Below, in pieces: positions 1 to 64,000 of a stretch of 64,000 nt of DNA. The translations under genes and the position numbers were made by a program. Position 1 is the first letter of the stretch. Every line of letters begins with the position of its first letter. The stretch is taken from positions 62,001 through 126,000 of IMG/VR virus record IMGVR_UViG_3300032167_007852. One strand, written 5' to 3'. The notes below the pieces were generated by a model, which saw only the letters and a list, made by a program, of their open reading frames with translations, did not search any database and had not been told where the DNA came from. Origin of the DNA: an uncultured virus (IMG/VR IMGVR_UViG_3300032167_007852) (Duplodnaviria; Heunggongvirae; Uroviricota; Caudoviricetes).

Positions 1-16
1 AGGTATTAATTTACTA

Positions 17-436
17 ATGAATGCTACAATTTCATACTTTTGCGAAGATGATGAAGGTACTGTTTTAGTAGAATTATTCAATAAAGCCTACGATATAGGA
101 CTTGAGAATGAAGATGGTATAATATTAACCTATATTAACCTTACAGGTAGTTATAGTAAAATAACAATAGATGATTTAACTTATCCTATAAATTATACAT
201 CTTATTCAGAATATAATGATTATACACTAGAAGAATTAGAGGAACAACTTTATGTTATATATCACGATTTCTATTCTAAAGGTATTTATTATGATCCTGT
301 AGTTATAATGATACACGATGCAACTAAAATGTGTGATGATAATGATGATTATGAATTGATAAGATATATAAATGATAAATTAGCTTTATTAGAAGTTATG
401 AGAGTTTATATATTCTGCACAGTAAGAGATAGATAG
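17..436 (+). CDS. hypothetical protein (acidic)
   Basis: 139-aa ORF preceded by AGGT; no recognisable motif. Confidence 0.6.
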   Translation: MNATISYFCEDDEGTVLVELFNKAYDIGLENEDGIILTYINLTGSYSKITIDDLTYPINYTSYSEYNDYTLEELEEQLYVIYHDFYSKGIYYDPVVIMIHDATKMCDDNDDYELIRYINDKLALLEVMRVYIFCTVRDR

Positions 437-489
437 AAAATAATAAATAATATAACAAATAAATATAAAAAATAAGGGAGGTAATATTT

Positions 490-1227
490 ATGATGAGAGT
501 TATGTTTGCTACAATTCAATCCGAAAGCGGTCTACATTTATTAGGATTATGGCACATATGTTTATTGGTCGGAAGTTTTACCTTTTTAAATTGGATGGTT
601 AAATATCAAAAACAAAATATTTTTATTGAAAAAATATCAACTTTATTTATATTAGGATTACAAATTATATTATATGGTTGGTATATAATAGGACCTGAGA
701 GTTTGTTTCTAAAAGGATTACCTCTGTATACATGTAGAATAGTGTTGTATTTATTTACAATAGGCATATTTTGTAATAATAAGTTTTGTCTAAAATTAGG
801 TAGTTATTGGGGATTTTATGGGGGTATAGCAGGGTTAATATTCCCTACAATATTTAAATATCCTTTCCCGCATATATTACAAATAACAACTGTATTATTA
901 CACGTATATATTATGTTAATATCAGGCAACTATCTGTTTGTCAAAAAGATTGGTTCAACTAGAGAGGATGTAAAAATGTGTTGTATAATAACAACTATTT
1001 TGTTAACGATTAATACAATAATTAATTTTATATTCGGCACAAATTATACATCGACAACTAGAATGCCATTACATTTAATAAATTTAGGTATAAATATTCC
1101 AATTCAGTTTTGTTATTTAGCAGTTGTATTAGGTTATATTATAGTAACTATATTTCAACATTGGGTTGTTGGAAGAGTAAATAGTAAATATGAACCTATT
1201 ATAACTACAAAGGAGGTATCTAAATGA
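490..1227 (+). CDS. YwaF/TMEM164-like integral membrane protein
   Basis: about 6-7 hydrophobic segments; LPLYTCR and FPH..Q....LH motifs; GGGAGG SD. Confidence 0.65.
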   Translation: MMRVMFATIQSESGLHLLGLWHICLLVGSFTFLNWMVKYQKQNIFIEKISTLFILGLQIILYGWYIIGPESLFLKGLPLYTCRIVLYLFTIGIFCNNKFCLKLGSYWGFYGGIAGLIFPTIFKYPFPHILQITTVLLHVYIMLISGNYLFVKKIGSTREDVKMCCIITTILLTINTIINFIFGTNYTSTTRMPLHLINLGINIPIQFCYLAVVLGYIIVTIFQHWVVGRVNSKYEPIITTKEVSK

Positions 1228-1400
1228 TTCCTGTAAATATTTTAATATTATTAATTATATTTGTAATATTATATATTATAGGTGCTGGATTAACAGTTTA
1301 TGCATTCATTAAAAGTATTCAAGATAAAAAAATAGCAACAACTATAATTTCATTTATAATAATAACATTTTACGTTGTATTTTATTTATTATTAGTATAA
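1224..1400 (+). CDS. small two-TM membrane protein (58 aa, not in ORF track)
   Basis: AGGAGG SD; ATG overlaps the upstream stop; MIPVNILILLIIFVILYIIGAGLTVYAF...FYVVFYLLLV*. Confidence 0.65.
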   Translation: MIPVNILILLIIFVILYIIGAGLTVYAFIKSIQDKKIATTIISFIIITFYVVFYLLLV

Positions 1401-1402
1401 TT

Positions 1403-1434
1403 GTTAATAAGGATATAATCCTTATTAACTTTTT
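1403..1434 (+). terminator. intrinsic terminator
   Basis: GTTAATAAGGA/TCCTTATTAAC stem followed by a T run. Confidence 0.7.
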
Positions 1435-1445
1435 ATTTGTTTAAT

Positions 1446-1457
1446 AACAACTAATTA
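1446..1457 (+). promoter_or_regulatory. AACA-N6-TA (late-type) promoter of the recA-like gene
   Basis: AACA-ACTAAT-TA about 35 nt upstream of the ATG. Confidence 0.55.
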
Positions 1458-1492
1458 TATTTATAATAAAAAATATAAGGAGGTAATTAATT

Positions 1493-2788
1493 ATGGCAAA
1501 TCCTTTATTAAGTGCGTTAAGAGAGAATGATAAAGAAGGTTTATTTAATGCATCACCAGCAATGGTATGTTATCCAACAGGGATACCAACATTAGATTAT
1601 CAATTAGGATATACATTAGTATCTAAAGATAGTAATGGAGCAGTAACTGGGACACATGATTGTCTTGGTTTAGTTGGTGGTAGTTTTATAACTATCATAG
1701 GAAAATCAGGAACTGCTAAAACAGCGATAGCATGTAAAATGGGAGCTGAAATAGTTAAAAATCATAAATCAAGTTTCGTTTTACATTATGATTTAGAACA
1801 AGCATTAAACCCAACAAGGGTTATGAATGTAACAGGATTAACAAATGCAGAATATATGGACCATTATGTATTAAAATCTTCACGTTCATATATTGAAGAT
1901 ATATTTGATACGATTATGGATATAGCAAATGAAAAGCAAAAGAATAAAAAACTTTATCAGTATACAACTGATTTTAAAGATGAGTTTGGTCAACCAATAA
2001 CATTATATGAACCAACTGTCTTTATAATAGATTCGATACCGGTATTGGCTACAAGACCAGATCAAAAGAAAGTTAAAGCTAAGAAAGGTTCAGGTCAAGA
2101 AGATTATTATGTTGAAGACCAAGAAATAGAAGGTCAAACATATGCAATGAGGGTTGCAAGAGCATTAAAGCAATTCTTTAGTAGATTAATACCTATAATA
2201 AAAGAGTTTAATATAACTATAATAAGTATTAACCATATAAATCAAAAGATAGAAATAAATCCATTTGCAAAATCACAAGCACAAGTTTTATATCTAAAGC
2301 AAGATGAAAGTTTGCCTGGAGGAAATGCTCCAATATATTTTGCTAACACATTAATAAAACATGTTGCAGTGGGAAGTTCTAAATGTACGGTAGAAGAAGA
2401 TGGATATTCAGGATTTAGAATAAATGCAGAGATAATAAAATCTAGAACAAATATATCTGGAGCAAAAGTTCCAATGATATATGATCAAGATCATGGATTT
2501 AGTATGGAAAGATCATTATTAGAGTATGCAAGAGATTTAGGATTAATAAATGGAGCTAGGGTAGCAGCTAGATATCTTGGGGATGATGATAGTGTTAAAT
2601 TTAATGAAAAGGATATAGTAAATGAATATCGGAATAGAGAAGAAGTTAGAGCGGCATTTGATAAATGGGTATATCCACATTTAGAAGCTTTATTATCAAG
2701 AGTTAATAAAGATGAAGAAAAAGAAATGATGGAAAATAACGAGGGGATAAATAATGACGCATTAATGAAACTTGTGAATGAAGACTAG
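1493..2788 (+). CDS. recA: RecA/UvsX-like recombinase
   Basis: Walker A GKSGTAKT, YDLEQA, Walker B FIIDS, SINH, PGGNAPIYFA, IKSR. Confidence 0.85.
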   Translation: MANPLLSALRENDKEGLFNASPAMVCYPTGIPTLDYQLGYTLVSKDSNGAVTGTHDCLGLVGGSFITIIGKSGTAKTAIACKMGAEIVKNHKSSFVLHYDLEQALNPTRVMNVTGLTNAEYMDHYVLKSSRSYIEDIFDTIMDIANEKQKNKKLYQYTTDFKDEFGQPITLYEPTVFIIDSIPVLATRPDQKKVKAKKGSGQEDYYVEDQEIEGQTYAMRVARALKQFFSRLIPIIKEFNITIISINHINQKIEINPFAKSQAQVLYLKQDESLPGGNAPIYFANTLIKHVAVGSSKCTVEEDGYSGFRINAEIIKSRTNISGAKVPMIYDQDHGFSMERSLLEYARDLGLINGARVAARYLGDDDSVKFNEKDIVNEYRNREEVRAAFDKWVYPHLEALLSRVNKDEEKEMMENNEGINNDALMKLVNED

Positions 2789-2816
2789 ACGGATGATTAA
2801 TTTCATCCGTCTTTTT
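2787..2816 (+). terminator. intrinsic terminator
   Basis: AGACGGATGA/TCATCCGTCT stem followed by a T run. Confidence 0.8.
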
Positions 2817-2820
2817 ATAG

Positions 2821-2860
2821 TGTAAAAAGGTATTATTTCAATTATATATTATATTTGTGA
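2821..2860 (+). promoter_or_regulatory. phage early-type promoter motif, copy 1
   Basis: TGTAA-N10-TTTCAAT-TATATATTATA-TTT-GTGA; the same motif occurs 9 times in the window upstream of operons. Confidence 0.75.
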
Positions 2861-2885
2861 ATAAAATAAATTTGGAGGTTGAGTT

Positions 2886-3221
2886 ATGATAGATATAATA
2901 TATGATGATAATGCTATAAAATTATTTGGAGTAGCAACTCCAGGAACTAGAGTTATAACTTATAACGATACACCTGTAGGTATAATAGATTATTATATAA
3001 GAGGTGAGAAAATTCATATTTGTTATATTAAGATAGGTGATGAATATAGAAGAAAAGGTTTAGCTTCTAAAGTTATAAACAGATTTAAAGAAAATCATAA
3101 AGGTAAGTATATAACTGGTGATTCATTACCAGGTGCTATTAAGTTTTGGGAAAGCATGGGAGCAGAATTTTATGAAGATCCAGATGATGATTATTGTACA
3201 CCATTTATAATAGAATTCTAG
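2886..3221 (+). CDS. GNAT-family acetyltransferase (paralog 1)
   Basis: acetyl-CoA motif YRRKGLASKVI and AIKFWESMG. Confidence 0.8.
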   Translation: MIDIIYDDNAIKLFGVATPGTRVITYNDTPVGIIDYYIRGEKIHICYIKIGDEYRRKGLASKVINRFKENHKGKYITGDSLPGAIKFWESMGAEFYEDPDDDYCTPFIIEF

Positions 3222-3231
3222 GAGGTTGTAT

Positions 3232-3546
3232 ATGATTAAACTAATATTAACCAATACAGTTAAAGATAGGTATTATATTTATTTGAATGACGACGTAGTT
3301 GGTGTATTAGAATATATAGATTATGGAGATGAGATAGAGATAAAGTATATAAAGATTCATAAAGAATATAGGCGTATGGGTATAGCTACAAGAGTTATTA
3401 ATGAATTAAAGAAAGAAAATGTACCAATAACTGGTGACGCATTACCAGAAGCAATTGAGTTTTGGAAATCAATGAATGTACAATTCTATGACGCATTTGA
3501 TAATGATGATGTAATATTAACACCATTTATATTAAAAAATTATTAG
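3232..3546 (+). CDS. GNAT-family acetyltransferase (paralog 2)
   Basis: YRRMGIATRVI, ITGDALPEAIEFWKSM; start chosen from the GGAGG SD. Confidence 0.8.
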   Translation: MIKLILTNTVKDRYYIYLNDDVVGVLEYIDYGDEIEIKYIKIHKEYRRMGIATRVINELKKENVPITGDALPEAIEFWKSMNVQFYDAFDNDDVILTPFILKNY

Positions 3547-3558
3547 GAGGTTGTGTGT

Positions 3559-3906
3559 ATGAATATAAAATTTGGAGAAAGATATTACGATGAATGGCTT
3601 GGGGAAGTATATAGCATATTATTAGATGGTGAAGAAATTGGTGCAGTTGATTATATAGAAGAAGGCGATGAAGTATATGTTAGAGTATTATCAATTGCTT
3701 ATCATCTTAGAGATTTCAAACTTTTTGAAGGAGCTGTTAATATATTAAAATCTATGTTCCCAGGAAAGAAATTAACAGGTTTAGCAGGACCAGTAGGATG
3801 CTATTGTGGAGATCCAAAAGATTGGGAAGCGTTAGGAGCAATAACTTATCCAGATCCAGATGATTATATATTTACAGTATTTGAATTAGAAATCGAGGAG
3901 GCTTAA
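3559..3906 (+). CDS. degenerate GNAT-like paralog 3
   Basis: same layout (IGAVDY..., LTG, WEALGA, PDDY) but lacks the R-x-x-G-x-A motif. Confidence 0.55.
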   Translation: MNIKFGERYYDEWLGEVYSILLDGEEIGAVDYIEEGDEVYVRVLSIAYHLRDFKLFEGAVNILKSMFPGKKLTGLAGPVGCYCGDPKDWEALGAITYPDPDDYIFTVFELEIEEA

Positions 3907-3907
3907 T

Positions 3908-4057
3908 ATGATAGATATGGATCAATCAGTTTATCTTTGTTGTGAAGAATGTGAAAGTCAATTAGAAGAAATTGAAGAAATTTCTAATGAAGAAGGTAGA
4001 TGTAGATTCATATCATATTACAAATGTGAAAATTGTGGAAAAATTTATAATTATTAG
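3908..4057 (+). CDS. 49-aa zinc-ribbon protein (CxxC-x24-CxxC), not in ORF track
   Basis: GAGGAGG SD; MIDMDQSVYLCCEECESQLEEIEEISNEEGRCRFISYYKCENCGKIYNY*; fills the gap between GNAT3 and RNAP beta-C. Confidence 0.75.
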   Translation: MIDMDQSVYLCCEECESQLEEIEEISNEEGRCRFISYYKCENCGKIYNY

Positions 4058-4070
4058 GGAGGTAATGTAT

Positions 4071-6356
4071 ATGGCTAGAGAAAAGAAAAATGAACAAGTA
4101 AATGTTAAATTTAATAGTGATAATGCGTTCTTAAAAGAACAACTTCAAGAACTTGAAGAGAAGTATTACGGTAAAGATGATATCTTTGGTATGACAGCTT
4201 TAACAAGAATAGGTTATATCTCTGGGAACAGGGGTATCATGACAACAGGACATCTTAAACAAGCTATGACACCAATCAATCCTCAATTCCCTAAAGTGTT
4301 TACAGAATATGAAAACATGGTAGGGAAGAATTCAACAGGGATTCAAAAAGCTAAAAGAGAATGGAGAATAGTTGATAAGATATATAAATTTGAAGAAGGA
4401 AATCATCTTTATACGTTAGTAGTTAAAGATGAGGCTACAGGATATTATGATGTTATACAAAAGAAATTAGTAGAAGATTTAACAGAAAAATTTGGATTCA
4501 GATATAACACAGACGAATTAGATAAGTATCAAGTTGGAGATTTGATTCCAAAAGATTCAGTATTATATAAATCAACTTCATATGATGAATATAACAATTA
4601 TAGATTTGGAGTTAATGCAACATTCTGTTATACATCTGATGTAAGAACTACAGAAGATGCTATTCTAGTAAGTGAATCATTTGCAGATAGTTTCAGATGT
4701 GTTGAAGTTGAGAATATCAAAGTGTCAATAAATGACAACGACGTGTTATTAAATCTTTATGGTGATGAGAATAATTATAAATGTTTTCCAGATGTTGGAG
4801 AATATATAAATGACGCAATAATATGTGCAACTAGAAGGATAAACAATGAACAAATCTTTTACGATTTTAAAGAAACAAATTTAAGAAAGATAAACTTTGG
4901 AGAAGATGTTCTATGTATAGAACATGGATATGGAGGTAAGATAATAGACATTAGAGTATATTCTAATAAAACGTTAGAAGAAATGGGATTAAATGAATAT
5001 CATGAGCAAGTTAATAAGTATTTCAAAAATGAACAAAGATATTATCAAGAAATGATTGAAGCAACTCAAGATATAGTAATGGATAATAAAGAGCATAGTA
5101 GAAACTTCAACTATATGTATAAGAAAAGTAAAGATATTCTAAATGAAAATGTTAAATGGAGTGAGCAACAAGGAAAGAAACCATTTAGTAATATCATAAT
5201 AGAATTCACAGTTGAAAGAGAAGTTCCATTAAAAGAAGGAAGTAAGATAACAGGGTTATTTGGTAATAAAGGTGTTATATCTAAGATAGTTCCAGATGAT
5301 GAAATGCCAGTATTAGAAAATGGAAAAGTTGTAGATGTATTATTTAACTGCTTAGGTGTTATCAACCGTCTTAATTCATTCCAATTATTTGAACAGTCAA
5401 TAAACTTTATAATGAATAGAACTATAGATAGAATTAAAACATTAGAAACTGATGATCAAAGAGCAAGTGTAATATTTACAATGATAAGTCATTTTAATAC
5501 AAGACAAGCAAAAGAAATGGGAGAGATGTATGCTAAATTAGATAAGGATGGAAGACAAGATTTCATTCAAGATGTTTATAAGAATGGAATATATGTACAC
5601 ATTCCACCATTCTGGCATGAAAGACCATTGTTTGATGTTATCACAGAAATTTATCAAAAGTATGATTGGTTAACTCCATATAAAGCATTCATTAAAAAGA
5701 ATGGAAGATATAGACCAATTATGAATAACTTAGTAGTAGGAGAAATGTATATCATAAGATTAAAACAAACAGCATCTAAAGGTTTAAGTACAAGATCTGT
5801 TGGTGGAGTGAATTTAATAGGGGTTCCTGTTAAAGATGCACAAGCTAAAGAGAATAAAATCTTATATAGTAAAACTCCTTGTAGATTAGGTCTTGATGAG
5901 GTTCTAAACTTATTAATAGGAATGGATCCATATGACCTAGCTAAGATGAGTATGAGTTATAGAAACTCAATTGAAGGAACTCATGATCTACCTGTTCAAT
6001 TATTAAAACAAGGTATGATTGATAAATTAAGAGATGATGATAAAGTTATCAATAGAAACATTGAAGTATTTAATGCATATCTTAAAACAATGGGATATAA
6101 ATTACAACAATCTGAAACAATTAAAGAAATTATCTTTGATTGTATAGACAACGATTTACACGAAAGAACATTACCTGATGGTGAGAAAGTTTTAGTTACA
6201 GATGAGAAGTATAAAGAACTTCTAATCAATTATAAAGTTGAGAAACATTTTGAAGAAGAGATATTCATAGGAACAATGGAAGAATTTGAAGAAAAGAAAA
6301 AAGAATTGTTTGACAAGTTTATGAAAGAAGCATCAGAAACAACTTTTGAACTATAG
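4071..6356 (+). CDS. rpoB: multisubunit RNA polymerase beta subunit, C-terminal half (probably the non-virion RNAP)
   Basis: HLKQA, EDAILVSES, GSKITGLFGNKGVISKIVPDDEMP, DVLFNCLGVINRLN, GEMYIIRLKQ; true start at 4071 after GGGAGG. Confidence 0.9.
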   Translation: MAREKKNEQVNVKFNSDNAFLKEQLQELEEKYYGKDDIFGMTALTRIGYISGNRGIMTTGHLKQAMTPINPQFPKVFTEYENMVGKNSTGIQKAKREWRIVDKIYKFEEGNHLYTLVVKDEATGYYDVIQKKLVEDLTEKFGFRYNTDELDKYQVGDLIPKDSVLYKSTSYDEYNNYRFGVNATFCYTSDVRTTEDAILVSESFADSFRCVEVENIKVSINDNDVLLNLYGDENNYKCFPDVGEYINDAIICATRRINNEQIFYDFKETNLRKINFGEDVLCIEHGYGGKIIDIRVYSNKTLEEMGLNEYHEQVNKYFKNEQRYYQEMIEATQDIVMDNKEHSRNFNYMYKKSKDILNENVKWSEQQGKKPFSNIIIEFTVEREVPLKEGSKITGLFGNKGVISKIVPDDEMPVLENGKVVDVLFNCLGVINRLNSFQLFEQSINFIMNRTIDRIKTLETDDQRASVIFTMISHFNTRQAKEMGEMYAKLDKDGRQDFIQDVYKNGIYVHIPPFWHERPLFDVITEIYQKYDWLTPYKAFIKKNGRYRPIMNNLVVGEMYIIRLKQTASKGLSTRSVGGVNLIGVPVKDAQAKENKILYSKTPCRLGLDEVLNLLIGMDPYDLAKMSMSYRNSIEGTHDLPVQLLKQGMIDKLRDDDKVINRNIEVFNAYLKTMGYKLQQSETIKEIIFDCIDNDLHERTLPDGEKVLVTDEKYKELLINYKVEKHFEEEIFIGTMEEFEEKKKELFDKFMKEASETTFEL

Positions 6357-6380
6357 GAGAAATCCTATAGTTCATTTTTT
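6348..6380 (+). terminator. intrinsic terminator
   Basis: GAACTATAGGA-GAAA-TCCTATAGTTC followed by a T run. Confidence 0.8.
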
Positions 6381-6384
6381 ATAG

Positions 6385-6403
6385 ACGGTATAACAATAAT
6401 GTA
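6385..6403 (+). promoter_or_regulatory. extended late-type promoter ACGGTAT-AACA-N6-TA
   Basis: the same ACRGTATAACA extension occurs at 10585 and 16103. Confidence 0.6.
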
Positions 6404-6430
6404 TCATAAAATTAAAGGAGGTAAATAATT

Positions 6431-6988
6431 ATGAAAGAAGCATTAGTTATAAATTTATTCGGTGGTCCAGGATGTGGTAAATCAACTACAATGGCTAGAT
6501 TATTCGCTGATTTAAAAACAAGAGGATATAATGTTGAAATGGTTTCTGAATTTGCTAAGGATTTAGTTTATGAACAAAGACAAGAAACCATGAAAGATGA
6601 ATTATATATCTTCGCAAAACAGCATCATAGATTATTTAGAGTTATTGATAAAGTTGATATAGTTATTACAGATAGACCGATATTATTAACTAATATTTAT
6701 GCCTCATTATATTTACCTGATGATGAATTTAGAAGTGATTTAAAAAGATTAGTTAGAACAGCATTTAATAAATTTAATAATTTAAACATAATGTTAAATA
6801 GAGAAGGAATCGAATACAAAACTGAAGGAAGATTACAAGATTTAGAACAATCTAAAGAAATAGATAACTTAACTTTAAAAGAATTAGTAATGTCTAGACA
6901 ATCATACGGTGTGGTAAATACAAATAACTATGATAGTATATTAGATAGAGTTTTAAACTGTTTGAACATGATGAGCTATGAGGAATAA
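6431..6988 (+). CDS. P-loop nucleotide kinase / AAA_28 (NadR-like) protein
   Basis: INLFGGPGCGKST, EFAKDL, ITDRP, EGRLQ. Confidence 0.75.
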   Translation: MKEALVINLFGGPGCGKSTTMARLFADLKTRGYNVEMVSEFAKDLVYEQRQETMKDELYIFAKQHHRLFRVIDKVDIVITDRPILLTNIYASLYLPDDEFRSDLKRLVRTAFNKFNNLNIMLNREGIEYKTEGRLQDLEQSKEIDNLTLKELVMSRQSYGVVNTNNYDSILDRVLNCLNMMSYEE

Positions 6989-7021
6989 ATCCTCATAGCT
7001 CTAATTTATATGTTCCAGATG

Positions 7022-7060
7022 TGTAAAACGTGAAATTTCAATACCATATTATAATAGTGA
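7022..7060 (+). promoter_or_regulatory. phage early-type promoter motif, copy 2
   Basis: TGTAA-N9-TTTCAATACCATATTATAATAGTGA. Confidence 0.75.
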
Positions 7061-7094
7061 AGTACAATAAAAATTATATTTGGAGGTAGTAATT

Positions 7095-7796
7095 ATGAAA
7101 AAATTTGAATTAGTATTAAAAGATAATGAGGAATTAATAGTTGATTGTGATGATTTAATGGAACAAGAATTAGTTAAATTTCATGAATCTATAAAAGGAT
7201 TAACTCTTAAAGAAGCTAGAAAATTTGAAAACTGGATAAAAGTTTACAAATTATTAAACTATGACATAATAGATGGATTAGAAGTTAATAAAGTTTATAG
7301 ATTTAGTAAATTTGCTGCAGTTATAGAATTAACATTCAGAGGTCATAAAGAATATGATTTATTAAATTTAAATCCAGAAACTATGACAGTAGCTGTAATG
7401 AACGTTAAAGAAAAATCAGTTAGACCTTATATAGTAAGAAGATTATTAATACCTCATACAGTAGAACAAGCATTAGCATTTGCAAAAGCTCCATTACCAG
7501 AAGAAGGTGTTAAAGCTGTAAGTAAAACAATAAAAGATTTAGAAGTTAATGGAAGTAAGTATGATGTAACAGAACATTTAAATCTTAATAATAATGAATT
7601 TAATCATGAAGAAGAACCTAAACAAGAAGAACCAAAAGTAACAGAAGAACCTAAACAAGAAGAAGTTATAGAAGAAAAACAACCAGAAGTTAAAGAAGAA
7701 GAATTTGATGCATTTAAAACTTGGAATGTTGTTAGAACAAGTGTAAATGAAAATGGAACTTTAAATTTAAAAGCATTATTTGCAGGATTAAGATAA
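7095..7796 (+). CDS. hypothetical early protein with an EEPK-repeat linker
   Basis: ORF with SD; EEPKQEE repeated. Confidence 0.7.
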   Translation: MKKFELVLKDNEELIVDCDDLMEQELVKFHESIKGLTLKEARKFENWIKVYKLLNYDIIDGLEVNKVYRFSKFAAVIELTFRGHKEYDLLNLNPETMTVAVMNVKEKSVRPYIVRRLLIPHTVEQALAFAKAPLPEEGVKAVSKTIKDLEVNGSKYDVTEHLNLNNNEFNHEEEPKQEEPKVTEEPKQEEVIEEKQPEVKEEEFDAFKTWNVVRTSVNENGTLNLKALFAGLR

Positions 7797-7818
7797 GAGC
7801 TTAGCTCTTATCTTTTTA
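7791..7818 (+). terminator. intrinsic terminator
   Basis: AGATAAGAGC/GCTCTTATCT stem followed by a T run. Confidence 0.7.
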
Positions 7819-7866
7819 TTTTGGCTGTGACAATTAATTATAAATTAAAAATTAGGAGGTAACATT

Positions 7867-9951
7867 ATGAGTAAGAAAATATCTATATATCATCAATTAG
7901 ATACAATCCATAAAGAATTATTAAAAATGGATAGTGATGTTATAAATGAAATAGTTGAAATGTTAAAAGGGATAAACTTTGAAGGAATTGTAGAATATTT
8001 TAATAGTACAAAAGAAATGGATGATATGGATTTATTCACATGTAGAAAACTGGTAGAGATATTACAATTTATCTATAATAACACAGACATTGTTCCACCA
8101 GTATCAGATTCAACTTATGATAAATTATATCAAATAATGTTAGATGCAGGATTAGGAGATATTGTAGGTTCCGTGAATAGTCAAGGTAAACCTGTAAGAG
8201 AACATCGTTATCCAGATTTAAGAGGAACTTTAAATAAAGTTCATTTTGTATTCAATGTTGATAAAGAAGGAGACAAAAGAAGAAGTATAGAAGATTGGAT
8301 AACAACTATAGAAAATATATTAGGAAGAGGAATAAATAACACAGAAGAATTTGAAGTAAGATTACAAGCTAAATGGGATGGTTGTTCAGCAGTATTTGAA
8401 TGTGATGAAAATGGTAATGTTGAACATGTATTAATGAGAGGGGATACAGAAAAGAATCTAGCAGTTGATATAGTTAAATTATTTGAAGATTTTGTAGATT
8501 TCCAAATATTTGCAAATGGTAAAGATAAGTTTGCAGTTCAAACAGAAGTTCTTATGAACCAAGCAGATTATGAGAAAATTATTGTAGAATATAAAGATTT
8601 TAAATCACCAAGATCTGCGACATCTTCAATATTAAATGAAAAAGTGTTACAACCAAAGTTAACAAAATATCTTACAGTAGAACCATTAAGAATTCAATAT
8701 GTTGGTAAACAACCTGAGATAATTCCTAATGAAAATTATGATATGATTTCAAATCTATTTGATTTAAGAAATATAAGAGAATGTATTAAGGAAATAAACG
8801 AACATGCAAAAGCTGATGGTAAAGTAACTGATGGAGTTGTGTTACATTTAACAAACAAGAAACTTCAAGAAAAGTTAGGTAGAGATGGAGCAATAAATAG
8901 ATATGAGGTTGCATATAAATTCCCAGCAGAAGCAACTAAAGCAATCTTATTAGATATAGATTTCTCATACGGATTAGGAGGTAATGTAACTCCAGTAGCT
9001 AAAATAGAACCAGTAGTAATGTTAGGTAAAACTATAAGTTCAATATCAATGGGTTCTATAGATAGATTTAGAAGTATGGACCATCTTACATCAGGAAGTG
9101 AAATAATAGTAAGATATGAAATAATTCCGTATATGGATTTAGACCATACATGTAAAATAAATGAAACAGGAAAACGTTTCTATGTCCCAACTCATTGTAA
9201 ACATTGTGGTAGTTTGTTAATAGAAGATCCTTTATTAAAATGTGTTAATGAAGAATGTCCTTCTAGAATAATAGGTAATGTTGTAAATTATATAAATAAA
9301 ATGAGAATAGAAAATCTTAATATAGAAACAGTTTCAACATTATTCGATCAAGGAATAATAACAGGTATAGAATCATTATATAAATTAGAAGAACATAAAT
9401 CTAAAATAGTATCATTACCAGGATTTGGAGAAAAATCATATGAAAATATGATTGATGGAATCAATAAACGTAAAGTGGTATTTGATTATGAGTTATTAGG
9501 TTCATTAGGAATTCAATCAATAGGTGTTAGAATGTTTAAGAAAATTCTATCAGTAATGGATTTAGAAACATTATTAAGATTAGCAAAAGATCAAATGTTG
9601 GTTGTAAACTTAATGGGATTATCAGGATTTGGTGAGAAAACAGCAAGTAGAGTTCAATATGGTGTAGTGAATAAATTAAGTACAATATATTTCCTATTAG
9701 ACCAAATACAATTAAAAGAAAAAGTAGCACCAGGAAAACTAAAAGGAAAAGTATGTTTCTCACAAATAAGAGATCCTAAATTTGAATCAGAATTAATAGC
9801 TAATGGATATGAAGTAGTTGATTCATTAACTAAAACTACAAATTATCTTATAGTACCAAATTTAGATGTAACATCAAGTAAAATAACAAAAGCCAAAAAA
9901 TATGGAATATGCGTAATGAGTTTAGAACAAGCTAAATTAAATTTAAAATAG
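7867..9951 (+). CDS. ligA: NAD-dependent DNA ligase
   Basis: SDSTYD, KWDG adenylation motif, RGD, DGVV, AYKF, C4 zinc finger (CKHC...C..EEC), HhH repeats (LPGFGEK), C-terminal BRCT. Confidence 0.93.
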   Translation: MSKKISIYHQLDTIHKELLKMDSDVINEIVEMLKGINFEGIVEYFNSTKEMDDMDLFTCRKLVEILQFIYNNTDIVPPVSDSTYDKLYQIMLDAGLGDIVGSVNSQGKPVREHRYPDLRGTLNKVHFVFNVDKEGDKRRSIEDWITTIENILGRGINNTEEFEVRLQAKWDGCSAVFECDENGNVEHVLMRGDTEKNLAVDIVKLFEDFVDFQIFANGKDKFAVQTEVLMNQADYEKIIVEYKDFKSPRSATSSILNEKVLQPKLTKYLTVEPLRIQYVGKQPEIIPNENYDMISNLFDLRNIRECIKEINEHAKADGKVTDGVVLHLTNKKLQEKLGRDGAINRYEVAYKFPAEATKAILLDIDFSYGLGGNVTPVAKIEPVVMLGKTISSISMGSIDRFRSMDHLTSGSEIIVRYEIIPYMDLDHTCKINETGKRFYVPTHCKHCGSLLIEDPLLKCVNEECPSRIIGNVVNYINKMRIENLNIETVSTLFDQGIITGIESLYKLEEHKSKIVSLPGFGEKSYENMIDGINKRKVVFDYELLGSLGIQSIGVRMFKKILSVMDLETLLRLAKDQMLVVNLMGLSGFGEKTASRVQYGVVNKLSTIYFLLDQIQLKEKVAPGKLKGKVCFSQIRDPKFESELIANGYEVVDSLTKTTNYLIVPNLDVTSSKITKAKKYGICVMSLEQAKLNLK

Positions 9952-9954
9952 AAC

Positions 9955-9966
9955 AACAATAATGTA
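9955..9966 (+). promoter_or_regulatory. AACA-N6-TA promoter of the large ncRNA
   Basis: AACA-ATAATG-TA; the last base coincides with the first base of the RNA closing stem. Confidence 0.6.
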
Positions 9967-10573
9967 ATAAATGTTTGAAGAATTTTAGCCCCAATAAATA
10001 AATTATTGGGGCTCTTAGTAACATGAGAATTACTTAACCGTAACCAGAACGACGTAAACTGTTAATTCCAGTGATACGGATTAGTACGCATCGGTTTTGC
10101 ATGTGAACGGAGGTCAATAGATTTATTTTTTATAAATCTTGGGGTGAAACATATTCTTCAGTCTTAATTTGTCTTTTATTTTTTTATCGGTTCTTCATAT
10201 AAGTGACTGACGAAAAGTTATGTCTGGTCGTAAGTACGAATCATAAGTACGCATTTGCAGGAACATGATTTTGGAAGTCGACCGACAATACGAAGTAGCG
10301 GCTGTATGTGACTTAATGATAAACAAATAAAGACTATACAATTAAGATTTTAGATGGACGGAAGGGTAGTCAGGTTTTTGCTTGATGTGAATCCAACCGT
10401 GATTAATTAGATTTTTTAGCTCCCTTGTCGGAGCAGTACATAAATTTGAACTGGTATTACTTACCTGAGACTACTTAGTATTGACATCAAGGTTTATCAT
10501 TATAAGTGGTCAGCATATTCTTACCTTAGAATATGTAAAGGGTGAGTAATACCCTTCATTCGTCAAATTTATT
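9966..10573 (+). ncRNA. large (~608 nt) ornate structured ncRNA, ROOL-like or novel
   Basis: ORF-free and GC-richer than the flanks; the 5' end 9966-9983 pairs with the 3' end 10558-10573; many nested and crossing helices (see findings). Confidence 0.75.
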
Positions 10574-10628
10574 AAATTTTAATTACGGTATAACAAATAT
10601 GTAGATTAAAATTATAGGAGGTAATGTT

Positions 10629-10985
10629 ATGAATGGACAAAAAATAACAAAAACTGTTTTAGTGATAGGTAAAGTAGAAATTAAAGATTTTCAATGGAAT
10701 ATATTAAAGAAAATTATGGGAGTTCCAGAAGAAGAATTTGAACATACAATAATTAATTTGGTTAATAAACCATTAGCATTTGCAGTACCTGAAAATGTTG
10801 AGAAATATGATATGGTGTTAACTTCTCAATCTTCACCATTGTTATTAAGAAACATGAAGAAAAGATGTAAAGAAGTTCCATTAGTAAAACCATATAAAGA
10901 TAAAAATAAAAAATTTGTTGGATTTATGAAACTAAATGAAGTTGTAGTGAAATACGATTATGAATTATTCAGATTAGGAAAATAA
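10629..10985 (+). CDS. hypothetical protein (basic)
   Basis: 118-aa ORF; AGGAGG SD; own AACA-N6-TA at 10592-10603. Confidence 0.7.
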
Positions 10986-10999
10986 ATAATAAAAAAATG

Positions 11000-11030
11000 A
11001 ATAGACATCTAGCAATAGATGTCTATTTTT
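11000..11030 (+). terminator. intrinsic terminator
   Basis: AATAGACATCTA-GCAA-TAGATGTCTATT followed by Ts. Confidence 0.8.
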
Positions 11031-11037
11031 AACAGAC

Positions 11038-11077
11038 TGTAAAAAGGTAACATTTCAATTATATATTATAATTGTGA
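11038..11077 (+). promoter_or_regulatory. phage early-type promoter motif, copy 3
   Basis: TGTAA-N10-TTTCAATTATATATTATAATTGTGA. Confidence 0.75.
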
Positions 11078-11112
11078 AGTAAAAATAATAAAATAATTGG
11101 AGGTAATTATAT

Positions 11113-11823
11113 ATGAGTAAATTTATATCTTTACAATTTTTAGGATCTGAAAAGGAGATAAGCAAAATTGTAGACGCTACAATCAAAACATTAGAAAGAG
11201 AATATAAAATCATAATAAGTCAAGAAGTAGTAGTTCCAGCAATGGTAAACTGTTTTATAGACGCAGCAATATATGAATCATTACAAATGTTAGGTATTAA
11301 TAATGTAAGAAGTGAGCTTAATCTATTTGAAATGGTTAGAATCATAAATGAAGTAATTCCAGGTGAAGAGAAACCAGAATTATTAACAATAATGAGTTTA
11401 GGTAGAATGGCGATAAGAAGATTAGAATTAGAAATGCCAGAAGAAGATGTAGAAGAAGCAATGAACTCTATAGAAGATGTTAACATAAAATTATTGGAAG
11501 CTATATCAATGAGAGCAACTCATTATTTAGCAGATAGACATAATCTAGTAACAGAAAATTATCAAATCATATTTAAGATAGCAGAAGTATTCTTTAATGA
11601 AATGATATCATTCATTAAAGTTAATTCAGTATCAGATGATACCTTAGTAGTATTTGATCAATTCTCAATATTATTAGATGATACAGGAAGATTTGAATCT
11701 ATAGAGATATCAGAGTTTACACAAAAGACAATAGAAGCTTTATATAATGATTTACAAGTTGAAGCACAAAGATTAAAAGATGAAGATGACGAGTTTGCAA
11801 TGAACAATGTTAAATCAAAATAA
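11113..11823 (+). CDS. hypothetical protein with an internal two-fold repeat, possibly tandem HU/IHF-like folds
   Basis: two helix-helix-strand units (LNLFEMVRI / LVVFDQFSI); resembles 12360..13121. Confidence 0.45.
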   Translation: MSKFISLQFLGSEKEISKIVDATIKTLEREYKIIISQEVVVPAMVNCFIDAAIYESLQMLGINNVRSELNLFEMVRIINEVIPGEEKPELLTIMSLGRMAIRRLELEMPEEDVEEAMNSIEDVNIKLLEAISMRATHYLADRHNLVTENYQIIFKIAEVFFNEMISFIKVNSVSDDTLVVFDQFSILLDDTGRFESIEISEFTQKTIEALYNDLQVEAQRLKDEDDEFAMNNVKSK

Positions 11824-11869
11824 GAGAGAAATCTCTTATTTTGATTTTAAATTTTAAGGAGGTAAGATT

Positions 11870-12340
11870 ATGATAAATGATATAAAAGAATATTTTAGAT
11901 TTAGATTATATGATAATTCAAGAGTGTTAGTTAATAATCTAAAAGATACAATTGAAGAAGTTCAGTTGTTTTTAGATAAAAAGATTTATCCTTATTTAAA
12001 AGAAAATGATTGTAGAATAGTTGTAAGTGGAATAGAACTATTATTTGAAAATGAAAAAATAGTTTGGAGAATAGTAGAGAATGGAGAAATTAATAATAAA
12101 GAAACTAAAGATGTCGATATATATAATATAAAAGAATTTGTAGATGTTGAATATATTAAAGAAGTTAAAGAAAAATTTGAAGATTATCCAAAGGATTTAT
12201 GTGGTACGTCTTTAATATCATTTATAGAAACTATAGCATATTTTATATTTAAAGATGATTTTATAACAACAATGGATGTATTTGGAATTTGTATGATATC
12301 TAATAACGGTAATAATAATGTTGTATATGAAATGCAATAA
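11870..12340 (+). CDS. hypothetical protein
   Basis: 156-aa ORF with AGGAGG SD. Confidence 0.7.
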   Translation: MINDIKEYFRFRLYDNSRVLVNNLKDTIEEVQLFLDKKIYPYLKENDCRIVVSGIELLFENEKIVWRIVENGEINNKETKDVDIYNIKEFVDVEYIKEVKEKFEDYPKDLCGTSLISFIETIAYFIFKDDFITTMDVFGICMISNNGNNNVVYEMQ

Positions 12341-12359
12341 TTAGAATTGGAGGGATAAT

Positions 12360-13121
12360 ATGAGTAAAATTAATTTCCTTAATACAGCTCCATGTGCTGA
12401 AGCATTAGATAGAATAGCTTCTAAAACGTTTATAAGATTAAGTTATGAATATGGAATATGTATGATCCGTAGAGATGTTATACCTGCTTTAGCATCTCTA
12501 TGTCTTAAAAGTTTAATAGGTAATTTAAACTCATTAAGAGAAGGAAATGATATGGCTGCTTATATAAATTTATTTGATTTAGTAACATTTGGAGTTGTTG
12601 AACTAAACTTTGAAGAAACAGAAAAGGCAACTAATATATTACCAGATTTCAGAATAGGACCTAAAGGATGTGAATTAAGTAAAATGGATTTTAAAGAATA
12701 TTCTAAACATCAAGTTCCTATAGAAGAATATGGTGGAAGAATATTAAATGTAAAATCTGGAGAGTATAATGAGACATGGTCAGATTTATTGAATACAATA
12801 TGTGATATATCATATGGTAATATAGGATTAATATTAAACGATAAACGTATGATGTCAATATTCATAGAGATATTCTTAGAAGAAGTATTTTATGATTTAG
12901 GATTAAATTTTGGTAAGAAGAACTACGCATATAAATTATTCGATCTATTATATTTCAATTATAAAGATGAAGACAAAATGTGGGGAACTGATGTAATGCC
13001 AGAATATAAATTAATTGCAAAGGATGATGTGTTCCAAGAAGACAGAATTAATAAAGCGATTGATGAGTATGAGAAAGATAACAGTAAAGATGATGAGTAT
13101 AAACCATTAAGATATCAATAA
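12360..13121 (+). CDS. hypothetical protein, possibly tandem HU/IHF-like folds
   Basis: INLFDLVTFGV...ILPDFRIGPKG resembles the HU strand/arm/P-x-F-x-x-G pattern; second unit YKLFDLLYF. Confidence 0.45.
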   Translation: MSKINFLNTAPCAEALDRIASKTFIRLSYEYGICMIRRDVIPALASLCLKSLIGNLNSLREGNDMAAYINLFDLVTFGVVELNFEETEKATNILPDFRIGPKGCELSKMDFKEYSKHQVPIEEYGGRILNVKSGEYNETWSDLLNTICDISYGNIGLILNDKRMMSIFIEIFLEEVFYDLGLNFGKKNYAYKLFDLLYFNYKDEDKMWGTDVMPEYKLIAKDDVFQEDRINKAIDEYEKDNSKDDEYKPLRYQ

Positions 13122-13133
13122 GGAGGTAATAAT

Positions 13134-14804
13134 ATGAAAGCCATGCTTGCGGATTATTGTAGAAGTTTTGATGATAAATTAAACTTACCTTTAATCAGAA
13201 GAGAGTTAGACAAACCTTTATATTTATATGTGTATGAAACAATTAAATCCTTGGAGGTTTTTGATAGCGTCCGTATTTTATCATATGAATATAAAGAAAT
13301 GCCTAATGATATCAAGATGAATGAATATCAAAGAACAAGATCTCAAAATGGAAAGAAAGTTCAAGAAGAGTCTGTTGAAGTAATGCATATGACAGAATCT
13401 AGAGTAAACGAATTAACGATTCATTATGAGTTATCAATAGATACAAAAGCAGAAGATGGGACAACAAAGGTAGTTAGTAAGAAGTATTCAAAGAATATTC
13501 TTATTCCAGTTGCAGATGATGATGGGTATTATATGTTAAAAGGAAAAAGATATATCCTTATGTATCAATTAGTTGATTCTACAACATATAGTACGTCTAA
13601 TAGTGTTGTATTAAAATCAATAATGCCTATAGTATTAAAAAGAAAATCAAAAGTAATTCATGATGTAGATAGAAATCCATTTACAATTCCTGTATATTCT
13701 ACAGCGATATTTAAAAATGAGATAAACATGATGTTATTGTTCTTTGCTAAGATGGGATTTAAAGAGGGATTAATGTATCTTAGCATGGATAAAGTAATAT
13801 CATTAACTACGTCATTGGATGATGATTTAGATAAGTATATATATTTTAAAATTAGTCAAGAAGCATTTGTAAAAGTTAATAGATTTGCATTTGATGAATC
13901 TACAGAAGTTAAATCTGTAACAGGAATGATATTAGATGCAGTCAATAATAGATCGACAGTAAAAGATATGTTAGATACAAACTTCTGGTTAGAGAAATTA
14001 GGTCATCAACCTAATATTCAACAACCAAATTTCAAAAGAGCTAAAGCAAGAAATCTTCTATTATCCGTTGACCGTATGATGGATATGACAACAAGAAGAG
14101 TTCTTAATATAGCAGCAGATCATAAAGATAGTATGTATAGTGCATTAAGATGGATGTTTATGAATTATAATGAATTAAAGAGTAAAAGAATAATGGATAT
14201 AACTAACAAGAGATTAAGAGATAATGAATATATAGCATCATTAATGACAAGAGAATTAAGTAACTCATTATACAGAATAATGAGTAAAGTTAGAAAACCA
14301 CAATCAAGAAACTTGAATACGTTAGAAGAGTTATTCTCATTCAGAGGTGATATATTAATTAATAATTTATATAACTCTGGATTATTCAAGTTTGATGATT
14401 CTGTAAACGATTTAGATTTCTTCAGTAAACTACGTTACACGATAAAAGGACCTAATTCACAAGGTGGATCATCAGGAAAAACAATAGCAACATGTCAAAG
14501 AGGGATAGATCCATCATTTGTAGGTAGAATAGATTTAAACACGGTTGGTAATAGTGATCCTGGTGCTACAGGGGTGCTAACTCCATTTATAGAAACACAT
14601 GGGTTAAATATTTCCGATAAAAAAGAACCTGAAAGTAAACAATATGAATTATTAAAAATAATAGAAGAAGCCGTCAAAAATGAATATGATTATATAGAAA
14701 AATTTGGTATAGAAACATATGATGATTATTACGAACTTATGAATAACATTTATAGTACAACTGAAGGTTGTTCTGTAACAGTTAGTAAAGATATAGAAAG
14801 ATAG
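13134..14804 (+). CDS. rpoB: multisubunit RNA polymerase beta subunit, N-terminal half (probably the non-virion RNAP)
   Basis: IPV...DGYYMLKGKRYILMYQL, KRLR, GPNS, RGIDPSFVGRIDLNTVGNSDPGATG (fork-loop/Rif region). Confidence 0.85.
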   Translation: MKAMLADYCRSFDDKLNLPLIRRELDKPLYLYVYETIKSLEVFDSVRILSYEYKEMPNDIKMNEYQRTRSQNGKKVQEESVEVMHMTESRVNELTIHYELSIDTKAEDGTTKVVSKKYSKNILIPVADDDGYYMLKGKRYILMYQLVDSTTYSTSNSVVLKSIMPIVLKRKSKVIHDVDRNPFTIPVYSTAIFKNEINMMLLFFAKMGFKEGLMYLSMDKVISLTTSLDDDLDKYIYFKISQEAFVKVNRFAFDESTEVKSVTGMILDAVNNRSTVKDMLDTNFWLEKLGHQPNIQQPNFKRAKARNLLLSVDRMMDMTTRRVLNIAADHKDSMYSALRWMFMNYNELKSKRIMDITNKRLRDNEYIASLMTRELSNSLYRIMSKVRKPQSRNLNTLEELFSFRGDILINNLYNSGLFKFDDSVNDLDFFSKLRYTIKGPNSQGGSSGKTIATCQRGIDPSFVGRIDLNTVGNSDPGATGVLTPFIETHGLNISDKKEPESKQYELLKIIEEAVKNEYDYIEKFGIETYDDYYELMNNIYSTTEGCSVTVSKDIER

Positions 14805-14847
14805 GTATATACCTATCTTTCTATATAATATAAAGGAGAAAATTATT

Positions 14848-15615
14848 ATGGATATGTATAACGATAGAACTGGTGAATTAAATGTAAATAAATATGGTAC
14901 AATAATGAAAATTATCTATTATAATAATGCACACGATATAATTGTAGAATTTCAAGATGAATATAAATACAAAGTTCATACAGAATATAGAAACTTTAAA
15001 ATCGGACAAGTACGAAACGTATATGACAAAACCGTATATAATGTAGGAATGTTTGGAGAAGGTAAATATAACAGGATTGATTATTTAAAATTATATAATA
15101 CATGGCAACACATGCTTAGAAGATGTTATGATCCATATACAATAAATAACGACCTAACATATGTAGATTGTTTTGTGGATAAAAGATTTCATAATTTACA
15201 AAATTTTGGTATATGGTATGAAAAAGAATTTTATGAAGTAAATAACGAATTGATGTGTTTAGATAAAGATATTTTATATAAAGGTAATAAAATTTATAGT
15301 CCTGAAGCATGTTTGTTTGTACCTGAAAGAATAAATAAGTTATTTATAAGAAATTATAGACAACGAAACGATTTACCTATAGGAGTACATTATAGAAAAG
15401 ATATTGGTAAATATATTGCTAGATGTAATGTCAGTGAAAATGGTGCAGAAAAAAGAGTGCATTTAGGTGAATTTAAAACGCCAATAGAAGCTTTCAATGC
15501 ATACAAAAAGTATAAAGAAGGTTATATAAAAATAATAGCAGACCAATACAAAAATAGAATTCCAGAAAAAGTTTATAAAGCATTATATGATTATATAGTT
15601 GAAATATGTGATTAA
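14848..15615 (+). CDS. free-standing HNH-type homing endonuclease with a C-terminal AP2-like domain
   Basis: YNTWQHMLRRCY, F..LQNF..W, LDKDIL.KGNKIYSPEACLFVP, GVHY...KYIAR...HLGEFKTPIEAF. Confidence 0.75.
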   Translation: MDMYNDRTGELNVNKYGTIMKIIYYNNAHDIIVEFQDEYKYKVHTEYRNFKIGQVRNVYDKTVYNVGMFGEGKYNRIDYLKLYNTWQHMLRRCYDPYTINNDLTYVDCFVDKRFHNLQNFGIWYEKEFYEVNNELMCLDKDILYKGNKIYSPEACLFVPERINKLFIRNYRQRNDLPIGVHYRKDIGKYIARCNVSENGAEKRVHLGEFKTPIEAFNAYKKYKEGYIKIIADQYKNRIPEKVYKALYDYIVEICD

Positions 15616-15664
15616 CAATATAAGTTTCCTTTTTATTATCATTTATATATTGGAGGTAATGTAT

Positions 15665-16096
15665 ATGAATCATGAACAATTAATACAATGTAAAAAGGTT
15701 ATATTAAACAATAAAAAATCTAATAAATTTGTAAAACTTACATTAGCTGATAAATTATATTTGATCCTATTGTCTAAAAGATTGAAAAAAGAAAATAACA
15801 TAAACAATTTAACATTTGAAGAATTCGCTCTATTATGTAAGCACCATAAGACAAAAGCAAATCTTAGAATTGAAAGTAAGTATTCTACAAGTTTTATAGA
15901 TATCTTACAGTTCAATGAACATACATTACATTCAGTATTGTATAAAATTATAAACGAAATAGAATTATATAATGAAGAGGACAATTATAATAATATAGAG
16001 GACGTGATAAGTTTATTAAGAGTCAACCCTGTTATATTATTCAATACATTTAATGACATATGCGATCAAATGTGTATTAAAGTTTCAATTGAATAA
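15665..16096 (+). CDS. hypothetical protein
   Basis: ORF; start chosen from the GGAGG SD. Confidence 0.6.
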   Translation: MNHEQLIQCKKVILNNKKSNKFVKLTLADKLYLILLSKRLKKENNINNLTFEEFALLCKHHKTKANLRIESKYSTSFIDILQFNEHTLHSVLYKIINEIELYNEEDNYNNIEDVISLLRVNPVILFNTFNDICDQMCIKVSIE

Positions 16097-16162
16097 TAAT
16101 AAACAGTATAACAAAATATTAACAGAAAATAAAAAATATTAAAATTTTTAGGAGGTAGTTAT

Positions 16163-17938
16163 ATGAGTAAAAATAACAAATTATCTTTTAATGTATATGT
16201 TGATGCGGACACAAGATTAGCTAAAGTAAATTGTGTTGAGCAAGTAGGAGCGATAATATCTTACACAGAAGCATATGATGAATTTGCCAAAACTCATAAA
16301 ACAACTGCAGAAAATTTAGACAAGGTTCTCAAGTCTTTAGATGATGTATTTAAAGCTGGAAATATAGAAAACGATGTAGAATTGGTTAGAGTGTCTATGG
16401 CTATGTTAGAAACTCCACCATTCATGTTTTACCTAGAATATTTAGAGGATACAGTTTCAGAAAAATTAACATTCAACAAAAAACCAAATGATATATTTGG
16501 TATGCAATTCGAACAAATATTCCCACCGATATTAGGTATGAAAGGAGATGTTCCAGATATGTTAGGAATGGATAATTTTATGTTAGGTTCTAAAAAGAAA
16601 GAAGAACCTAAGAAAGAAGAAGCTAAGAGAACAACATTAACATTTGATGATGTTGTAGGTATGCATGAAGTAAAAGATAAATTAAGAGATGTTATAGATC
16701 AATTTAAAAATGCTGAAAAATATAAAGCATGGAATATAAAACCTATAAAAGGTATATTATTATACGGTCCATCAGGTACAGGAAAATCTTATATATCTGA
16801 AGCATTTGCTAATGAGATAGATGCAAAATTCTTCCCATTATCTTCTGCAGATATAATAAGTAAGTACCTAGGTGAATCAGGTAAGACAATAAGAACCAAA
16901 TTCGAAGAAGCTAGAAAACATCCTTTATCAATAATATATATAGATGAGGTTGATTCAATAGCTGCTAAAAGAGATGGTTCAGAAAACAATAAAGAAAGAA
17001 ATGCAACATTAAATGAACTTCTAGTTCAAATGGCATCACCAGAAAATGATAATGTTATAATGATATTTGCTACAAACATGCTTGATCTATTAGACCCAGC
17101 ATTCTTAAGATCTGGACGTTGTGATTTTAAAATAGAAGTTTCATTACCAGATTTTGATTGCAGAAAAGGTATATTAGAGATAAACTCTAAAGGTAGACCA
17201 TTAGCAGAAGATGTAGATTTTGAAAAGATAGCAAGAAACATGAGTGGTATGAACTGTGCAGATATGGCAGTTGTTGCAAATGAAGCTGCACGTAAAGCTT
17301 TAAAAGCTGGAAAAGATGTAATAGAAGCAGAAGATTTTGATAAAGCATTTGAAGAAATGGTATGTGGTGCTAAATCAGAAACTAAGAGATTAGGTGAAAA
17401 AGAAAAAGACATAGTTTCAATACATGAAACAGGTCACCTATTTGCTAATGAAATATATAAAGTTAACAAAACTAAAAAGATATCAATATTACCTAGAGGT
17501 ACAACTTTAGGATTTGTAATGCATGCAAACGAAGAAGAAGATGATAAATTCTTACAAAGTAAAGAAGAATTAATGAATAGAATAAGAGTTAGCTTAGCAG
17601 GTAGAGCTGCTGAAGAAGTATTCTTTGGAGATGTAACAACAGGAGCTGCAAACGACCTAGAAAAAGCAAATAGTGTAGTTGAAGCTATGATATGTAATTA
17701 CGGTCTTGTAGCTGAATTAGGATTATCAACATTCAATTTAAATAACCCAATGGTTATAGGTCTAATACAAGAATACAAAAATAAAATATTAGACAAGTGT
17801 TATGAAGATGTTATAAAAATGGTTGTAGAAAACAAAGAAAAAATGAGAGAATTTGCAGATGTGTTAAAAGAAAAAGAAGAAATGACAGGAGCTGAAATAG
17901 AAGAAATATTATATCCTGAAACAGCAGATGCTGAATAA
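16163..17938 (+). CDS. ftsH: FtsH-like AAA+ zinc metalloprotease without N-terminal TM segments
   Basis: TFDDVVG, GPSGTGKS, IYIDEVD, LDPAFLRSGRCD, HETGH zinc motif, LAGRAAEE, TTGAANDLEKA. Confidence 0.9.
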   Translation: MSKNNKLSFNVYVDADTRLAKVNCVEQVGAIISYTEAYDEFAKTHKTTAENLDKVLKSLDDVFKAGNIENDVELVRVSMAMLETPPFMFYLEYLEDTVSEKLTFNKKPNDIFGMQFEQIFPPILGMKGDVPDMLGMDNFMLGSKKKEEPKKEEAKRTTLTFDDVVGMHEVKDKLRDVIDQFKNAEKYKAWNIKPIKGILLYGPSGTGKSYISEAFANEIDAKFFPLSSADIISKYLGESGKTIRTKFEEARKHPLSIIYIDEVDSIAAKRDGSENNKERNATLNELLVQMASPENDNVIMIFATNMLDLLDPAFLRSGRCDFKIEVSLPDFDCRKGILEINSKGRPLAEDVDFEKIARNMSGMNCADMAVVANEAARKALKAGKDVIEAEDFDKAFEEMVCGAKSETKRLGEKEKDIVSIHETGHLFANEIYKVNKTKKISILPRGTTLGFVMHANEEEDDKFLQSKEELMNRIRVSLAGRAAEEVFFGDVTTGAANDLEKANSVVEAMICNYGLVAELGLSTFNLNNPMVIGLIQEYKNKILDKCYEDVIKMVVENKEKMREFADVLKEKEEMTGAEIEEILYPETADAE

Positions 17939-17944
17939 TTTAAT

Positions 17945-17975
17945 AGCCTATGGGATTATTCTCATAGGCTTTTTA
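17945..17975 (+). terminator. intrinsic terminator
   Basis: AGCCTATGGGA/TCTCATAGGCT stem followed by a T run. Confidence 0.8.
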
Positions 17976-17982
17976 TTTTTAG

Positions 17983-18022
17983 TGTAAAAACAATAACTTT
18001 TAATTATATATTATGTAAATGA
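17983..18022 (+). promoter_or_regulatory. phage early-type promoter motif, copy 4
   Basis: TGTAA-N10-TTTTAATTATATATTATGTAAATGA. Confidence 0.65.
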
Positions 18023-18047
18023 ATATAATTATAGGAGGTAAGATTAT

Positions 18048-18794
18048 ATGATAAATTATGGATATGGAAATTGTATAATAGCAATAGAAGGTGATGAAAA
18101 CATTTATTCAGTAGTACCTTATTATAAAGGTATTAGTTTAGAAAAGAATACAGGATATTTAAGAGATGGGTTTGTATATATCTATAGAGGAGATATATCA
18201 AGACAAAAGAAATTTAAAAATGGTATATTTACAGATAAGAAAGGAAATGTATATTTCTCATTAGATCCTGAAGAAAGTGAAAAGTTTGCATTTGAAAGAA
18301 TTAAAGACGATTCAATTCAATCAATAATTAAACAAGCAGAACAGGTAGACCCAAATCTTAAACGTAAGATAATGAAACAGATAACACAATCATCAGATAT
18401 ATATTTACCAGAATTGGATCCAACTAACGATGATTGTTTCAAACATCTTGTAAAACTTATGTTACATGAGAAGAAGATAGATTTAAAACAATACAAGCAT
18501 CTATTTACAAAAGCACATTTCTTAACAAACTTAAAAGCTGCGTTAGAAGTTAAATCTTCAGCAGATGGTAAAAGAGGTTCTTTAACAACAAGTAATTTAT
18601 TTAAGTGGTTAAGTGTTTTAGGAATGGATATTGAGATAGTATGTAAAGATGCAGAAGAATCAGAAGAACCTTGTGGAAAGATATTTTCATATAACAGTAA
18701 AGATGGCTTTAATGTTGAATGGAATGAAGATTACGAATATATAGAAAATGACGATTTCGAAAATGAAGAAGATAATGAAGGAGACGATGAATAA
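18048..18794 (+). CDS. hypothetical protein, possible C-terminal HTH and acidic tail
   Basis: SLTTSNLFKWLSVLGMDIEI resembles the end of an XRE-type HTH; weak evidence. Confidence 0.55.
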   Translation: MINYGYGNCIIAIEGDENIYSVVPYYKGISLEKNTGYLRDGFVYIYRGDISRQKKFKNGIFTDKKGNVYFSLDPEESEKFAFERIKDDSIQSIIKQAEQVDPNLKRKIMKQITQSSDIYLPELDPTNDDCFKHLVKLMLHEKKIDLKQYKHLFTKAHFLTNLKAALEVKSSADGKRGSLTTSNLFKWLSVLGMDIEIVCKDAEESEEPCGKIFSYNSKDGFNVEWNEDYEYIENDDFENEEDNEGDDE

Positions 18795-19069
18795 TGAAGA
18801 TAAATGAGTGCTTATATGAAGGAATAAAGAAAAACTTAACAGAAGACCTGTTAATTGCATATGAAGTGTTTAAAGAAGAAGGATACGAAAACCTTGAAGG
18901 AGTTATATTAAGTCTGAATTCCTCCAAGGGATTCGGATCTTTTCTTGTAGCAAATCCATCAAAAATGGCAGATTTTTCAAATCATATTTATGAGAATATT
19001 GAGTTCATTGTTCATCTTGCATTTAGTAAAGACCAAGAAGATGAATTCTACCCGTTAATTGAAAAATAA
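18794..19069 (+). CDS. hypothetical protein
   Basis: 91-aa ORF overlapping the upstream stop codon. Confidence 0.6.
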   Translation: MKINECLYEGIKKNLTEDLLIAYEVFKEEGYENLEGVILSLNSSKGFGSFLVANPSKMADFSNHIYENIEFIVHLAFSKDQEDEFYPLIEK

Positions 19070-19118
19070 TAAATAGATATACAATATGATAGAAAAATAA
19101 ATAAAAAATTGGAGGTAA

Positions 19119-20054
19119 TTGGTTATGGATTTCTTTATATGGAATAAACAAGATACAGTTATGGGGTTATCTGCAAATGTATTATTGAATAGTAGATTAG
19201 ATTTCTTAAGAGATGAAGTTATTGTAATCCATAAAAAAGGAGATAAACGTAATGTAGTTATGATGGAAACAGCAACTAGTCTTAGAGAAACTTATGATAT
19301 AGAAAGTAACGATCCTCAAATTATAGGATTGGTGGTTTCTGTGATCCTAGCTCAAGAAGATGCTGAAACTGTACGTGAAATGCTTCAGAAAATGGATGAA
19401 GATAATAAGGCTAACGAAGATATAGATTTAGTTGACGAATATACAAAATTATTAGATGATTTATTAAAAAGAGATATTGAAAATGAAATGAAACGTAATG
19501 ATGGAAGGTCAATAATACCATATATGCCACCATATATGGATGCTGAATGTAACATAATAGATTTAGAAGATGTAGAATCTGCACAAGTTAAAACATTAAC
19601 TGTCGTATTAGAACATGCATTTATATCTGAAGTTTCAGATGTAACTGAACTACGATGTATGTCTGGTTTTAATGAAAAATTAAAAGAACTTGAAGCAAGA
19701 AGAGAAAAATATGTAAATGAATCAGATTTCGCTTCAGTTGAAATGATAACTAGACAAATTGATGAAATGGAAGAAGATATATTAGATTCTTGTGATGCTA
19801 CATTAAAAATAGAAGCTACAAGAATTTATCAATATGAAAATAATGTTATAATAGATTGTGCTAACGGTCAAACTATAATCATGGATAGTGATGTTGTAAA
19901 ATCATTAAAATCATCATCTATAGAATATGAAAAACGTGACGGTAAAGCAGATGAAAAATATAGAGTTCATTATAAAACAGTAGAAATAAAATTAAGTGAA
20001 TGCTATAACGAAGTTAAAGAAAGAGGAAATACAGTATTTGTTATTTCAATATAA
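19119..20054 (+). CDS. hypothetical acidic protein
   Basis: 311-aa ORF with SD. Confidence 0.7.
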   Translation: MVMDFFIWNKQDTVMGLSANVLLNSRLDFLRDEVIVIHKKGDKRNVVMMETATSLRETYDIESNDPQIIGLVVSVILAQEDAETVREMLQKMDEDNKANEDIDLVDEYTKLLDDLLKRDIENEMKRNDGRSIIPYMPPYMDAECNIIDLEDVESAQVKTLTVVLEHAFISEVSDVTELRCMSGFNEKLKELEARREKYVNESDFASVEMITRQIDEMEEDILDSCDATLKIEATRIYQYENNVIIDCANGQTIIMDSDVVKSLKSSSIEYEKRDGKADEKYRVHYKTVEIKLSECYNEVKERGNTVFVISI

Positions 20055-20118
20055 AACAAACAATACTCCAACCATTATATGGTTGGAGTATATCTTTTAT
20101 TTTTAGGAGGTTTGATAT

Positions 20119-22734
20119 ATGAAAATAACATATTTAAAATTAGAAAACTTTGTTAATATTAAAGCTGGAATGAAAAAGACAAAAGTTGAGATAGATTTAA
20201 GCAATAGTAAAAATAATCTAATATTATTATGTGGACCTAATGGGACAGGTAAAACAAGTTTATTATCAGAATTACATCCATTTGCCAATAGTGGTAATAT
20301 GGATGTTAGAGGAGAAACCAATCTTATTATAGAGGGTAAAGACGGATATAAAGAAGTTCATATAGAAGATGGAGAAGATAAATACGTTATTAAACATCAC
20401 TATCTATTTTCTAAGAAAACTAAATCTGTTAAATCTTTTGTAACTAAAAATGGAGTAGAATTAAATCCTAATGGTAACGTTAAATCATTTAAAGAAGCTA
20501 TAAACGAACAGTTAGGAATAGACCATGAATTATTAAAACTGATGAGATTAGGAAGTAATGTAACAAGTCTTATTAACATGAAATCAACTAATAGAAAGAA
20601 TTTTGCAACTAAACTATTTTCTGATATAGAAGTATATAATGGGTTCTATAAGAAAGTTTCAGAAGAATATAGAAATATTAGAGCAGTTATGAAAAGCACA
20701 GCAGATAAAATAAGTAAATTTAATATTCAAGATGAGGCTGAATTTGATAAGCAGATAGAAGTAACACAACATGAAGTTGAATTATATACAATAGAAAAAG
20801 AAAGATTGCAAAGAGAAATTACAACTATGGAAAATAAAATACATGATATAAAGATAGATGATGAGGAGTTAGTCTATGAAACATTTAAATCTTTAGAATC
20901 AGAATTAAATTCGGCTAACACCCTTCTAGCATTAGTAGCAGATATCAATATGTCTAAAGCAGAATATGAATTGTTGTGTGAAACTAATAAACAACAATTA
21001 GAATTAGCTTTATTAGGATATAAGAGTAATATAGATAAAGCAATATCTGAAAGAGATATATATTATAACCAAAAACAAGATTTAGAAGAAACTATGAAAA
21101 GAGCAGCTTCGGCTGAAAGAATAAGTAATCTTAAATCAACTATAAACGAATATAAAGTTAATATAGTTAGATTAGAAAAAGAATTAGAGAATAGAAATAG
21201 ATATGACAAAACAGTTCTCTTATTATTAAAAGACCATTGTCAAAAGACGATGGATTATGTAAGAGATTTAGAAATATATAAAGATTCTGATATAAAACGA
21301 TTAATGGAAAGCTTGTTAGATAATGATGATATATTAAAAAGAATGGAAGATATAAATAATAAAAATAAATCTATTTATGATAAACTTAATGCTGATATTA
21401 TTAATATAGAGAATATGAATTTAGAATTTGACATAGATTTAGGTGATGATAGTTGTACAGAAGATTGTCCTTATAAACAATTTTATTTACAAACTATAGG
21501 TAAGAAAAATAATCTTAATAAATATATAGAAGAAAGAAATGCTATCAATAAAGAGATTCTTAGATATGAAGAACTATATAATCTTTATAATAATTTAGTA
21601 TTCATAAAGAATCATATTGAATCTTATGAACATGAATTCCAAATACCTATAGAATATAACTATGCAAGTTGCTTTGAGAATTATATAATGAACAAACCTG
21701 TCGTTAATAGCAATTTATTAAATTTAGCAATAGACGATTCTGAAAAATTTGAGTTGTTAGAGAAATATAAAAAAGATTTAGAAAAATTTGAAACTGAATA
21801 TGATTTAATCAAATCATCAGGTTTAGATATGATAGAAATAGAAAATAAAATATTAGATATAAATGATAAGATAAATGAAAGAGATGCTATAATACGAGAT
21901 AATACAATATTGAGAGACGAAGTTGAAGAAGAAATAGCTAATAATGAAAAGCAAACTGCTGAATTATTAAAAGCTTTAGCTTTGAGAGAATCAATGGAAG
22001 AAATGAATAAACGTTATGAAGAACTTAAAGCAAGAATAGAAGAAATAAACAATTTAAAAATTGAAAAGAATCGTTGTCTCAACACAATGAATTCTAATAG
22101 AAACGAATTGATGAAAGTAAATGAATTTATAACTAAACTAACTGCTAAGGCTAACCAATTAGTATTTAGTAAAGAAACATATAATAATCTAGTAACTGAA
22201 CATAATGCTTTAAAATTATTATTTGAAGATGCAGACATTATCAGAGATTCATTAAATGCTTCTAAAGGTATTCCATTAATATTCTTACAAGTATATCTTA
22301 AAAACTGTCCAATAATGATGAATAACTTATTAGATACAATTTATAACGGAGAACTTCAAATAGAAGGATTCTTAATAGATGAGAATGAATTTAGAATACC
22401 ATTTAATAAAGCAGGTATAAGAGTTCCTGATATAGCATTTGCAAGTCAAGGAGAATCTAGTTTCATTTCCATAGTATTAAGCTTATCTTTAATAATACAA
22501 AGTATGACAAAATATGATATAATATGTTTAGATGAATTAGATGGACCGTTGGATACAAAGAATAGAGAACAGTTTATAAAAGTATTATATGAATTCATAA
22601 GACAAACAGGAAGTGAGCAAATATTCTTAATTAGTCATAATAACGTATTTGATAATGAAGCTGTTGATTTAATATTAACTGGAGATATAGATATAGAGAA
22701 CTTTAAATTTGGGAATATGTTATTCAGACCTTAG
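20119..22734 (+). CDS. sbcC: SbcC/Rad50-like SMC ATPase
   Basis: LKLENF, GPNGTGKT, long coiled coils with a central CTEDCPY hook, ASQGE signature, CLDELDGPLD, LISH. Confidence 0.9.
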   Translation: MKITYLKLENFVNIKAGMKKTKVEIDLSNSKNNLILLCGPNGTGKTSLLSELHPFANSGNMDVRGETNLIIEGKDGYKEVHIEDGEDKYVIKHHYLFSKKTKSVKSFVTKNGVELNPNGNVKSFKEAINEQLGIDHELLKLMRLGSNVTSLINMKSTNRKNFATKLFSDIEVYNGFYKKVSEEYRNIRAVMKSTADKISKFNIQDEAEFDKQIEVTQHEVELYTIEKERLQREITTMENKIHDIKIDDEELVYETFKSLESELNSANTLLALVADINMSKAEYELLCETNKQQLELALLGYKSNIDKAISERDIYYNQKQDLEETMKRAASAERISNLKSTINEYKVNIVRLEKELENRNRYDKTVLLLLKDHCQKTMDYVRDLEIYKDSDIKRLMESLLDNDDILKRMEDINNKNKSIYDKLNADIINIENMNLEFDIDLGDDSCTEDCPYKQFYLQTIGKKNNLNKYIEERNAINKEILRYEELYNLYNNLVFIKNHIESYEHEFQIPIEYNYASCFENYIMNKPVVNSNLLNLAIDDSEKFELLEKYKKDLEKFETEYDLIKSSGLDMIEIENKILDINDKINERDAIIRDNTILRDEVEEEIANNEKQTAELLKALALRESMEEMNKRYEELKARIEEINNLKIEKNRCLNTMNSNRNELMKVNEFITKLTAKANQLVFSKETYNNLVTEHNALKLLFEDADIIRDSLNASKGIPLIFLQVYLKNCPIMMNNLLDTIYNGELQIEGFLIDENEFRIPFNKAGIRVPDIAFASQGESSFISIVLSLSLIIQSMTKYDIICLDELDGPLDTKNREQFIKVLYEFIRQTGSEQIFLISHNNVFDNEAVDLILTGDIDIENFKFGNMLFRP

Positions 22735-22774
22735 TGTAATAAGGTCTGAATTTAATGCTATATTATATAAGTGA
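22735..22774 (+). promoter_or_regulatory. phage early-type promoter motif, copy 5
   Basis: TGTAA...TTTAATGCTATATTATATAAGTGA with the same 36-nt TGTAA-to-GTGA spacing. Confidence 0.7.
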
Positions 22775-22802
22775 ATAAAAGATAAATTAGGAGGTAAATG
22801 TT

Positions 22803-22997
22803 ATGAGAATAATGTTATTAATTACATGCTTATTATATGGTTTAGTAATAGCAGGTTTATTTGGTAATGAAGCAAACTTTAATCAAATATGGGTTTGGTC
22901 TTCATTTATATTATTCGTTATAAATAATGAAGTTGCTAATGGTCTATTAGTAAAATTAGGATTATTTGAAGGGGAAGATGAAGAAGATAACGAATAA
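22803..22997 (+). CDS. small membrane protein with an acidic tail
   Basis: two hydrophobic segments; AGGAGG SD. Confidence 0.65.
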   Translation: MRIMLLITCLLYGLVIAGLFGNEANFNQIWVWSSFILFVINNEVANGLLVKLGLFEGEDEEDNE

Positions 22998-23023
22998 TTA
23001 ATATAATATGGAGGGGTTTTGCT

Positions 23024-23476
23024 ATGAGTATAAATTACGAAAAGTTATCTGAAAAGTTATCTGAGATATTAGAATATGATTGTTGTTATGGTAGACCTGA
23101 AGATATATGCCAAGAATTAATGATTGAATATGGTAGATATTATGACAAAGGTACAGTATATCATGGAGCAAGTTGTCATACAGAAGAAGATGTGAGAAAA
23201 TCTTATTATGGATTAATATCATGTTCATACGATAAAGAAATTGCAGAAAGTTTTGCTCAATCATATTTCAGTGATACAAAAGATGAACAAGGTTCAGTAT
23301 TTAAAGCTGACATCAGTGGTGTATTCTGTTTAGATGTTCAGCAATTGATAGAAACATGTTATAGAAACTGTCCAGATAATGAATTATGTAAATATTTATA
23401 CGAAGCATATAATGGCGAGAATGAAATGTTATTATATTATGAGGATATAGAAGATACGATAGAATTTATATCATAA
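23024..23476 (+). CDS. ADP-ribosyltransferase-fold protein
   Basis: VYHG ... ISCSYDKEIAESFA ... GSVF ... ENEMLL follows the ART strand order (aromatic-R/H-G, SxS, ExE). Confidence 0.55.
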   Translation: MSINYEKLSEKLSEILEYDCCYGRPEDICQELMIEYGRYYDKGTVYHGASCHTEEDVRKSYYGLISCSYDKEIAESFAQSYFSDTKDEQGSVFKADISGVFCLDVQQLIETCYRNCPDNELCKYLYEAYNGENEMLLYYEDIEDTIEFIS

Positions 23477-23517
23477 AAAAGATGAATAGGGATAACCCTA
23501 TTCATCTTTATTTTTTT
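23475..23517. terminator. bidirectional terminator between convergent genes
   Basis: AAAGATGAATAGGG-ATAA-CCCTATTCATCTTT flanked by A and T runs. Confidence 0.75.
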
Positions 23518-24034
23518 CTCCAACTAAAGAAAATAATCTATCTATATCATCTGGTTGATGACCATCAAATTTAGGTGCTTCTTCTAACTCTTGGACTTTA
23601 AATTTATCCCACCAATCTTTATGATAATGATAAGAATATTGTCCTTCAGGTGTATTTACTCCAACTATAAAATAATCTTCATACATTGGAAAATTTTCTT
23701 CATGATGGTGTTTCCAACTCTTCCATGCATTTTCTGGATATGTGTTACATATAACAGCAAATAATGAAGCTCTATGAGCATATAGTTCATTAAATGTGTG
23801 TGAACCATCCGATATTTCACCAACGGTTTCAACGTCAAAAACAAACTTATGATTTTTATCAATCTCATCATAATCTTTAAGCAATTGTAAAAGTTTTAAC
23901 CACATACCTATCTGTATTTCTATCTTATCGTTTGTAAGATATCCTCTTTTCTTACCGTCTAATTCTAATATTATATTTTCTATTTGATGTATTAAAAAAT
24001 ATTTATCTAACACATCTATTTTATTTTTGTCCAT
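23498..24034 (-). CDS. conserved phage protein with a (W/F)DGH C-terminal motif
   Basis: SDGSHTFNELYAHR..LF, AWKS..H, GQYSYHY, APKFDGH. Confidence 0.65.
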   Translation of the reverse strand: MDKNKIDVLDKYFLIHQIENIILELDGKKRGYLTNDKIEIQIGMWLKLLQLLKDYDEIDKNHKFVFDVETVGEISDGSHTFNELYAHRASLFAVICNTYPENAWKSWKHHHEENFPMYEDYFIVGVNTPEGQYSYHYHKDWWDKFKVQELEEAPKFDGHQPDDIDRLFSLVGEKNKDE

Positions 24035-24044
24035 ATTATACCTC

Positions 24045-25055
24045 CTAACAGAATTTCTCTATTACTTTATAAGATCTACCATAAGCATCGGTTGCCCAAG
24101 CTCCATCGGCAGAGAATTTTACTTTACCTAAATCTTTACGACTTGGTACTGGATAATCAGGAATTCTTTGACCATCTTTATCAATAGCTATAATTTCCCA
24201 AGTATTATCTACAGCACTTCTCATTATTTTTAATTCTGGTTTTAAATGTTCGTATATTATATATTTCTCAGCTTCTATACTTCTAGCATTTAAACCTGAT
24301 TCATTTTCCAATCTTTCGTTTATTATATCATGAATAGCTTCTTGAGCATCTGGTAAAGCATTTGCATATTCTATATCATCATCATTAGAATAATCTGGAT
24401 TTGAGAAATGGAAATCTGGATCACCATTTAATGCTGAAACAAAATTATTTCTTCCAACACCCATTATGTTTTGGAAGAAGCTATTAGCATCGTCTTCTAA
24501 TGAACCGTCTCCACCCATTTTAGCATATTTACCATCAGCTTTAATTTTAAGCTCTTGTATATTCTTTTTAAGTGAGTTTATTTCTTTTATAATTTGTAAT
24601 CTATTTGTTGTAGATGATAATACTGATTCTATTAAATCATTTAAGTATTTAGAAGAACCTTTAGCTTTATTACCATCCATAGCATCGTATTTTTTAGTTA
24701 ACTTCTTATTAAATTTATTAGCTTCATCAAGTAAATCGTAAAGCATTGCCAACTCCTCAGCAAACTCTTTCTTAAACTCATTTTCATCTTCTTTATATTT
24801 ACTATAGGACTGCTTTCCTCTTCTTGAGTATTTATCAAGAGGTTCTTCAATATATTCACCATTATCCCAATTATCAATAGCTTGATAGAAATCATCTGAT
24901 TCATCAAACTCTGGTAATATATCCATAGGATCTTGATTATCTAAATCTGCCATTAATTGCTCATAATCGGCAATAAAATCATAATCTTCAGGCATATTAA
25001 AGCTAGTATTATCTTGAATCTCCTCATTGTTTAAGTCATTGAACATATCATCCAT
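24045..25055 (-). CDS. hypothetical protein (acidic N-terminus, coiled coil)
   Basis: 336-aa ORF with SD. Confidence 0.7.
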   Translation of the reverse strand: MDDMFNDLNNEEIQDNTSFNMPEDYDFIADYEQLMADLDNQDPMDILPEFDESDDFYQAIDNWDNGEYIEEPLDKYSRRGKQSYSKYKEDENEFKKEFAEELAMLYDLLDEANKFNKKLTKKYDAMDGNKAKGSSKYLNDLIESVLSSTTNRLQIIKEINSLKKNIQELKIKADGKYAKMGGDGSLEDDANSFFQNIMGVGRNNFVSALNGDPDFHFSNPDYSNDDDIEYANALPDAQEAIHDIINERLENESGLNARSIEAEKYIIYEHLKPELKIMRSAVDNTWEIIAIDKDGQRIPDYPVPSRKDLGKVKFSADGAWATDAYGRSYKVIEKFC

Positions 25056-25079
25056 ATTTATTTCCTCCTTTATTTAGTT

Positions 25080-25622
25080 TTAATAAAACACATCATCATC
25101 GTAATAATTTAAAATTGCATTATGATAATAAATAACATCTTCTAAAGATAATGGTGTAAAATTATGTGCATCAGCACTTACACAAAGTCCATATTTTTTA
25201 ACCATACATAATTTATGTATATGACCATAACACACAAGTGTTTTATCATCCAATATCTTATCTCTTACTCTCGATGGTTCATGCGTCATAGTTAGATTGT
25301 ATTCTTTACCTTCATGAACTATTTTTGTCTCGTGTATGAATTCATGTATTTCTTCAAATTGGTCTTCATGACCTTCCAGTAATTCAGGTTTTTGTCTTTC
25401 ATAATTTCCTTTAATCAATATTTTTTTACCATTAAGCAAAGGTAAAATATCCATTATACCGAAATCCCCTAAAACATATACCGTATCTTCTGGTTTAACC
25501 GTCATGTTCCAATTCATATACATTATCAAGTCCATTTCTTTTACACTACTGAATGGTCTTTTACTCTTTTCTAAAGTTCTTTTCTGCCCGAAATGAGTAT
25601 CAGCAATAAAATACACACTCAT
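25080..25622 (-). CDS. calcineurin-like metallophosphoesterase
   Basis: ADTHFG, LGDFG, GNYE, THEP, GHIH; start chosen from the SD. Confidence 0.85.
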   Translation of the reverse strand: MSVYFIADTHFGQKRTLEKSKRPFSSVKEMDLIMYMNWNMTVKPEDTVYVLGDFGIMDILPLLNGKKILIKGNYERQKPELLEGHEDQFEEIHEFIHETKIVHEGKEYNLTMTHEPSRVRDKILDDKTLVCYGHIHKLCMVKKYGLCVSADAHNFTPLSLEDVIYYHNAILNYYDDDVFY

Positions 25623-25812
25623 ACTACAAACCTCCATTACTAATATTCATGTCTAATCTTAATATATTGTCGGGAGGTTAAAATAAAATCTTACCAGTAA
25701 TACATATAATTAATAATTAGAATATATTTCATCCATATAAAATATATGCCTTAGGTTAATAAGATATGAGAATGTGAGTTTCTCATATCTTATTAATTCT
25801 TATTTCTAACTT

Positions 25813-25824
25813 AACAAAAATATA
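25813..25824 (+). promoter_or_regulatory. AACA-N6-TA promoter of the DNA polymerase gene
   Basis: AACA-AAAATA-TA about 40 nt upstream of the ATG. Confidence 0.5.
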
Positions 25825-25865
25825 TGATATGAAATATTATTCGTATAATAAGGAGGTAATTATAT

Positions 25866-27262
25866 ATGGAATTCTTACAATTAAAAGAAACTAGAAGAGA
25901 CGATATTATGTTATTGAATGTTATTTATAATCAACCAAGTCCACAAACTAATTGGGTGGATTCTATAGATGTTATATATAAAGATTTAGCAACTGATGAA
26001 AAATATTTAGAAACTATATTAAATCCTACAATGGATGTATATTTTACAAAACCTGAATATAGAAATTATGAACATCCTAAATATGTTTTACCAGTAGATC
26101 AATGTGAGATTAAAAATATAAGTTGTAAATATGCAACTAGAGATATAGCTAAACAAGCAGGTGGAAAATATGAAGCTTATTATAGAAGTTGTGCAGAATC
26201 AAAGAATAGAAAAGCAATGAAAAATCTTCATAAGTATCCATATGTATTAGCAAGTGATTATGATCCAGAGTCATATTATAGAATACAATTTTCATGTAAT
26301 TATTTAAATGAAAAACCTAAACCAATAACTAAACTATATTCAGATATAGAGGTTGATGGTATAAATGTAGAAGGTTTCGTTACAGATGGTGTTGCACCAA
26401 TAAATGCAATAACATTAATAGATGAAAAAACTAGAAAATGTTTTACATTCGCATTAAGAAATGAAAAGAATCCTCAAATACAAGAACTTGAAGATAATTT
26501 AGATTTATTTAAACATGAATGTCATAAGATGTTTGATGAATCATATGGAGAGTTTGAATATAATATAGTATTCTATGATGAAAAAGATGAATTAGCAATG
26601 TTGAAAGATTATTTTAAATTAATTCATTTATTAAAAAGAGATTTTATAATGTTTTGGAATATGAACTTCGACGCAAATTATTTAATGGATAGAATAACCG
26701 AATTAGGTGAAAATCCTGCAGATATAATGTGTCATCCAGAATTTCCTATAAAGAAATGTTATTATTATGCAGATAGAAAAAACTTTGCAGTTAAGATGAA
26801 AAAGGATTGGTTTACAATTTCAGATTATACAGTATGGGTAGACCAAATGATTTTATATGCACAAATAAGAAAAGGTCAATCAGAATTAGGTTCTGTTAAA
26901 TTAAACATTATAGGACAAAAAGAATTAGGTGATGAAAAACTTGATTATAGTGAAGAAGCAAACATCAAAACATTACCATATGTGAATTATAAAAAGTTCT
27001 TATTGTACAACATAAAAGACGTTCTTTTACAATATGGTATAGAAAGAAAAACTTCAGATTTAGATAACTTATATACAAGAAGTATATTAAATAGTGTTCC
27101 TTATAAGAAAGTTTTCTCACAAACAGCATTATTAAGAAATAGATGTTATGTTGAATATTTAAAACAAGGTTATGTTATCGGTAATAATATAAACTTAGAT
27201 TATAATAAAGATTGGGATTCAGATGAGGATGAAGAAGAAAAAGAAAAATTCGCAGGAGCGTT
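25866..27262 (+). CDS. family-B DNA polymerase N-terminal subunit, exon 1 (3'-5' exonuclease)
   Basis: ExoI YSDIEV, ExoII FWNMNFDANYL, ExoIII YNIKDV; ends at ...FAGA-TT, the 5' splice site. Confidence 0.88.
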
Positions 27263-28160
27263 TAATACCAATGGACGCTATAAAAGCTCTCTAATTGCTG
27301 GAACACCCTTAGAGCCTAAAGTACCAAAGTGTAAAAATCTTTAGGATTGGGCAATCAGCAGCGAAGATATTTATTATAAAAATTATATTGGAAATAAAAT
27401 TATAAAGGTGTTGATAATAATGTACTACAAAGATATAGCTGAAGATGAAAATGAAATATTCATAACAGTTTTTATAGATGGTGAGTATTATTATGATTAT
27501 TTGGTTAGCAATAAAGGTAGAATTTTTAGTTTAAAAACATTAACTTTTATGGAAGGAACACATAATCATAATGGTTATGTTAGAATAAAATTAAGGGATA
27601 GTGAAGGTAAACAACATATAAAACCTAAACATAGAATAGTAGCAGAAAGTTTTTGTGAAAATAATGAAAATAAACCTTTTGTTAACCATATAGACGGGAA
27701 TAAAGATAATAATAGTCCAGATAATTTAGAATGGGTTACAGCTAAAGAAAATACAAAACATGCGATAGAAACTGGACTTATATACACAGTCGGCGAAAAA
27801 TCTCATTTTGCAACTATAAATGAAGAAACAGCACATAAAATATGTAAGTTGATTGATGAAGGTAAAATGAGTTTAAAAGAGATAGCTCAATATCTTAATG
27901 TGGGATACGATTGTGTTAAGAAAATAAATAGAGGAAAATCGTGGGTACACGTTTCAAACCAATATAATTTTTTAAAATAAATATAACGTTCAACGACTAT
28001 CGAAACCACACTGTAAAGTGAAAGGGAGTAGAGTACACTCAAGTGAGTGGAAACGGGAGCCATTCTGAAAAGAATGATGATATAGTCTGATCTCATATGA
28101 AAGTATGAGCGGTTCTTAGAGAAACGGCGTGGGAGTAACGATCCCACGTGAACATGAATG
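27263..28160 (+). mobile_element. group I intron (IA2-like) in the DNA polymerase gene
   Basis: P1 AGCGTT/GACGCT with a U-G wobble; P10 CCAAT pairs with exon-2 GTTGG; core AATTGCTGGAA, GGCAATCAGCAG, GTTCAACGACTA, GATATAGTCT; P9 CTCATAT-GAAA-GTATGAG; terminal G at 28160; splicing restores FAGALVGDP...DFSSLYPS. Confidence 0.92.
27408..27980 (+). CDS. intron-encoded NUMOD4-like/HNH homing endonuclease
   Basis: YLVSNKGRIFS, HRIVAESF, VNHIDGNKDNN..NLEWVT..EN, C-terminal HTH. Confidence 0.9.
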   Translation: MLIIMYYKDIAEDENEIFITVFIDGEYYYDYLVSNKGRIFSLKTLTFMEGTHNHNGYVRIKLRDSEGKQHIKPKHRIVAESFCENNENKPFVNHIDGNKDNNSPDNLEWVTAKENTKHAIETGLIYTVGEKSHFATINEETAHKICKLIDEGKMSLKEIAQYLNVGYDCVKKINRGKSWVHVSNQYNFLK

Positions 28161-28563
28161 AGTTGGAGACCCGACATTAAATAGTACAGTTAATGGTATG
28201 GAAGTTAATGGAGTTAAGAACAGATATGTACGTAAGTATGTTATAGATTTTGACTTCTCAAGTCTATATCCAAGTATTAAAATAGCACATAATGTTGGAC
28301 CACATACATTAGTAGGTAAAATATCTTTAGATGAAAAAGTTTATGATAGATATACAGCTTTTGAAATGAACAATGACAAAGGTAATATGTATGATTCAGG
28401 AAAAGATTTTGTGGAAAATATGTTATGTCAGAATCCTGTTATGACAGGAGTTAGATGGATGAATTTACCGAATATGATGGAAATATTAGAAATGGTCGGA
28501 AAAGAATTTGGTAAAGATACAAGTAAAATAATTCCTGAGGAAAATAAATACAGAAGGGAGTAA
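28161..28563 (+). CDS. family-B DNA polymerase N-terminal subunit, exon 2 (motif A)
   Basis: in frame after splicing; VIDFDFSSLYPSI; the spliced product is 599 aa and lacks motifs B and C. Confidence 0.88.
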
Positions 28564-28567
28564 TTAT

Positions 28568-29230
28568 ATGAATGTAATATTTGAAGAAAAAGAAAAGAAG
28601 TTTAAAACTTCTTTTCTTAAAGAATTGGAAAATAACGTTAAAGTGTTGAAAAATATATACGATGAAGTTTATATAAATAATGAAGGTTTATGTTATTCTT
28701 TAGAAAGTAAATTAGATTCAGGAAGAGTATTTTGTAATAGCACGTTACACAAGTTATTTGAGATTGGAGAAAATCAATTATTAAAATTAAATTTAAAAGC
28801 GATTAGTGATTGTCTTAAAGCAGGGAAATCTAAAATAATCGGATTTTTTGTTGATTGTGGATTAGTATTCCGTACAACAGAAATGGATTATGAAGTAGGA
28901 GAGTTTCAAGATAATAAAAAACTTAATATAGATTATATAAATGAGATAACTAAAAATGTTAAATATAAATGTAATATAAATGAACTAATCGAAAGATTTG
29001 TAAATAAAGAATTTATAAATGTAAGAAAAGATAAGTATGATTTATTATTAACACATAAATTATTTCCAATGATAGGTAAGTCAAGTGAATTTAATTTAGA
29101 AATTAAAGAAAATGATAACGGAACATTTTATGGTATATTTAAAAATAAAATAGAAGAAAGAAATAAAAAAGATGAAGTAACTTTCGAAATAGAAATAACT
29201 TATATTTACAGATTTTTAGATTTAAACTAA
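28568..29230 (+). CDS. hypothetical protein cotranscribed with the DNA polymerase gene
   Basis: 220-aa ORF starting 4 nt after the polymerase stop. Confidence 0.7.
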   Translation: MNVIFEEKEKKFKTSFLKELENNVKVLKNIYDEVYINNEGLCYSLESKLDSGRVFCNSTLHKLFEIGENQLLKLNLKAISDCLKAGKSKIIGFFVDCGLVFRTTEMDYEVGEFQDNKKLNIDYINEITKNVKYKCNINELIERFVNKEFINVRKDKYDLLLTHKLFPMIGKSSEFNLEIKENDNGTFYGIFKNKIEERNKKDEVTFEIEITYIYRFLDLN

Positions 29231-29261
29231 ACCTTAACCTTATGGTTAAGGTTATTTTTTT
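29230..29261 (+). terminator. intrinsic terminator
   Basis: AACCTTAACC-TTAT-GGTTAAGGTT followed by a T run. Confidence 0.75.
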
Positions 29262-29270
29262 ACCCATTTA

Positions 29271-29282
29271 AACAATTACATA
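29271..29282 (+). promoter_or_regulatory. AACA-N6-TA promoter of the portal gene
   Basis: AACA-ATTACA-TA. Confidence 0.55.
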
Positions 29283-29324
29283 TGATACGGATGAAATAAT
29301 CTAATTATAAGGAGTTGAAAAAAT

Positions 29325-31643
29325 ATGGCGAACAAATCTGAAAAAGAAAAAAGAGAAGATAAAGAAATTCAGACTAGTAAGGAAGAGATAAAATTAAATG
29401 ACCTTTTCCAAGATTTATATAAAAAGATATCCATGAATACACATGATGTAGATGAAGATGTAAATAAAACAACTATGGATACAATGTCTGAAAAGATAAG
29501 AAGAGTTATAGCCGATGATATGGAAGAAATGAAATCGTATGGTGGTGAAAATGATCTAAGTAGATTCTTAATAAACACTATACAAAATTCAGGGTCTAAT
29601 AAATTTAATACCAGTATAATGGATCCTAGAAACGAAAATGCTTTAGAGAACTTATTTTCTTCTGGTGAAGGTTCTATATTCGCAACTTTCCAAGATAGAT
29701 TTAAAAATAAAGCATTATTATTCAACGACTTAGAAATAATAAGTGAACAGTTGGTTGAATTAAGTGAAGCTATAAATACTACAAGGGATGATATAGTTTC
29801 ATCAGATGACGTTGGTGCAGATATATCTAAATCATTAACTTTCTCTATGGATGGAGTAGAAGATGATGAAAAGAAATACGATGAACTTGTTGAAGAAGTT
29901 AAACGACAAGAACAAATACACGGTTTAAATTATATGGTAAGAGAACATATAGTCCCTAAAACATTAAAATATGGTGAATATTATGTTTATGTAATACCTG
30001 AAAGTAAACTATATGAAAACACTCAAAAGAAAAAATTAGAACGTACTAGTGGTGCAGCAATGGAATCTGCAGATGCAAAAGCATTCTTAGAAAGTCTTAA
30101 ATTAGATAAATCGCTTAAAGATGTTAAACCAGATGAAATGGTTTCATATATATCAGAAAATATAAAAATAAATAATACAGATATACCAATACCTATATTA
30201 GAAAATAATAATATGGTGGGTGCTATGAAAGATTTAGCACAATTTAATAATTTAACAAATTTATTAAAACAACACAAAGGTAAAAAGAAAAATGGTAAAT
30301 CAAATGGTGAAGATAAATATTCATCATTAGGATTTAGTGATGGTGTTAAAAGTTATAAAGTTGAGGATTGGTCTGATATTAAAGGTTGTTATATAAAACT
30401 ATTAGACCCTAAAAAAGTTATACCAGTTAAGCTTATGAACTATACTATCGGTTACTATTACGTTCATGATGCTGAAATGGATGTTACAAATAAACATCAC
30501 TGTAACCATGGGCATAGATTTACAAATATAATGGATAACATGGCTAATAAATCTACAGACCAACAAAACTTAATAAGTAATATAGCAGATGCTATAGTTA
30601 AATCGTTTGATAAAAAATATCTAAATGATAATATAGAGTTTAAAGAATTAATAATAAACTCTTTACTATATGATGATATGTATAAAAGAAAATTACATTA
30701 TCAATTTATTCCTGGTGACCATATATGTAGATTCTCTGTAAATGAAGATGAAAATGGTAATGGACAATCAATGATATATAAGTCATTATTCTATGCTAAG
30801 CTTTATTTATCAATACTTGTATTCAATATGATAACATATCTAACTAAATCACAAGATACTGTAGTAACATATGTTAAAACATCTGGAATAGATAAAAATG
30901 TTATAAATAAAACAATGGATGTTGCTAGACAATGGAAGTCTAAACAAATAGGAATAGGAGATTTAATGGATTATTCTTCTATATATAGTAAGATAGGTAC
31001 TGGAAGGGACTTATTTATACCTGAAGGTGAATCTGGAGAAAGAGGATTATCTTGGGATATAATACAAGGTCAAGACGTTAATATGCAAAATGAATTCATG
31101 GAACAATTAAAACAGGACTATATAAATGGTACTGGTGTTCCTTCAGTTATAATGAACTATATAAATGAAGCAGATTTTGCTAAAACATTAGTAATGGCAA
31201 ATGCTAAACATTTACGTAGAGTTATGATGTATCAAGATAACTTTAATGAAGATATAACAGAAATGTATCAAAAGATACTTTGTTATTGTACTGATATGGA
31301 AATGGAAGATATAGCAAACTTTAAATATACATTACAAAGACCAAAAACATTACCTAATAATAACTTAGTAGATATGTTAGGTTATGGAGATCAAATATTA
31401 GATTTCGTAGAAAAATCTGAATTTGGTCAATATGCAGAAGAAACACCTGAATTAAATACTACAAAAGATATGTTTAGAAAAGAATTCTCTAGAAAAGTAT
31501 TACCTATGCTTCCTTGGGAATTAATAGATGAAATAATGGAAAATGTTAAATTAGAAGTTGTTAAAGATACGGCTAAGAAAGCAAATAAAGATGCTGGTGG
31601 AGATGATATGAGTTCAGGTGGAGATGATAGTGGTTGGAATTAA
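29325..31643 (+). CDS. probable portal protein
   Basis: 772 aa; LKYGEYYVYV and GTGVPSVIM portal-like motifs; lies convergent to tube/sheath. Confidence 0.7.
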   Translation: MANKSEKEKREDKEIQTSKEEIKLNDLFQDLYKKISMNTHDVDEDVNKTTMDTMSEKIRRVIADDMEEMKSYGGENDLSRFLINTIQNSGSNKFNTSIMDPRNENALENLFSSGEGSIFATFQDRFKNKALLFNDLEIISEQLVELSEAINTTRDDIVSSDDVGADISKSLTFSMDGVEDDEKKYDELVEEVKRQEQIHGLNYMVREHIVPKTLKYGEYYVYVIPESKLYENTQKKKLERTSGAAMESADAKAFLESLKLDKSLKDVKPDEMVSYISENIKINNTDIPIPILENNNMVGAMKDLAQFNNLTNLLKQHKGKKKNGKSNGEDKYSSLGFSDGVKSYKVEDWSDIKGCYIKLLDPKKVIPVKLMNYTIGYYYVHDAEMDVTNKHHCNHGHRFTNIMDNMANKSTDQQNLISNIADAIVKSFDKKYLNDNIEFKELIINSLLYDDMYKRKLHYQFIPGDHICRFSVNEDENGNGQSMIYKSLFYAKLYLSILVFNMITYLTKSQDTVVTYVKTSGIDKNVINKTMDVARQWKSKQIGIGDLMDYSSIYSKIGTGRDLFIPEGESGERGLSWDIIQGQDVNMQNEFMEQLKQDYINGTGVPSVIMNYINEADFAKTLVMANAKHLRRVMMYQDNFNEDITEMYQKILCYCTDMEMEDIANFKYTLQRPKTLPNNNLVDMLGYGDQILDFVEKSEFGQYAEETPELNTTKDMFRKEFSRKVLPMLPWELIDEIMENVKLEVVKDTAKKANKDAGGDDMSSGGDDSGWN

Positions 31644-31650
31644 AAAAAGA

Positions 31651-31684
31651 ATATAGAATACATCCCTAGGGATGTATTCTATAT
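31651..31684. terminator. bidirectional terminator
   Basis: ATATAGAATACATCC-CTAG-GGATGTATTCTATAT between convergent genes. Confidence 0.75.
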
Positions 31685-31692
31685 ATTTAATC

Positions 31693-32556
31693 CTAATTGA
31701 ATGTCCAGTCTTTAATATTTTTAGATGGGAATTCTTCTTCAGATAATGATTTAACTTCGTTAGTTTCAGATCCTGTTTCAGATTTGAAGTCTAAGAAGTT
31801 GTAAAGAACTCTATATTTATTTAATAATAATTGAGCCACAGCATTTATATCAGGAGAAGTATACATAGTACAAGTGAATGCTATTTCTAATTCAACGTGT
31901 GCCATTTCTCCAGAAGTATGGTTGAAGTGGTTTCTAGCAGAAGTTTTAGGGAACATATTACATAACATACAAGCGAATTCTATATTGAATCCAGTTTGGT
32001 CAGTCATTACGTAGAATGCTTCCATAGTATGGTTAGCTTGAGAAACTTCTACTTCAGGTTCTTTAAATCCGTTACCATTTGCATTTGGTTGAGGTATAGC
32101 TAATCCATGATAGTGAGTAAATCCACTATTAGGGTCAGAAACACCTGTCATCCACATTTCTAAATATTCTCTCATAGGAGAACCAGCAAATTCTAATATT
32201 TTTATAGTTATTTCGTTAGTTTCATCTTTTAAGATAGTTGGTATTTCGAATGATCTTCCAGCATATCCTCCAGTGATACTATCGAATTCCATAGTTAAAT
32301 CTTGTATACCTTGTATATCCATGAAACCATATTCAACAACATGTTTAAAGTTTTTAGTTGCTTCTGGCATTAAAGCTTTCATGAAGAAAGGCATTTTAGT
32401 TAAGAATATTCTACCTTTACCAGTTTTTAATACGTTATATTGTTCTAATGCAGCACGTTTAACGTTTAATCCTCCAAGGAATAGCGAATATCCTGTCATA
32501 TCAGTTTTATTATTCTTAATGTTACTTTGTAACGTTCTTTGTTCATCTAAAGCCAT
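31693..32556 (-). CDS. tail tube protein
   Basis: 287 aa directly downstream of the sheath; EFAGSP..YLEMW.TGVSDP, MFP motif. Confidence 0.7.
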   Translation of the reverse strand: MALDEQRTLQSNIKNNKTDMTGYSLFLGGLNVKRAALEQYNVLKTGKGRIFLTKMPFFMKALMPEATKNFKHVVEYGFMDIQGIQDLTMEFDSITGGYAGRSFEIPTILKDETNEITIKILEFAGSPMREYLEMWMTGVSDPNSGFTHYHGLAIPQPNANGNGFKEPEVEVSQANHTMEAFYVMTDQTGFNIEFACMLCNMFPKTSARNHFNHTSGEMAHVELEIAFTCTMYTSPDINAVAQLLLNKYRVLYNFLDFKSETGSETNEVKSLSEEEFPSKNIKDWTFN

Positions 32557-32578
32557 TTATATTCACCTACCCTTTTAA

Positions 32579-34408
32579 TTATACTCTACTATTGATATTA
32601 ATTTCAACAATTGAAGATTTAGCAATAGTTTTAAATGTGATTTCTACATAGCAATGTAGTACAGACCAAAGTTCTTCTTCTGGTGTCATACTATATAATA
32701 CAGATATTGATCTAACAACATCCCTGTATTGTTTTGTTTTTTCAGTAAGTATTTCACCGAATAATTGTCTATCTTCAGGTTCTGCAAAGTTATATCTTCT
32801 AGCTATAGTTTCTTTTTCAGCTATATCTTTTATTTCAAGAGTCATAACCATATTATGTTCTTCACTTAAGTCAGAATCTGCATCTTGAGCAGTTACTTGA
32901 GTTCCTCTAGCATATATATTTTCTCCTAGAGCTTCATAGTAATTTAATCTTAAGTCGTAAAGTTGTTCTTTCATATCTTCATCATATTCATCAAGAACTG
33001 GTAATACAGAGTTTTTAACAGCTCCTGTTAATAATGCATGTGCTTCCCCTGTAAATGGTACGTGTGATCCAACTAATTCTATATGTTTAGCTAATTGACT
33101 AGCTAAATGATAAGTATAAGTAACTGCAACTTTTTTTCCGTTGAATGGATCTCTTATTTGGAAATGTTGATATCCTTTAGAAACTATTCTATAGTTTAAG
33201 TCAGTAGTATCTTCACCAAATATTAATCCTTCATCATGAGTAGTTATTATACCTGCATCTAAATAAACAAATGCATCATAACGTTGAATAGCTAAATTAA
33301 CCATTGCTCTCTTAACAGGTAATGGATAGTTAGCATCTAACATGTATTTAACTGGAGTTCTTCTTGGAGATAGTATAGTTCTATCTAAGTCTCCATTAAA
33401 TGCTTTTATGTATAGATCTTCTAATAATTCTCCTTCTAAATCTATTCCGTTAGCGAATGCACCATCATGTCCTCCCATTAGAGGTACACCATCTAATCTA
33501 TCTAATGCTAATTCTTCGTTATTTATTACTAAGTTAGGTATTTTAACTTGTTTATTAGTTACACCGTATATTGGATCGAATAATTTATGATTTTCAACAG
33601 GACATTCTAATCCATTGTCTACGAACATTTTAGCATATTCATCATATAATATTTCGAATGCATCTTCGAAAACATGTACACCTATTCTAGTAGAATAAGC
33701 AGTTTCTCCATCAACTATATCAGATAATAACATTGAACGAGAGTTTGCAGCGTGGTCGTATAAGCATCCATCGAATGTTTCAACAACAACGTTTCCTTCC
33801 TCAACGTCTAATACTTCTAATCTGTATGGTCTATAATCTATGTTAGTTTTCTTTCTAACTACACCAGTTAATCTGACTCTGAATGAATCTCCATATACCC
33901 CTCTACCTAAAGATCTTATAGCTAATAAAGGTAAAGTTTTATATCCAGCTTCGTCTTCTTCATCATTTCTTTTTTGTAATAATAGACCTTCTAAATGAGC
34001 AGCATTATTTAATGCTAACTCAGTATCTCTAACTAATTTAACTTCAAGGCTTCCGTCAACTACTTTATATTTAGCAGAAACTATCATATTACTGTACATT
34101 GCATCAAGAGGCATAACTCTCATACAATATGCATGTGAATAAGCATCTGCTATTGAAGCGTAAGCATTTAATATAGGTTGCCCATATTTAAATATGTTAG
34201 GTTTACCATATTCCTTTAAAAATTCTGATTGACTTGTAATTTTTACTAATTTATTATCTCTACCTTTTCCTCCAACGAATACGCATAAATAATTAACTCT
34301 GTCAGGCACAGCTGCAGGTCTTTTTTCACGAATTGTGTTATCATTTATGATCGTAACGTTAAACGGATGATCGTAATCAGGAATGTTTTTCTTATTATTA
34401 ACATACAT
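32579..34408 (-). CDS. tail sheath protein
   Basis: HPF.VTIIND, YGKPNIFKYGQP, YCMRVMP, LMGGHDG, DANYP; start at 34408 from the SD. Confidence 0.8.
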   Translation of the reverse strand: MYVNNKKNIPDYDHPFNVTIINDNTIREKRPAAVPDRVNYLCVFVGGKGRDNKLVKITSQSEFLKEYGKPNIFKYGQPILNAYASIADAYSHAYCMRVMPLDAMYSNMIVSAKYKVVDGSLEVKLVRDTELALNNAAHLEGLLLQKRNDEEDEAGYKTLPLLAIRSLGRGVYGDSFRVRLTGVVRKKTNIDYRPYRLEVLDVEEGNVVVETFDGCLYDHAANSRSMLLSDIVDGETAYSTRIGVHVFEDAFEILYDEYAKMFVDNGLECPVENHKLFDPIYGVTNKQVKIPNLVINNEELALDRLDGVPLMGGHDGAFANGIDLEGELLEDLYIKAFNGDLDRTILSPRRTPVKYMLDANYPLPVKRAMVNLAIQRYDAFVYLDAGIITTHDEGLIFGEDTTDLNYRIVSKGYQHFQIRDPFNGKKVAVTYTYHLASQLAKHIELVGSHVPFTGEAHALLTGAVKNSVLPVLDEYDEDMKEQLYDLRLNYYEALGENIYARGTQVTAQDADSDLSEEHNMVMTLEIKDIAEKETIARRYNFAEPEDRQLFGEILTEKTKQYRDVVRSISVLYSMTPEEELWSVLHCYVEITFKTIAKSSIVEININSRV

Positions 34409-34446
34409 GATTTGAATTCCTCCTTTATTTTTTAATTTATTAAATT

Positions 34447-34458
34447 TAAATAATTGTT
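34447..34458 (-). promoter_or_regulatory. AACA-N6-TA promoter of sheath/tube
   Basis: AACA-ATTATT-TA on the - strand. Confidence 0.55.
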
Positions 34459-34506
34459 CAAGCAGCACTTTACTGATTTAACAACCTGTTACGTTATATT
34501 ATTGTA

Positions 34507-35241
34507 TTAATACTTAATAACGTCCTCAAGAGGTGTTTTAGTTTCAGTTCTATTGTATTTCTTATTATTAATAGCTGATGTAATCATCTCATCCATATTT
34601 TCGAAAGAAATACCTGCGAATGAACTATTATTTTTACAAATAGTTCTAACATTAGCTAATGAATAGTCTAATTGCTTTTTCTTTGGATCGAAGTTTTTAG
34701 CTAAGAATTGACCATACTTAAGTGAGTTATCTCCAGCGTATCTATAAACTTCACTTATTATCATTTCAAGCATGATAGCAGGAGCTGGTAAACCAACTTT
34801 ATTTTGCTCAAATACTTTTAAGAATAAATCAAGTGTCTTATCATATGGAATGTTCTTAGGTATTTGTCCACCTAAAACCATATTAAGAAAATTCTCAGGA
34901 GCAGCATTGTCACATCTTATAGCTGAAGGAAATAGATTATTTCCTTTAAAAAACTTTAATACTATATAGTCAGCTTCAGTATCATTCCCTATTGTCATCT
35001 TTCTATTTTCTTTTTCTGCTGGGAAGAAACTAAGCATATTAGGTATTTTAAGTATCTCTAACTCATTTGGTTTATCCATAGTGGAAAAAGTTCTAAGATA
35101 CATTACGCCGAATGCTTGGAAAGATTCACCACAGTCAACGGCAAGTTCTTTTTCAGTATACTGTCTAGGAACATAGAATTCAGCATATGGACAGTTTAAC
35201 ACTATCATGCCATCTTTCTTAATAACATTTGCTTTTAACAC
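34507..35241 (-). CDS. conserved hypothetical protein of the morphogenesis cluster
   Basis: 244-aa ORF; GTG start; SD; own AACA-N6-TA at 35270-35281. Confidence 0.7.
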   Translation of the reverse strand: MLKANVIKKDGMIVLNCPYAEFYVPRQYTEKELAVDCGESFQAFGVMYLRTFSTMDKPNELEILKIPNMLSFFPAEKENRKMTIGNDTEADYIVLKFFKGNNLFPSAIRCDNAAPENFLNMVLGGQIPKNIPYDKTLDLFLKVFEQNKVGLPAPAIMLEMIISEVYRYAGDNSLKYGQFLAKNFDPKKKQLDYSLANVRTICKNNSSFAGISFENMDEMITSAINNKKYNRTETKTPLEDVIKY

Positions 35242-35323
35242 TTACATTCCTCCTTTATTTTTATCTTATTAGGTAATTGTTTTTAACGATGAAAAAAAGA
35301 TGATAGCCATTGGCTATCATCTA

Positions 35324-36214
35324 TTATCTTACCATGTCTAAAAATTCTTTAATATTTGTTAATAATATTTCTTCTTTGTCTTTAGGCATTTTACCTAAAT
35401 GTAATAAGAATAAATTAGTTGTTAATTGTGACACGAAGAAAGCTGTATCACTAGAATATCTACCATCTTTCATAGATTTACTTATATATTTAATAACTGC
35501 TATTATAAATAAATTATTCAAACTATGATATTCTTCTGGTAAAAATCTTTGTTCTAAATCATTTACTTGCACTAGGTCATATTGAGAACCTAATTTTTGT
35601 TGTACTTTCACATAATTTTTATATATTGTTACTGATCTATCCGATTGTGCATCTTTCTTTAAATTCTCAGGATCTAATGTTTTATAAAGATTTTTAATTC
35701 TATCTAATGTAAATGTTTCATTAAAAGTTTCTTGTGATTGTAAAATTTGTGCATATTTTGTTATATCTCCAGCCTCTTCAGCTTTTGATAATCCATCACT
35801 TATAGCTTTTTCTATTATATCAATTGAACTAACATTTGGATCTAATTTATCAAAACCATAAAATTCTTTTATAGCGTCATTAGTTTCCTTTGTTAAATCA
35901 TTTATTTCTTTAATTGAATTATCCATTTCTATAGAGAACTCATAAGATTGAACTAAATAAACCATAACTGATCTTATATACTCAACTAGATCTTCTTTAG
36001 TTTCAAAATCTGGTTCACCTATATAATATTTACCTTCTTCATAATTATTAAAAGCTAATAATTCATCATCAGACATTTCTTCTATTTGTTTTACTGATAA
36101 TGTAGGAACTACTGCAGCAAAAGCATCTTCATCCTCTTGTAATAATTCCTTTTGTGATTCTCTTAATTTATTTAATTTTTCCTTAGATTCATCCAATCTT
36201 GTAATATTTGACAT
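35324..36214 (-). CDS. hypothetical protein
   Basis: 296-aa ORF with SD. Confidence 0.7.
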   Translation of the reverse strand: MSNITRLDESKEKLNKLRESQKELLQEDEDAFAAVVPTLSVKQIEEMSDDELLAFNNYEEGKYYIGEPDFETKEDLVEYIRSVMVYLVQSYEFSIEMDNSIKEINDLTKETNDAIKEFYGFDKLDPNVSSIDIIEKAISDGLSKAEEAGDITKYAQILQSQETFNETFTLDRIKNLYKTLDPENLKKDAQSDRSVTIYKNYVKVQQKLGSQYDLVQVNDLEQRFLPEEYHSLNNLFIIAVIKYISKSMKDGRYSSDTAFFVSQLTTNLFLLHLGKMPKDKEEILLTNIKEFLDMVR

Positions 36215-36236
36215 AATTATTACCTCCTAAATATTT

Positions 36237-36998
36237 TTATTCTTCTTCACTTTCACCAAATATTAAATTATTTTGAAGTTCTAAACATATCTCCGATGCA
36301 AATTCATCTATTGCGTCATTATGTGTATATTTAACTTCGTTGAATAATCTACTTACGAAGTTATTAGCTATTTTAAAACTGTACACATATTCTTTTACAG
36401 CTTCCCCTGAATACTCTCCTGGTTCTATAGACATTTCCATAAAATCCTCAGGATCTAAATCAAGATCTAAAATGTGATATATTACCGATATTATATTTGA
36501 TAATATAACGACATCATCTTTATTCTTAGTTAATCTTTTCATATTTGTAGTTGTTACATCTTTACGTTTATATTCATCTGTAAATAATTCAGCCAATGAT
36601 GATTTGTTAATACAAATATAGTTTTTAAGAAAATTAGTTATATTTTCTCTTAGATTAACTACAAAGAATTCATATGCATTTCTACCTATTTCTTCCATTT
36701 CATATGATTGTAAATTCTCTATATCTATTCCTAATCCAAACCCTTTATCTAATTCTAATATAAGGAATGAATTAAAATCATCTCTCATTTCATTAAGTTC
36801 TTCTCTATATTCATCTATATGTCCTACTTCATCCATTGCTTCATCAAGAGTTTCGTAAACTTGATCACAATGATTTGTCATAAATGTTAAAGGATCGTCT
36901 ATTTGCGATTTGATGTTTTCTTTTATTATGTCTATAGGTAAATCCCCTAATATTCTTTCTATATCAAAACCGTTAATAAAATCATTATCTCTTATCAT
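36237..36998 (-). CDS. hypothetical protein
   Basis: 253-aa ORF; AACA-N6-TA at 37041-37052. Confidence 0.7.
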   Translation of the reverse strand: MIRDNDFINGFDIERILGDLPIDIIKENIKSQIDDPLTFMTNHCDQVYETLDEAMDEVGHIDEYREELNEMRDDFNSFLILELDKGFGLGIDIENLQSYEMEEIGRNAYEFFVVNLRENITNFLKNYICINKSSLAELFTDEYKRKDVTTTNMKRLTKNKDDVVILSNIISVIYHILDLDLDPEDFMEMSIEPGEYSGEAVKEYVYSFKIANNFVSRLFNEVKYTHNDAIDEFASEICLELQNNLIFGESEEE

Positions 36999-37099
36999 AA
37001 TTCTACCTCTCCTTTATACTTTATATTCTCATTTATTATCTAAATAACTGTTAAGTTTAGAATAAAAAATAATAGATATGACCGAAGCCATATCTATTA

Positions 37100-39229
37100 T
37101 TACCAGTCATTTAAATCATCGAACTCATTTAATAAGAATGGATTTGAATTTCTGTCCCTTTTATCAAAGTCATAGTTCAAATCTTCTTTTTCTATATCTT
37201 CAACTCTAGTAGTAGCATTTATTTGTTTATCTATTATTTCCGATTGTCTATTCCATTGCATTGCTTCTTTCCTCATTTGAGCTTCATATGTACTAGCAGC
37301 TTGAGATGCCATTATTTGTGCTTGGAAGAACATCATATCTTCTTCAGATAAGTTATTCATAGCATATTGCATAGCATCTTCTTCTTGTGCTTTATCACCA
37401 TCATAACCTGGTTCCTTCATACCTTGAACAATTCCCCATCTATTAAGGTTTTTACCATAAGTATAAACGTATAAAGCTATTAAGTATGACATAATACTAT
37501 CATCGTGTTCCCCTGCTGCTGCTTGAACTTTACCATTCTTTCTTACTAATTTAAGTATATCATCTATAACATAATGAGAAGTTAATCTATCTTTATTTTC
37601 TTGTACTGTTAAGAATAATAAATCTATCATTAATGCTCTTGATTTAGTACCTGTAAATACTCCGTAGTTTCTTCTTCTTTCAACTTCTCTTTCTATATGC
37701 CCTTTATTCATTTTAGCATTATTATCATCAACTAATTCTTTTGACATACTATGGTAGATATTTCTATTAAGAACCGATTCTCTTAAGTCTTGTATTACAG
37801 CATCTCCTCCATGGTTCTTTTCTATACAAAGAACACAGTTTGGAATATACTTTTTAACCATTTGATATAAGAATCTTTTTAAATCTGGATAACCCATAAT
37901 AGGACTTCTAAATTCTGCATCTATTTGTAAAGTATAAGGATTAACTACTGATACAGCCGTACTGTCGTTATTAACCCCTGTAGCAACGTCGACACCGACT
38001 AAATAAGGAACTTTAGGATTTAATTCCTTATAAACGTTTAATTGGTAAATATCCATTATAAAATATTCTTCCAATATAACAGGTCTAATTTCTTGTATAG
38101 CCATTAAGTCTTCTTCACTAAAAGGAGAATCTTTACTACCTCTAATTCTTTGTAATAATAATTCCCTTTTAATCGCTGTAGGGTCACCATTGACAAGTTT
38201 ACATAGCTTTCTAAACCATTCTTCACCCAATCCTAATTGCTTATAAGAATATTCTATATAGCAAATACCATTTTCAGAGTTAGAAGCTATTATTTCTTTA
38301 GCTTTTTCAGGACCTAAATCATAATAAGTTTCAGTCCATCTACATGTTTTATCTAATATAGCTTGTGCAGCTTGACCAGCAGGAGAGTCTAAGTCACCTG
38401 GTGTACTTGAGAATATACGGCAATAAGCAGCACCGTTACGTTCGGCATTGGCTGCTGCAGTTGAGAACGCTGGACCTGAAGCCTTAACTATTTCATCTAT
38501 ATAATCAGTGAACTCAGTTTCGTCTGAATATGTGATAGGTAATGTATTACCCCTTCCTAGTTTTATAGCTGCTTCTTTACTACTAGCTTTAGGTTTAGTT
38601 ACTATTGTATTTTTATTTAATGGATTATAAATTTTTCTAATATTGTCTATTTCATTATCTTTAGTTCCTAATATAGCATCTATAACACAATCCTGTCTTA
38701 ATCTTAAATATGGAGGTAACAATTCCCTTTGCATTTTTAATCTCTCTAAGTTTTCTGATGCAAGTTCTTGTGATGTAGCAAAGAACGCAAACGAAGAGTT
38801 GGTTGTACCGAATAAATAAGCCCAAGTAAGATTTGCTATTATCGATTGTGTTTTACCAACCTGTCTTGGTATTGTTAAATAGTGGTCTATATTATTAACA
38901 AAACACCAAGTAGCTGCTAAGTTGGCTCTATTTAATTTATATGGAATACCATTACTATTCCCTTGGTCAGGTATTCTACAAACTTCTCTTAAGTAATACC
39001 ATGGATTCCTAATACATTCTGCCATTATTCTTTGACATAATTCATTTGACATTGCTGTTATAGGACCATGTGGATCTATTCCTTGTAATCCTTTATCATA
39101 TAACCTTAAAAAGAACATATTATTTTTAATACCTAATTTCTTTAGGTCCGAGGCTACTTGAAGGAAAGATAGATTGTTTGTTTCTGTATCATAAAATACA
39201 TTATTCGTTTCATGTATGTACATTTCCAT
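37100..39229 (-). CDS. terL: terminase large subunit
   Basis: NPWYYLRE, Walker A IPRQVGKT, Walker B YSDE, SSTPG, RNase H-like VGVDVATG..DS, IEKN, HDDSIMS. Confidence 0.9.
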   Translation of the reverse strand: MEMYIHETNNVFYDTETNNLSFLQVASDLKKLGIKNNMFFLRLYDKGLQGIDPHGPITAMSNELCQRIMAECIRNPWYYLREVCRIPDQGNSNGIPYKLNRANLAATWCFVNNIDHYLTIPRQVGKTQSIIANLTWAYLFGTTNSSFAFFATSQELASENLERLKMQRELLPPYLRLRQDCVIDAILGTKDNEIDNIRKIYNPLNKNTIVTKPKASSKEAAIKLGRGNTLPITYSDETEFTDYIDEIVKASGPAFSTAAANAERNGAAYCRIFSSTPGDLDSPAGQAAQAILDKTCRWTETYYDLGPEKAKEIIASNSENGICYIEYSYKQLGLGEEWFRKLCKLVNGDPTAIKRELLLQRIRGSKDSPFSEEDLMAIQEIRPVILEEYFIMDIYQLNVYKELNPKVPYLVGVDVATGVNNDSTAVSVVNPYTLQIDAEFRSPIMGYPDLKRFLYQMVKKYIPNCVLCIEKNHGGDAVIQDLRESVLNRNIYHSMSKELVDDNNAKMNKGHIEREVERRRNYGVFTGTKSRALMIDLLFLTVQENKDRLTSHYVIDDILKLVRKNGKVQAAAGEHDDSIMSYLIALYVYTYGKNLNRWGIVQGMKEPGYDGDKAQEEDAMQYAMNNLSEEDMMFFQAQIMASQAASTYEAQMRKEAMQWNRQSEIIDKQINATTRVEDIEKEDLNYDFDKRDRNSNPFLLNEFDDLNDW

Positions 39230-39281
39230 TCACCACCCAAAAAATAATTTGGAACCGTGGTTATCCCACAGTTCCAATATA

Positions 39282-40532
39282 CTACCCTTCATAATCTGCA
39301 GGATATTTGATAAACAATCCATATTTAGTTTTAGTAATTCTTTTCTTATTAACTTCATTTATTATTTCATGTATTTGATTTATATACATGTCAATAGTTT
39401 GAACTGATTGAGTTGATCTCCTAGGTTCATCTATAGCTATTTGTCTAGCATACTCAGCTATATCTAATAAATCATATAATCTTTCTAATAAGAATATTTT
39501 ATCATCTACAGTGTCAACTCTTTCTAATTCGGCTCTATAAATATCTAAATCTCTCGGATGAAGTTTTCTAACTCTTCCAGAACTATCCATAGCTCCTTTA
39601 GGTGCTTTACATTTTTTACCATTTAAACTAGATAAAATAAATGCTTCATTTATTACAGCAACCTTTTCAACTAATTCTTTATGATCATCTTTAAATACCG
39701 AATGATGTATCTTATCTAATTGATCTGCTAAGAATATAGATGGAGTGCTTAATTTTAACATTTTGATAGATTTATTTAATCTATCTTTTCTATATTGTAA
39801 TTCTTTAACATTAACGATTAACCAGTCTATGGTTAACTCTATATCTTTATCCATGTCTTTTTGTGTTCTTTTAACACGCTCTCCCTTACCATTAGCGATA
39901 AGTTTTCCTAAAATATTACTTAATTCTTCTCCATAACCTTCTTTAAATGCCAACTCATCTGCTTTTCTTTCTTTAGCTAATTGACTATTAAAATGATTTG
40001 AGAATATTTGTAATGTTGCTATATTGAACACTTGTTTTATAAATGGAAGTATAGGAACTAATTTTCTCGTTCTATTGTCAAATTTTATAGTTATATATTC
40101 TTTAGCTCTTTCAAATCTACATACGATACTGTTAGATGCTATTATATGTCCTATTTCATGTAATAATATAGCAGTAACTTCTCCAGCAGAAGCATTTAAA
40201 TTATGATCGTATAAAAGCATAGAATCTATTTCTACAACATGTACTCCTTTAGTCATGAATTCAATATGAACACGTTCTACATCAGCCATTCTAACATTTG
40301 TATCTAATAGCATTTTAGTAAGTTCATTTATTTCTTCAGGAGATGGATAAACACACATTCCGAAGAATTGTTTTTTATTATCTATAATAGATATTTGTAA
40401 TTTTATATCAAATTCTCTCTTAATAGCACTTTCTATTAATTTGATATTTTTAGAAACTTCTTTTTGTTGTTGAATATTTCGTATACATTCTTCAACGAAC
40501 ATAATAGATTCTTTTTTTGCTATCCTCTTCAT
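39282..40532 (-). CDS. probable virion protein with an HExxH zincin motif
   Basis: AILLHEIGH ... ERKAD; lies between the capsid and terminase genes. Confidence 0.6.
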   Translation of the reverse strand: MKRIAKKESIMFVEECIRNIQQQKEVSKNIKLIESAIKREFDIKLQISIIDNKKQFFGMCVYPSPEEINELTKMLLDTNVRMADVERVHIEFMTKGVHVVEIDSMLLYDHNLNASAGEVTAILLHEIGHIIASNSIVCRFERAKEYITIKFDNRTRKLVPILPFIKQVFNIATLQIFSNHFNSQLAKERKADELAFKEGYGEELSNILGKLIANGKGERVKRTQKDMDKDIELTIDWLIVNVKELQYRKDRLNKSIKMLKLSTPSIFLADQLDKIHHSVFKDDHKELVEKVAVINEAFILSSLNGKKCKAPKGAMDSSGRVRKLHPRDLDIYRAELERVDTVDDKIFLLERLYDLLDIAEYARQIAIDEPRRSTQSVQTIDMYINQIHEIINEVNKKRITKTKYGLFIKYPADYEG

Positions 40533-40562
40533 CTACTTACTCCTTTCTATTTAGAATAAAAA

Positions 40563-40603
40563 ATTTCTAGTACAATCTCGTTATAAGATTGTACTAGAAA
40601 TTC
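40563..40603 (-). terminator. strong hairpin downstream of the capsid gene
   Basis: AATTTCTAGTACAATCT/AGATTGTACTAGAAATT 17-bp stem with an adjacent A run. Confidence 0.7.
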
Positions 40604-40652
40604 ATTTATCACCATCTATTACAAATAGTCATGGATTTAAAATCCATCAAGA

Positions 40653-42317
40653 TTATTCTCTAGCATCTATACCGAAATCGTTATTTACGAATTCCATACG
40701 AGCTTGAACTGGTAACATTTCAGTTGATAAGTATCTATGAGTACCCATGATGTTAGGAACTCTATCAACTTGTGGATGTCTATAAGTATTTTCTATATTG
40801 AAAGAATATTTATAGTGTTTGAAAGTTATATGGTTAGCAGTAGTAGGATAAGCAACTATTCTTACACCTATTTCTCTAGCACATTTTAAAGAAGATAAGA
40901 AGTGGATTCTATTTCCAGATTCAGTCATAACACCGAATTTATAGTCTAATTGTACTCCACCTACTCTAGTATTTTGGTCTACTACCCATTTAACAGCACT
41001 GTTAAATAATTCTATATTATCTGGATGTCCGTAAGCAACGAACATTATTTCGTTAGTTTTTAATATATCTTTTAATTGAGAAACTAATTTATTAAATCTG
41101 AATTTTAATTCTTTTTCTATATAATCAGATTGAGTTAACATACCACTTGTAACGTTGCAATCGAAAGTAGCAGTTTGAACAAATCCTTTATTATATCCAT
41201 ATGGAAGATCTTTTTTGTCTATCCATCTATCTAAACTTGTTTCTAAGAAATCCATAGCATTTGAATCTTCGAATTGAGTTAATGTAGTAGCTATATCATT
41301 AACTATTTCTGGAGTTATGTCTATATTAGCCATAGCTTTCCAGTCTCTTATTTTTTCTATAGTAAGAGCAGTATTGATTCTTTCTCCTTCTGGTATTTCC
41401 CAAGTTTGTGGAGTTCTTTCTCTGTCCATATCTAGTGAATGGTCATTGAATTGATTTGATATATGTCCAACAAACTTAACTGATTCTAATTTACCATCTA
41501 AAGAAGAACAAGAAACAGTTCCGTTATAGAAATCTACTCTACCTACTATAACACATCTTTTTTCTCCATCTCTAACTTCTTTATAGAATACACCATCGTT
41601 TTCTATATCTGGTTTTATATTTAATCCTTTTACAGTTACTCCATCGAATACAACTTCTTCTATTGCTAAGTCATATGCAAATGAATCTTGACCTTTTCTT
41701 ACTTGTTGTCCAGCTTCTAGCATAGAGTTTTCCATTAATGGGAATTCATCAAGTGGAGCTTGTATTGGGTCAGCCATTACTGGAGTTCCTTTAGCCATTT
41801 CAGAAGCTTCCTTGAAAGATTTATCATAGAATATTTCAGGTATATAATATTTTTTACCATTTTTATCTTTTAAGAATTTTCTTTCGAAAGCAACTTTGAT
41901 AACTGGAGCATCTGGAACTTCAGTCATCATTATGTCTTTAGCTATACATTCAAGCATATTTTTCTTAATTATAGGTAATGTATATCCAACAACTGGAGAT
42001 AATTGAGCTACACCGTATGCTTCGTTTACTATTTCATATTTAGAGTTTTCTACTATTTGTTCTATTTTAGCAGGTAAAAGATCTAAATATTTATCTCCCA
42101 TAGAAGCTTCAAATAAATCCCCTAATAACATTTCTTTGTATTGTTCGAATATAACATCGTCCTTATATATTCTTAAAGACTCTTCTATTGGATCTAATCC
42201 AAAAGAACCTTTAAAAGTTTCGTTTATAGAAACTAATTGATTATTGAAATCTTCGTTTCTTGATTCCACAAATGATCCAACTACTCTTGTTGGGTTTACT
42301 TCATTATATCTAGCCAT
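40653..42317 (-). CDS. major capsid protein (precursor)
   Basis: 554 aa; strong codon bias; own AACA promoter (42358-42369) and terminator; position next to terminase as in AR9-like phages. Confidence 0.7.
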   Translation of the reverse strand: MARYNEVNPTRVVGSFVESRNEDFNNQLVSINETFKGSFGLDPIEESLRIYKDDVIFEQYKEMLLGDLFEASMGDKYLDLLPAKIEQIVENSKYEIVNEAYGVAQLSPVVGYTLPIIKKNMLECIAKDIMMTEVPDAPVIKVAFERKFLKDKNGKKYYIPEIFYDKSFKEASEMAKGTPVMADPIQAPLDEFPLMENSMLEAGQQVRKGQDSFAYDLAIEEVVFDGVTVKGLNIKPDIENDGVFYKEVRDGEKRCVIVGRVDFYNGTVSCSSLDGKLESVKFVGHISNQFNDHSLDMDRERTPQTWEIPEGERINTALTIEKIRDWKAMANIDITPEIVNDIATTLTQFEDSNAMDFLETSLDRWIDKKDLPYGYNKGFVQTATFDCNVTSGMLTQSDYIEKELKFRFNKLVSQLKDILKTNEIMFVAYGHPDNIELFNSAVKWVVDQNTRVGGVQLDYKFGVMTESGNRIHFLSSLKCAREIGVRIVAYPTTANHITFKHYKYSFNIENTYRHPQVDRVPNIMGTHRYLSTEMLPVQARMEFVNNDFGIDARE

Positions 42318-42460
42318 TTATAAATACACTCCTTTGCACTTATTTTTAATTTAATATTAAATAGTTGTTTCAAAAAATTATAGTTAGTATTGTTAAAAAT
42401 CCTAAACTTCACATACTATACCACGCTTATCAAATTGTTTTCTTATAAAACCTCGGAGAA

Positions 42461-43192
42461 TTATTTTTTCTTCTTAGAATTTGGTTTCTTTTCGTCTTTT
42501 TTCTTCTTACTTTTTTTATTAGCTTCTTCAAATTTTTTGTTTGAAGCTAAAACCGAACTTAATAAATCTATGTTAGTATTTAATGCCTGTATTATTAAAT
42601 TAAATTGATATAGATTTGCAACATAACTTTCTTTTGCGAACTTATTAATTATATAATCATAGGTAATAGCTTTTAACTTCTCTAAATTACCCCTTACTAC
42701 TAACATATTTGGATTGTATCTTATGTTAGTTTTACAGTCCGTTCTTATCTGCTGCATTATTGTATCAATGCGTCTATGTAATTCAATAAAATCATTTATT
42801 AAATTCACGTTTTGTTTATCAGAAGAAACGTTATCCTCCATATTATCAGTTTGTTCATCTTCTGGATTTTCGTCTGAACCACCTTCAGCATCATCTGCTA
42901 ATGGATCTTCATCTGCTGGATCTCCACCTTCATCTGCCATAGGATCTTCATCTGCTGGATCTCCACCTTCTTCATCTTCTCCTAGTGGATCTTCATCTGC
43001 TGGATCTGCTTCAGTATCATCTGTAACATCTTCTGTTTCTCCACCTTCATCTGCCATAGGATCTGCTTCAGCCACGTCCACATCATCTCCAGCATCAGCA
43101 TAGTCTGTAGCAGATAAATCTCCACCGTCATCTAAATCATCTTCAGGAGCTTCATATATAATATCTTTCCAATTAAAATCATCAAATCTCAT
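42461..43192 (-). CDS. acidic virion/scaffold-like protein
   Basis: DPADEDP(M/L)ADEGG repeats; basic C-terminus. Confidence 0.6.
   Translation of the reverse strand: MRFDDFNWKDIIYEAPEDDLDDGGDLSATDYADAGDDVDVAEADPMADEGGETEDVTDDTEADPADEDPLGEDEEGGDPADEDPMADEGGDPADEDPLADDAEGGSDENPEDEQTDNMEDNVSSDKQNVNLINDFIELHRRIDTIMQQIRTDCKTNIRYNPNMLVVRGNLEKLKAITYDYIINKFAKESYVANLYQFNLIIQALNTNIDLLSSVLASNKKFEEANKKSKKKKDEKKPNSKKKK
42890..43070. repeat. degenerate 39-45 bp coding repeats
   Basis: GGATCTTCATCTGCTGGATCT at 42903, 42942 and 42987. Confidence 0.75.
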
Positions 43193-43204
43193 TATATCAA
43201 CCCC

Positions 43205-44611
43205 TTAATAGTATTTTAATCCATGCTTAATACGGAATATTTCTTTTTCCAATTGAGCTTCTATACGCATTAATTGATATTTTTGCTCTTTAGCATTTTC
43301 CCCTTTAGCATCTTCTATTTTCTCTCTTGTTATTTTTAATTCAGTCTCTAGTTCTAACATAATTCTTTTCTTTTCTCTAGCTTCCGTAGCTCTACTTAAA
43401 CCTCTTGCCCCTAATAAACCTATTATAGTAACTGCTGCACCTAATAAAGGTTTAGCTTTAAGTGCTGTACCTGCAGCTAATATTCCTATAATAGTTTTCA
43501 ACACCTTACTTAACCTTATAGTATTCTTACCTGTTATTATCTTTTCTCTTTTTTGTTCTCTTGTGAAATTAAGAATTTGGTCTATTTTATTATTAATTGC
43601 ATCAGATGCTCTATCGTCTACTATTTTAGCTCCTCTTTTTATTTGGTCTACTTTAGAATCAGCATTAGCCATTCCTCTAGATCTAGCTGAAGCTCTATCT
43701 ATAGCTTTAGTCACTTTTTCAGTACCTTTTCTAATTATTCTAGAAGAAGCTTCCATAGTATTTTCATATTCACATAAAGCATTGGTTAATTCATATAATT
43801 TAACAAATTCATTAACGTCTATTTCAGTATCTTCAAAGAATATACTTTCAACCATTGAATTAAATTTTTCAACTGCTTGTTCATATATAAATTCATCAGA
43901 TTTTTCATAACCTATAAAATGCTCAATTAATTTATTACAGTGATTTAATTCTCTTAAAGTATATTCTATCATCTCATCACTTTGATTTTCTAACAGTGAT
44001 TTTAATGATTCATAATCTATATTGCAAGATTCTGGTGAATATTTATATTCGTATAATATAGCAGTATTGTGCTCTTCAATCCTATTTAACACTTCTTCAT
44101 TGTCTTTATTTTCTAATATAGCATGTTTTATACTAGATATTATACCAAGAATCTGTTTAGATTCTTCATTTAATGAAGATATAGTTTTATTTCGCCATTC
44201 AGTATTATAACTTTCTCCTATATATTCTATAATATCTCCACACTCAAAATCTTGAATTATATATGATAATGTACTTTCAGTTATACGTACTTTTTGTATA
44301 TTTTCTATCATATATTTTTTATCTTCTAATGTATTTTCTAGGTCATTATACGATTCAAAACATCCATTAAGTTTTCTATCTATTATAGATTTAAAATTAT
44401 CTTGTGGAATTCCTGAATCTTTTAATCTAGGAATTATTAAATTGGCTGCACATTTTTCAATGGCTCTTGTTGTATTATACTTATTACACACATACCAATT
44501 AGCTAACCAATTTTCAGCTATAGAAGATTCTATTATCTTATTAGATAATAATATATAAATATCATTATATAAGAATTCAAAATTCTCTTCAATAGAATAA
44601 AAATCTTTCAT
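43205..44611 (-). CDS. probable internal virion protein
   Basis: acidic N-terminal region, TME-A site, basic C-terminal region with a hydrophobic hairpin. Confidence 0.6.
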   Translation of the reverse strand: MKDFYSIEENFEFLYNDIYILLSNKIIESSIAENWLANWYVCNKYNTTRAIEKCAANLIIPRLKDSGIPQDNFKSIIDRKLNGCFESYNDLENTLEDKKYMIENIQKVRITESTLSYIIQDFECGDIIEYIGESYNTEWRNKTISSLNEESKQILGIISSIKHAILENKDNEEVLNRIEEHNTAILYEYKYSPESCNIDYESLKSLLENQSDEMIEYTLRELNHCNKLIEHFIGYEKSDEFIYEQAVEKFNSMVESIFFEDTEIDVNEFVKLYELTNALCEYENTMEASSRIIRKGTEKVTKAIDRASARSRGMANADSKVDQIKRGAKIVDDRASDAINNKIDQILNFTREQKREKIITGKNTIRLSKVLKTIIGILAAGTALKAKPLLGAAVTIIGLLGARGLSRATEAREKKRIMLELETELKITREKIEDAKGENAKEQKYQLMRIEAQLEKEIFRIKHGLKYY

Positions 44612-44777
44612 ATCCCTTCTCCTTTCCTTGTATTTAACCTAATTACAAAATTGTTTTTGACAATAAAAAAGGAAGATAACCATACGGTTATCTTCAGGGA
44701 GATATATTATGAAAAATATTGGTAATAATAAAATTAAATTAAATATGAGGTTACTTAATTGTTTATCAAATTAAAAA

Positions 44778-45521
44778 CTATATGAAATAAATATTTGATA
44801 AATCTAAATGATAAGTTTGCTCCCATTTTTCTATTAAAGCTTTTCTATCCTCTTCTGCTCCACTCCATCTATCTATATTAAGACTTAATTGACCATAAGC
44901 TGTAGAAAGATTATCATAATGAATTAAAGTATTATATAGATAAGCTTTAACATCTAAAGTTGCTAATTTTAAGAAAGAACCATAACATGTAGCTGGTATA
45001 GTGGATAAGTTTTCAGAATGAGATAAAGCTACAGAAAGTCTGTATGTATTACCCATAGCATATCCACTAAATATTTCTATCATGTTAGGAGGCATAAATT
45101 TAAAAGTAGCACCTTTAGCAGCAGAACTAAGCATATTAGCATTAGCCTGAGCCATCATTAAATCTTGATAACCGTATAAACATGGAGTTACACCATAAGA
45201 GAATAATGATGTATTGTAATCATGTGAGTATCTGTCTGTATCGAAGATAGGTTCCATATGAGTAATCATCATTATTTGTGCATCTCCAAAAACATCTGGT
45301 AATCTATATATAGTACTTTCAGATCTTTTGTCTACTTGTTCTAGTTCATTAGTGTCTATTTGTAATGGTACTATATAAGGATATAACTCATCAAATACAG
45401 GAATAGTTCTAACAACTATTATTTCTCTAACTAGTTCATCTAAGTTTTCAAAAGGTGTAGCCATAGCAACTAATCCTAAATCTAATTTGATTGATGTGAT
45501 TAATTTACTTATGTTAATCAT
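44778..45521 (-). CDS. probable neck/head-completion protein
   Basis: 247 aa, divergent from the prohead protease; IKLDLG N-terminus and W...EEDR..LIEKW C-terminus. Confidence 0.5.
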   Translation of the reverse strand: MINISKLITSIKLDLGLVAMATPFENLDELVREIIVVRTIPVFDELYPYIVPLQIDTNELEQVDKRSESTIYRLPDVFGDAQIMMITHMEPIFDTDRYSHDYNTSLFSYGVTPCLYGYQDLMMAQANANMLSSAAKGATFKFMPPNMIEIFSGYAMGNTYRLSVALSHSENLSTIPATCYGSFLKLATLDVKAYLYNTLIHYDNLSTAYGQLSLNIDRWSGAEEDRKALIEKWEQTYHLDLSNIYFI

Positions 45522-45614
45522 CTATTCTCCTCCTTCATTTTATTTATTATTAAATTGTCTTCAATCAAACAATTCCTTAATACCTTGAAATATAAAGAAA
45601 GGAGAAATAAACAA

Positions 45615-46460
45615 ATGGAAAAAAATGAAGTAATAGCTCATGTTATTATGGAACAAACTGCAGATCCTTGTGCAGTTAACGTTAGAGATTTCAATAGAAA
45701 TGGTATGACCTATGTTATATTTGAAACCGTATTCCAATCTTTCGGCGTTAAGAATAGAAATAAAAGAATATATGATGGAGATGCTGTAATGGCTTCTTGG
45801 AATGCTCCTCATATACAAGAATTAATAAGAAAGAAATCATTTGTTAGTGAATACGGTCATCCGTTAGATCAATCTATGCACAGAGTTACACAAATAGACC
45901 CTGCTAGAATATGTGGTAGAATAAACTCATATTATAGAAGTGGTAATTTACTTAAAGGGGAATTTGAAACTTTTGATGATGGTGCTTGTGGAACTATGTT
46001 GACTAGAAGAATATTACAAGGAATGGAACCAGCTTTTAGTGTTAGAATGTTAGCTAAACTTTCTAGAACTAAAGATGGTACTATGTTAATGAACACACCT
46101 GGTCATTTAGTTACTGCAGATTGTGTTATATTACCTTCTCATATGGAAGCATATAGAGATGAAACTAAAAACATAAGTATTGTAAATAAAGCAATAACTG
46201 AGAGTGCTGGAGCAGATATAACTGCTGAGCAATATCGAGATATGGTATTTGCTATAAATGAATCAATGTTTACTGACTTTATTAAAGAAGAATCTAAGAA
46301 CTTTAAGTTAGTTAAAAACGTTGAAGAAGTTATAGGAGATACATTCAAATTAACTAAAGACTTAAACAACATAATAATTAAAGAAGGAACTGATACTTAT
46401 TATGTTAAAGTTGAAGACAAGATAAAACATGATATAAGAAATTTCATGAGTAAATTTTAA
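45615..46460 (+). CDS. prohead core protease (T4 gp21-like)
   Basis: FQS..VKNRNKRIY, SEYGHP, FSVR, VTADCV..PSH..A; start at 45615 from the SD; AACA-N6-TA at 45568. Confidence 0.8.
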   Translation: MEKNEVIAHVIMEQTADPCAVNVRDFNRNGMTYVIFETVFQSFGVKNRNKRIYDGDAVMASWNAPHIQELIRKKSFVSEYGHPLDQSMHRVTQIDPARICGRINSYYRSGNLLKGEFETFDDGACGTMLTRRILQGMEPAFSVRMLAKLSRTKDGTMLMNTPGHLVTADCVILPSHMEAYRDETKNISIVNKAITESAGADITAEQYRDMVFAINESMFTDFIKEESKNFKLVKNVEEVIGDTFKLTKDLNNIIIKEGTDTYYVKVEDKIKHDIRNFMSKF

Positions 46461-46508
46461 TACAGATATGTTTGTACTGGCGTACAGACGGCAATAGGAG
46501 GTTAATTG

Positions 46509-46781
46509 ATGCGGGATGTTAATATTCGTTTATATAGCACAGTCTATATGAACAATTTAACTTACGAAGAAGCTTTAGTTCATTGTAAATCTGGAGCATA
46601 TATAACTAGACCTGAATGGAATGGATTTCATTATATAGAAAATGGTATTTATAAAATAATGCTTAAAGAAGGTATTATATTAGAAAACCCTGATGAAATT
46701 TATGGAAAAGGTGCAAATGATTGGTGTGTTGTAGATATTACAATGGAAGCTTTTAATATTATGATAAATGATGAAAAATAA
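46509..46781 (+). CDS. DUF2829 / Tad2-like protein
   Basis: LTYEEAL...KSGAYITRPEWNG ... ANDWCVV. Confidence 0.65.
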   Translation: MRDVNIRLYSTVYMNNLTYEEALVHCKSGAYITRPEWNGFHYIENGIYKIMLKEGIILENPDEIYGKGANDWCVVDITMEAFNIMINDEK

Positions 46782-46812
46782 GATATAGGCTAAAGCCTAT
46801 ATCTTATTTTTT
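46774..46812. terminator. bidirectional terminator
   Basis: AAAAATAAGATATAGGC-TAAA-GCCTATATCTTATTTTT. Confidence 0.8.
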
Positions 46813-49373
46813 TATGCTCTAACGTAAACCTCAAATCTTTCAGTTACATCTGAAAATCCTTCAGTTTTTAATGTTATATTAACAGCGGCAGCTTCTGCAG
46901 TAAGCATAGTGACAGTTACTGCTAATCTTGAACCACCGTCAAGAACATTTGCAGCGATATCTATAGATGTCTTACTTCTATTAACTTCAAAGTTATAAGT
47001 ATATGAACTATTATAATTAGTAATGTCTGCATAGAATGTATGTTGTTCTCCAGGTATCATTTGTGATTCATATGCTGATAATATTAATCCCGGTTGATTG
47101 ATAACCTCAACATAAGCTAATTGAGATACCTCTATTCCATTAACAACAGCTTTAACTGTAATCATTCCTGATTTTTTTAGTGTTAACACACCACTATTAT
47201 TAATAGTTGCTATACTACTATCAGTAGTTGACCATGTTGCATTAGATTTATAACTACTTGGGTTAACTATTAAATTACTAGAAAGATCGACAGTTGTACC
47301 TGTTTTTCCTGTATATGTTGCAGCATCAACATCCATTTGAACAGCTATTATAGTTATAGCACATGTAGCAGTTTTACTACCGCAAGTTGCAGTTATTGTA
47401 GCTGTTCCTGCAGCTTTAGCGGATACAACTCCATTACTATTTACAGTTGCTACATTTGTATTAGATGATTTCCAACTAACAGTATCTGTAGTATTAGATG
47501 GTGTAGCAGTTGCAGTTAGTGTTACACTATTGTCAGCAGAAGTACTATTTTGATATTTATATAAATTCATCGTATGACTAGTTTTGTTCAAACTTAAACC
47601 TGTGCAAGATCTTTCGACTGTAACTGTAATTGAATCTGATTCACTTCCACATTTAACTGTTATATCAGCTGTACCTGGGGATTTAGCAAAAATTGTACCT
47701 TTAGTACCACCTGAAGTAGCACTAACTATAGCAACACTTGTTTTATTTGAACTCCATGTTATACTGTCAGTTGTATTAGATGGTTTGATTGTTGGAGTAA
47801 ATGTTACAGAATCAGTTCCTGATAGATCTAATGTATAAGTTGATTTAGATAAACTCACGGAAGTACAAGAAGCTATAACTGTAACAGTACATGTAGCTGT
47901 TCTATTACCACAAGTAGCAGTTAGAGTAGCAGTACCAATTCCTTGAGCTGTAATCAATCCTGTCGTTGTCACGTTAACAACACTGGTATCACTTGATTTC
48001 CATGTTATTATATCTGTTGTATCAGATGGTGTGACTGTAGCCTTGACTAATGTTGCTGAAGTTCCTGATAAATCTAATGCATACGATGATTGTTCTAATC
48101 TTATTCCGGCACACGATTTACCAGTATTAACCCTTATACTATCAAAATATTTACCACAAATTGCTTGAACATGGGCAGAACCTACACCAGTGATACTTAA
48201 ATACCCCTCTCCATTAACACTCATAACATTATCACCATCATCTAATATAGTCCATTGAACAGTTTCATCACAATTTTGTGGAGTTATATTTAATAACGTA
48301 TTTAAATTATACATAAAGTTACTTGTATATTCTAATTCGATTTCATCTTGTGTAAATGATAATCCAGTACATGGCACATTTACTTCTTCAGAAGTGTCAA
48401 CACCAGTACCAAGAACATATACAGATTTACGTATTAAATAAATAGTATTTATATTAATAAACTCTTCAAGACTATCTCCTGTATCAATATTACGTTTAAA
48501 GTATAGACCTAAATACCCAACACCATTTACAAGGTCAACATCAAGTGAATGTTTATTAACTCCTTGTTTTAGTGCTATAACGGTTCTATCTTCAACAAAC
48601 GTTGTACCGTCTACATCTGTAGGGTTACCGTTCTGATACCCTTGTTGTCCAGTTTTATTATTTCTAGTTAATCCTATTATAGTTGAATGGTCTGCTGCAT
48701 TTGTTATATCCATATGCATAACATCATATTCTCCAAAATCAACTTTGTTAGCCCAACTGAACCATATCGTACCATAGTTACTAGTCGAACCGGCTAATGT
48801 AAGGAAAATGTTATCAGTTGCATAACTAAACTTACTCGTATCACTAGGATGAACTATCTGACCAAACTCACTATTATTATTTACAACTCCTCGATTATAT
48901 AAATATAATGTTTGTTCTTTAACATGTACTTTACAAGCAACACTCTTTTTATCACATGTTACTATTATATCACATGTACCTAAATTTACAGGATGTATAG
49001 ATCCATCTCTATTAACCGTTGCAACATCAGTATTACTAGATGTAAAAGTTACTTCCTCAGTACAATTCGAAGGTGTAACTTTAACTGATAGTTTGAATGA
49101 ATTATCGACTGTATTTGTAAGTACTAATTCTCTGGCATTTAATTCTATTTTTTCACATGGTCTATAATTATAAACCAATTTACCATTAAAATACATTGAG
49201 CGAACTTGTTTCATTCCTGCTTCAAAAGCAACCTGATCATCAGAAACTTTAGATTCACCAACAATAGCTTTCCCTACAATAGCAACCTCTTCATCCGTTA
49301 ACGATGGTCTGTCTTTTGTATAGATATGATATATAAGAGGGTTTTTTCCATTAAGTCCTAAATTGTTTAACAT
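46812..49373 (-). CDS. Ig-like (Big_2) multi-domain virion surface protein
   Basis: repeated TPSNTTD.(I/V).WxSSN..VATV...G...A...GTATITATCG units. Confidence 0.85.
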   Translation of the reverse strand: MLNNLGLNGKNPLIYHIYTKDRPSLTDEEVAIVGKAIVGESKVSDDQVAFEAGMKQVRSMYFNGKLVYNYRPCEKIELNARELVLTNTVDNSFKLSVKVTPSNCTEEVTFTSSNTDVATVNRDGSIHPVNLGTCDIIVTCDKKSVACKVHVKEQTLYLYNRGVVNNNSEFGQIVHPSDTSKFSYATDNIFLTLAGSTSNYGTIWFSWANKVDFGEYDVMHMDITNAADHSTIIGLTRNNKTGQQGYQNGNPTDVDGTTFVEDRTVIALKQGVNKHSLDVDLVNGVGYLGLYFKRNIDTGDSLEEFININTIYLIRKSVYVLGTGVDTSEEVNVPCTGLSFTQDEIELEYTSNFMYNLNTLLNITPQNCDETVQWTILDDGDNVMSVNGEGYLSITGVGSAHVQAICGKYFDSIRVNTGKSCAGIRLEQSSYALDLSGTSATLVKATVTPSDTTDIITWKSSDTSVVNVTTTGLITAQGIGTATLTATCGNRTATCTVTVIASCTSVSLSKSTYTLDLSGTDSVTFTPTIKPSNTTDSITWSSNKTSVAIVSATSGGTKGTIFAKSPGTADITVKCGSESDSITVTVERSCTGLSLNKTSHTMNLYKYQNSTSADNSVTLTATATPSNTTDTVSWKSSNTNVATVNSNGVVSAKAAGTATITATCGSKTATCAITIIAVQMDVDAATYTGKTGTTVDLSSNLIVNPSSYKSNATWSTTDSSIATINNSGVLTLKKSGMITVKAVVNGIEVSQLAYVEVINQPGLILSAYESQMIPGEQHTFYADITNYNSSYTYNFEVNRSKTSIDIAANVLDGGSRLAVTVTMLTAEAAAVNITLKTEGFSDVTERFEVYVRA

Positions 49374-49386
49374 TATTATTACCCCC

Positions 49387-50427
49387 TTAATCTATAATTA
49401 TATACAATCTTCCATGTTCTACTCTAGTCAGAGCTTGATACTCTGCATTTGTACCTACCCAAAATTTAAGATATTGCTCTTTAACTTCATCTACAACTTC
49501 ATGTAAATCTTCTATATCTTTATGTAATCCTGTAGCAGGATCGTCGTCTTTAGCAGGTGTTCCTACTAAATTTTGTAGTTCGTTTATTTTTTCTAATAAA
49601 GGTACTGTATATGTATTACCATCAACATATCCTACCATTTGTTTAATATCATTAATATCTTTAATTATACCGTCTCTGGCTTCTTCATCACCTTCAGTAT
49701 TGGCACCTATTAGTTCTCTTAGTTCCTCTAATTGTTGGATTAATCCTTTTTGATCTCCTTCGGCTTCTATACCAACAAATTCTTCTAAGTTATCAAGTCT
49801 ATCTTGTAAATTAGACCCTCCTTCTTCTTCATCTCCTAGACCAACAAATGTTTTTATATCTTGTATTTCTTTTTCATTAGTTACTTGCTTTCCTTCAAGT
49901 ACTGCAATTCTATTACTGTTTAGTTGTATATTATTTTTATTCGTTTGCACTTGTGCATTAATTCCAGTTACTACTTGATCTATACTACCTTGTAAATTAC
50001 CAGCAGTTTGTTTTATGTTATTAATTTCTGTATTTATATTAAGTATATTAGTTGTATTCGTAGAAACTTTTTCAGTAATTTTTGATAGTTCATCTCTATG
50101 CTCTTTATCTAAAATAAGAGCTTGTTCAGCCATTTGAGCTATTTGTTTTTTAATTGAAGACAAATCCCCATTAACTATAGTCTCTTGTCTTTGTTCTAGT
50201 TTTTCTACAGCTTCTTGTATAAGTCTTAAATCGTTAATAACTTCCCATCTTCCAGGAGATCCAGCTAATACACACACCCAACCAAATACTCCATTTTCTT
50301 GTTTATTGGATATAACTATATCACCAACTATAAAGTCACCTTGTGTTGGAGGGTTATCTAGACAAAGCATCTTATTATTATCAAAAAATCCGGCTTCATC
50401 ATTACTTATATATAAGCGTTTTTTCAT
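49387..50427 (-). CDS. coiled-coil fibre-like protein (paralog B)
   Basis: N-terminal PPT.G....GDIV...GWVC...G.PG.W, coiled coil, C-terminal FWVGT..EY.AL...LYII. Confidence 0.7.
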   Translation of the reverse strand: MKKRLYISNDEAGFFDNNKMLCLDNPPTQGDFIVGDIVISNKQENGVFGWVCVLAGSPGRWEVINDLRLIQEAVEKLEQRQETIVNGDLSSIKKQIAQMAEQALILDKEHRDELSKITEKVSTNTTNILNINTEINNIKQTAGNLQGSIDQVVTGINAQVQTNKNNIQLNSNRIAVLEGKQVTNEKEIQDIKTFVGLGDEEEGGSNLQDRLDNLEEFVGIEAEGDQKGLIQQLEELRELIGANTEGDEEARDGIIKDINDIKQMVGYVDGNTYTVPLLEKINELQNLVGTPAKDDDPATGLHKDIEDLHEVVDEVKEQYLKFWVGTNAEYQALTRVEHGRLYIIID

Positions 50428-50488
50428 TCCATATCACTCCTTTTCTATTAAATTCTATACGCTTATCTGATTGTTTTTATAGCCTTAA

Positions 50489-51424
50489 TTAGGTTACTGT
50501 AACCTTACAATCTGCAGAACACTTACCACATTTAAATGTTATGACAGTTGCTCCTGATTGAAAAATACCATTTGAGAATACATACCATTTTCCACCAATA
50601 CATTCAACATATACCATATCTGGATTATGTACTGTACAAGTTACAACATCAGTTGTATTTGCTGGTTCAACCGTCACATTAATTAATTGACCTCCACCAT
50701 TTTCAGGTAATATGTTTTCATTATCAACTGTAACTTCCTCATCACATGTTATTTTTGTACAAGGTATATTAGTATCAATTACATTAACAACACAATTATC
50801 CATTTTATTACCACATCTACCAGTAATAGTACATGTTCCCATAGATAAAGTTTTTATCCAGAATTCATCGGTACCTGTGCTATGATGTTCAACTTCTATA
50901 ATATTTGGATCTGATAACTCGTAAGTAACTTCATCTTCACAATCGTCAGGTGTTATTATATATTTAAGTTTATAGTAAGTTTTATCAACAACTTCAAGAT
51001 TTACTTGATTTTCATTAAATTTAAAACTTCTACAACTACGATCGTTAATTATACTTAAATTGATAGTGTCACTATAAGATTCACAAGTAGTAGTTACTAA
51101 TATATTCAATTCATCAACATCTAAACTAATATCCCCAACTAATCTTGTTAATACACCATTAGATATACTAAAATAACTATTAGATTCTATAGACCAAATT
51201 ACTGGTTCTGTGCAATCATTAGGTGATATATTATAATCAATATTATAAGTATCTCCAGCACTACCTTCTAGTGGAATCGATATCGATTCTTCTATAATAT
51301 TTAATCCTGTGCATGGTATGTATTCGTAAATTATATCATCATTAAAAACCATTCTCCTAATTCTCTTATTATAAGTACGATACTTTGGAGGTTTCCCTCC
51401 ATTAATGTATAATTTATTTATCAT
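50489..51424 (-). CDS. Ig-like (Big_2) domain virion protein
   Basis: three C..-PxDC/PANTT..V..-GTCTIT..CG units; N-terminus similar to 46812..49373. Confidence 0.75.
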   Translation of the reverse strand: MINKLYINGGKPPKYRTYNKRIRRMVFNDDIIYEYIPCTGLNIIEESISIPLEGSAGDTYNIDYNISPNDCTEPVIWSIESNSYFSISNGVLTRLVGDISLDVDELNILVTTTCESYSDTINLSIINDRSCRSFKFNENQVNLEVVDKTYYKLKYIITPDDCEDEVTYELSDPNIIEVEHHSTGTDEFWIKTLSMGTCTITGRCGNKMDNCVVNVIDTNIPCTKITCDEEVTVDNENILPENGGGQLINVTVEPANTTDVVTCTVHNPDMVYVECIGGKWYVFSNGIFQSGATVITFKCGKCSADCKVTVT

Positions 51425-51436
51425 CGGAACACCTCC

Positions 51437-52918
51437 TTAATCTGTTATTATGTATAGTCTATTTGGATCTTTTGTTGGTATTGCATCAAATTGATCCTGT
51501 GTCCCAATCCAGAATGTAAGAAATCCTTCATGACCATGTGTTTTAGGTGCAAAGATATCACTATAATCATGAGTATGATTTATATCCGAATACACACCAT
51601 CATGTTCATGTGTTTTAGGTGCAAAGATATCACTATAATCATGAGTATGATTTATATCCGAATACACACCATCATGTTCATGTGTTTTAGGTGCATAATC
51701 GTCATCATGATTATGATCATTCATTTGACTTTTAAGTGTTGTAATATCATTCGTATTAGTATTTATTTTCTTATTAACATCAGTTAAATCTACTCCTTCA
51801 GGTATATCTAAATCATTTATCATACCTCTAAGTTTTTCTATATCAACATCGTGCCCATCAACTCTACCTTTAAGAGTATCAATATCTCTAGCATTATCTG
51901 ATATATTCGTTTTATTTGTATTTATATCTTTAATAACATCAGTTAAATCCACTTCTTCAGGTATATCTAAATCATTTATCATATCTTTCAGTTCTTCTAG
52001 ATCAGCATCATGCCCATCAACTCTACCTTTAAGAGTATTAATATCTCCAGCATTAGTAGATATATTTGTGGTATTGGTATTTATTTTCTTATTAACATCA
52101 GTTAAATCTACTTCTTCTGGTATTTCTAGTCCATCTAAGTCCTCTCTCAACTTAGCTATATCTGTATCATTAGAGGCGATATTATTTTTATTTGTATTTA
52201 TATCCTTTATAATATCAGTTAAATCCACTTCTTCTGGTATATCTAAACCTGCAATTAAATCAAATAATTCATCTATGTCTCCTTTATTATTGGATATATT
52301 AGTTATATTATTATCAACTTTTCTTTTTAATTCAGATATATCTGATGTATGTATATCAATATTACCAGTATTCGTCTGAACCTTTCCTTTTAATTCTTCG
52401 ATATTAGTATCATTTTCTCCAATATTCGTAGTATTTACATTTACTTTTTTAGTAAGTTCAGCTATAGATTCTCTAAGTTCACTTCCTAAACTAGTATTAC
52501 TTCCTCCTAATGCAGCAACATCAGCTAATAACTTAGTTATGTTGCCTGTATTGATTTGAACTTGATCGTCTATATCATTAATATTACTATCTTGAGAAAC
52601 ATTTTTATTTTTAAGTTCATCATAAAGTTTTTCAAGTCTTTGTCTTAATGCACTTATAAGATCATCATGTGTAACATCTTTATTTTGTAATTCTTTAATC
52701 GCTTCTTTAATAGCACCAAGATCTGCAACAGATCTCCATGTACCAGGTTCTCCTGATCTGATACAAACCCACCCAAGCGTTTCTTTTTCCTGATGACTTG
52801 ATATAACAATGTCACCTACTTTGTATGATCCAGTTGTTGGAGGTTCTGGTAAGCAATGTAATTGGTGTTCTGCAAAATATGAAGCTTCTATATTACTTAC
52901 ATACTTTCTTGTAGCCAT
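51437..52918 (-). CDS. coiled-coil fibre-like protein (paralog A) with HxH repeats
   Basis: same N- and C-terminal motifs as 49387..50427; four IPE(E/G)VDLTD repeats; HTH/HEH repeats. Confidence 0.75.
   Translation of the reverse strand: MATRKYVSNIEASYFAEHQLHCLPEPPTTGSYKVGDIVISSHQEKETLGWVCIRSGEPGTWRSVADLGAIKEAIKELQNKDVTHDDLISALRQRLEKLYDELKNKNVSQDSNINDIDDQVQINTGNITKLLADVAALGGSNTSLGSELRESIAELTKKVNVNTTNIGENDTNIEELKGKVQTNTGNIDIHTSDISELKRKVDNNITNISNNKGDIDELFDLIAGLDIPEEVDLTDIIKDINTNKNNIASNDTDIAKLREDLDGLEIPEEVDLTDVNKKINTNTTNISTNAGDINTLKGRVDGHDADLEELKDMINDLDIPEEVDLTDVIKDINTNKTNISDNARDIDTLKGRVDGHDVDIEKLRGMINDLDIPEGVDLTDVNKKINTNTNDITTLKSQMNDHNHDDDYAPKTHEHDGVYSDINHTHDYSDIFAPKTHEHDGVYSDINHTHDYSDIFAPKTHGHEGFLTFWIGTQDQFDAIPTKDPNRLYIITD
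51535..51695. repeat. 72-bp tandem coding repeat (two full copies plus a partial)
   Basis: CATGTGTTTTAGGTGCA at 51535, 51607 and 51679; encodes APKTHEHDGVYSDINHTHDYSDIF. Confidence 0.9.
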
Positions 52919-52976
52919 TTCAGCTCATCTCCTTTACTTATTATTTATTATGGGATTGTTTTTGAGCCAGAAAAAA

Positions 52977-53005
52977 GATATAGTATGACCTAGTCATACT
53001 ATATC
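52977..53005 (-). terminator. intrinsic terminator
   Basis: GATATAGTATGAC-CTA-GTCATACTATATC preceded by an A run on the + strand. Confidence 0.75.
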
Positions 53006-53222
53006 AATTATTTAAAATATCTAATATATTTATAGGTAATATCATTTCATGACCATGTTCATCTCTAACTTCCAAAACTGTAGTTTCTCCATCAATTTTA
53101 GCAATCATTTTACAATCACCATCAAAACCACTGTCCTTTAATAATCCTATAACTGCTAGTTTAGAACCATCATCCAATATTTCCCATAATAAATTATTAT
53201 ATAATTTTATTGGTTCTTCCAT
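53004..53222 (-). CDS. hypothetical protein
   Basis: 72-aa ORF with SD. Confidence 0.6.
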   Translation of the reverse strand: MEEPIKLYNNLLWEILDDGSKLAVIGLLKDSGFDGDCKMIAKIDGETTVLEVRDEHGHEMILPINILDILNN

Positions 53223-53235
53223 ATAATCACCTTCT

Positions 53236-53460
53236 TCATCTTGTAAATTGTCTTATTGAATTGTGTGTATTTATAACAAGACAAAGAACATTATCTTCAT
53301 CTAATACCAACACAACATCTTTTAATTCATGTTTATGTTCATCCATATAATATTCAAGCCAATCATGTTGTTCTTGAGTTAATTTCTTACATATAGCTAG
53401 ATTCTTAACCAATCTATTAAATTCTCCTATTTTAATTGGGCATGGTATTCCTTTTTTCAT
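53236..53460 (-). CDS. hypothetical protein
   Basis: 74-aa ORF with SD. Confidence 0.6.
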   Translation of the reverse strand: MKKGIPCPIKIGEFNRLVKNLAICKKLTQEQHDWLEYYMDEHKHELKDVVLVLDEDNVLCLVINTHNSIRQFTR

Positions 53461-53472
53461 ATAAATTTCCTC

Positions 53473-54546
53473 CTATTCATTTAACAATTTGTGTTGTACT
53501 ATACTCATTAATTCTTCAACTTCAGTTAATTCATTTGTATCCATTTCAAAATAACTGTATATAGGTACATTCATCTTAAATACATGATTAAAACAACCTA
53601 AACAACATAACATTTGAATATGTTCAGTTCCTTCTTCTGTTTTAAGATTATAAACTAACATGTACCAATTATAAATATATTGATCTATTTTATTTGCTAA
53701 ATCACCTTCTATTTCTGCATAACTTCTAGGTAATACAACTCTAAATTGTTCTTGTTCTATGAAATCATACATATTCTCTATTTTTATACCTTGTTTAGGT
53801 ACATCATTAACTATATCTCTGTATGCTACTAAACTACAAGAACCTATTGTTGATAACTTAACCTCATTAGCATAATTATTAACACAATATTCAATATATT
53901 CTTCATTTGATAAAATTCTTATATTTTCACCTACAGAATCTAATAAGAATTGTCTATTTTCATCATCAAGTTTCATTCTTATAAATAAATCATCAGCAAC
54001 TATAACATCATCTAACGACATAGCTATAGTTACAAGTTTTTCCATTAATTCATCATAATTACTAAATATAACTAAAATATCCATCAATTCATCATATTTA
54101 CCACATGTTAAAAAGAAATAAAATAAATCTTTAATAGAAGCAGAAACTCTAATATTTACTAACTTACTATTAGGTTCTAAATATTCTATTTCTTTTTTAG
54201 ACATATTAAGTTTAATTAATTCTTGTTGTATTTCAACATACTCAGTTATTAATCTTTCATACTCTTTCTCAAATTTTTCATTTGGAAATTCCATTCTAAC
54301 AAAACTGATATCATTAGGAACTAATCCAACACTTATATTTTTCATTGATAAAAGAGTTGTATAAGCCAATGTATCTACATCTTCCAATATGAAAGAAATA
54401 TTAAAACTATCTAAATCATCTAATACATTTCTTATTCTTTTATTGTTAATAAAACTTTTTTCTTCTTGTACAAATCCTAACAATGCTTCTGCAACATCAT
54501 TTAAACCTGTTTCAAAAAAATCACTATTTTCAATCGTTAATATCAT
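53473..54546 (-). CDS. tandem ThyX-like protein lacking the catalytic RHR motif
   Basis: SFNISFILEDVD...LLSMKNIS and LIKLNMSKKEIEYLEPNS..VNIRVSASIKDLFYFF parallel ThyX segments; a second, degenerate copy in the C-terminal half. Confidence 0.5.
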   Translation of the reverse strand: MILTIENSDFFETGLNDVAEALLGFVQEEKSFINNKRIRNVLDDLDSFNISFILEDVDTLAYTTLLSMKNISVGLVPNDISFVRMEFPNEKFEKEYERLITEYVEIQQELIKLNMSKKEIEYLEPNSKLVNIRVSASIKDLFYFFLTCGKYDELMDILVIFSNYDELMEKLVTIAMSLDDVIVADDLFIRMKLDDENRQFLLDSVGENIRILSNEEYIEYCVNNYANEVKLSTIGSCSLVAYRDIVNDVPKQGIKIENMYDFIEQEQFRVVLPRSYAEIEGDLANKIDQYIYNWYMLVYNLKTEEGTEHIQMLCCLGCFNHVFKMNVPIYSYFEMDTNELTEVEELMSIVQHKLLNE

Positions 54547-54558
54547 CTTATCAGCTCC

Positions 54559-54846
54559 TTACATTAAATCTAAATTTACGTCTATAAATTTATTGACTAT
54601 TTCAACATACTGAACTTTAAATTCTCTTATGTTTTCTAATCCTTTATATTCATATTCTTCTATTGTAAAAACATCTTTGTATAAATCGTAAGGTATCCAT
54701 TGATCGGTTTTTACTAAAAAATCAATCCATTGAATAAGGTGTTTCTTCTCAAAAAATTCATCTACTGTTAAATCAAATACATGTTTTGAACCATTTAAAC
54801 AGATTAAAGTTATTTGATATCCCTTATATTCATGATTTATTTCCAT
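54559..54846 (-). CDS. hypothetical protein
   Basis: 95-aa ORF with SD. Confidence 0.6.
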   Translation of the reverse strand: MEINHEYKGYQITLICLNGSKHVFDLTVDEFFEKKHLIQWIDFLVKTDQWIPYDLYKDVFTIEEYEYKGLENIREFKVQYVEIVNKFIDVNLDLM

Positions 54847-54857
54847 TGTCTCACCCC

Positions 54858-55013
54858 TTACATGTTATATACTTTTACTGTTTGTTCTTTTCCACATTCA
54901 CTACACATGATTGTTATCTCAAACCATCCGTCATCAGTTTCTTGAGAATAATGTGTTACATCATGTACTGTTTCTTTTCCACATTCTTTACAAAAAATAA
55001 TAGTTACATCCAT
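54858..55013 (-). CDS. 51-aa zinc-ribbon protein (CxxC-x25-CxxC), not in ORF track
   Basis: GGGGTGA SD; MDVTIIFCKECGKETVHDVTHYSQETDDGWFEITIMCSECGKEQTVKVYNM*. Confidence 0.75.
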   Translation of the reverse strand: MDVTIIFCKECGKETVHDVTHYSQETDDGWFEITIMCSECGKEQTVKVYNM

Positions 55014-55092
55014 TTTATTCACCCCACATTTTTTATTAATTTATAAAGATGTTGGACTATAAATAATTATCTATAATCCAACATCTCTTGTA

Positions 55093-55659
55093 TTAAATTA
55101 AATCATAATATGATATGATATCACCTATCATCTCAGAACCTGATTTACCAGCTAAAACAGACATTAATCCTATCGCTCTTGTATTACCTCTTATTTGAAA
55201 TGGTTTATTTGCAAATCCAAATGTAAATTTTATCTTTTGCCATAAACTTTCTTTCTTATAAACTAAATCAGATTCTATAGAATGTTTTAATATTTCCGTA
55301 GCATTAATTGTCTTACCTTCATGTTCGTATATATAATGTAATAGAAAACAGAAAACCATTGCTCTATTTAATAAACTATCTCCGCCTAAAGTTATATATT
55401 TATCAGCTAATGTTGATAATATAAACATCATAGCACCTGAATCATCTGGTAATCCACTTGTATCTTTTATTATTTCATCTACAGTTGTTAGATTATAATC
55501 TGCTATTATACCTAATAACCTTTTAAATGTTTTATTTATTATAATTTCGCCTTCTTTAACTTTCCAAAAATCACAACCATTGAAGGTTGTAATATATTCA
55601 TTTAATTCATCACCTATTTCATTTACTATTCTATCCATTATTCTTTGTTCTCTTAACAT
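55093..55659 (-). CDS. hypothetical protein
   Basis: ORF; start chosen from the SD. Confidence 0.65.
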   Translation of the reverse strand: MLREQRIMDRIVNEIGDELNEYITTFNGCDFWKVKEGEIIINKTFKRLLGIIADYNLTTVDEIIKDTSGLPDDSGAMMFILSTLADKYITLGGDSLLNRAMVFCFLLHYIYEHEGKTINATEILKHSIESDLVYKKESLWQKIKFTFGFANKPFQIRGNTRAIGLMSVLAGKSGSEMIGDIISYYDLI

Positions 55660-55673
55660 ATACAATACCTCCT

Positions 55674-56321
55674 TTAATTGTTAAAATATTGTAACACGCT
55701 ATCAAAATCAATATTATCGTAATATTCTTTTAATAATGTTTGTACTTGTTCTACAGGTGCATCTTCACCTATTGATATACGTTTATTAAGATAATCATTT
55801 TTAGCATTTGCTAAATTACAACCTTCTATAGTTGATGTCATAACATTATTATCTGGAAGATATATTCCTCCTGAACTTATTTCATAATTATCTGCTATTG
55901 AAGATGTTTCTATTGTATCTGTATCAAATTGTTGTATTATTCCATTTGTAGCCATATCATTATAAACTAATGATATGTTATTATCATTTAATATTTTTGC
56001 TAATTGTGATATCACATCACCTGTTACGTCTCCACTTATATTTTCCCTATAAGCCATTTCATTTATAAATCTGTTTAAATTCATTATGTCTATAGCCTGG
56101 TCAATATTAGTTTTATCTATAACTGGACCATTGTTCATATTATAATGATATACCATATTCTTTAAATCATTAGGATCATACTTTTGTTGACTTAAGTTGT
56201 ATTTATTTGCTAAATGTTTTATTGTAACTGTACCTAAATATTTTAAGATATCTTGTGTTGATTTTTTACCTAATAATGTTTTAGCTCCATTTAATAACAT
56301 TCCTACACAATTATTAATCAT
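55674..56321 (-). CDS. hypothetical early protein
   Basis: 215-aa ORF with SD, downstream of an early-type motif. Confidence 0.7.
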   Translation of the reverse strand: MINNCVGMLLNGAKTLLGKKSTQDILKYLGTVTIKHLANKYNLSQQKYDPNDLKNMVYHYNMNNGPVIDKTNIDQAIDIMNLNRFINEMAYRENISGDVTGDVISQLAKILNDNNISLVYNDMATNGIIQQFDTDTIETSSIADNYEISSGGIYLPDNNVMTSTIEGCNLANAKNDYLNKRISIGEDAPVEQVQTLLKEYYDNIDFDSVLQYFNN

Positions 56322-56371
56322 AAATAATTACCTCCTATAATTTTAAATTAAATAATTACATATTATATCTA

Positions 56372-56411
56372 TCATAGATATAATATGTAATTGAAATATT
56401 ACTCTGTTACA
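56372..56411 (-). promoter_or_regulatory. phage early-type promoter motif, copy 6 (overlaps a 39-bp palindrome)
   Basis: - strand TGTAA-N10-TTTCAATTACATATTATATCTATGA. Confidence 0.7.
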
Positions 56412-57094
56412 CTATCTGGAATTTCTAATGCTTCCCAAGCTTTTTCTGTTATTTCTTCTCTTGTAAGCATTTCATAACTTCCATCTTCATTCTGCTTACA
56501 GCAATCTATCATAACATAACCTTCTATATCACATAATCTTTGTAAATTATTATATGCTTTCGTAAGATTTTCTATTGTTTCATTCTCATCCGTTTCTCTA
56601 CCACGGTTTAAAATGTTTTGATATGATACTTCAGGCTTAACACTCAATACTAGGGTGATATCTGGTTCAGGTAAACCTAATAGATCAAATTCTATATATT
56701 TCATTTTTGTTATATATACTTCTAATTCATCTTCTGACATGTCATTGCATCTGTGTATAAAGTTACTAGAAAGATATCTGTCGAATATCAATAATTTATT
56801 TTCATTATATTCATCTAATTTAGATTTTCCATTTTCTCTTATTCGTCCTAATGAAACCATTCTATCTATAGCATACAACATTCCTTCTCTCACTTCTTTA
56901 TATCCATCATCATTAAATCTTAAACCTTCATATAAGAATTTATCAACTAGCTCTCCAGAGAATTCTTCTTGATGTCTTGGAAAACTTATTATCTCGGCTT
57001 CTATATTTAATGCTTCAAATTTCTTTTTAAGATTCTCTGCTAATGTTCTTTTTCCACTTCCATCAATTCCTTCAATAGCTAAAGAAATTCCCAT
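56399..57094 (-). CDS. tmk: thymidylate-kinase-family dNMP kinase
   Basis: AIEGIDGSGK, SFP, LYAIDR, FDRYLSSN, PEPD. Confidence 0.85.
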   Translation of the reverse strand: MGISLAIEGIDGSGKRTLAENLKKKFEALNIEAEIISFPRHQEEFSGELVDKFLYEGLRFNDDGYKEVREGMLYAIDRMVSLGRIRENGKSKLDEYNENKLLIFDRYLSSNFIHRCNDMSEDELEVYITKMKYIEFDLLGLPEPDITLVLSVKPEVSYQNILNRGRETDENETIENLTKAYNNLQRLCDIEGYVMIDCCKQNEDGSYEMLTREEITEKAWEALEIPDSVTE

Positions 57095-57098
57095 ATAA

Positions 57099-57317
57099 TT
57101 ACTCTCCCTTCACTAATTCTATTCTAAAATTAACTAATTTACAATCAACTATAAATAATGCATAATCTTGTGTAATCTTCATTATATAGTTATCAGTTTC
57201 ATTAGTTTTCTCAAATACTTCAACTACACATTCTTTAAACTCTTTCACTGCTGTAGCAAAATCGTTATAATGCATCGTAGCCTTTAATTCATCAACTTCC
57301 ATTTTCATTGTATACAT
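57099..57317 (-). CDS. hypothetical protein
   Basis: ORF; start chosen from the GGAGG SD. Confidence 0.6.
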   Translation of the reverse strand: MYTMKMEVDELKATMHYNDFATAVKEFKECVVEVFEKTNETDNYIMKITQDYALFIVDCKLVNFRIELVKGE

Positions 57318-57322
57318 ATTCA

Positions 57323-57466
57323 TTACCTCCATAAATTATTAAAAATAATAAGGATTATTCCAAAAGTTAATCCTATTAACATTATAGGGAAAGATAGCAA
57401 CACGTTATGTGTCGCTATCACTGCTCCTATAATAATATTAATTAAACATACTAACCAATACTTCAT
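57323..57466 (-). CDS. 47-aa two-TM membrane protein, not in ORF track
   Basis: GGAGG SD; MKYWLVCLINIIIGAVIATHNVLLSFPIMLIGLTFGIILIIFNNLWR*. Confidence 0.65.
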   Translation of the reverse strand: MKYWLVCLINIIIGAVIATHNVLLSFPIMLIGLTFGIILIIFNNLWR

Positions 57467-57475
57467 TTTACCTCC

Positions 57476-58231
57476 TTATTTTTTGACATTTATAACTTTT
57501 GTACTATCTACAAATTCTATTGTATATTTTAAGTTATTTAAATTTATTGTATCAACTAATTCTTTTAATGCTTTGTTGGCTTTCAATTGAACTTCTGTAT
57601 CATCATATTTTTGTGCTTCTATTTTAGAATTTCTCATTAATTGTCTTATAGCACCTTCTTTTAATTCTTCATCATCATTAAAGCACTCTAACCAATCTAT
57701 TGCTTTAACTTGCCAATTTTTATATCTTTCTATTTCTTTTATGTCACCTACTAATTCTACAGAATCAACTCCAACTGCATCTTTAGGAACTTTTAATATA
57801 ACTTCTTCTTTATCGAAGTTATAATCTAATTTCATTCTTGTAACATCTACAGAATATTTTATTTTGAAATTACCTTGTACTACAACATAATTTTTACCAC
57901 TCTCACCATATGTTTCTGTCATTCTCATATTTTCTTCACCAAACACTAAAGCACTTACATCATATATTCCAGATTTAAGTTGCTCAACATGTTCTAAGAA
58001 TAAATCTGTTTTTCCTTTTTCGTTTTTAACTTCTACTATTTTTGCTGGTCTGTTATTTATTGTAGGAGCTTGTTTCATTTTGAATACTATTATACAACCT
58101 CCCATTATAGTTATTACTGCTAAGATTATTGCTCCAGCTCTTCTTAATTTATCTTTACGTGTTTCCACAAATTTGCTTGATTTTTCTTTAACAACTTCAA
58201 TATAAAATTTAACTCTTTCACTTAATTTCAT
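57476..58231 (-). CDS. membrane-anchored DUF4230-like protein
   Basis: single TM segment followed by G.FKIKYSVD.......D....VILKVP. Confidence 0.55.
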   Translation of the reverse strand: MKLSERVKFYIEVVKEKSSKFVETRKDKLRRAGAIILAVITIMGGCIIVFKMKQAPTINNRPAKIVEVKNEKGKTDLFLEHVEQLKSGIYDVSALVFGEENMRMTETYGESGKNYVVVQGNFKIKYSVDVTRMKLDYNFDKEEVILKVPKDAVGVDSVELVGDIKEIERYKNWQVKAIDWLECFNDDEELKEGAIRQLMRNSKIEAQKYDDTEVQLKANKALKELVDTINLNNLKYTIEFVDSTKVINVKK

Positions 58232-58260
58232 AATAAAACCCTCCATTATTTTTTAATATT

Positions 58261-59295
58261 TTATTTAAAGCTTAATGTTATAACTTCTGGTTCAGCTATA
58301 GATCTTGTATTATCTAATTTAACTTGAACGTTATCTATTGTTATTTTTATATGTTCTGTACTTTTAGCTGTTATAACTTTTGTATTCTCAATGTCTTTAG
58401 CTATTTCATCTATGTTATCAACAGTTGAACTTATATTCTCTAATGTTTCATTTAATGACTCAACCATTTCATTTACATTCATGACTTCTTCAGCTTTATC
58501 TATTACTGCTTGTTTTGTAGGATTCATACTTTGTAATTGATTGTATATAGATTCAGCTATTTTATCTGAAACATAATTTACATAATCATCACTACAAATC
58601 TTAACTATTTCTGCTTTATTAAAATATCCAAATTCACCTAGGATGCTTATTTTATTACTATTTTTAAATTGATTTAATTCTCCTATATATCCATCATTAG
58701 CTCTATTCGATCTTTGAGGAACATAGTTATTATTCTTTATAGAATTAGAGAATTTATTTGCTACTTCTGCTGATTTTGTATCTCCTTCATTATACATGAA
58801 GAAATATCCTGTACTGTCATCTTTGAAAGAATTATGATGAACTGATAAATATATTTTTGGATCACATTTCATTGCTCTTCTACCTGCTGCATTTAAATCT
58901 CCAGATTTATCAGTTGCATATTGTAGATTTACATCTACTCCATATTTGCTATCTAATTTTTTAGCTATAGCTTTTGCAAGTTTTAAATTGATATCATATT
59001 CTGATATAAACCATTCGTTGTTTTCAACCCTTAATGGTATGTCACTAGGTATTTCTTTTATAGAGATTCCATGTTGACTTAAATTTATATCATTACCCCA
59101 TGTATATCGTTTACCTGGTTTAACTGTATCTTTGTTACCCCATTCACCTGCTCTGATTACTACTTCTGTTGGTCTTATTGCGTTTTCACTATAATCTGCA
59201 TATGCTGTATCTTTAGGTAAACTTGTTAATATCATTGCTGCGAATAATATTGCTGTTAAAAGATTTTTTCCATATTTTATTATAGCTTGTAACAT
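58261..59295 (-). CDS. secreted N-acetylmuramoyl-L-alanine amidase (Amidase_3-like)
   Basis: signal peptide ending AYA; EYDINLKLA, YLSVHHNS, ILGEFGYF; the first zinc-ligand motif is atypical (RAGE). Confidence 0.7.
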   Translation of the reverse strand: MLQAIIKYGKNLLTAILFAAMILTSLPKDTAYADYSENAIRPTEVVIRAGEWGNKDTVKPGKRYTWGNDINLSQHGISIKEIPSDIPLRVENNEWFISEYDINLKLAKAIAKKLDSKYGVDVNLQYATDKSGDLNAAGRRAMKCDPKIYLSVHHNSFKDDSTGYFFMYNEGDTKSAEVANKFSNSIKNNNYVPQRSNRANDGYIGELNQFKNSNKISILGEFGYFNKAEIVKICSDDYVNYVSDKIAESIYNQLQSMNPTKQAVIDKAEEVMNVNEMVESLNETLENISSTVDNIDEIAKDIENTKVITAKSTEHIKITIDNVQVKLDNTRSIAEPEVITLSFK

Positions 59296-59367
59296 AATAA
59301 CACCCCTCAAATTTTTTAAATTTTTATAGCTATCTTTTAGCAAATTTATCTTGAAGTTGTTTTTAAG

Positions 59368-59856
59368 TTATCTTACTAATACTGTTGGTAATCCTTGGTT
59401 TTCTCTTTCATATTGATATGAAGAATGTAATGCATCTACATCTAAATTAACAAATACGTTATTCATATTATACTTAGCATGAATATTAAATACTTCATCC
59501 ATAAAGTTTCTCATATAAGTTAATTCTTCTATGACTGTTCTATTAAATACATTTGTTAAGGTTAATAGATTATCTAATTCCTCTTGAATATATTTAATAC
59601 CTTTTGTTTCTTCTTGACATCCTTCTCTAACCATTTTTATTTCCCCTAATGTTAAGAATGTATTAGTTCCTTGAATATTATATACTTCATAATCTTCATA
59701 GAAACTACTATTCCTATCGGATACTGAATAAGGTTTATATGTTATATCATCAGTTGTGATACTATATAATTGATTAATATAACTATCACACATCGACATT
59801 GTTCCCCAACATATAACCTGATTGAATTTGTCTAAACATATAACATAATTATTCAT
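59368..59856 (-). CDS. hypothetical early protein
   Basis: ORF; start chosen from the GGGAGG SD. Confidence 0.65.
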   Translation of the reverse strand: MNNYVICLDKFNQVICWGTMSMCDSYINQLYSITTDDITYKPYSVSDRNSSFYEDYEVYNIQGTNTFLTLGEIKMVREGCQEETKGIKYIQEELDNLLTLTNVFNRTVIEELTYMRNFMDEVFNIHAKYNMNNVFVNLDVDALHSSYQYERENQGLPTVLVR

Positions 59857-59885
59857 ATTAAATCCTCCCTTAATAATATTTTGTA

Positions 59886-59924
59886 TCACTTTTATAATAT
59901 ATAACTGAAATTTTATAATTTACA
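59886..59924 (-). promoter_or_regulatory. phage early-type promoter motif, copy 7
   Basis: - strand TGTAA-N9-TTTCAGTTATATATTATAAAAGTGA. Confidence 0.7.
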
Positions 59925-59927
59925 GTT

Positions 59928-60168
59928 AAAAAAATTATTTCCTCTAAAGGAAATAATTATGTTTATTGCTTGCGTTAGCGAGAAAATTTGTTCATGTAAA
60001 TGAACGTATCTTCCTAACCATATTTCTATTTGTAACAACTTCTTTCACTCACCTTTTTATAAGGTTCGTTTCGTATCTTAATTTCGCTTTCGCTTCATTA
60101 AGAAGTTGTTGGTATGTTGATAAATAATTATACGGTTTCGCTGAAATGTAATTTGCTACAACAATATA
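59928..60168 (-). ncRNA. candidate ~240-nt structured ncRNA
   Basis: AACA-N6-TA at 60169-60180; nested long-range stems; intrinsic terminator at 59928-59958; no ORF with an SD. Confidence 0.55.
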
Positions 60169-60195
60169 TACTATTTTGTTAAGGAACATATAAAA

Positions 60196-60221
60196 TGTGT
60201 ATAGCCCTTAGGCTATACACA
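60196..60221 (-). terminator. hairpin terminator after 60227..60685
   Basis: TGTGTATAGCC-CTTA-GGCTATACACA. Confidence 0.7.
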
Positions 60222-60226
60222 GAATA

Positions 60227-60685
60227 TTATTTTCTAACTTTTCCATCACCTATTAATAAATTAGCTTTATTAACTGCTTTACCAACAGCTTTAGATTTAG
60301 TATTTTTAGATTTTTTCATAGCTTGTTTTGCTAATTGTTTAGCTTGAGCAGAATATCTTTTTTCTAATTTTTTCTCTATGAATCTTTCTAATTTCCATAA
60401 AGTTAAAAGTTTTTTGAAATCTCTATCATTTTTTTCTTTAGCTACTTGGAATATAGCCATTTTGTAAGCTTTATTTTTCTTAGCTTCTTTATCTAAACGA
60501 ACTATACTTCTTTCTACTAATATATCTTCATTTATAGCTTTTCCTAAATCGTAAGTATTTTCAGTTAAAGATTCTATTTCTTCACTAGAGAATGTATCTA
60601 ATATAGCACATTCTACTATTAAAGCATTAATTTCAGTTTCATTACTAAATTCATTTATTATTAATCCGTTATCATCGAATATCAT
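60227..60685 (-). CDS. probable virion protein (acidic propeptide, basic C-terminal part)
   Basis: charge switches from acidic to basic at ILVE-RS. Confidence 0.6.
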   Translation of the reverse strand: MIFDDNGLIINEFSNETEINALIVECAILDTFSSEEIESLTENTYDLGKAINEDILVERSIVRLDKEAKKNKAYKMAIFQVAKEKNDRDFKKLLTLWKLERFIEKKLEKRYSAQAKQLAKQAMKKSKNTKSKAVGKAVNKANLLIGDGKVRK

Positions 60686-60708
60686 AAAATTTACCTACCT
60701 TTCGTATT

Positions 60709-61698
60709 TTAATTCATTGTTACACCATATGCACTACAAAAATCTTTTTTAGCTTGTTCGTATACTGTAAAGAAAGCATTGTAAGCTTTAAATACATTTG
60801 AAGTCATTGCACTTATGAATGAACTTACCATAGTTATTAATTGTTCTACTTGTGAAATATTACTTTGGTCTATTTCTGCTCCTCCATTACGTGCACCTTC
60901 AAGTTGACTTTTTAATTGTTCTAATTGTTTAATGGTATGGCTTTGGGCATCGTTAAGATATTTAGAAAGACCTTTACCACCACTTCCTCCATCTCCACCT
61001 TTATCCATATCTGCAGATAGATAAGATTCTACTACATTCATTGGTATATCTTTTACCTTTACAGGTTGTGCTTCTTTAGGTTCTCCAACCTCTAAAGCTA
61101 TTCTATCAGCCATAGATGCTTCTGGTACAGCTTTGTATGATCCTTTTCCTTTAAAGCAAGCACGTTTAACAGCTTTTAAAAGCTGTTTGTTTTCATTTTT
61201 ATATTTATCTGCAAAAAATGATGATAGGTGGTTTCCTACAACACCATTAACGGCATTTATGAATGTATCAGTTACTCCTTCTTTAACTTTGAATTCTGCG
61301 AATTTTATCATGTTAACAGTACGTAAAGATCCAGCGAATATATCTCTCATTGTTACATTCTTTTTACCTTTATGGATATTTGTATCATAAACGTCACTTG
61401 ATTTACCTTGAGCACCGCCTTCTCCGATGGCATCATTTATATCATCTAAAGGAACACTGGATTTTCTACCAAGTAAGAAATCAATCATTTTTTTAACAAG
61501 TTCTCTTATCTTAGCAATTACGGTTTTGATAAATTCAACCACTTTATTAATCGCATTTTTCACATTTTCACCTAGAGCTTCTTGCATGTAATATTCGTTA
61601 TTAGCTAATTGACTTATGGTATAGTCTAAATCATATTTAGCCATATTAACATCCACCATAGCTTTTTGCTCAGCGATTATATCGTATATATTTCTCAT
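60709..61698 (-). CDS. probable internal head protein
   Basis: YMQE-ALGENVKNAINKVVEFIKTVIAKIRELVKK amphipathic helix, as in jumbo-phage head proteins; AACA-N6-TA at 61734-61745. Confidence 0.6.
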   Translation of the reverse strand: MRNIYDIIAEQKAMVDVNMAKYDLDYTISQLANNEYYMQEALGENVKNAINKVVEFIKTVIAKIRELVKKMIDFLLGRKSSVPLDDINDAIGEGGAQGKSSDVYDTNIHKGKKNVTMRDIFAGSLRTVNMIKFAEFKVKEGVTDTFINAVNGVVGNHLSSFFADKYKNENKQLLKAVKRACFKGKGSYKAVPEASMADRIALEVGEPKEAQPVKVKDIPMNVVESYLSADMDKGGDGGSGGKGLSKYLNDAQSHTIKQLEQLKSQLEGARNGGAEIDQSNISQVEQLITMVSSFISAMTSNVFKAYNAFFTVYEQAKKDFCSAYGVTMN

Positions 61699-61751
61699 CC
61701 ATTACTCTCCTTTCTTTAAGTAATTACAGTAATTATAAGATTGTTCTTTAG

Positions 61752-61791
61752 TGTAAAAAGGTAATATTTCGATGCTATATTATATAAGTGA
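61752..61791 (+). promoter_or_regulatory. phage early-type promoter motif, copy 8
   Basis: TGTAA-N10-TTTCGATGCTATATTATATAAGTGA. Confidence 0.75.
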
Positions 61792-61904
61792 ATAATCAAT
61801 CAAATAACAATGATGTAACCAACTTAGAATAAGGATTGATTAAATTCTATATGATCCTTAACAAAAAATTAATAAAAAATAAAAAAATTAAGGGGGTACA
61901 CCAT

Positions 61905-62576
61905 ATGAAAGAATTAAGTAACAGTTATTTAGTAGAAAGATTAAATGTTGAAAATAGTTTAAGAAATGCTGGCGTAATAGAAGTTCAATCTGTAATGCCT
62001 GGAGAATCATCTGAATACAAAAACAGAGTGCTTAATCTATTTGGTGGATTCGACAAAGCAACAATAAGCGAAATGATGAAACAATGCTTAAAATGGGAAG
62101 AGGAAGATGCTGAGATATTATACAAACATTCTCAACAAATCAGACAATTACAAGATCCAAGACAATTATTAAAACCAATAATATTAAACATAAACTCTCC
62201 TGGAGGACATGTAGATGAATTAATGGCTTTAGTAGACATGTTAGAATCTATGCCTGCTCCAGTTATAACAAGAGCTTATGGAGAAATAGCATCTTGTGGT
62301 TTTGTATTATTCTGCATAGGGGATGAAAGATATGTTGGACCTAATGTATCTTTAATGTACCATGAGATAGCATACGGAATAATGGGAAAAGATAGTGAGA
62401 TAAGAAATTACAGTGAATATACAAAAAGAGTACAAAAACGTATAGATAGATTAATAAAAGCTAAAACAGGAATAACATTAAAGAAATTAGATGAATGGAA
62501 AAAATCTAATCAAGATAAATGGCTGGATGCTGAAGAAGCAGTTGAGCTAGGAATAGCTACAGCATTCTTATATTAA
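61905..62576 (+). CDS. clpP: ClpP-like protease
   Basis: LNINSPGG, IASCG (Ser), MYHE (His), DKWLDAEEAVELGIA; start at 61905 after AGGGGG. Confidence 0.85.
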   Translation: MKELSNSYLVERLNVENSLRNAGVIEVQSVMPGESSEYKNRVLNLFGGFDKATISEMMKQCLKWEEEDAEILYKHSQQIRQLQDPRQLLKPIILNINSPGGHVDELMALVDMLESMPAPVITRAYGEIASCGFVLFCIGDERYVGPNVSLMYHEIAYGIMGKDSEIRNYSEYTKRVQKRIDRLIKAKTGITLKKLDEWKKSNQDKWLDAEEAVELGIATAFLY

Positions 62577-62590
62577 AAAGGAGAGATAAT

Positions 62591-62758
62591 ATGAATACGT
62601 GGTCAAAATATGAAAGATGTGCAAAAGCAATGTCTGATTATAAAGCAAAATTTGGTAAAGGGATACCTGTACAATTATTATTCTATGATATGGAGTATAT
62701 AATTGAAGTTACAGAAAAAGCAATAAAAGATAATGTTGAATTATCATATGAAGAATAA
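62591..62758 (+). CDS. 55-aa hypothetical protein, not in ORF track
   Basis: AGGAG SD; MNTWSKYERCAKAMSDYKAKFGKGIP...ELSYEE*. Confidence 0.6.
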   Translation: MNTWSKYERCAKAMSDYKAKFGKGIPVQLLFYDMEYIIEVTEKAIKDNVELSYEE

Positions 62759-62780
62759 GGGATTTCCCTTATTCTTTTTT
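62751..62780 (+). terminator. intrinsic terminator
   Basis: AAGAATAAGGG/CCCTTATTCTT stem followed by a T run. Confidence 0.7.
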
Positions 62781-62812
62781 ATATGATCCTAAACATTTAA
62801 ATATATCAAAAG

Positions 62813-62851
62813 TGTAATTTATAGAATTTCGATACCATATTATAACTGTGA
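62813..62851 (+). promoter_or_regulatory. phage early-type promoter motif, copy 9
   Basis: TGTAA-N9-TTTCGATACCATATTATAACTGTGA. Confidence 0.75.
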
Positions 62852-62888
62852 AATACCATAATAATATATTTAATTAGGAGGTAATCAT

Positions 62889-63173
62889 ATGAGAATAGTT
62901 GTAATGGATAGAAAAAGAAATGAAGTAATAAGAGTCAATATTGATTTAAATGACAAAGTGTTCATAGTGGCACCTGAAATTGTTAATCATAAATTCGATT
63001 ATTTAAGACAAAGATTAATGGATATACGTAAAGTTTATATGATCCAGTATTTAGAAGATAAAGAAAACTATGTGTATTATGAAGGACAGATATACAAAGA
63101 AATGAAAGAACTATTATTAGAAGAAATGCATAATATATACACAACAGAGGGAATTATGTATTACACAAGATAA
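62889..63173 (+). CDS. hypothetical early protein
   Basis: 94-aa ORF with SD. Confidence 0.65.
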   Translation: MRIVVMDRKRNEVIRVNIDLNDKVFIVAPEIVNHKFDYLRQRLMDIRKVYMIQYLEDKENYVYYEGQIYKEMKELLLEEMHNIYTTEGIMYYTR

Positions 63174-63213
63174 TAATATTACAGAGGGATAAACGAAAGG
63201 GAGTAAATAACTT

Positions 63214-63435
63214 ATGAAACAAGAACAATCAGGAACTAAAGATGAAATAGCATTTTCAATAATAACAGAAAAATTCAATAATGAATATACAGAACTATAT
63301 GATGCATTATATTATTATATGGAAACCCATATAAAAGGATATACAATGGATAGAGAATTATTTAGAGACGAAGTAGAAAATTATTTAGACATAAGATCTC
63401 ATTCAGATATTGTAAATTATATATTAAAATTATGA
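63214..63435 (+). CDS. hypothetical protein
   Basis: 73-aa ORF with SD. Confidence 0.6.
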   Translation: MKQEQSGTKDEIAFSIITEKFNNEYTELYDALYYYMETHIKGYTMDRELFRDEVENYLDIRSHSDIVNYILKL

Positions 63436-63447
63436 AGGAGGTGAAAG

Positions 63448-64000
63448 GTGATACTATCATTAGATAGTATCACCACTTTTATGTTCTTAAATTATAGTAC
63501 AGGGAAAAACTATTTAGTAGGGAAAGTTAAAGCTAATGGAACTAATATAATGTTATATGGACATGTTAGTGAAAGATATCCTGAAAGATTAGGACGTGTA
63601 CAAGAAGTTACAAAAGCAAAATGCTTAAAGTATAATAACTTATTAAACAAAGCTATCAAGATAACTGAAGATCATTATAAAGAATGTATAAACCCAACAG
63701 ATAAAAAAGTTAGACACGTAATACGTGATGAAGTTCATTTTGAATGTGAAGATGGAAAACATTTTGTAATAGATTTAACAATGTTAGTTACAGGAACTGT
63801 AGTTGGATTTGATCCTAATCATCCTAAAGTTGTAGAGCCTCAATATAAAGATTTAGTTAATAAAAGAATAATAAAAGTAAATGACAAGATATTAACTTTC
63901 GAGACTCTAGCAACTACAATAAGATTTGAAAATGAAAAATTAGAAAACTTTAGCTATCAACCAACTGTAGCATATTTTGGATTACCTCAAAGAGTATATA
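63448..64000 (+). CDS. hypothetical protein, truncated by the window end
   Basis: AGGAGG SD then GTG; the frame stays open to 64000 (MILSLDSITTFMFLNYSTGKNY...). Confidence 0.6.
   Translation, partial: MILSLDSITTFMFLNYSTGKNYLVGKVKANGTNIMLYGHVSERYPERLGRVQEVTKAKCLKYNNLLNKAIKITEDHYKECINPTDKKVRHVIRDEVHFECEDGKHFVIDLTMLVTGTVVGFDPNHPKVVEPQYKDLVNKRIIKVNDKILTFETLATTIRFENEKLENFSYQPTVAYFGLPQRVY

What the first reader, a model, noticed from the sequence alone, without database searches (positions are those of the whole stretch)
9955..10573. Stand-alone ~608-nt ornate, pseudoknotted ncRNA gene with its own phage promoter (ROOL-like or new class)
Seen: a ~680-bp ORF-free gap in an otherwise densely coding genome, GC-richer than its flanks. 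An AACA-N6-TA promoter (9955-9966) ends at the first base of a closing helix, AATAAATGTTTGAAGAAT (9966-9983) paired with ATTCGTCAAATTTATT (10558-10573). Internal helices include AGCCCCAATAA/TTATTGGGGCT (9987-10013), AGATTTAT/ATAAATCT, and a long arm in which 10161-10188 pairs with 10318-10349. GTAGTCAGGT (10366-10375)/ACCTGAGACTAC (10463-10474) crosses CTTGATGT (10381-10388)/ACATCAAG (10484-10491), which forms a pseudoknot. CCGACAA (10282-10288) is complementary to TTGTCGG (10425-10431), and there are 3' hairpins CATATTCT/AGAATATG and AAGGGT/ACCCTT. Known: ROOL and GOLLD are large ornate RNAs of Bacillota and their phages with unknown function; ROOL is about this size and has been reported to form RNA-only multimers. 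Inference: this is a ROOL-class RNA or an undescribed relative, expressed from a phage promoter in a jumbo phage. No tRNA genes were seen next to it.
Basis: partly seen in the sequence, partly recalled or inferred. Interest (0 to 1): 0.88.

Follow-up and report, generated by a model that had tools for sequence, protein, structure and literature searches.

The report
New large folded jumbo-phage RNA
The gene-free gap after the DNA ligase gene of this uncultured giant phage from animal guts encodes a folded non-coding RNA of about 590 bases that matches no catalogued family, is kept by compensating mutations in related phages, and looks abundant in gut RNA samples; its job is unknown.

Summary
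The ORF-free, GC-richer gap (9952-10628) is real. It holds a + strand gene for a structured RNA of about 592 nt (predicted start A9966, last conserved helix ends 10557).

Seven distinct variants from related ruminant-gut jumbo phages share three conserved domains, separated by variable arms:
- D1 (10006-10121): four nested helices; 9 of 27 pairs changed on both sides.
- D2 (10233-10276): the apex of a long central arm, with AGUAC..AGUAC..GGAA..GGAA.
- D3 (10448-10557): a three-way junction closed by a 17-bp helix; 15 of 39 pairs changed on both sides.

An AACA-N6-TA late-promoter motif of the AR9 type lies 8-47 nt upstream of D1 in 7 of 7 variants.

In two bovine-gut metatranscriptome runs from one study, contigs over the RNA have depths of 12-295, against 0-7.5 over the ligase gene.

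No Rfam family matches, ROOL and GOLLD included, and the 128-kb record has no tRNA gene. ROOL membership is therefore not met: this is a new family within the known kind "large structured phage RNAs".

The long arm and the CATATTCT/AGAATATG hairpin hold.

Function is unknown. My best guess is a trans-acting scaffold or decoy that binds a partner through invariant non-Watson-Crick surfaces, among them three candidate sarcin-ricin-type motifs.

The parts
7867..9951 (+). NAD-dependent DNA ligase gene (upstream neighbour; not part of the RNA)
   Evidence: Pfam PF01653/PF03120/HHH_5 and phrog_3869 at E 1e-83. The RNA follows this gene in every relative whose ligase is >=79% identical.
9955..9966 (+). 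Putative late promoter AACAATAATGTA (AACA-N6-TA); predicted start at A9966
   Evidence: Letters read. The AR9 late consensus is AACA-(6N)-TA/G with the last base as the start site (PMC5312081 passages). The motif lies 8-47 nt upstream of D1 in 7 of 7 variants. 28 of 104 RBS-preceded gene starts in the record have it within 90 nt, against 7.5% of random 90-nt windows. The same 12 letters stand before gene 6431. The start site is not mapped.
9987..10013 (+). Optional 5' hairpin AGCCCCAATAA/TTATTGGGGCT; its 3' arm overlaps the 5' arm of P1
   Evidence: Present in the window, L049, L052 and L027. Absent in L007 and L014. L051 has a different hairpin there.
10006..10121 (+). Domain 1 (D1), four nested helices: P1 10007-15/10109-17, P2 10021-25/10100-04, P3 10036-40/10092-96, P4 10053-56/10075-78, P5 10058-61/10069-72. 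The internal loops are invariant.
   Evidence: On 7 distinct sequences 94.7% of cells are paired, and 9 of 27 pairs change on both sides. 0 of 500 shuffles reach this; slid controls give 0-2. One X18 RNA-run contig changes 4 of 5 P3 pairs on both sides. One X17 contig compensates 33:89 and 49:72. Model R1 scores 130-144 bits on all variants.
10027..10068 (+). Candidate pseudoknot: J2/3 GAAUUA (10027-32) with the P5 loop UAAUUC (10063-68)
   Evidence: Perfect 6-nt complementarity read. Both segments are invariant in all 7 variants, so no covariation is possible. This is inference only.
10046..10087 (+). Candidate sarcin-ricin-type motif in D1: GAA 10047-49 opposite AGUA 10083-86, flanked by the pair 10046:10087
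   Evidence: The AGUA/GAA signature is from PMC1865062. Positions 10046 and 10087 change together: A.C in 4 variants, C.A in 2, A.A in 1, and C:G in one X17 contig (table 3). The 3D motif cannot be tested here.
10155..10354 (+). Long irregular central arm whose sequence varies between variants
   Evidence: RNAalifold on the window, L049 and L052 gives 93 pairs, 10 changed on both sides, for example GTCTTAATT/AATTAAGAT against GTCTCAATT/AATTGAGAT. In all 7 variants the MFE fold of the central region is one long arm with the D2 module at its apex.
10233..10276 (+). Domain 2 (D2) apex module: AGUAC (10233-37), AGUAC (10246-50), GGAA (10260-63), GGAA (10273-76). These are two nested candidate sarcin-ricin-type motifs separated by a short helix.
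   Evidence: All four words are present in the same order in 7 of 7 variants, while the spacers differ. The spacer duplex forms in the same register in 7 of 7. Cognate pairs average -3.44 kcal/mol against -0.91 for non-cognate pairs (n=42). The SRL 14-mer AGUACGAGAGGAAC is from PMC4574749.
10355..10447 (+). Variable stretch with lineage-specific hairpins; absent or replaced in L007, L014, L051 and L052
Evidence: Alignments. AGATTTAT (10119-26) and ATAAATTT (10438-45) pair in the RNAalifold consensus of the 3 window-type variants, with all 8 pairs invariant.
10448..10557 (+). Domain 3 (D3), a three-way junction: closing helix 10448-66/10540-57, helix A 10469-77/10503-11 with extension 10479-84/10497-502, hairpin B 10514-21/10528-35
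   Evidence: RNAalifold gives 20 pairs, 6 changed on both sides. On 5 distinct sequences aligned to model R2, 97.3% of cells are paired and 15 of 39 pairs change on both sides. 0 of 500 shuffles reach this; slid controls give 1-4. The MFE fold equals this structure, z = -5.7. L027 compensates the closing helix too: GGTAATATAA/TTATATTACC.
10558..10591 (+). 3' tail with the conserved word AAATTTTA (10574-81); the 3' end is not defined
   Evidence: No canonical terminator in 9700-10900 (0 found; shuffles give 0.4). L027 has a strong hairpin plus a T-run after D3. One 480-nt X18 contig ends at 10552.
10592..10985 (+). Separate downstream unit: promoter-like AACAAATATGTA (10592-603), RBS (10616-21) and a 118-aa ORF of no known family
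   Evidence: The cassette is conserved in the variants and similar stretches occur elsewhere in the record. The ORF is kept downstream in all RNA-bearing variants at 79-85% identity; L049 is cut short. It has no Pfam, PHROG or Atlas match.

Best explanation
The gap holds a discrete gene for a + strand non-coding RNA of about 590 nt, belonging to a family that is in no catalogue. So far the family is seen only in one clade of uncultured jumbo phages of animal guts, mostly bovine. These phages encode their own multisubunit RNA polymerase.

The RNA is probably made from its own AR9-type late promoter (AACA-N6-TA, start near 9966). It folds into three conserved domains joined by arms that differ between lineages:
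- D1: four short nested helices that frame invariant internal loops.
- D2: the tip of a long arm, carrying AGUAC..AGUAC..GGAA..GGAA.
- D3: a three-way junction closed by a 17-bp helix.

How it works is inferred, not shown. The invariant letters sit in loops and junctions that the covarying helices hold in place, and three AGUA/GAA word pairs fit the sarcin-ricin (bulged-G) motif, a common docking surface. I therefore think it acts in trans as an abundant scaffold or decoy that binds a protein or RNA partner, or copies of itself, late in infection. I think antisense pairing or control of the next gene is less likely.

My odds: real structured RNA gene of a new family, about 0.9; the partner-binding mechanism, about 0.35.
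For: SHOWN
(1) Structure is conserved by compensating changes.
- D1: 9 of 27 pairs change on both sides in 7 distinct sequences (0 of 500 shuffles reach this; slid controls 0-2).
- D3: 15 of 39 pairs in 5 distinct sequences (0 of 500; slid controls 1-4).
- RNAalifold found the D3 closing helix independently of my model.
- Contigs from RNA runs add further compensated pairs in P3 and P4.
(2) Strand. Read on the + strand, 94.7% and 97.3% of cells are paired. Read on the - strand, 87.2% and 87.2% are. There are 34 G-U cells.
(3) Selection acts on the nucleotides. D1 columns are 91% identical, while the flanking ligase DNA is about 82% identical.
(4) Promoter. AACA-N6-TA lies 8-47 nt upstream of D1 in 7 of 7 variants. 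The motif is enriched before genes: 28 of 104 starts against 7.5% of random windows, and 22 of those 28 end 24-42 nt before the start codon. It matches the AR9 late consensus (PMC5312081). The phage has an RNAP beta-like gene.
(5) Hint of abundance. In 2 of the 3 runs on record as RNA (X17 and X18, one study), contigs over 10015-10418 have depth 52-295 and 12-167. Over the ligase gene they have 0.3-7.5 and 0-6.8, and downstream 7-31 and 4.5-15. In X20, which is probably DNA, the depth is flat. One 480-nt contig joins D1, D2 and D3. The ligase end of the L049-like strain is 94% identical to the window, so it was not lost to the likeness filter.
(6) No family matches. Rfam gives nothing, while the same scan finds group I introns and tRNAs in relatives.

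INFERRED
- The sarcin-ricin-type motifs, from the signature AGUA/GAA (PMC1865062; PMC4574749) and from the kept words and spacer helix.
- The GAAUUA/UAAUUC pseudoknot.
- The partner-binding role.
Against: - No transcript end is mapped. All runs were contigs, whose depth is one figure per contig and can include other strains, and the tool warns it cannot rank genes. Both informative runs come from one study.
- D1 alone folds no better than shuffles (z = +0.62; 147 of 200 do as well).
- The whole region scores as well on the - strand.
- Alignments A7 and A13 were fitted to models built from these same sequences, which favours the structure. There are only 5-7 distinct sequences, and they are related.
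- No canonical terminator separates the RNA from the next gene.
- The three candidate S/R motifs and the pseudoknot rest on invariant letters, so nothing tests them here. The inner D2 motif lacks the GAGA tetraloop of the true sarcin-ricin loop.
- No partner is identified: the conserved neighbour p118 has no known fold or family.
- The family is narrow. Model R1 finds it in 6 of 16 related records and in none of the 10 whose ligase is 33-44% identical.
Confidence: 0.7

Rival explanations
1. It is a very divergent member of the ROOL or GOLLD family, and shares their still unknown role.
For: The size is similar: 592 nt predicted here against a ROOL average of 581 nt (PMC5737381). The habitat is rumen or gut, the carrier is a phage, and the RNA looks highly abundant. 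ROOL is reported to be as abundant as 16S rRNA in one strain (bioRxiv 2024.12.08.627333).
Against: - No ROOL or GOLLD match even at E <= 10 with lax filters, none at gathering score, and none for RF03087 in the whole record.
- None of six further variants matches any family.
- There is no tRNA gene in the 128 kb, whereas ROOL and GOLLD often sit near tRNAs.
- Only one multistem junction is supported here, against six junctions and three pseudoknots described for ROOL.
- Caveat: the ROOL control rang in no genome, so I did not check the sensitivity of that one search.
Confidence: 0.04
2. It is not a free-standing RNA. It is a cis-acting leader of the downstream p118 operon, or a structured 3' UTR of the ligase mRNA, that controls expression or stability.
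For: It lies on the same strand as both neighbours. No canonical terminator stands at either side. The synteny ligase-RNA-p118 is strict in all RNA-bearing relatives.
Against: - A conserved promoter-like cassette plus RBS (10592-10621) lies between the RNA and p118, and similar stretches occur elsewhere in the record.
- L027 has a strong terminator after D3 and an extra gene before p118.
- Contig depth falls at both borders of the RNA in X17 and X18.
- The RNA has its own AACA-N6-TA motif in 7 of 7 variants.
- 450-870 nt is far larger than known phage leaders.
Confidence: 0.08
3. It is a ribozyme: the conserved loops of D1 form an active site, for example for self-processing or for action on a host RNA.
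For: Invariant internal-loop letters are framed by covarying short helices, with a likely pseudoknot. D1 is not stable by secondary structure alone, as in tertiary-structure-dependent RNAs. Peripheral arms vary around a fixed core.
Against: No known ribozyme family matches: group I and II introns, RNase P and the small self-cleavers are all in Rfam. The D3 junction strands do not fit a hammerhead core (my reading of the sequence; consensus recalled, not tested). No processing site or substrate can be seen.
Confidence: 0.1
4. It is the remnant of a mobile element, such as an ORF-less or degenerate self-splicing intron that landed behind the ligase gene.
For: This phage group is rich in introns and homing nucleases. 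L011 has four group I introns beside its ligase locus, G005 has two, and the window has HNH genes at 14848-15615 and 27408-27980. Relatives with 33-44% ligase identity lack the gap altogether.
Against: The group I model that hits those introns finds nothing here at E <= 10. The ligase ORF is complete with its own stop codon, and no split exon flanks the element. The element has its own promoter motif, strong purifying selection and high apparent abundance, none of which is expected for a decaying remnant.
Confidence: 0.05
5. It acts at the DNA level, as a replication origin or packaging site whose short repeats (AGTAC x3, GGAA) are protein-binding iterons. On this view the RNA signal is incidental.
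For: It sits among replication and recombination genes: ligase, UvsX-like, polymerase and SbcC-like. It has short direct repeats about 13 nt apart and AT-rich runs.
Against: The compensating changes keep base pairs and tolerate G-U only on the + strand. This fits RNA, not duplex DNA. Contig depth in RNA libraries is 10-60 times that of the flanks, yet flat in the probable DNA library.
Confidence: 0.03

Closest known systems
ROOL RNA (Rfam RF03087; Weinberg et al. 2017, PMC5737381; Kretsch et al., bioRxiv 2024.12.08.627333)
   Same: Both are large (about 0.6 kb), elaborately folded, phage-borne RNAs of unknown function. Both were first seen in cow rumen data and can be very abundant. In both, variable parts surround a conserved core.
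   Different: There is no covariance-model match at any threshold tried and no tRNA neighbours. The architecture supported here is simpler. The host here is a jumbo phage with its own RNA polymerase and a late-type promoter, not a prophage of Lactobacillales. Multimer formation is untested.
GOLLD RNA (Rfam; accession RF01998 recalled, not checked in a call)
   Same: Both are large phage or prophage RNAs with a conserved region plus a less conserved region. GOLLD expression is reported to rise during lysis, which would be analogous to the late promoter here.
   Different: No model match in the all-Rfam scans. GOLLD is longer (>800 nt) and often sits next to or around tRNAs.
Late transcription units of Bacillus phage AR9 (non-virion RNAP; promoter AACA-(6N)-TA/G; PMC5312081)
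   Same: The same promoter word stands at the right place, and the motif is enriched before genes of this phage. The phage encodes a multisubunit RNAP beta-like protein.
   Different: AR9 late units described in the passages read drive protein genes, and I saw no large ncRNA there. Promoter use in this uncultured phage is inferred, not measured.
Sarcin-ricin / loop E (bulged-G) motif, strands AGUA/GAA (PMC1865062); SRL of 23S-28S rRNA, AGUACGAGAGGAAC (PMC4574749)
   Same: Three AGUA words each face a GAA word across an internal loop or helix. In D2 the words are AGUAC and GGAA, the same as the two strands of the SRL stem.
   Different: None carries the GAGA tetraloop of the SRL; the inner D2 motif is capped by a variable stem-loop. 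The motif is assigned from sequence alone.
Candidate structured RNAs mined from IMG/VR intergenic regions (PMC10690425)
   Same: Same data source and the same logic (covariation in phage intergenic regions). A piece of D1 or D3 could be among their 8,495 candidates.
   Different: Their candidates are 29-151 nt long, and no large multi-domain RNA is described in the passages I read. My motif search of their supplements found nothing, but 3 files, probably including the alignments, could not be searched.

Membership tests
ROOL (RF03087) | Matches the Rfam covariance model at or above its gathering score (99.1 bits) | tested here: not met
   The window gives 0 matches at gathering score. In 9800-10750 the best matches of any family are E = 5.3 and 6.1, neither to ROOL. 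RF03087 on the whole 128-kb record gives 0 at E <= 10, with 2 candidates scored (its control rang nowhere). Six further variants give no family on the RNA.
ROOL (RF03087) | Length around 581 nt | tested here: met
   Predicted start to end of D3 is 592 nt in the window, and 443-865 nt across the 7 variants. The ROOL average is taken from PMC5737381.
ROOL (RF03087) | [quoted passage not shown] | tested here: inconclusive
   One three-way junction (D3) is supported by covariation. D1 is purely nested. One candidate pseudoknot exists but has no covariation. The central arm is not resolved in all variants.
ROOL / GOLLD | Frequent location next to tRNA genes and in prophages | tested here: not met
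   ARAGORN finds 0 tRNA genes in the window and in the whole record. The locus lies between a ligase gene and an unknown ORF.
ROOL / GOLLD | RNA-only homo-oligomeric cage | not testable with these tools
   This needs native gels, mass photometry or cryo-EM of the transcript.
AR9-type late (non-virion RNAP) transcription unit | AACA-(6N)-TA/G immediately upstream, with the last base as the start | tested here: met
   The word stands at 9955-9966. It is kept in 7 of 7 variants, 8-47 nt before D1, and is enriched before genes. The consensus is from PMC5312081. Whether it is used as a start site cannot be tested with contigs.
AR9-type late (non-virion RNAP) transcription unit | The phage encodes multisubunit RNA polymerase subunits | tested here: met
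   ORF 3972-6356 matches PF00562 at E 1.7e-17 and phrog_3295 (RNA polymerase beta subunit) at E 1.3e-116. I did not look for other subunits.
Group I intron (RF00028) | Matches the covariance model and interrupts a gene | tested here: not met
   No match at E <= 10. The same model scores 57-95 bits on introns in L011 and G005. The ligase ORF is complete.
Sarcin-ricin (bulged-G) motif | AGUA strand opposite a GAA strand, flanked by Watson-Crick pairs | tested here: inconclusive
   The sequence signature is present three times and is kept in 7 of 7 variants. The flanking helix in D2 forms in the same register in 7 of 7. The flanking pair 10046:10087 changes together. The non-canonical geometry cannot be tested here.

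The most novel reading that the evidence does not exclude
The RNA may be a self-assembling or ribosome-directed particle. Its two stacked AGUAC/GGAA modules copy the stem of the ribosomal sarcin-ricin loop, and its palindromic words (GUAC, GAAUUA/UAAUUC) could pair between copies. On this reading it could form a ROOL/GOLLD-like multimer, or act as a decoy that captures a translation GTPase or a host ribosome-targeting defence factor during late infection by a phage that brings its own transcription machinery.
Probability: 0.12. Interest if true: 0.85.

Novelty: new variant of a known kind. Interest (0 to 1): 0.62.

Why it matters
Only a few large, elaborately folded bacterial and phage RNAs are known (ROOL, GOLLD, OLE, raiA), and none has an established function.

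This one adds a new family with features that make it easy to work on:
- Three compact domains whose folds are already pinned by covariation.
- A natural 443-nt minimal version (the L007 type), suitable for structure work.
- A defined late-promoter context in a phage that transcribes with its own polymerase.
- Apparent high abundance in rumen RNA.

Earlier notes of this same scan (unchecked here) report other uncatalogued large RNAs in ruminant-gut and other jumbo phages. If those hold, large structured RNAs may be a regular part of jumbo-phage biology rather than an oddity.

Tried and rejected
It is not kept in L052 and is absent in four variants.
Their 5' arms lie in window-type-only sequence, and their 3' arms clash with D3 helices that covary.
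- AAGGGT/ACCCTT hairpin: replaced by the D3 closing helix.
- Public phage genomes: blastn of the gap found no match.
- Genome contigs pattern scan: 0 hits. Three viral contigs pattern scans returned no variant that the searches had not already found, apart from L014.
- Distant relatives: models R1 and R3 gave no credible hit in records whose ligase is 33-44% identical. The weak hits (E 0.05-0.7) I treat as chance. R3 also missed the D3 of L027, which carries a large insertion.
- G005, a complete 264-kb relative: no homologue. Its GC-richer 522-nt gap looks intron-like by eye, not like this RNA.
- Trans-pairing target: I looked for >=11-nt complements of the RNA in the record and saw nothing beyond scattered single hits. 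The script did not filter out self-matches and its output was cut, so this is weak. A 12-mer shared with genome positions 558 and 1719 belongs to an unrelated direct repeat.
- p118 as a partner: no family in Pfam or PHROGs and nothing in the Atlas. I did not fold it.
- Run X19 (on record as RNA) had no contig over the RNA and only depth 0-3.5 over the ligase gene. I draw nothing from it.
- csRNA catalogue supplements: no occurrence of four short motifs, but 3 files were not searched.
- Papers: searches for a description of such an RNA in rumen or jumbo phages found none. This covers only the held library.
- Earlier scan notes: look-ups by place and by sequence found nothing for this locus.
Full report
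WHAT IS THERE

The window is part of a 128-kb IMG/VR virus record estimated at 58% complete. Close relatives are 227-228 kb long. The record carries the genes of a jumbo myovirus: an RNA polymerase beta-like subunit, a UvsX-like recombinase, DNA polymerase, SbcC-like and FtsH-like proteins, terminase, major head and sheath proteins, and HNH nucleases.

Between the NAD-dependent ligase gene (7867-9951) and a 118-aa ORF (10629-10985) lies a 677-bp stretch. It holds no + strand ORF of 30 aa or more. Its GC content is 0.30-0.36, against 0.21-0.29 around it. The only ORFs are 30 and 48 aa on the - strand, and the longer one is broken by a 2-nt indel in two close variants.

RELATIVES

Searches with the ligase protein, an alignment of ligases, and DNA patterns from the conserved core gave the following:
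- IMG/VR contigs and metagenome contigs that together yield seven distinct versions of the gap: the window, L049 (=L050), L052, L051, L007, L014 (=L053) and L027.
- All come from phages whose ligase is 79-100% identical to this one.
- Nothing in 185,579 prokaryote genomes with the 21-mer used, and nothing in 50,697 GenBank phage records by blastn.
- Phages with 33-44% ligase identity have no gap after the ligase gene (8 loci examined).
- Covariance models of the two best-defined domains find nothing credible anywhere in 10 such records.

The element therefore belongs to one narrow clade. Public runs that hold the stretch are animal faeces, gut and bovine-gut metagenomes. There are 20 rows from 15 studies, 6 rows of which may be the source sample.

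THE FOLD

The variants share islands of near-identity separated by stretches that cannot be aligned.

Domain 1 (10006-10121).
- It has four nested helices. On 7 distinct sequences 94.7% of cells pair, and 9 of 27 pairs change on both sides. 0 of 500 column shuffles reach this, and sliding the partner by 1-3 columns gives 0-2 such pairs. Each helix has at least one compensated pair.
- Contigs from RNA libraries add more. One X18 contig has P3 as GGTTG/CAACC instead of AACCG/CGGTT, with 4 of 5 pairs changed on both sides. One X17 contig compensates 10038:10094 and 10054:10077 (tables 3 and 7).
- The unpaired segments are invariant.
- D1 has no thermodynamic signal of its own: z = +0.62, and 147 of 200 shuffles fold as well. 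Its helices are short, so it probably needs tertiary contacts or a partner.
- J2/3 GAAUUA (10027-32) is a perfect complement of the P5 loop UAAUUC (10063-68). This is a candidate pseudoknot that the data cannot test, because neither side varies.

Domain 3 (10448-10557).
- RNAalifold found a long-range helix, GAA-CU-GGUAUUACUUACCU with AGGGUGAGUAAUACC-C-UUC.
- It closes a three-way junction with helix A (10469-77/10503-11, plus an extension) and hairpin B (10514-21/10528-35).
- On five distinct sequences aligned to a model of the window's structure, 97.3% of cells pair and 15 of 39 pairs change on both sides. 0 of 500 shuffles reach this; slid controls give 1-4.
- The MFE fold of the window sequence is this same structure, z = -5.7.
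- L027 carries about 200 nt extra inside D3, yet still compensates the closing helix.

The centre.
- It is one long irregular arm in every variant. In the three window-type variants 93 pairs are predicted, and 10 are compensated.
- At its apex all 7 variants keep AGUAC-N8/9-AGUAC-N9..22-GGAA-N9..14-GGAA (window 10233-10276).
- The two spacers form a short helix in the same register in 7 of 7. Cognate pairs average -3.44 kcal/mol, non-cognate pairs -0.91.

Caveats. A7 and A13 were aligned to models built from these sequences, which leans towards the structure. The sequences are few and related.

STRAND AND CODING

Read on the + strand, the two domains pair at 94.7% and 97.3%. Read on the - strand, they pair at 87.2% and 87.2%. 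The difference is the 34 G-U cells. D1 columns are 91% identical, while the ligase DNA beside it is about 82% identical. The changes that do occur sit in helices and compensate each other. This is the pattern of an RNA, not of a protein gene or of duplex DNA.

PROMOTER AND ENDS

- AACAATAATGTA at 9955-9966 fits the AR9 late promoter, AACA-(6N)-TA/G, in which the last base is the start (PMC5312081, passages read).
- In this record 28 of 104 gene starts preceded by an RBS have the word within 90 nt, against 7.5% of random 90-nt windows. 22 of those 28 end 24-42 nt before the start codon.
- The same 12 letters precede gene 6431.
- All 7 variants keep the word 8-47 nt before D1, although the sequence around it differs. 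In L007 it ends 8 nt before P1.
- Predicted lengths from that base to the end of D3 are 592, 596, 594, 575, 443, 492 and 865 nt.
- Sigma-70-like sites are no more frequent than in shuffles, and no canonical terminator is found in 9700-10900. L027 does have a strong hairpin plus T-run after D3.
- A conserved promoter-like cassette and RBS (10592-10621) separate the RNA from the next ORF.

EXPRESSION

Only assembled contigs were available, so starts, ends and strand cannot be read. The tool warns that contig depth cannot rank genes. With that limit, mean contig depths were:

| Run | Over 10015-10418 | Over ligase (8500-9913) | Downstream |
|---|---|---|---|
| X17 (RNA) | 52-295 | 0.3-7.5 | 7-31 |
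| X18 (RNA) | 12-167 | 0-6.8 | 4.5-15 |
| X20 (RNA label is a guess) | flat across the stretch | | |

- X17 and X18 are 2 of the 3 runs on record as RNA, and both come from one bovine-gut study.
- Single contigs over the RNA reach depths of 247, 262 and 283.
- The high-depth contigs are L049-like. L049 is 94% identical to the window from 9643 to 10717, so that strain's ligase end was not excluded by the 85% likeness filter.
- One 480-nt contig runs from D1 through D2 to 10552.

I take this as a good hint, not proof, of an abundant discrete RNA.

WHAT IT IS NOT

- Rfam 15, with all 4,227 families, gives nothing at gathering score in the window, in the rest of the record, or on six other variants.
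- With lax filters the best scores in the gap are E = 5.3 and 6.1, to a snoRNA and a microRNA.
- The ROOL model finds nothing in the record at E <= 10. That search's control rang nowhere, so its sensitivity is unchecked.
- The same Rfam scans do find group I introns and tRNAs in relatives.
- The record has no tRNA gene.
[quoted passage not shown] Of those features only the size is met here.

HOW IT MAY WORK

Shown: three conserved, covariation-supported modules hold invariant unpaired letters in place, while the arms between them drift, shrink (443 nt) or grow (865 nt).

Inferred:
- The strands of the sarcin-ricin (bulged-G) motif are AGUA and GAA (PMC1865062, passages). The ribosomal loop itself reads AGUACGAGAGGAAC (PMC4574749, one passage).
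- D2 has AGUAC twice and GGAA twice, in the nested order that would give two such motifs stacked on a short helix.
- D1 has AGUA (10083-86) opposite GAA (10047-49). The flanking positions 10046 and 10087 change together: A.C in 4 variants, C.A in 2, A.A in 1, and C:G in an X17 contig.
- Such motifs are common docking sites for proteins and RNA.

I therefore favour a trans-acting scaffold or decoy made late in infection, at about 0.35. A ribozyme, a cis-leader, an intron remnant and a DNA element are listed as rivals with their evidence. The inner D2 motif lacks the GAGA tetraloop, so a faithful mimic of the ribosomal loop is unlikely. That bolder reading is kept as the novel case.

NOVELTY

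- I found no description of this RNA in five literature searches, nor in the passages read from the IMG/VR structured-RNA catalogue. That catalogue's candidates are 29-151 nt, and part of its supplements could not be searched.
- Earlier notes of this scan report other uncatalogued large RNAs with late-type promoters in ruminant-gut jumbo phages. None shares sequence with this one, and I did not test them.
- I rate it a new family within a known kind. It is well supported as a structured RNA gene, narrow in distribution, and of unknown function.

Noticed in passing
L011:91-1837 and L011:5725-6095: The relative with 44% ligase identity has four group I introns (57-95 bits) within 1.8 kb upstream of its ligase locus. 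Its ligase ORF stops early at 579 aa and is followed by a 370-nt stretch that looks intron-like by eye. That stretch did not reach the Rfam gathering score.
   Followed up: partly
L077:6576-7038 (G005, 264-kb relative): There are two tandem group I introns (84.6 and 83.7 bits). G005 also has 5 tRNA genes and a GC-richer 522-nt gap at G005 13074-13595 that looks intron-like.
   Followed up: partly
window 10592-10621, 6392-6430, 454-489, 16110-16160 and others: A recurrent cassette TATAACAAnnAnnTA, about 20-25 nt, then AGGAGG precedes many genes. It is probably the standard late promoter plus RBS unit of this phage.
   Followed up: partly
window 490-1227: A phage ORF matches the Pfam TMEM164 family (PF14808) at E 3.7e-20. 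By my recollection this family is mainly eukaryotic, which would make it an unusual gene for a phage.
   Followed up: no
window 25866-27980: A DNA polymerase ORF (492 aa) is followed directly by an HNH endonuclease gene (190 aa). The polymerase gene may be split by a homing element.
   Followed up: no
G000 genome positions about 510-600 and 1670-1760 (outside the window): An identical stretch of at least 87 bp is repeated 1,161 bp apart at the left end of the record, flanking a 945-bp ORF-free gap. It may be a duplication or an assembly artefact.
   Followed up: no
window 16163-17938: A phage-encoded FtsH-like protein has an AAA domain (E 6e-36) and a peptidase M41 domain (E 6e-35).
   Followed up: no
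L051 and L052, between the central arm and D3: Two otherwise different variants share the hairpin CCTCG-AGTTGA-CGAGG where the window has GCTCC-CTTGTC-GGAGC. It may be a swappable peripheral hairpin.
   Followed up: no

What the first reader, a model, noticed from the sequence alone, without database searches (positions are those of the whole stretch)
59928..60180. Second candidate ncRNA: ~240-nt rod-like RNA with its own late promoter and terminator on the minus strand
Seen: on the - strand, AACA-AAATAG-TA (60180-60169) sits just downstream of the previous gene's terminator. It is followed by an ORF-free sequence with nested complementary pairs (+ coordinates): 60159-60166 with 59964-59972; TCGCT near 60138 with AGCGA near 59977; 60130-60137 with 60016-60023; and a perfect 11-bp AACAACTTCTT (60034-60044)/AAGAAGTTGTT (60100-60110). 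The 11-bp stem encloses a loop rich in CGAA units (GAAGCGAAAGCGAAA, ACGAAACGAACC), which is unusual for this CG-poor genome. The region ends in a terminator, AATTATTTCCT/AGGAAATAATT plus a U run. Inference: an independent small-RNA gene. The long hairpin with internal bubbles resembles a 6S-like RNAP decoy, and the 11-bp arm itself carries an AACA-N6-TA match. A DNA-level structure such as an origin is the alternative.
Basis: partly seen in the sequence, partly recalled or inferred. Interest (0 to 1): 0.72.

Follow-up and report, generated by a model that had tools for sequence, protein, structure and literature searches.

The report
New folded RNA family, jumbo phages

Summary
The sequence features are real: an AR9-type late-promoter match (60180-60169, minus strand), an 11-bp stem (60110-60100 / 60044-60034), a CGAA-rich interior and a terminator hairpin (59958-59926). 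The window's own fold beats every shuffle (z -4.5).

Comparison changes the picture. The element belongs to a family with 2-4 copies per genome in a clade of uncultured AR9-like jumbo phages (56 distinct sequences). It sits at four syntenic intergenic sites. Five cultured relatives lack it, and it matches no Rfam family.

The conserved part is not a 240-nt rod. It has four parts:
- a three-way junction: an invariant helix P1, hairpin P2, and hairpin P3 with a tandem G·A internal loop;
- a single-stranded motif GGWWAGGAAGAUAYG;
- hairpin P4, often followed by a U-run;
- about 60 nt of conserved upstream sequence.

Covariation is strong: 21 of 31 pairs change on both sides and 89% of cells are paired, against 28-49% in slid controls. 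The small ORFs are not conserved.

Best reading: a structured RNA gene, late-transcribed in this window. Its function is unknown; protein binding in trans is my best guess. The 5' strand of P1 reproduces the late-promoter consensus in every member, which keeps a polymerase-decoy idea alive but unproven.

The parts
60196..60221 (-). Intrinsic terminator hairpin (11 pairs, then TTTTAT) of the preceding 152-aa virion-protein gene (60227-60685). It sets the upstream limit of the element.
   Evidence: 3 terminator-like sites found against 0.1 expected in shuffles
60169..60180 (-). AACAAAATAGTA, a match to the AR9-type late promoter AACA-N6-T(A/G). The inferred start site is A at 60169. It is part of the longer word ATGTTCCTTAACAAAATAGTA (60189-60169).
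   Evidence: unique in the window, expected 0.03; positional enrichment of the motif before genes; AR9 consensus, passages of PMC5312081. No start site has been mapped.
60111..60166 (-). 5' block conserved in sequence and length: TATTGTTG, AAATTNNATTTCA, a TATAAT-like word, and ACATACC. It is either a 5' domain of the RNA or promoter DNA. No conserved fold was found.
   Evidence: (RNAalifold gives no structure)
60100..60110 (-). P1 5' strand, AACAACTTCTT. With the next base (AACAACTTCTTA, 60110-60099) it also matches the late-promoter consensus.
   Evidence: (outer 7 pairs invariant; the eighth pair is UA in 26 and CG in 19 of 45)
60077..60102 (-). P2 hairpin: CTTAAT/ATTAAG plus GC/GC closing a GAAA loop (60091-60088). 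Its first three bases are shared with P1, so the two pairings exclude each other.
   Evidence: (3-8 nt can pair either way in 53 of 55)
60047..60069 (-). P3 hairpin: outer pairs AC/GT, a tandem G·A internal loop (GA at 60067-60066 and GA at 60050-60049), inner stem ACCTT/AAGGT, and loop ATAAA.
   Evidence: motif in 50 of 56 sequences against 63 of 2240 shuffles; 16 helix combinations; 6 of 6 pairs change on both sides
60034..60044 (-). P1 3' strand, AAGAAGTTGTT.
60005..60019 (-). Conserved purine-rich motif GGTTAGGAAGATACG (family consensus GGWWAGGAAGAUAYG), predicted to be single-stranded.
   Evidence: (invariant G..G columns). The variant GGAAAGATAGATACG occurs in two extra copies.
59983..60005 (-). 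P4 hairpin GTTCAT-TTAC-ATGAAC (60005-59990), followed by AAATTTTCT. In many relatives it acts as the terminator; here it is a weak one.
   Evidence: hairpin in 54 of 56; at least 5 T in the next 9 nt in 31; 9 of 9 pairs change on both sides; the core 6 pairs are well kept
59926..59958 (-). Second hairpin, AATTATTTCCT/AGGAAATAATT, plus a T-run. It is the probable final terminator in this copy and is not conserved in sequence elsewhere.
   Evidence: 44% kept in relatives. One search does not list it because the stem has fewer than 3 G-C pairs.
59887..59906 (-). Early-promoter consensus GTTATATATTAT-AAAAGT-G of the next gene (ATG at 59856). Not part of the RNA; it shows that the next gene has its own promoter.
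   Evidence: exact match TATATATTAT-N6-G; AR9 early consensus AAATATATATTAT-N6-G

Best explanation
The stretch encodes one copy of a conserved, structured non-coding RNA made from the minus strand.

In this window it is most likely a free-standing late transcript. It would start at A 60169, from the AR9-type late promoter at 60180-60169. It would end either after hairpin P4 (about 59985, giving roughly 185 nt) or at the stronger hairpin plus U-run at 59958-59926 (giving roughly 245 nt).

The conserved body has three parts:
- A three-way junction. Helix P1 is AACAAC.../...GUUGUU. P2 is a hairpin whose loop is GNRA-like in many members. P3 is a hairpin interrupted by a tandem G·A internal loop.
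- A single-stranded purine motif, GGWWAGGAAGAUAYG.
- Hairpin P4.

The segment just after AACAACU can pair with either of two partners, extending P1 or extending P2, so the junction can probably switch register.

Shown: conservation, copy number, covariation, strand, absence of coding, and absence from Rfam.

Inferred: the transcript ends and the function. My committed guess for function is an RNA that works in trans by binding a protein, not by long antisense pairing. I put about 0.35 on that class. Within it, about 0.12 goes to the phage's own late RNA polymerase as the partner.
For: Family and synteny
- The same phage record holds a second copy, 73% identical.
- 14 of 14 loci fetched through two neighbouring virion proteins carry the element at the same place.
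- A descriptive pattern hits 10 of 10 related records, 20 times in all, with 0 hits for the reversed control.
- A covariance model finds 2, 4, 1, 4, 2, 2, 3, 2, 1 and 1 copies in ten records.
- Scans of IMG/VR and metagenomes bring the total to 56 distinct sequences.

Structure
- On 45 distinct sequences aligned to the model, 89.4% of cells pair and 21 of 31 pairs change on both sides. 0 of 500 shuffles reach any of the five measures. Slid controls give 28-49% pairing and 4-7 such pairs. Results are similar on 12 and on 22 sequences.
- The P3 tandem-GA motif is present in 50 of 56 sequences against 63 of 2240 shuffles, with 16 different helix combinations.

Strand
- U-runs follow P4.
- G·U cells outnumber A·C cells 19 to 10.
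- GA/GA would read as TC/TC on the other strand.

Not coding
- All six frames carry stops in at least one of three close copies.
- The one shared frame is closed in L022 and L024 (read).

Independent unit
- A consensus early or late promoter lies between the element and the next gene in 20 of 20 distinct loci.
- The downstream genes belong to unrelated families at four sites.
- At two of the sites the upstream gene is divergent.

Promoter here
-.

Known families
- No Rfam match and no tRNA or tmRNA.
Against: - No transcript has been seen. The only RNA-library data available were assembled contigs, which cannot show starts, ends or abundance.
- A late promoter at the equivalent place is strict in only 10 of 55 sequences and loose in 10 more. 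Many copies therefore have no recognisable promoter.
- The downstream gene is co-oriented in all 22 loci examined. That is what a cis-acting leader would also show.
- The seven outer P1 pairs never vary. They give no covariation support, and most of the later sequences were collected with a pattern that demanded them.
- The model-fitted alignments lean towards the structure, and the divergent subgroup's P2 and P3 are mostly treated as insertions there.
- The 5' block has no supported fold.
- The trans-acting, protein-binding function rests on inference only.
Confidence: 0.7

Rival explanations
1. Cis-acting leader or attenuator. The folded RNA is the 5' part of longer transcripts. By switching between the long-P1 and long-P2 registers, or by binding a ligand or the transcribing polymerase, it decides whether transcription stops at P4 or runs on into the co-oriented downstream gene. 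This would be riboswitch-like control, or processive antitermination like the HK022 put RNAs (that comparison is recalled, not tested).
For: - The downstream gene is on the same strand in 22 of 22 loci at four sites.
- A structured domain is followed directly by a hairpin with a U-run in 31 of 56 sequences.
- P1 and P2 pairings exclude each other over 3-8 nt in 53 of 55 sequences, and both partners co-vary with the shared segment: CUU with AAG and AAG, AUU with AAU and AAU, CUCC with GGAG and GGAG.
- AR9 genes expressed throughout infection have both a late and an early promoter upstream (PMC5312081 abstract), which resembles the layout here.
Against: - In 20 of 20 distinct loci, a consensus early or late promoter sits between the element's hairpin and the gene. 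The gene therefore does not need read-through.
- The downstream genes are unrelated: a 162-aa protein, a 455-aa protein, a 312-aa virion protein and a 124-aa protein.
- No conserved anti-terminator pairing with P4 was found.
- 25 of 56 sequences have P4 without a clear U-run.
Confidence: 0.17
2. Base-pairing small RNA. The conserved single-stranded motif GGWWAGGAAGAUAYG is a seed that pairs with host (or phage) mRNAs, and the three-way junction serves as a stabilising or chaperone-binding body.
For: - The motif is the most conserved unpaired stretch.
- It lies next to a terminator hairpin, as in many bacterial small RNAs (general knowledge).
- Several copies per genome would raise the dose.
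Against: - In the 128-kb phage record, the 11-nt complement CGTATCTTCCT occurs only at the two elements themselves with up to 1 mismatch. With 2 mismatches it occurs 13 times against about 8.5 expected.
- The motif is purine-rich and resembles a ribosome-binding site, not the complement of one.
- The host is unknown, so host targets could not be searched.
Confidence: 0.12
3. DNA-level element. The invariant AACAACT..TAA is a working late promoter embedded in an inverted repeat, as a hairpin or cruciform promoter in the manner of phage N4 early promoters (recalled), or part of a transcription-primed replication origin present at several places in the genome.
For: - AACA-N6-TA is kept in all 56 members although its last three bases lie in a stem in one subgroup and in a loop in another.
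- The positions of P1 that vary are inside the promoter's free N6 spacer.
- Real promoters of this phage include AACAACTAATTA and AACAACTATTTA, 35-44 nt before genes.
- AR9 polymerase can start on single-stranded template DNA (PMC5449584 passages).
- There are 2-4 copies per genome at boundaries between transcription units.
Against: - The strictly kept GA/GA loop would be TC/TC on the other strand, so the fold is strand-specific.
- P3, P4 and the motif have no evident DNA role.
- The covarying positions of P1 and P2 lie upstream of the putative internal start, so they would be absent from that transcript.
- G·U cells outnumber A·C cells.
Confidence: 0.08
4. One reading: a roughly 240-nt rod-like hairpin closed by its two ends, working like 6S RNA.
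For: The window's own minimum-energy fold is such a rod and is more stable than every shuffle.
Against: - The outer helices are kept at only 38-61% in 24 close relatives.
- The sequence 3' of P4 is not conserved.
- No 6S model matches at E up to 10 or in 12 other members at E up to 1.
Confidence: 0.03
5. A small protein gene: one of the 41-53-aa ORFs in the stretch.
For: - Three small ORFs exist.
- One frame (..LGRYVHLH..) is shared by three close copies and is preceded by AAGGTGAG.
Against: - That frame is closed after 3-5 codons in L022 and L024 (read).
- The 46-aa ORF has a stop in the paralogue and in L007.
- Conservation follows base pairs, not codons.
Confidence: 0.02

Closest known systems
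6S RNA (Rfam RF00013 and relatives), a small RNA that mimics an open promoter and binds RNA polymerase
   Same: Small size, high structure, own promoter and terminator. It also carries a sequence that copies the consensus of the promoters read by a polymerase, here the phage late promoter AACA-N6-TA inside helix P1.
   Different: No covariance-model match. The conserved fold is a three-way junction plus a tail, not a rod with a central bubble. Binding to any polymerase is untested.
phi29-type packaging RNA (pRNA, Rfam RF00044; its features are recalled)
   Same: A phage-encoded RNA of similar size built round a three-way junction. The window copy lies among virion-protein genes.
   Different: No model match. 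pRNA is a single-copy gene of small protein-primed podophages. Here there are 2-4 copies at unrelated sites of a jumbo myophage-like genome. Loop-loop pairing between molecules was not examined.
Late transcription units of Bacillus phage AR9 (promoter AACA-N6-T(A/G), read on the template strand by the non-virion polymerase with gp226)
   Same: The promoter word before the element and inside P1. The early consensus before the next gene. The phage encodes an RNA polymerase beta-like protein and AR9-like virion proteins at about 24% identity.
   Different: AR9 and four other cultured relatives have no such element: 0 of 5 by pattern. This clade encodes a ThyA-type enzyme in 4 of 4 near-complete relatives, so its DNA is probably not plain uracil DNA.
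Kink-turn and tandem sheared G·A motifs of structured RNAs
   Same: Two adjacent G·A / A·G mismatches flanked by Watson-Crick helices in P3.
   Different: The loop is a symmetric 2x2 in 50 of 56 sequences and lacks the 3-nt bulge that defines a kink-turn. Five sequences have a 3x2 variant.
Large structured late ncRNAs noted in other AR9-like gut and rumen phages by this scan (e1-5885335, e1-5945567)
   Same: Same kind of phage, late-type promoter, no Rfam family.
   Different: Those are 500-675 nt and single or two-part. This one is a roughly 150-190-nt multi-copy element. A look-up by sequence found no shared stretch.

Membership tests
6S RNA | Match to the Rfam covariance models | tested here: not met
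   No 6S hit at E up to 10 in 59000-61000. No family at gathering score anywhere in the window. Nothing on the core of 12 other members at E up to 1.
6S RNA | Long, largely double-stranded rod closed by the 5' and 3' ends, with a central bubble, conserved among homologues | tested here: not met
   The window's outer helices are kept at 38-61% in 24 relatives, against 83-94% for P1, P3 and P4.
6S RNA | Binds RNA polymerase holoenzyme and templates a short product RNA | not testable with these tools
   Needs biochemistry.
phi29-type pRNA | Match to Rfam RF00044 | tested here: not met
phi29-type pRNA | Three-way junction with two loops that pair between molecules | tested here: inconclusive
   The junction is present. 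Complementarity between loops of different molecules was not examined.
AR9-type late promoter | AACA-N6-T(A/G), with the last base as start site | tested here: met
   60180-60169 and 60110-60099. Consensus taken from PMC5312081.
AR9-type late promoter | The motif is used as a promoter by this phage (position before genes) | tested here: met
   35 of 49 matches within 150 nt upstream of 109 crudely called genes put the start 15-44 nt before the start codon.
AR9-type late promoter | Mapped RNA 5' end at the predicted base | not testable with these tools
   Only assembled contigs of RNA libraries were on hand.
Intrinsic (Rho-independent) terminator | G+C-rich hairpin followed directly by a U-run | tested here: inconclusive
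   59958-59926 has an 11-bp stem and a run of T, but only 2 G-C pairs, so the scan does not list it. P4 is followed by AAATTTTCT here. In 31 of 56 relatives, P4 is followed by at least 5 T in 9 nt.
Kink-turn | Tandem G·A pairs next to a 3-nt bulge | tested here: not met
   Tandem GA is present, but the loop is a symmetric 2x2 in 50 of 56 sequences.
Riboswitch / attenuator leader | Structured domain plus terminator in the 5' leader of the regulated gene, with no other promoter in between | tested here: not met
   The gene is co-oriented in 22 of 22 loci, but a consensus early or late promoter lies between element and gene in 20 of 20 distinct loci.
tRNA / tmRNA | ARAGORN detection | tested here: not met
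   0 genes in the window.

The most novel reading that the evidence does not exclude
The RNA is a promoter mimic that regulates the phage's own late (non-virion) RNA polymerase.

Its invariant helix P1 is an RNA copy of the late promoter. The 5' strand carries AACA-N6-UA. The 3' strand carries 3'-UUGU-5', which is the word that the AR9 enzyme reads in single-stranded form on the template strand. The shift between the long-P1 and long-P2 registers would expose or hide that word.

Several gene copies driven by late promoters would give dose-dependent feedback on late transcription. This would be a 6S-like principle re-invented for a sigma-less viral polymerase.
Probability: 0.12. Interest if true: 0.9.

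Novelty: new variant of a known kind. Interest (0 to 1): 0.62.

Why it matters
Jumbo phages with their own multisubunit RNA polymerases are thought of almost wholly in terms of proteins. The 2026 review I searched (passages only) mentions non-coding RNAs only for phiKZ, in one sentence.

This is a compact RNA fold with unusually clear comparative support. It is kept in 2-4 copies per genome across a whole clade of uncultured gut and rumen AR9-like phages, and it fits no catalogued family. It gives RNA biologists a new motif to solve: a three-way junction with a tandem G·A loop and a register switch. It gives phage biologists a concrete candidate regulator of the late programme.

Because the invariant helix reproduces the late-promoter word, a direct test is possible: does the RNA bind or inhibit the phage polymerase? 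If it does, it would show how a virus tunes a polymerase that has no sigma factor.

Tried and rejected
- Rfam at permissive thresholds gave only chance-level hits to snoRNA and miRNA models. Nothing reached gathering score in the whole window.
- blastn of 59300-60800 against 50,697 phage records: no match.
- ARAGORN: no genes.
- A 15-mer scan of IMG/VR gave 13 loci, of which only 3 were real.
- RNAalifold on a plain MAFFT alignment of 11 sequences recovered only P1. The first covariance model, built from 2 sequences, was too narrow and gave two reverse-strand hairpin hits. I therefore rebuilt it from 12 sequences.
- Even with the second model, 11 of 56 sources stayed above E 0.001 and are not in the final count. 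In that alignment the divergent subgroup's P2 and P3 are mostly insertions.
- A 5' helix 'P0' (UAUUGUUG or GGUAUGUAU pairing with CAACAUA or AUACAUACC) looked attractive. It reaches 9-11 bp in one subgroup. It is weak or broken in others, and RNAalifold gives no structure for the 5' block. I left it as uncertain.
- Pairing of the purine motif with the CUUCUUAA segment works in the window but does not covary (read). Rejected.
- A search for complementary target sites in the phage record found none.
- Hammerhead, C/D-box, SRP and tetraloop-receptor resemblances were considered by eye and dropped. A defining feature was missing in each case. These comparisons are recalled, not computed.
- A CsrA-sponge idea was dropped. 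GGA motifs are many in one subgroup, but the window copy has only one or two (read).
- Expression. Two metatranscriptome runs held a small share of the stretch. Laid on 59000-61000 they are assembled contigs. One 421-nt contig from a 94%-identical relative covers 59990-60167 and runs on upstream into unlike sequence. This shows neither a transcript, nor its ends, nor its level, and I draw no conclusion from it.
- The pattern search in five cultured AR9-like phages found nothing. A more divergent form there is not excluded.
Full report
WHAT THE WINDOW IS

The window is bases 62001-126000 of a 128,249-bp IMG/VR virus record estimated to be 58% complete. G+C is 25-32%.

Its genes mark it as a jumbo phage with its own multisubunit RNA polymerase:
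- an RNA polymerase beta-like protein (3972-6356);
- a phiKZ-type internal head protein (60709-61698);
- a ClpP-like head protease (61836-62576);
- a prohead protease and a tail-tube protein;
- an NAD-dependent ligase;
- a family-B DNA polymerase in pieces.

A virion protein next to the second copy of the element finds only AR9-like jumbo phages of Staphylococcus, Bacillus and Listeria among 50,697 phage records. Identity is 22-28% in 19 records.

The promoter words of AR9 apply here. I read them in passages of PMC5312081: early AAATATATATTAT-N6-G, and late AACA-N6-T(A/G) with the last base as the start.
- The early word TATATATTAT-N6-G, allowing one mismatch, is enriched: 31 matches against 16.4 +/- 4.4 expected, and 0 of 100 shuffles reach 31.
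- The late word is not enriched overall: 139 against 136. It is, however, strongly placed. Of 49 matches within 150 nt upstream of 109 crudely called genes, 35 put the start site 15-44 nt before the start codon.

CHECKING THE OBSERVATION

Read on the minus strand, the stretch lies between two genes:
- upstream, the stop of a 152-aa virion-protein gene (60227-60685), with its terminator at 60221-60196;
- downstream, the ATG of the next gene at 59856.

The fold of 60170-59925 has -50.0 kcal/mol, against -32.3 +/- 3.9 for shuffles (z -4.53, 0 of 200).

'ORF-free' is not strictly right. One search lists three ORFs of 41-53 aa. The bare promoter word means little by itself. The longer word ATGTTCCTTAACAAAATAGTA is unique in the window (expected 0.03). 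The same T-run/ATGTYCCT/AACA-N6-TA module precedes genes in relatives (read).

RELATIVES

The same phage record holds a second copy 92 kb away, outside the window (G000:C1:29535-29723, minus strand). It is 73% identical over 187 nt.

I fetched loci through the two neighbouring virion proteins, a route that does not depend on the element's own sequence. This gave 14 loci, and nhmmer found the element at the syntenic place in all 14 (E from 1e-54 to 1.2e-4).

A descriptive pattern (AACAACT, 50-80 nt, AGTTGT, 5-30 nt, GGWWRGGRMG) then hit all 10 related records tested, 20 times in all. The reversed control gave no hit.

A covariance model gave copy numbers as follows:

| Record | Completeness | Copies |
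|---|---|---|
| Window's record (G000) | 58% | 2 |
| G004 | 100% | 4 |
| G002 | 80% | 4 |
| G006 | 94% | 3 |
| G007 | 97% | 2 |
| G001 | 57% | 2 |
| G005 | 66% | 2 |
| G003, G008, G009 (fragments) | 26-49% | 1 each |

The two extra copies in G002 were missed by the pattern because their motif reads GGAAAGATAGATACG. They keep P1, P2 with a GAAA loop, and a tandem-GA P3 with yet another stem, AUCC/GGAU.

- IMG/VR returned 117 rows, of which 35 are true members by nhmmer.
- Metagenomes returned 120 rows, of which 40 are true.

Together with the earlier loci this makes 56 distinct sequences.

Five cultured AR9-like phages (AR9, S6, BpSp, LPJP1, SA1) have no match to a looser pattern. Runs that hold the window's stretch are animal gut and faeces metagenomes.

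WHAT IS CONSERVED

Plain MAFFT plus RNAalifold saw only P1. I therefore folded each core on its own, built a model from two sequences and then from twelve, and counted pairs on the resulting alignments.

| Alignment | Distinct sequences | Cells paired | Pairs changed on both sides |
|---|---|---|---|
| A7 | 12 | 92.5% | 12 of 31 |
| A8 | 22 | 90.2% | 17 of 31 |
| A9 | 45 | 89.4% | 21 of 31 |

In A9, 114 cells change on both sides. 0 of 500 shuffles reach any of the five measures. Sliding the partners by 1-3 columns gives 28-49% pairing and 4-7 such pairs.

Three caveats apply:
- These alignments are fitted to the model.
- 11 of 56 sources did not reach E 0.001 and are left out.
- In the divergent 'CUCC' subgroup, P2 and P3 are mostly treated as insertions.

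For that subgroup I rely on the single-sequence folds and on a separate motif count. A hairpin of the form (at least 2 bp)-GA-(at least 3 bp)...(at least 3 bp)-GA-(at least 2 bp) is found in 50 of 56 sequences. It is found in 63 of 2240 shuffled interiors. There are 16 different combinations of flanking helices. Five of the six exceptions carry a 3x2 version of the loop.

THE ANATOMY IN WINDOW COORDINATES (MINUS STRAND)

- P1: 60110-60100 with 60044-60034.
- P2: 60102-60097 with 60082-60077, plus GC/GC around a GAAA loop (60093-60086).
- P3: 60069-60047, with GA at 60067-60066 and at 60050-60049.
- Purine motif GGTTAGGAAGATACG: 60019-60005.
- P4: 60005-60000 with 59995-59990, followed by AAATTTTCT.
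- A second, stronger hairpin with a T-run: 59958-59926.

P4 exists in 54 of 56 sequences and is followed by at least 5 T within 9 nt in 31. In the window it is short, and the second hairpin probably finishes the job.

Upstream of P1, about 60 nt are conserved in sequence and length: TATTGTT.., AAATTnnATTTCA, a TATAAT-like word, and ACATACC. They have no supported fold.

They are kept in only 61%, 38% and 61% of cells in 24 close relatives.

TWO ODDITIES

First, the 3-8 nt that follow AACAACU can pair with two partners. One is the distal strand, which lengthens P1. The other is a proximal copy of the same word, which lengthens P2. This holds in 53 of 55 sequences. All three segments change together between subgroups: CUU/AAG/AAG, AUU/AAU/AAU, CUCC/GGAG/GGAG (read). 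This looks like a junction that can shift register. The subgroups are few, so the events are few.

Second, the seven outer pairs of P1 never vary, and AACAACUnnnUAA reproduces the late-promoter word in every member. Its last three bases lie in a stem in one subgroup and in a GUAA loop in another. Most later sequences were collected with a pattern that required AACAACT and AGTTGT, so only two sets speak to this invariance. One is the 11 distinct sequences found through synteny. The other is the two copies found only by the model. All 13 keep it.

STRAND, CODING, INDEPENDENCE

- Strand: U-runs after P4, 19 G·U against 10 A·C cells, and the strict GA/GA loop (TC/TC on the other strand) all point to the minus-strand RNA.
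- Coding: all six frames have stops in at least one of three close copies. The one shared frame is closed in L022 and L024 (read).
- Sites: the element occupies four syntenic sites with unrelated neighbours. At two of them the upstream gene is divergent, so transcription must start locally.
- Downstream promoter: in 20 of 20 distinct loci, a consensus early match (12 of 13 positions) or a late promoter match lies between the element and the next gene. Of these, 17 are within the 110 nt printed. The window's own is, and two more are.

These points favour a separate transcription unit.

Against that, a late promoter at the equivalent place before the element is strict in only 10 of 55 sequences and loose (AACN) in 10 more. 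In addition, the downstream gene is co-oriented in 22 of 22 loci, which a cis-acting leader would also show.

EXPRESSION

The only RNA-library data were assembled contigs, and they allow no conclusion (see Tried and rejected).

FUNCTION

Nothing computed here shows what the RNA does. I commit to a trans-acting, protein-binding RNA as the most likely class (about 0.35), for four reasons:
- several helices and loops are invariant in sequence as well as in shape;
- the copy number suggests a need for dose;
- no complementary target exists in the phage record;
- the conserved unpaired motif is purine-rich.

The boldest version is a mimic of the late promoter acting on the phage's non-virion polymerase. 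It draws on PMC5449584 (passages): the AR9 enzyme recognises 3'-UUGU-5' in single-stranded form on the template strand and needs uracil there. The 3' strand of P1 ends in exactly that word.

The uracil argument is weakened by two things:
- A ThyA-type enzyme is encoded in 4 of 4 near-complete relatives that carry the element. There is no ThyX. The window's own incomplete record shows no ThyA, ThyX or dUTPase.
- Earlier notes of this scan reached the same view for similar phages.

I give this reading 0.12. The rivals are a cis-acting attenuator or antiterminator, a base-pairing small RNA, and a DNA-level promoter or origin element. They are set out with their tests in the Rival explanations section.

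NOVELTY

- No Rfam family matches.
- Three literature searches (listings and abstracts only) turned up no description of a structured small RNA in AR9-like phages.
- A 2026 review of jumbo phages mentions non-coding RNAs only for phiKZ (passages).
- I could not check candidate-motif catalogues from microbiome surveys (for example PMC8040213, seen only in a listing). Their supplements might hold this motif under another name.

Noticed in passing
window 9952-10628 (+): This is the largest ORF-free gap of the window (677 nt) and is richer in G+C than its surroundings. It starts with the late-promoter word AACAATAATGTA (9955-9966) and the preceding gene's terminator. It folds with z -6.68 (0 of 20 shuffles fold as well).
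   Followed up: partly
G000:C1:29535-29723 (-), outside the window (locus L002:1501-1693): Second copy of the element in the same phage, 73% identical. It lies in a divergent intergenic region upstream of a 312-aa virion protein gene that has its own AACAATTTAGTA promoter.
   Followed up: yes
window 25866-29230 (+): The family-B DNA polymerase is in pieces: an exonuclease part at 25866-27344 and a polymerase part at 28198-28563 and beyond. An HNH/NUMOD4 endonuclease ORF (27408-27980) lies between them, which suggests an intron or intein with a homing endonuclease.
   Followed up: no
window 59887-59903 (-), 2843-2859, 11060-11076, 18005-18021 (+): Exact matches to TATATATTAT-N6-G, the core of the AR9 early-promoter consensus. 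The uncultured phage therefore shares both AR9 promoter classes.
   Followed up: partly
relatives G002, G004, G006, G007 (e.g. G004:C1:223369-224166): All four near-complete relatives encode an intact ThyA-family enzyme (E about 1e-67 to 1e-69) and no ThyX. The clade probably does not have plain uracil DNA although it uses AR9-type promoters. The family also includes dUMP hydroxymethylases, so a modified base is possible.
   Followed up: partly
window 16163-17938 (+): A phage-encoded FtsH-like protein (AAA plus Peptidase_M41, E 1e-35 to 1e-36), unusual cargo for a phage.
   Followed up: no
window 51437-52918 (-): A 493-aa tail-tip protein (Phage_tail_C at its end) made of repeated coiled-coil units (..DIPEEVDLTD..NTN..) and a histidine-rich tandem repeat (HEHDGVYSDINHTHDYSDIFAPKTH) near the C-terminus.
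   Followed up: no
window 56399-57094 (-): A thymidylate-kinase-like gene (PF02223, E 3e-17). It could bear on which pyrimidine the phage DNA carries.
   Followed up: no
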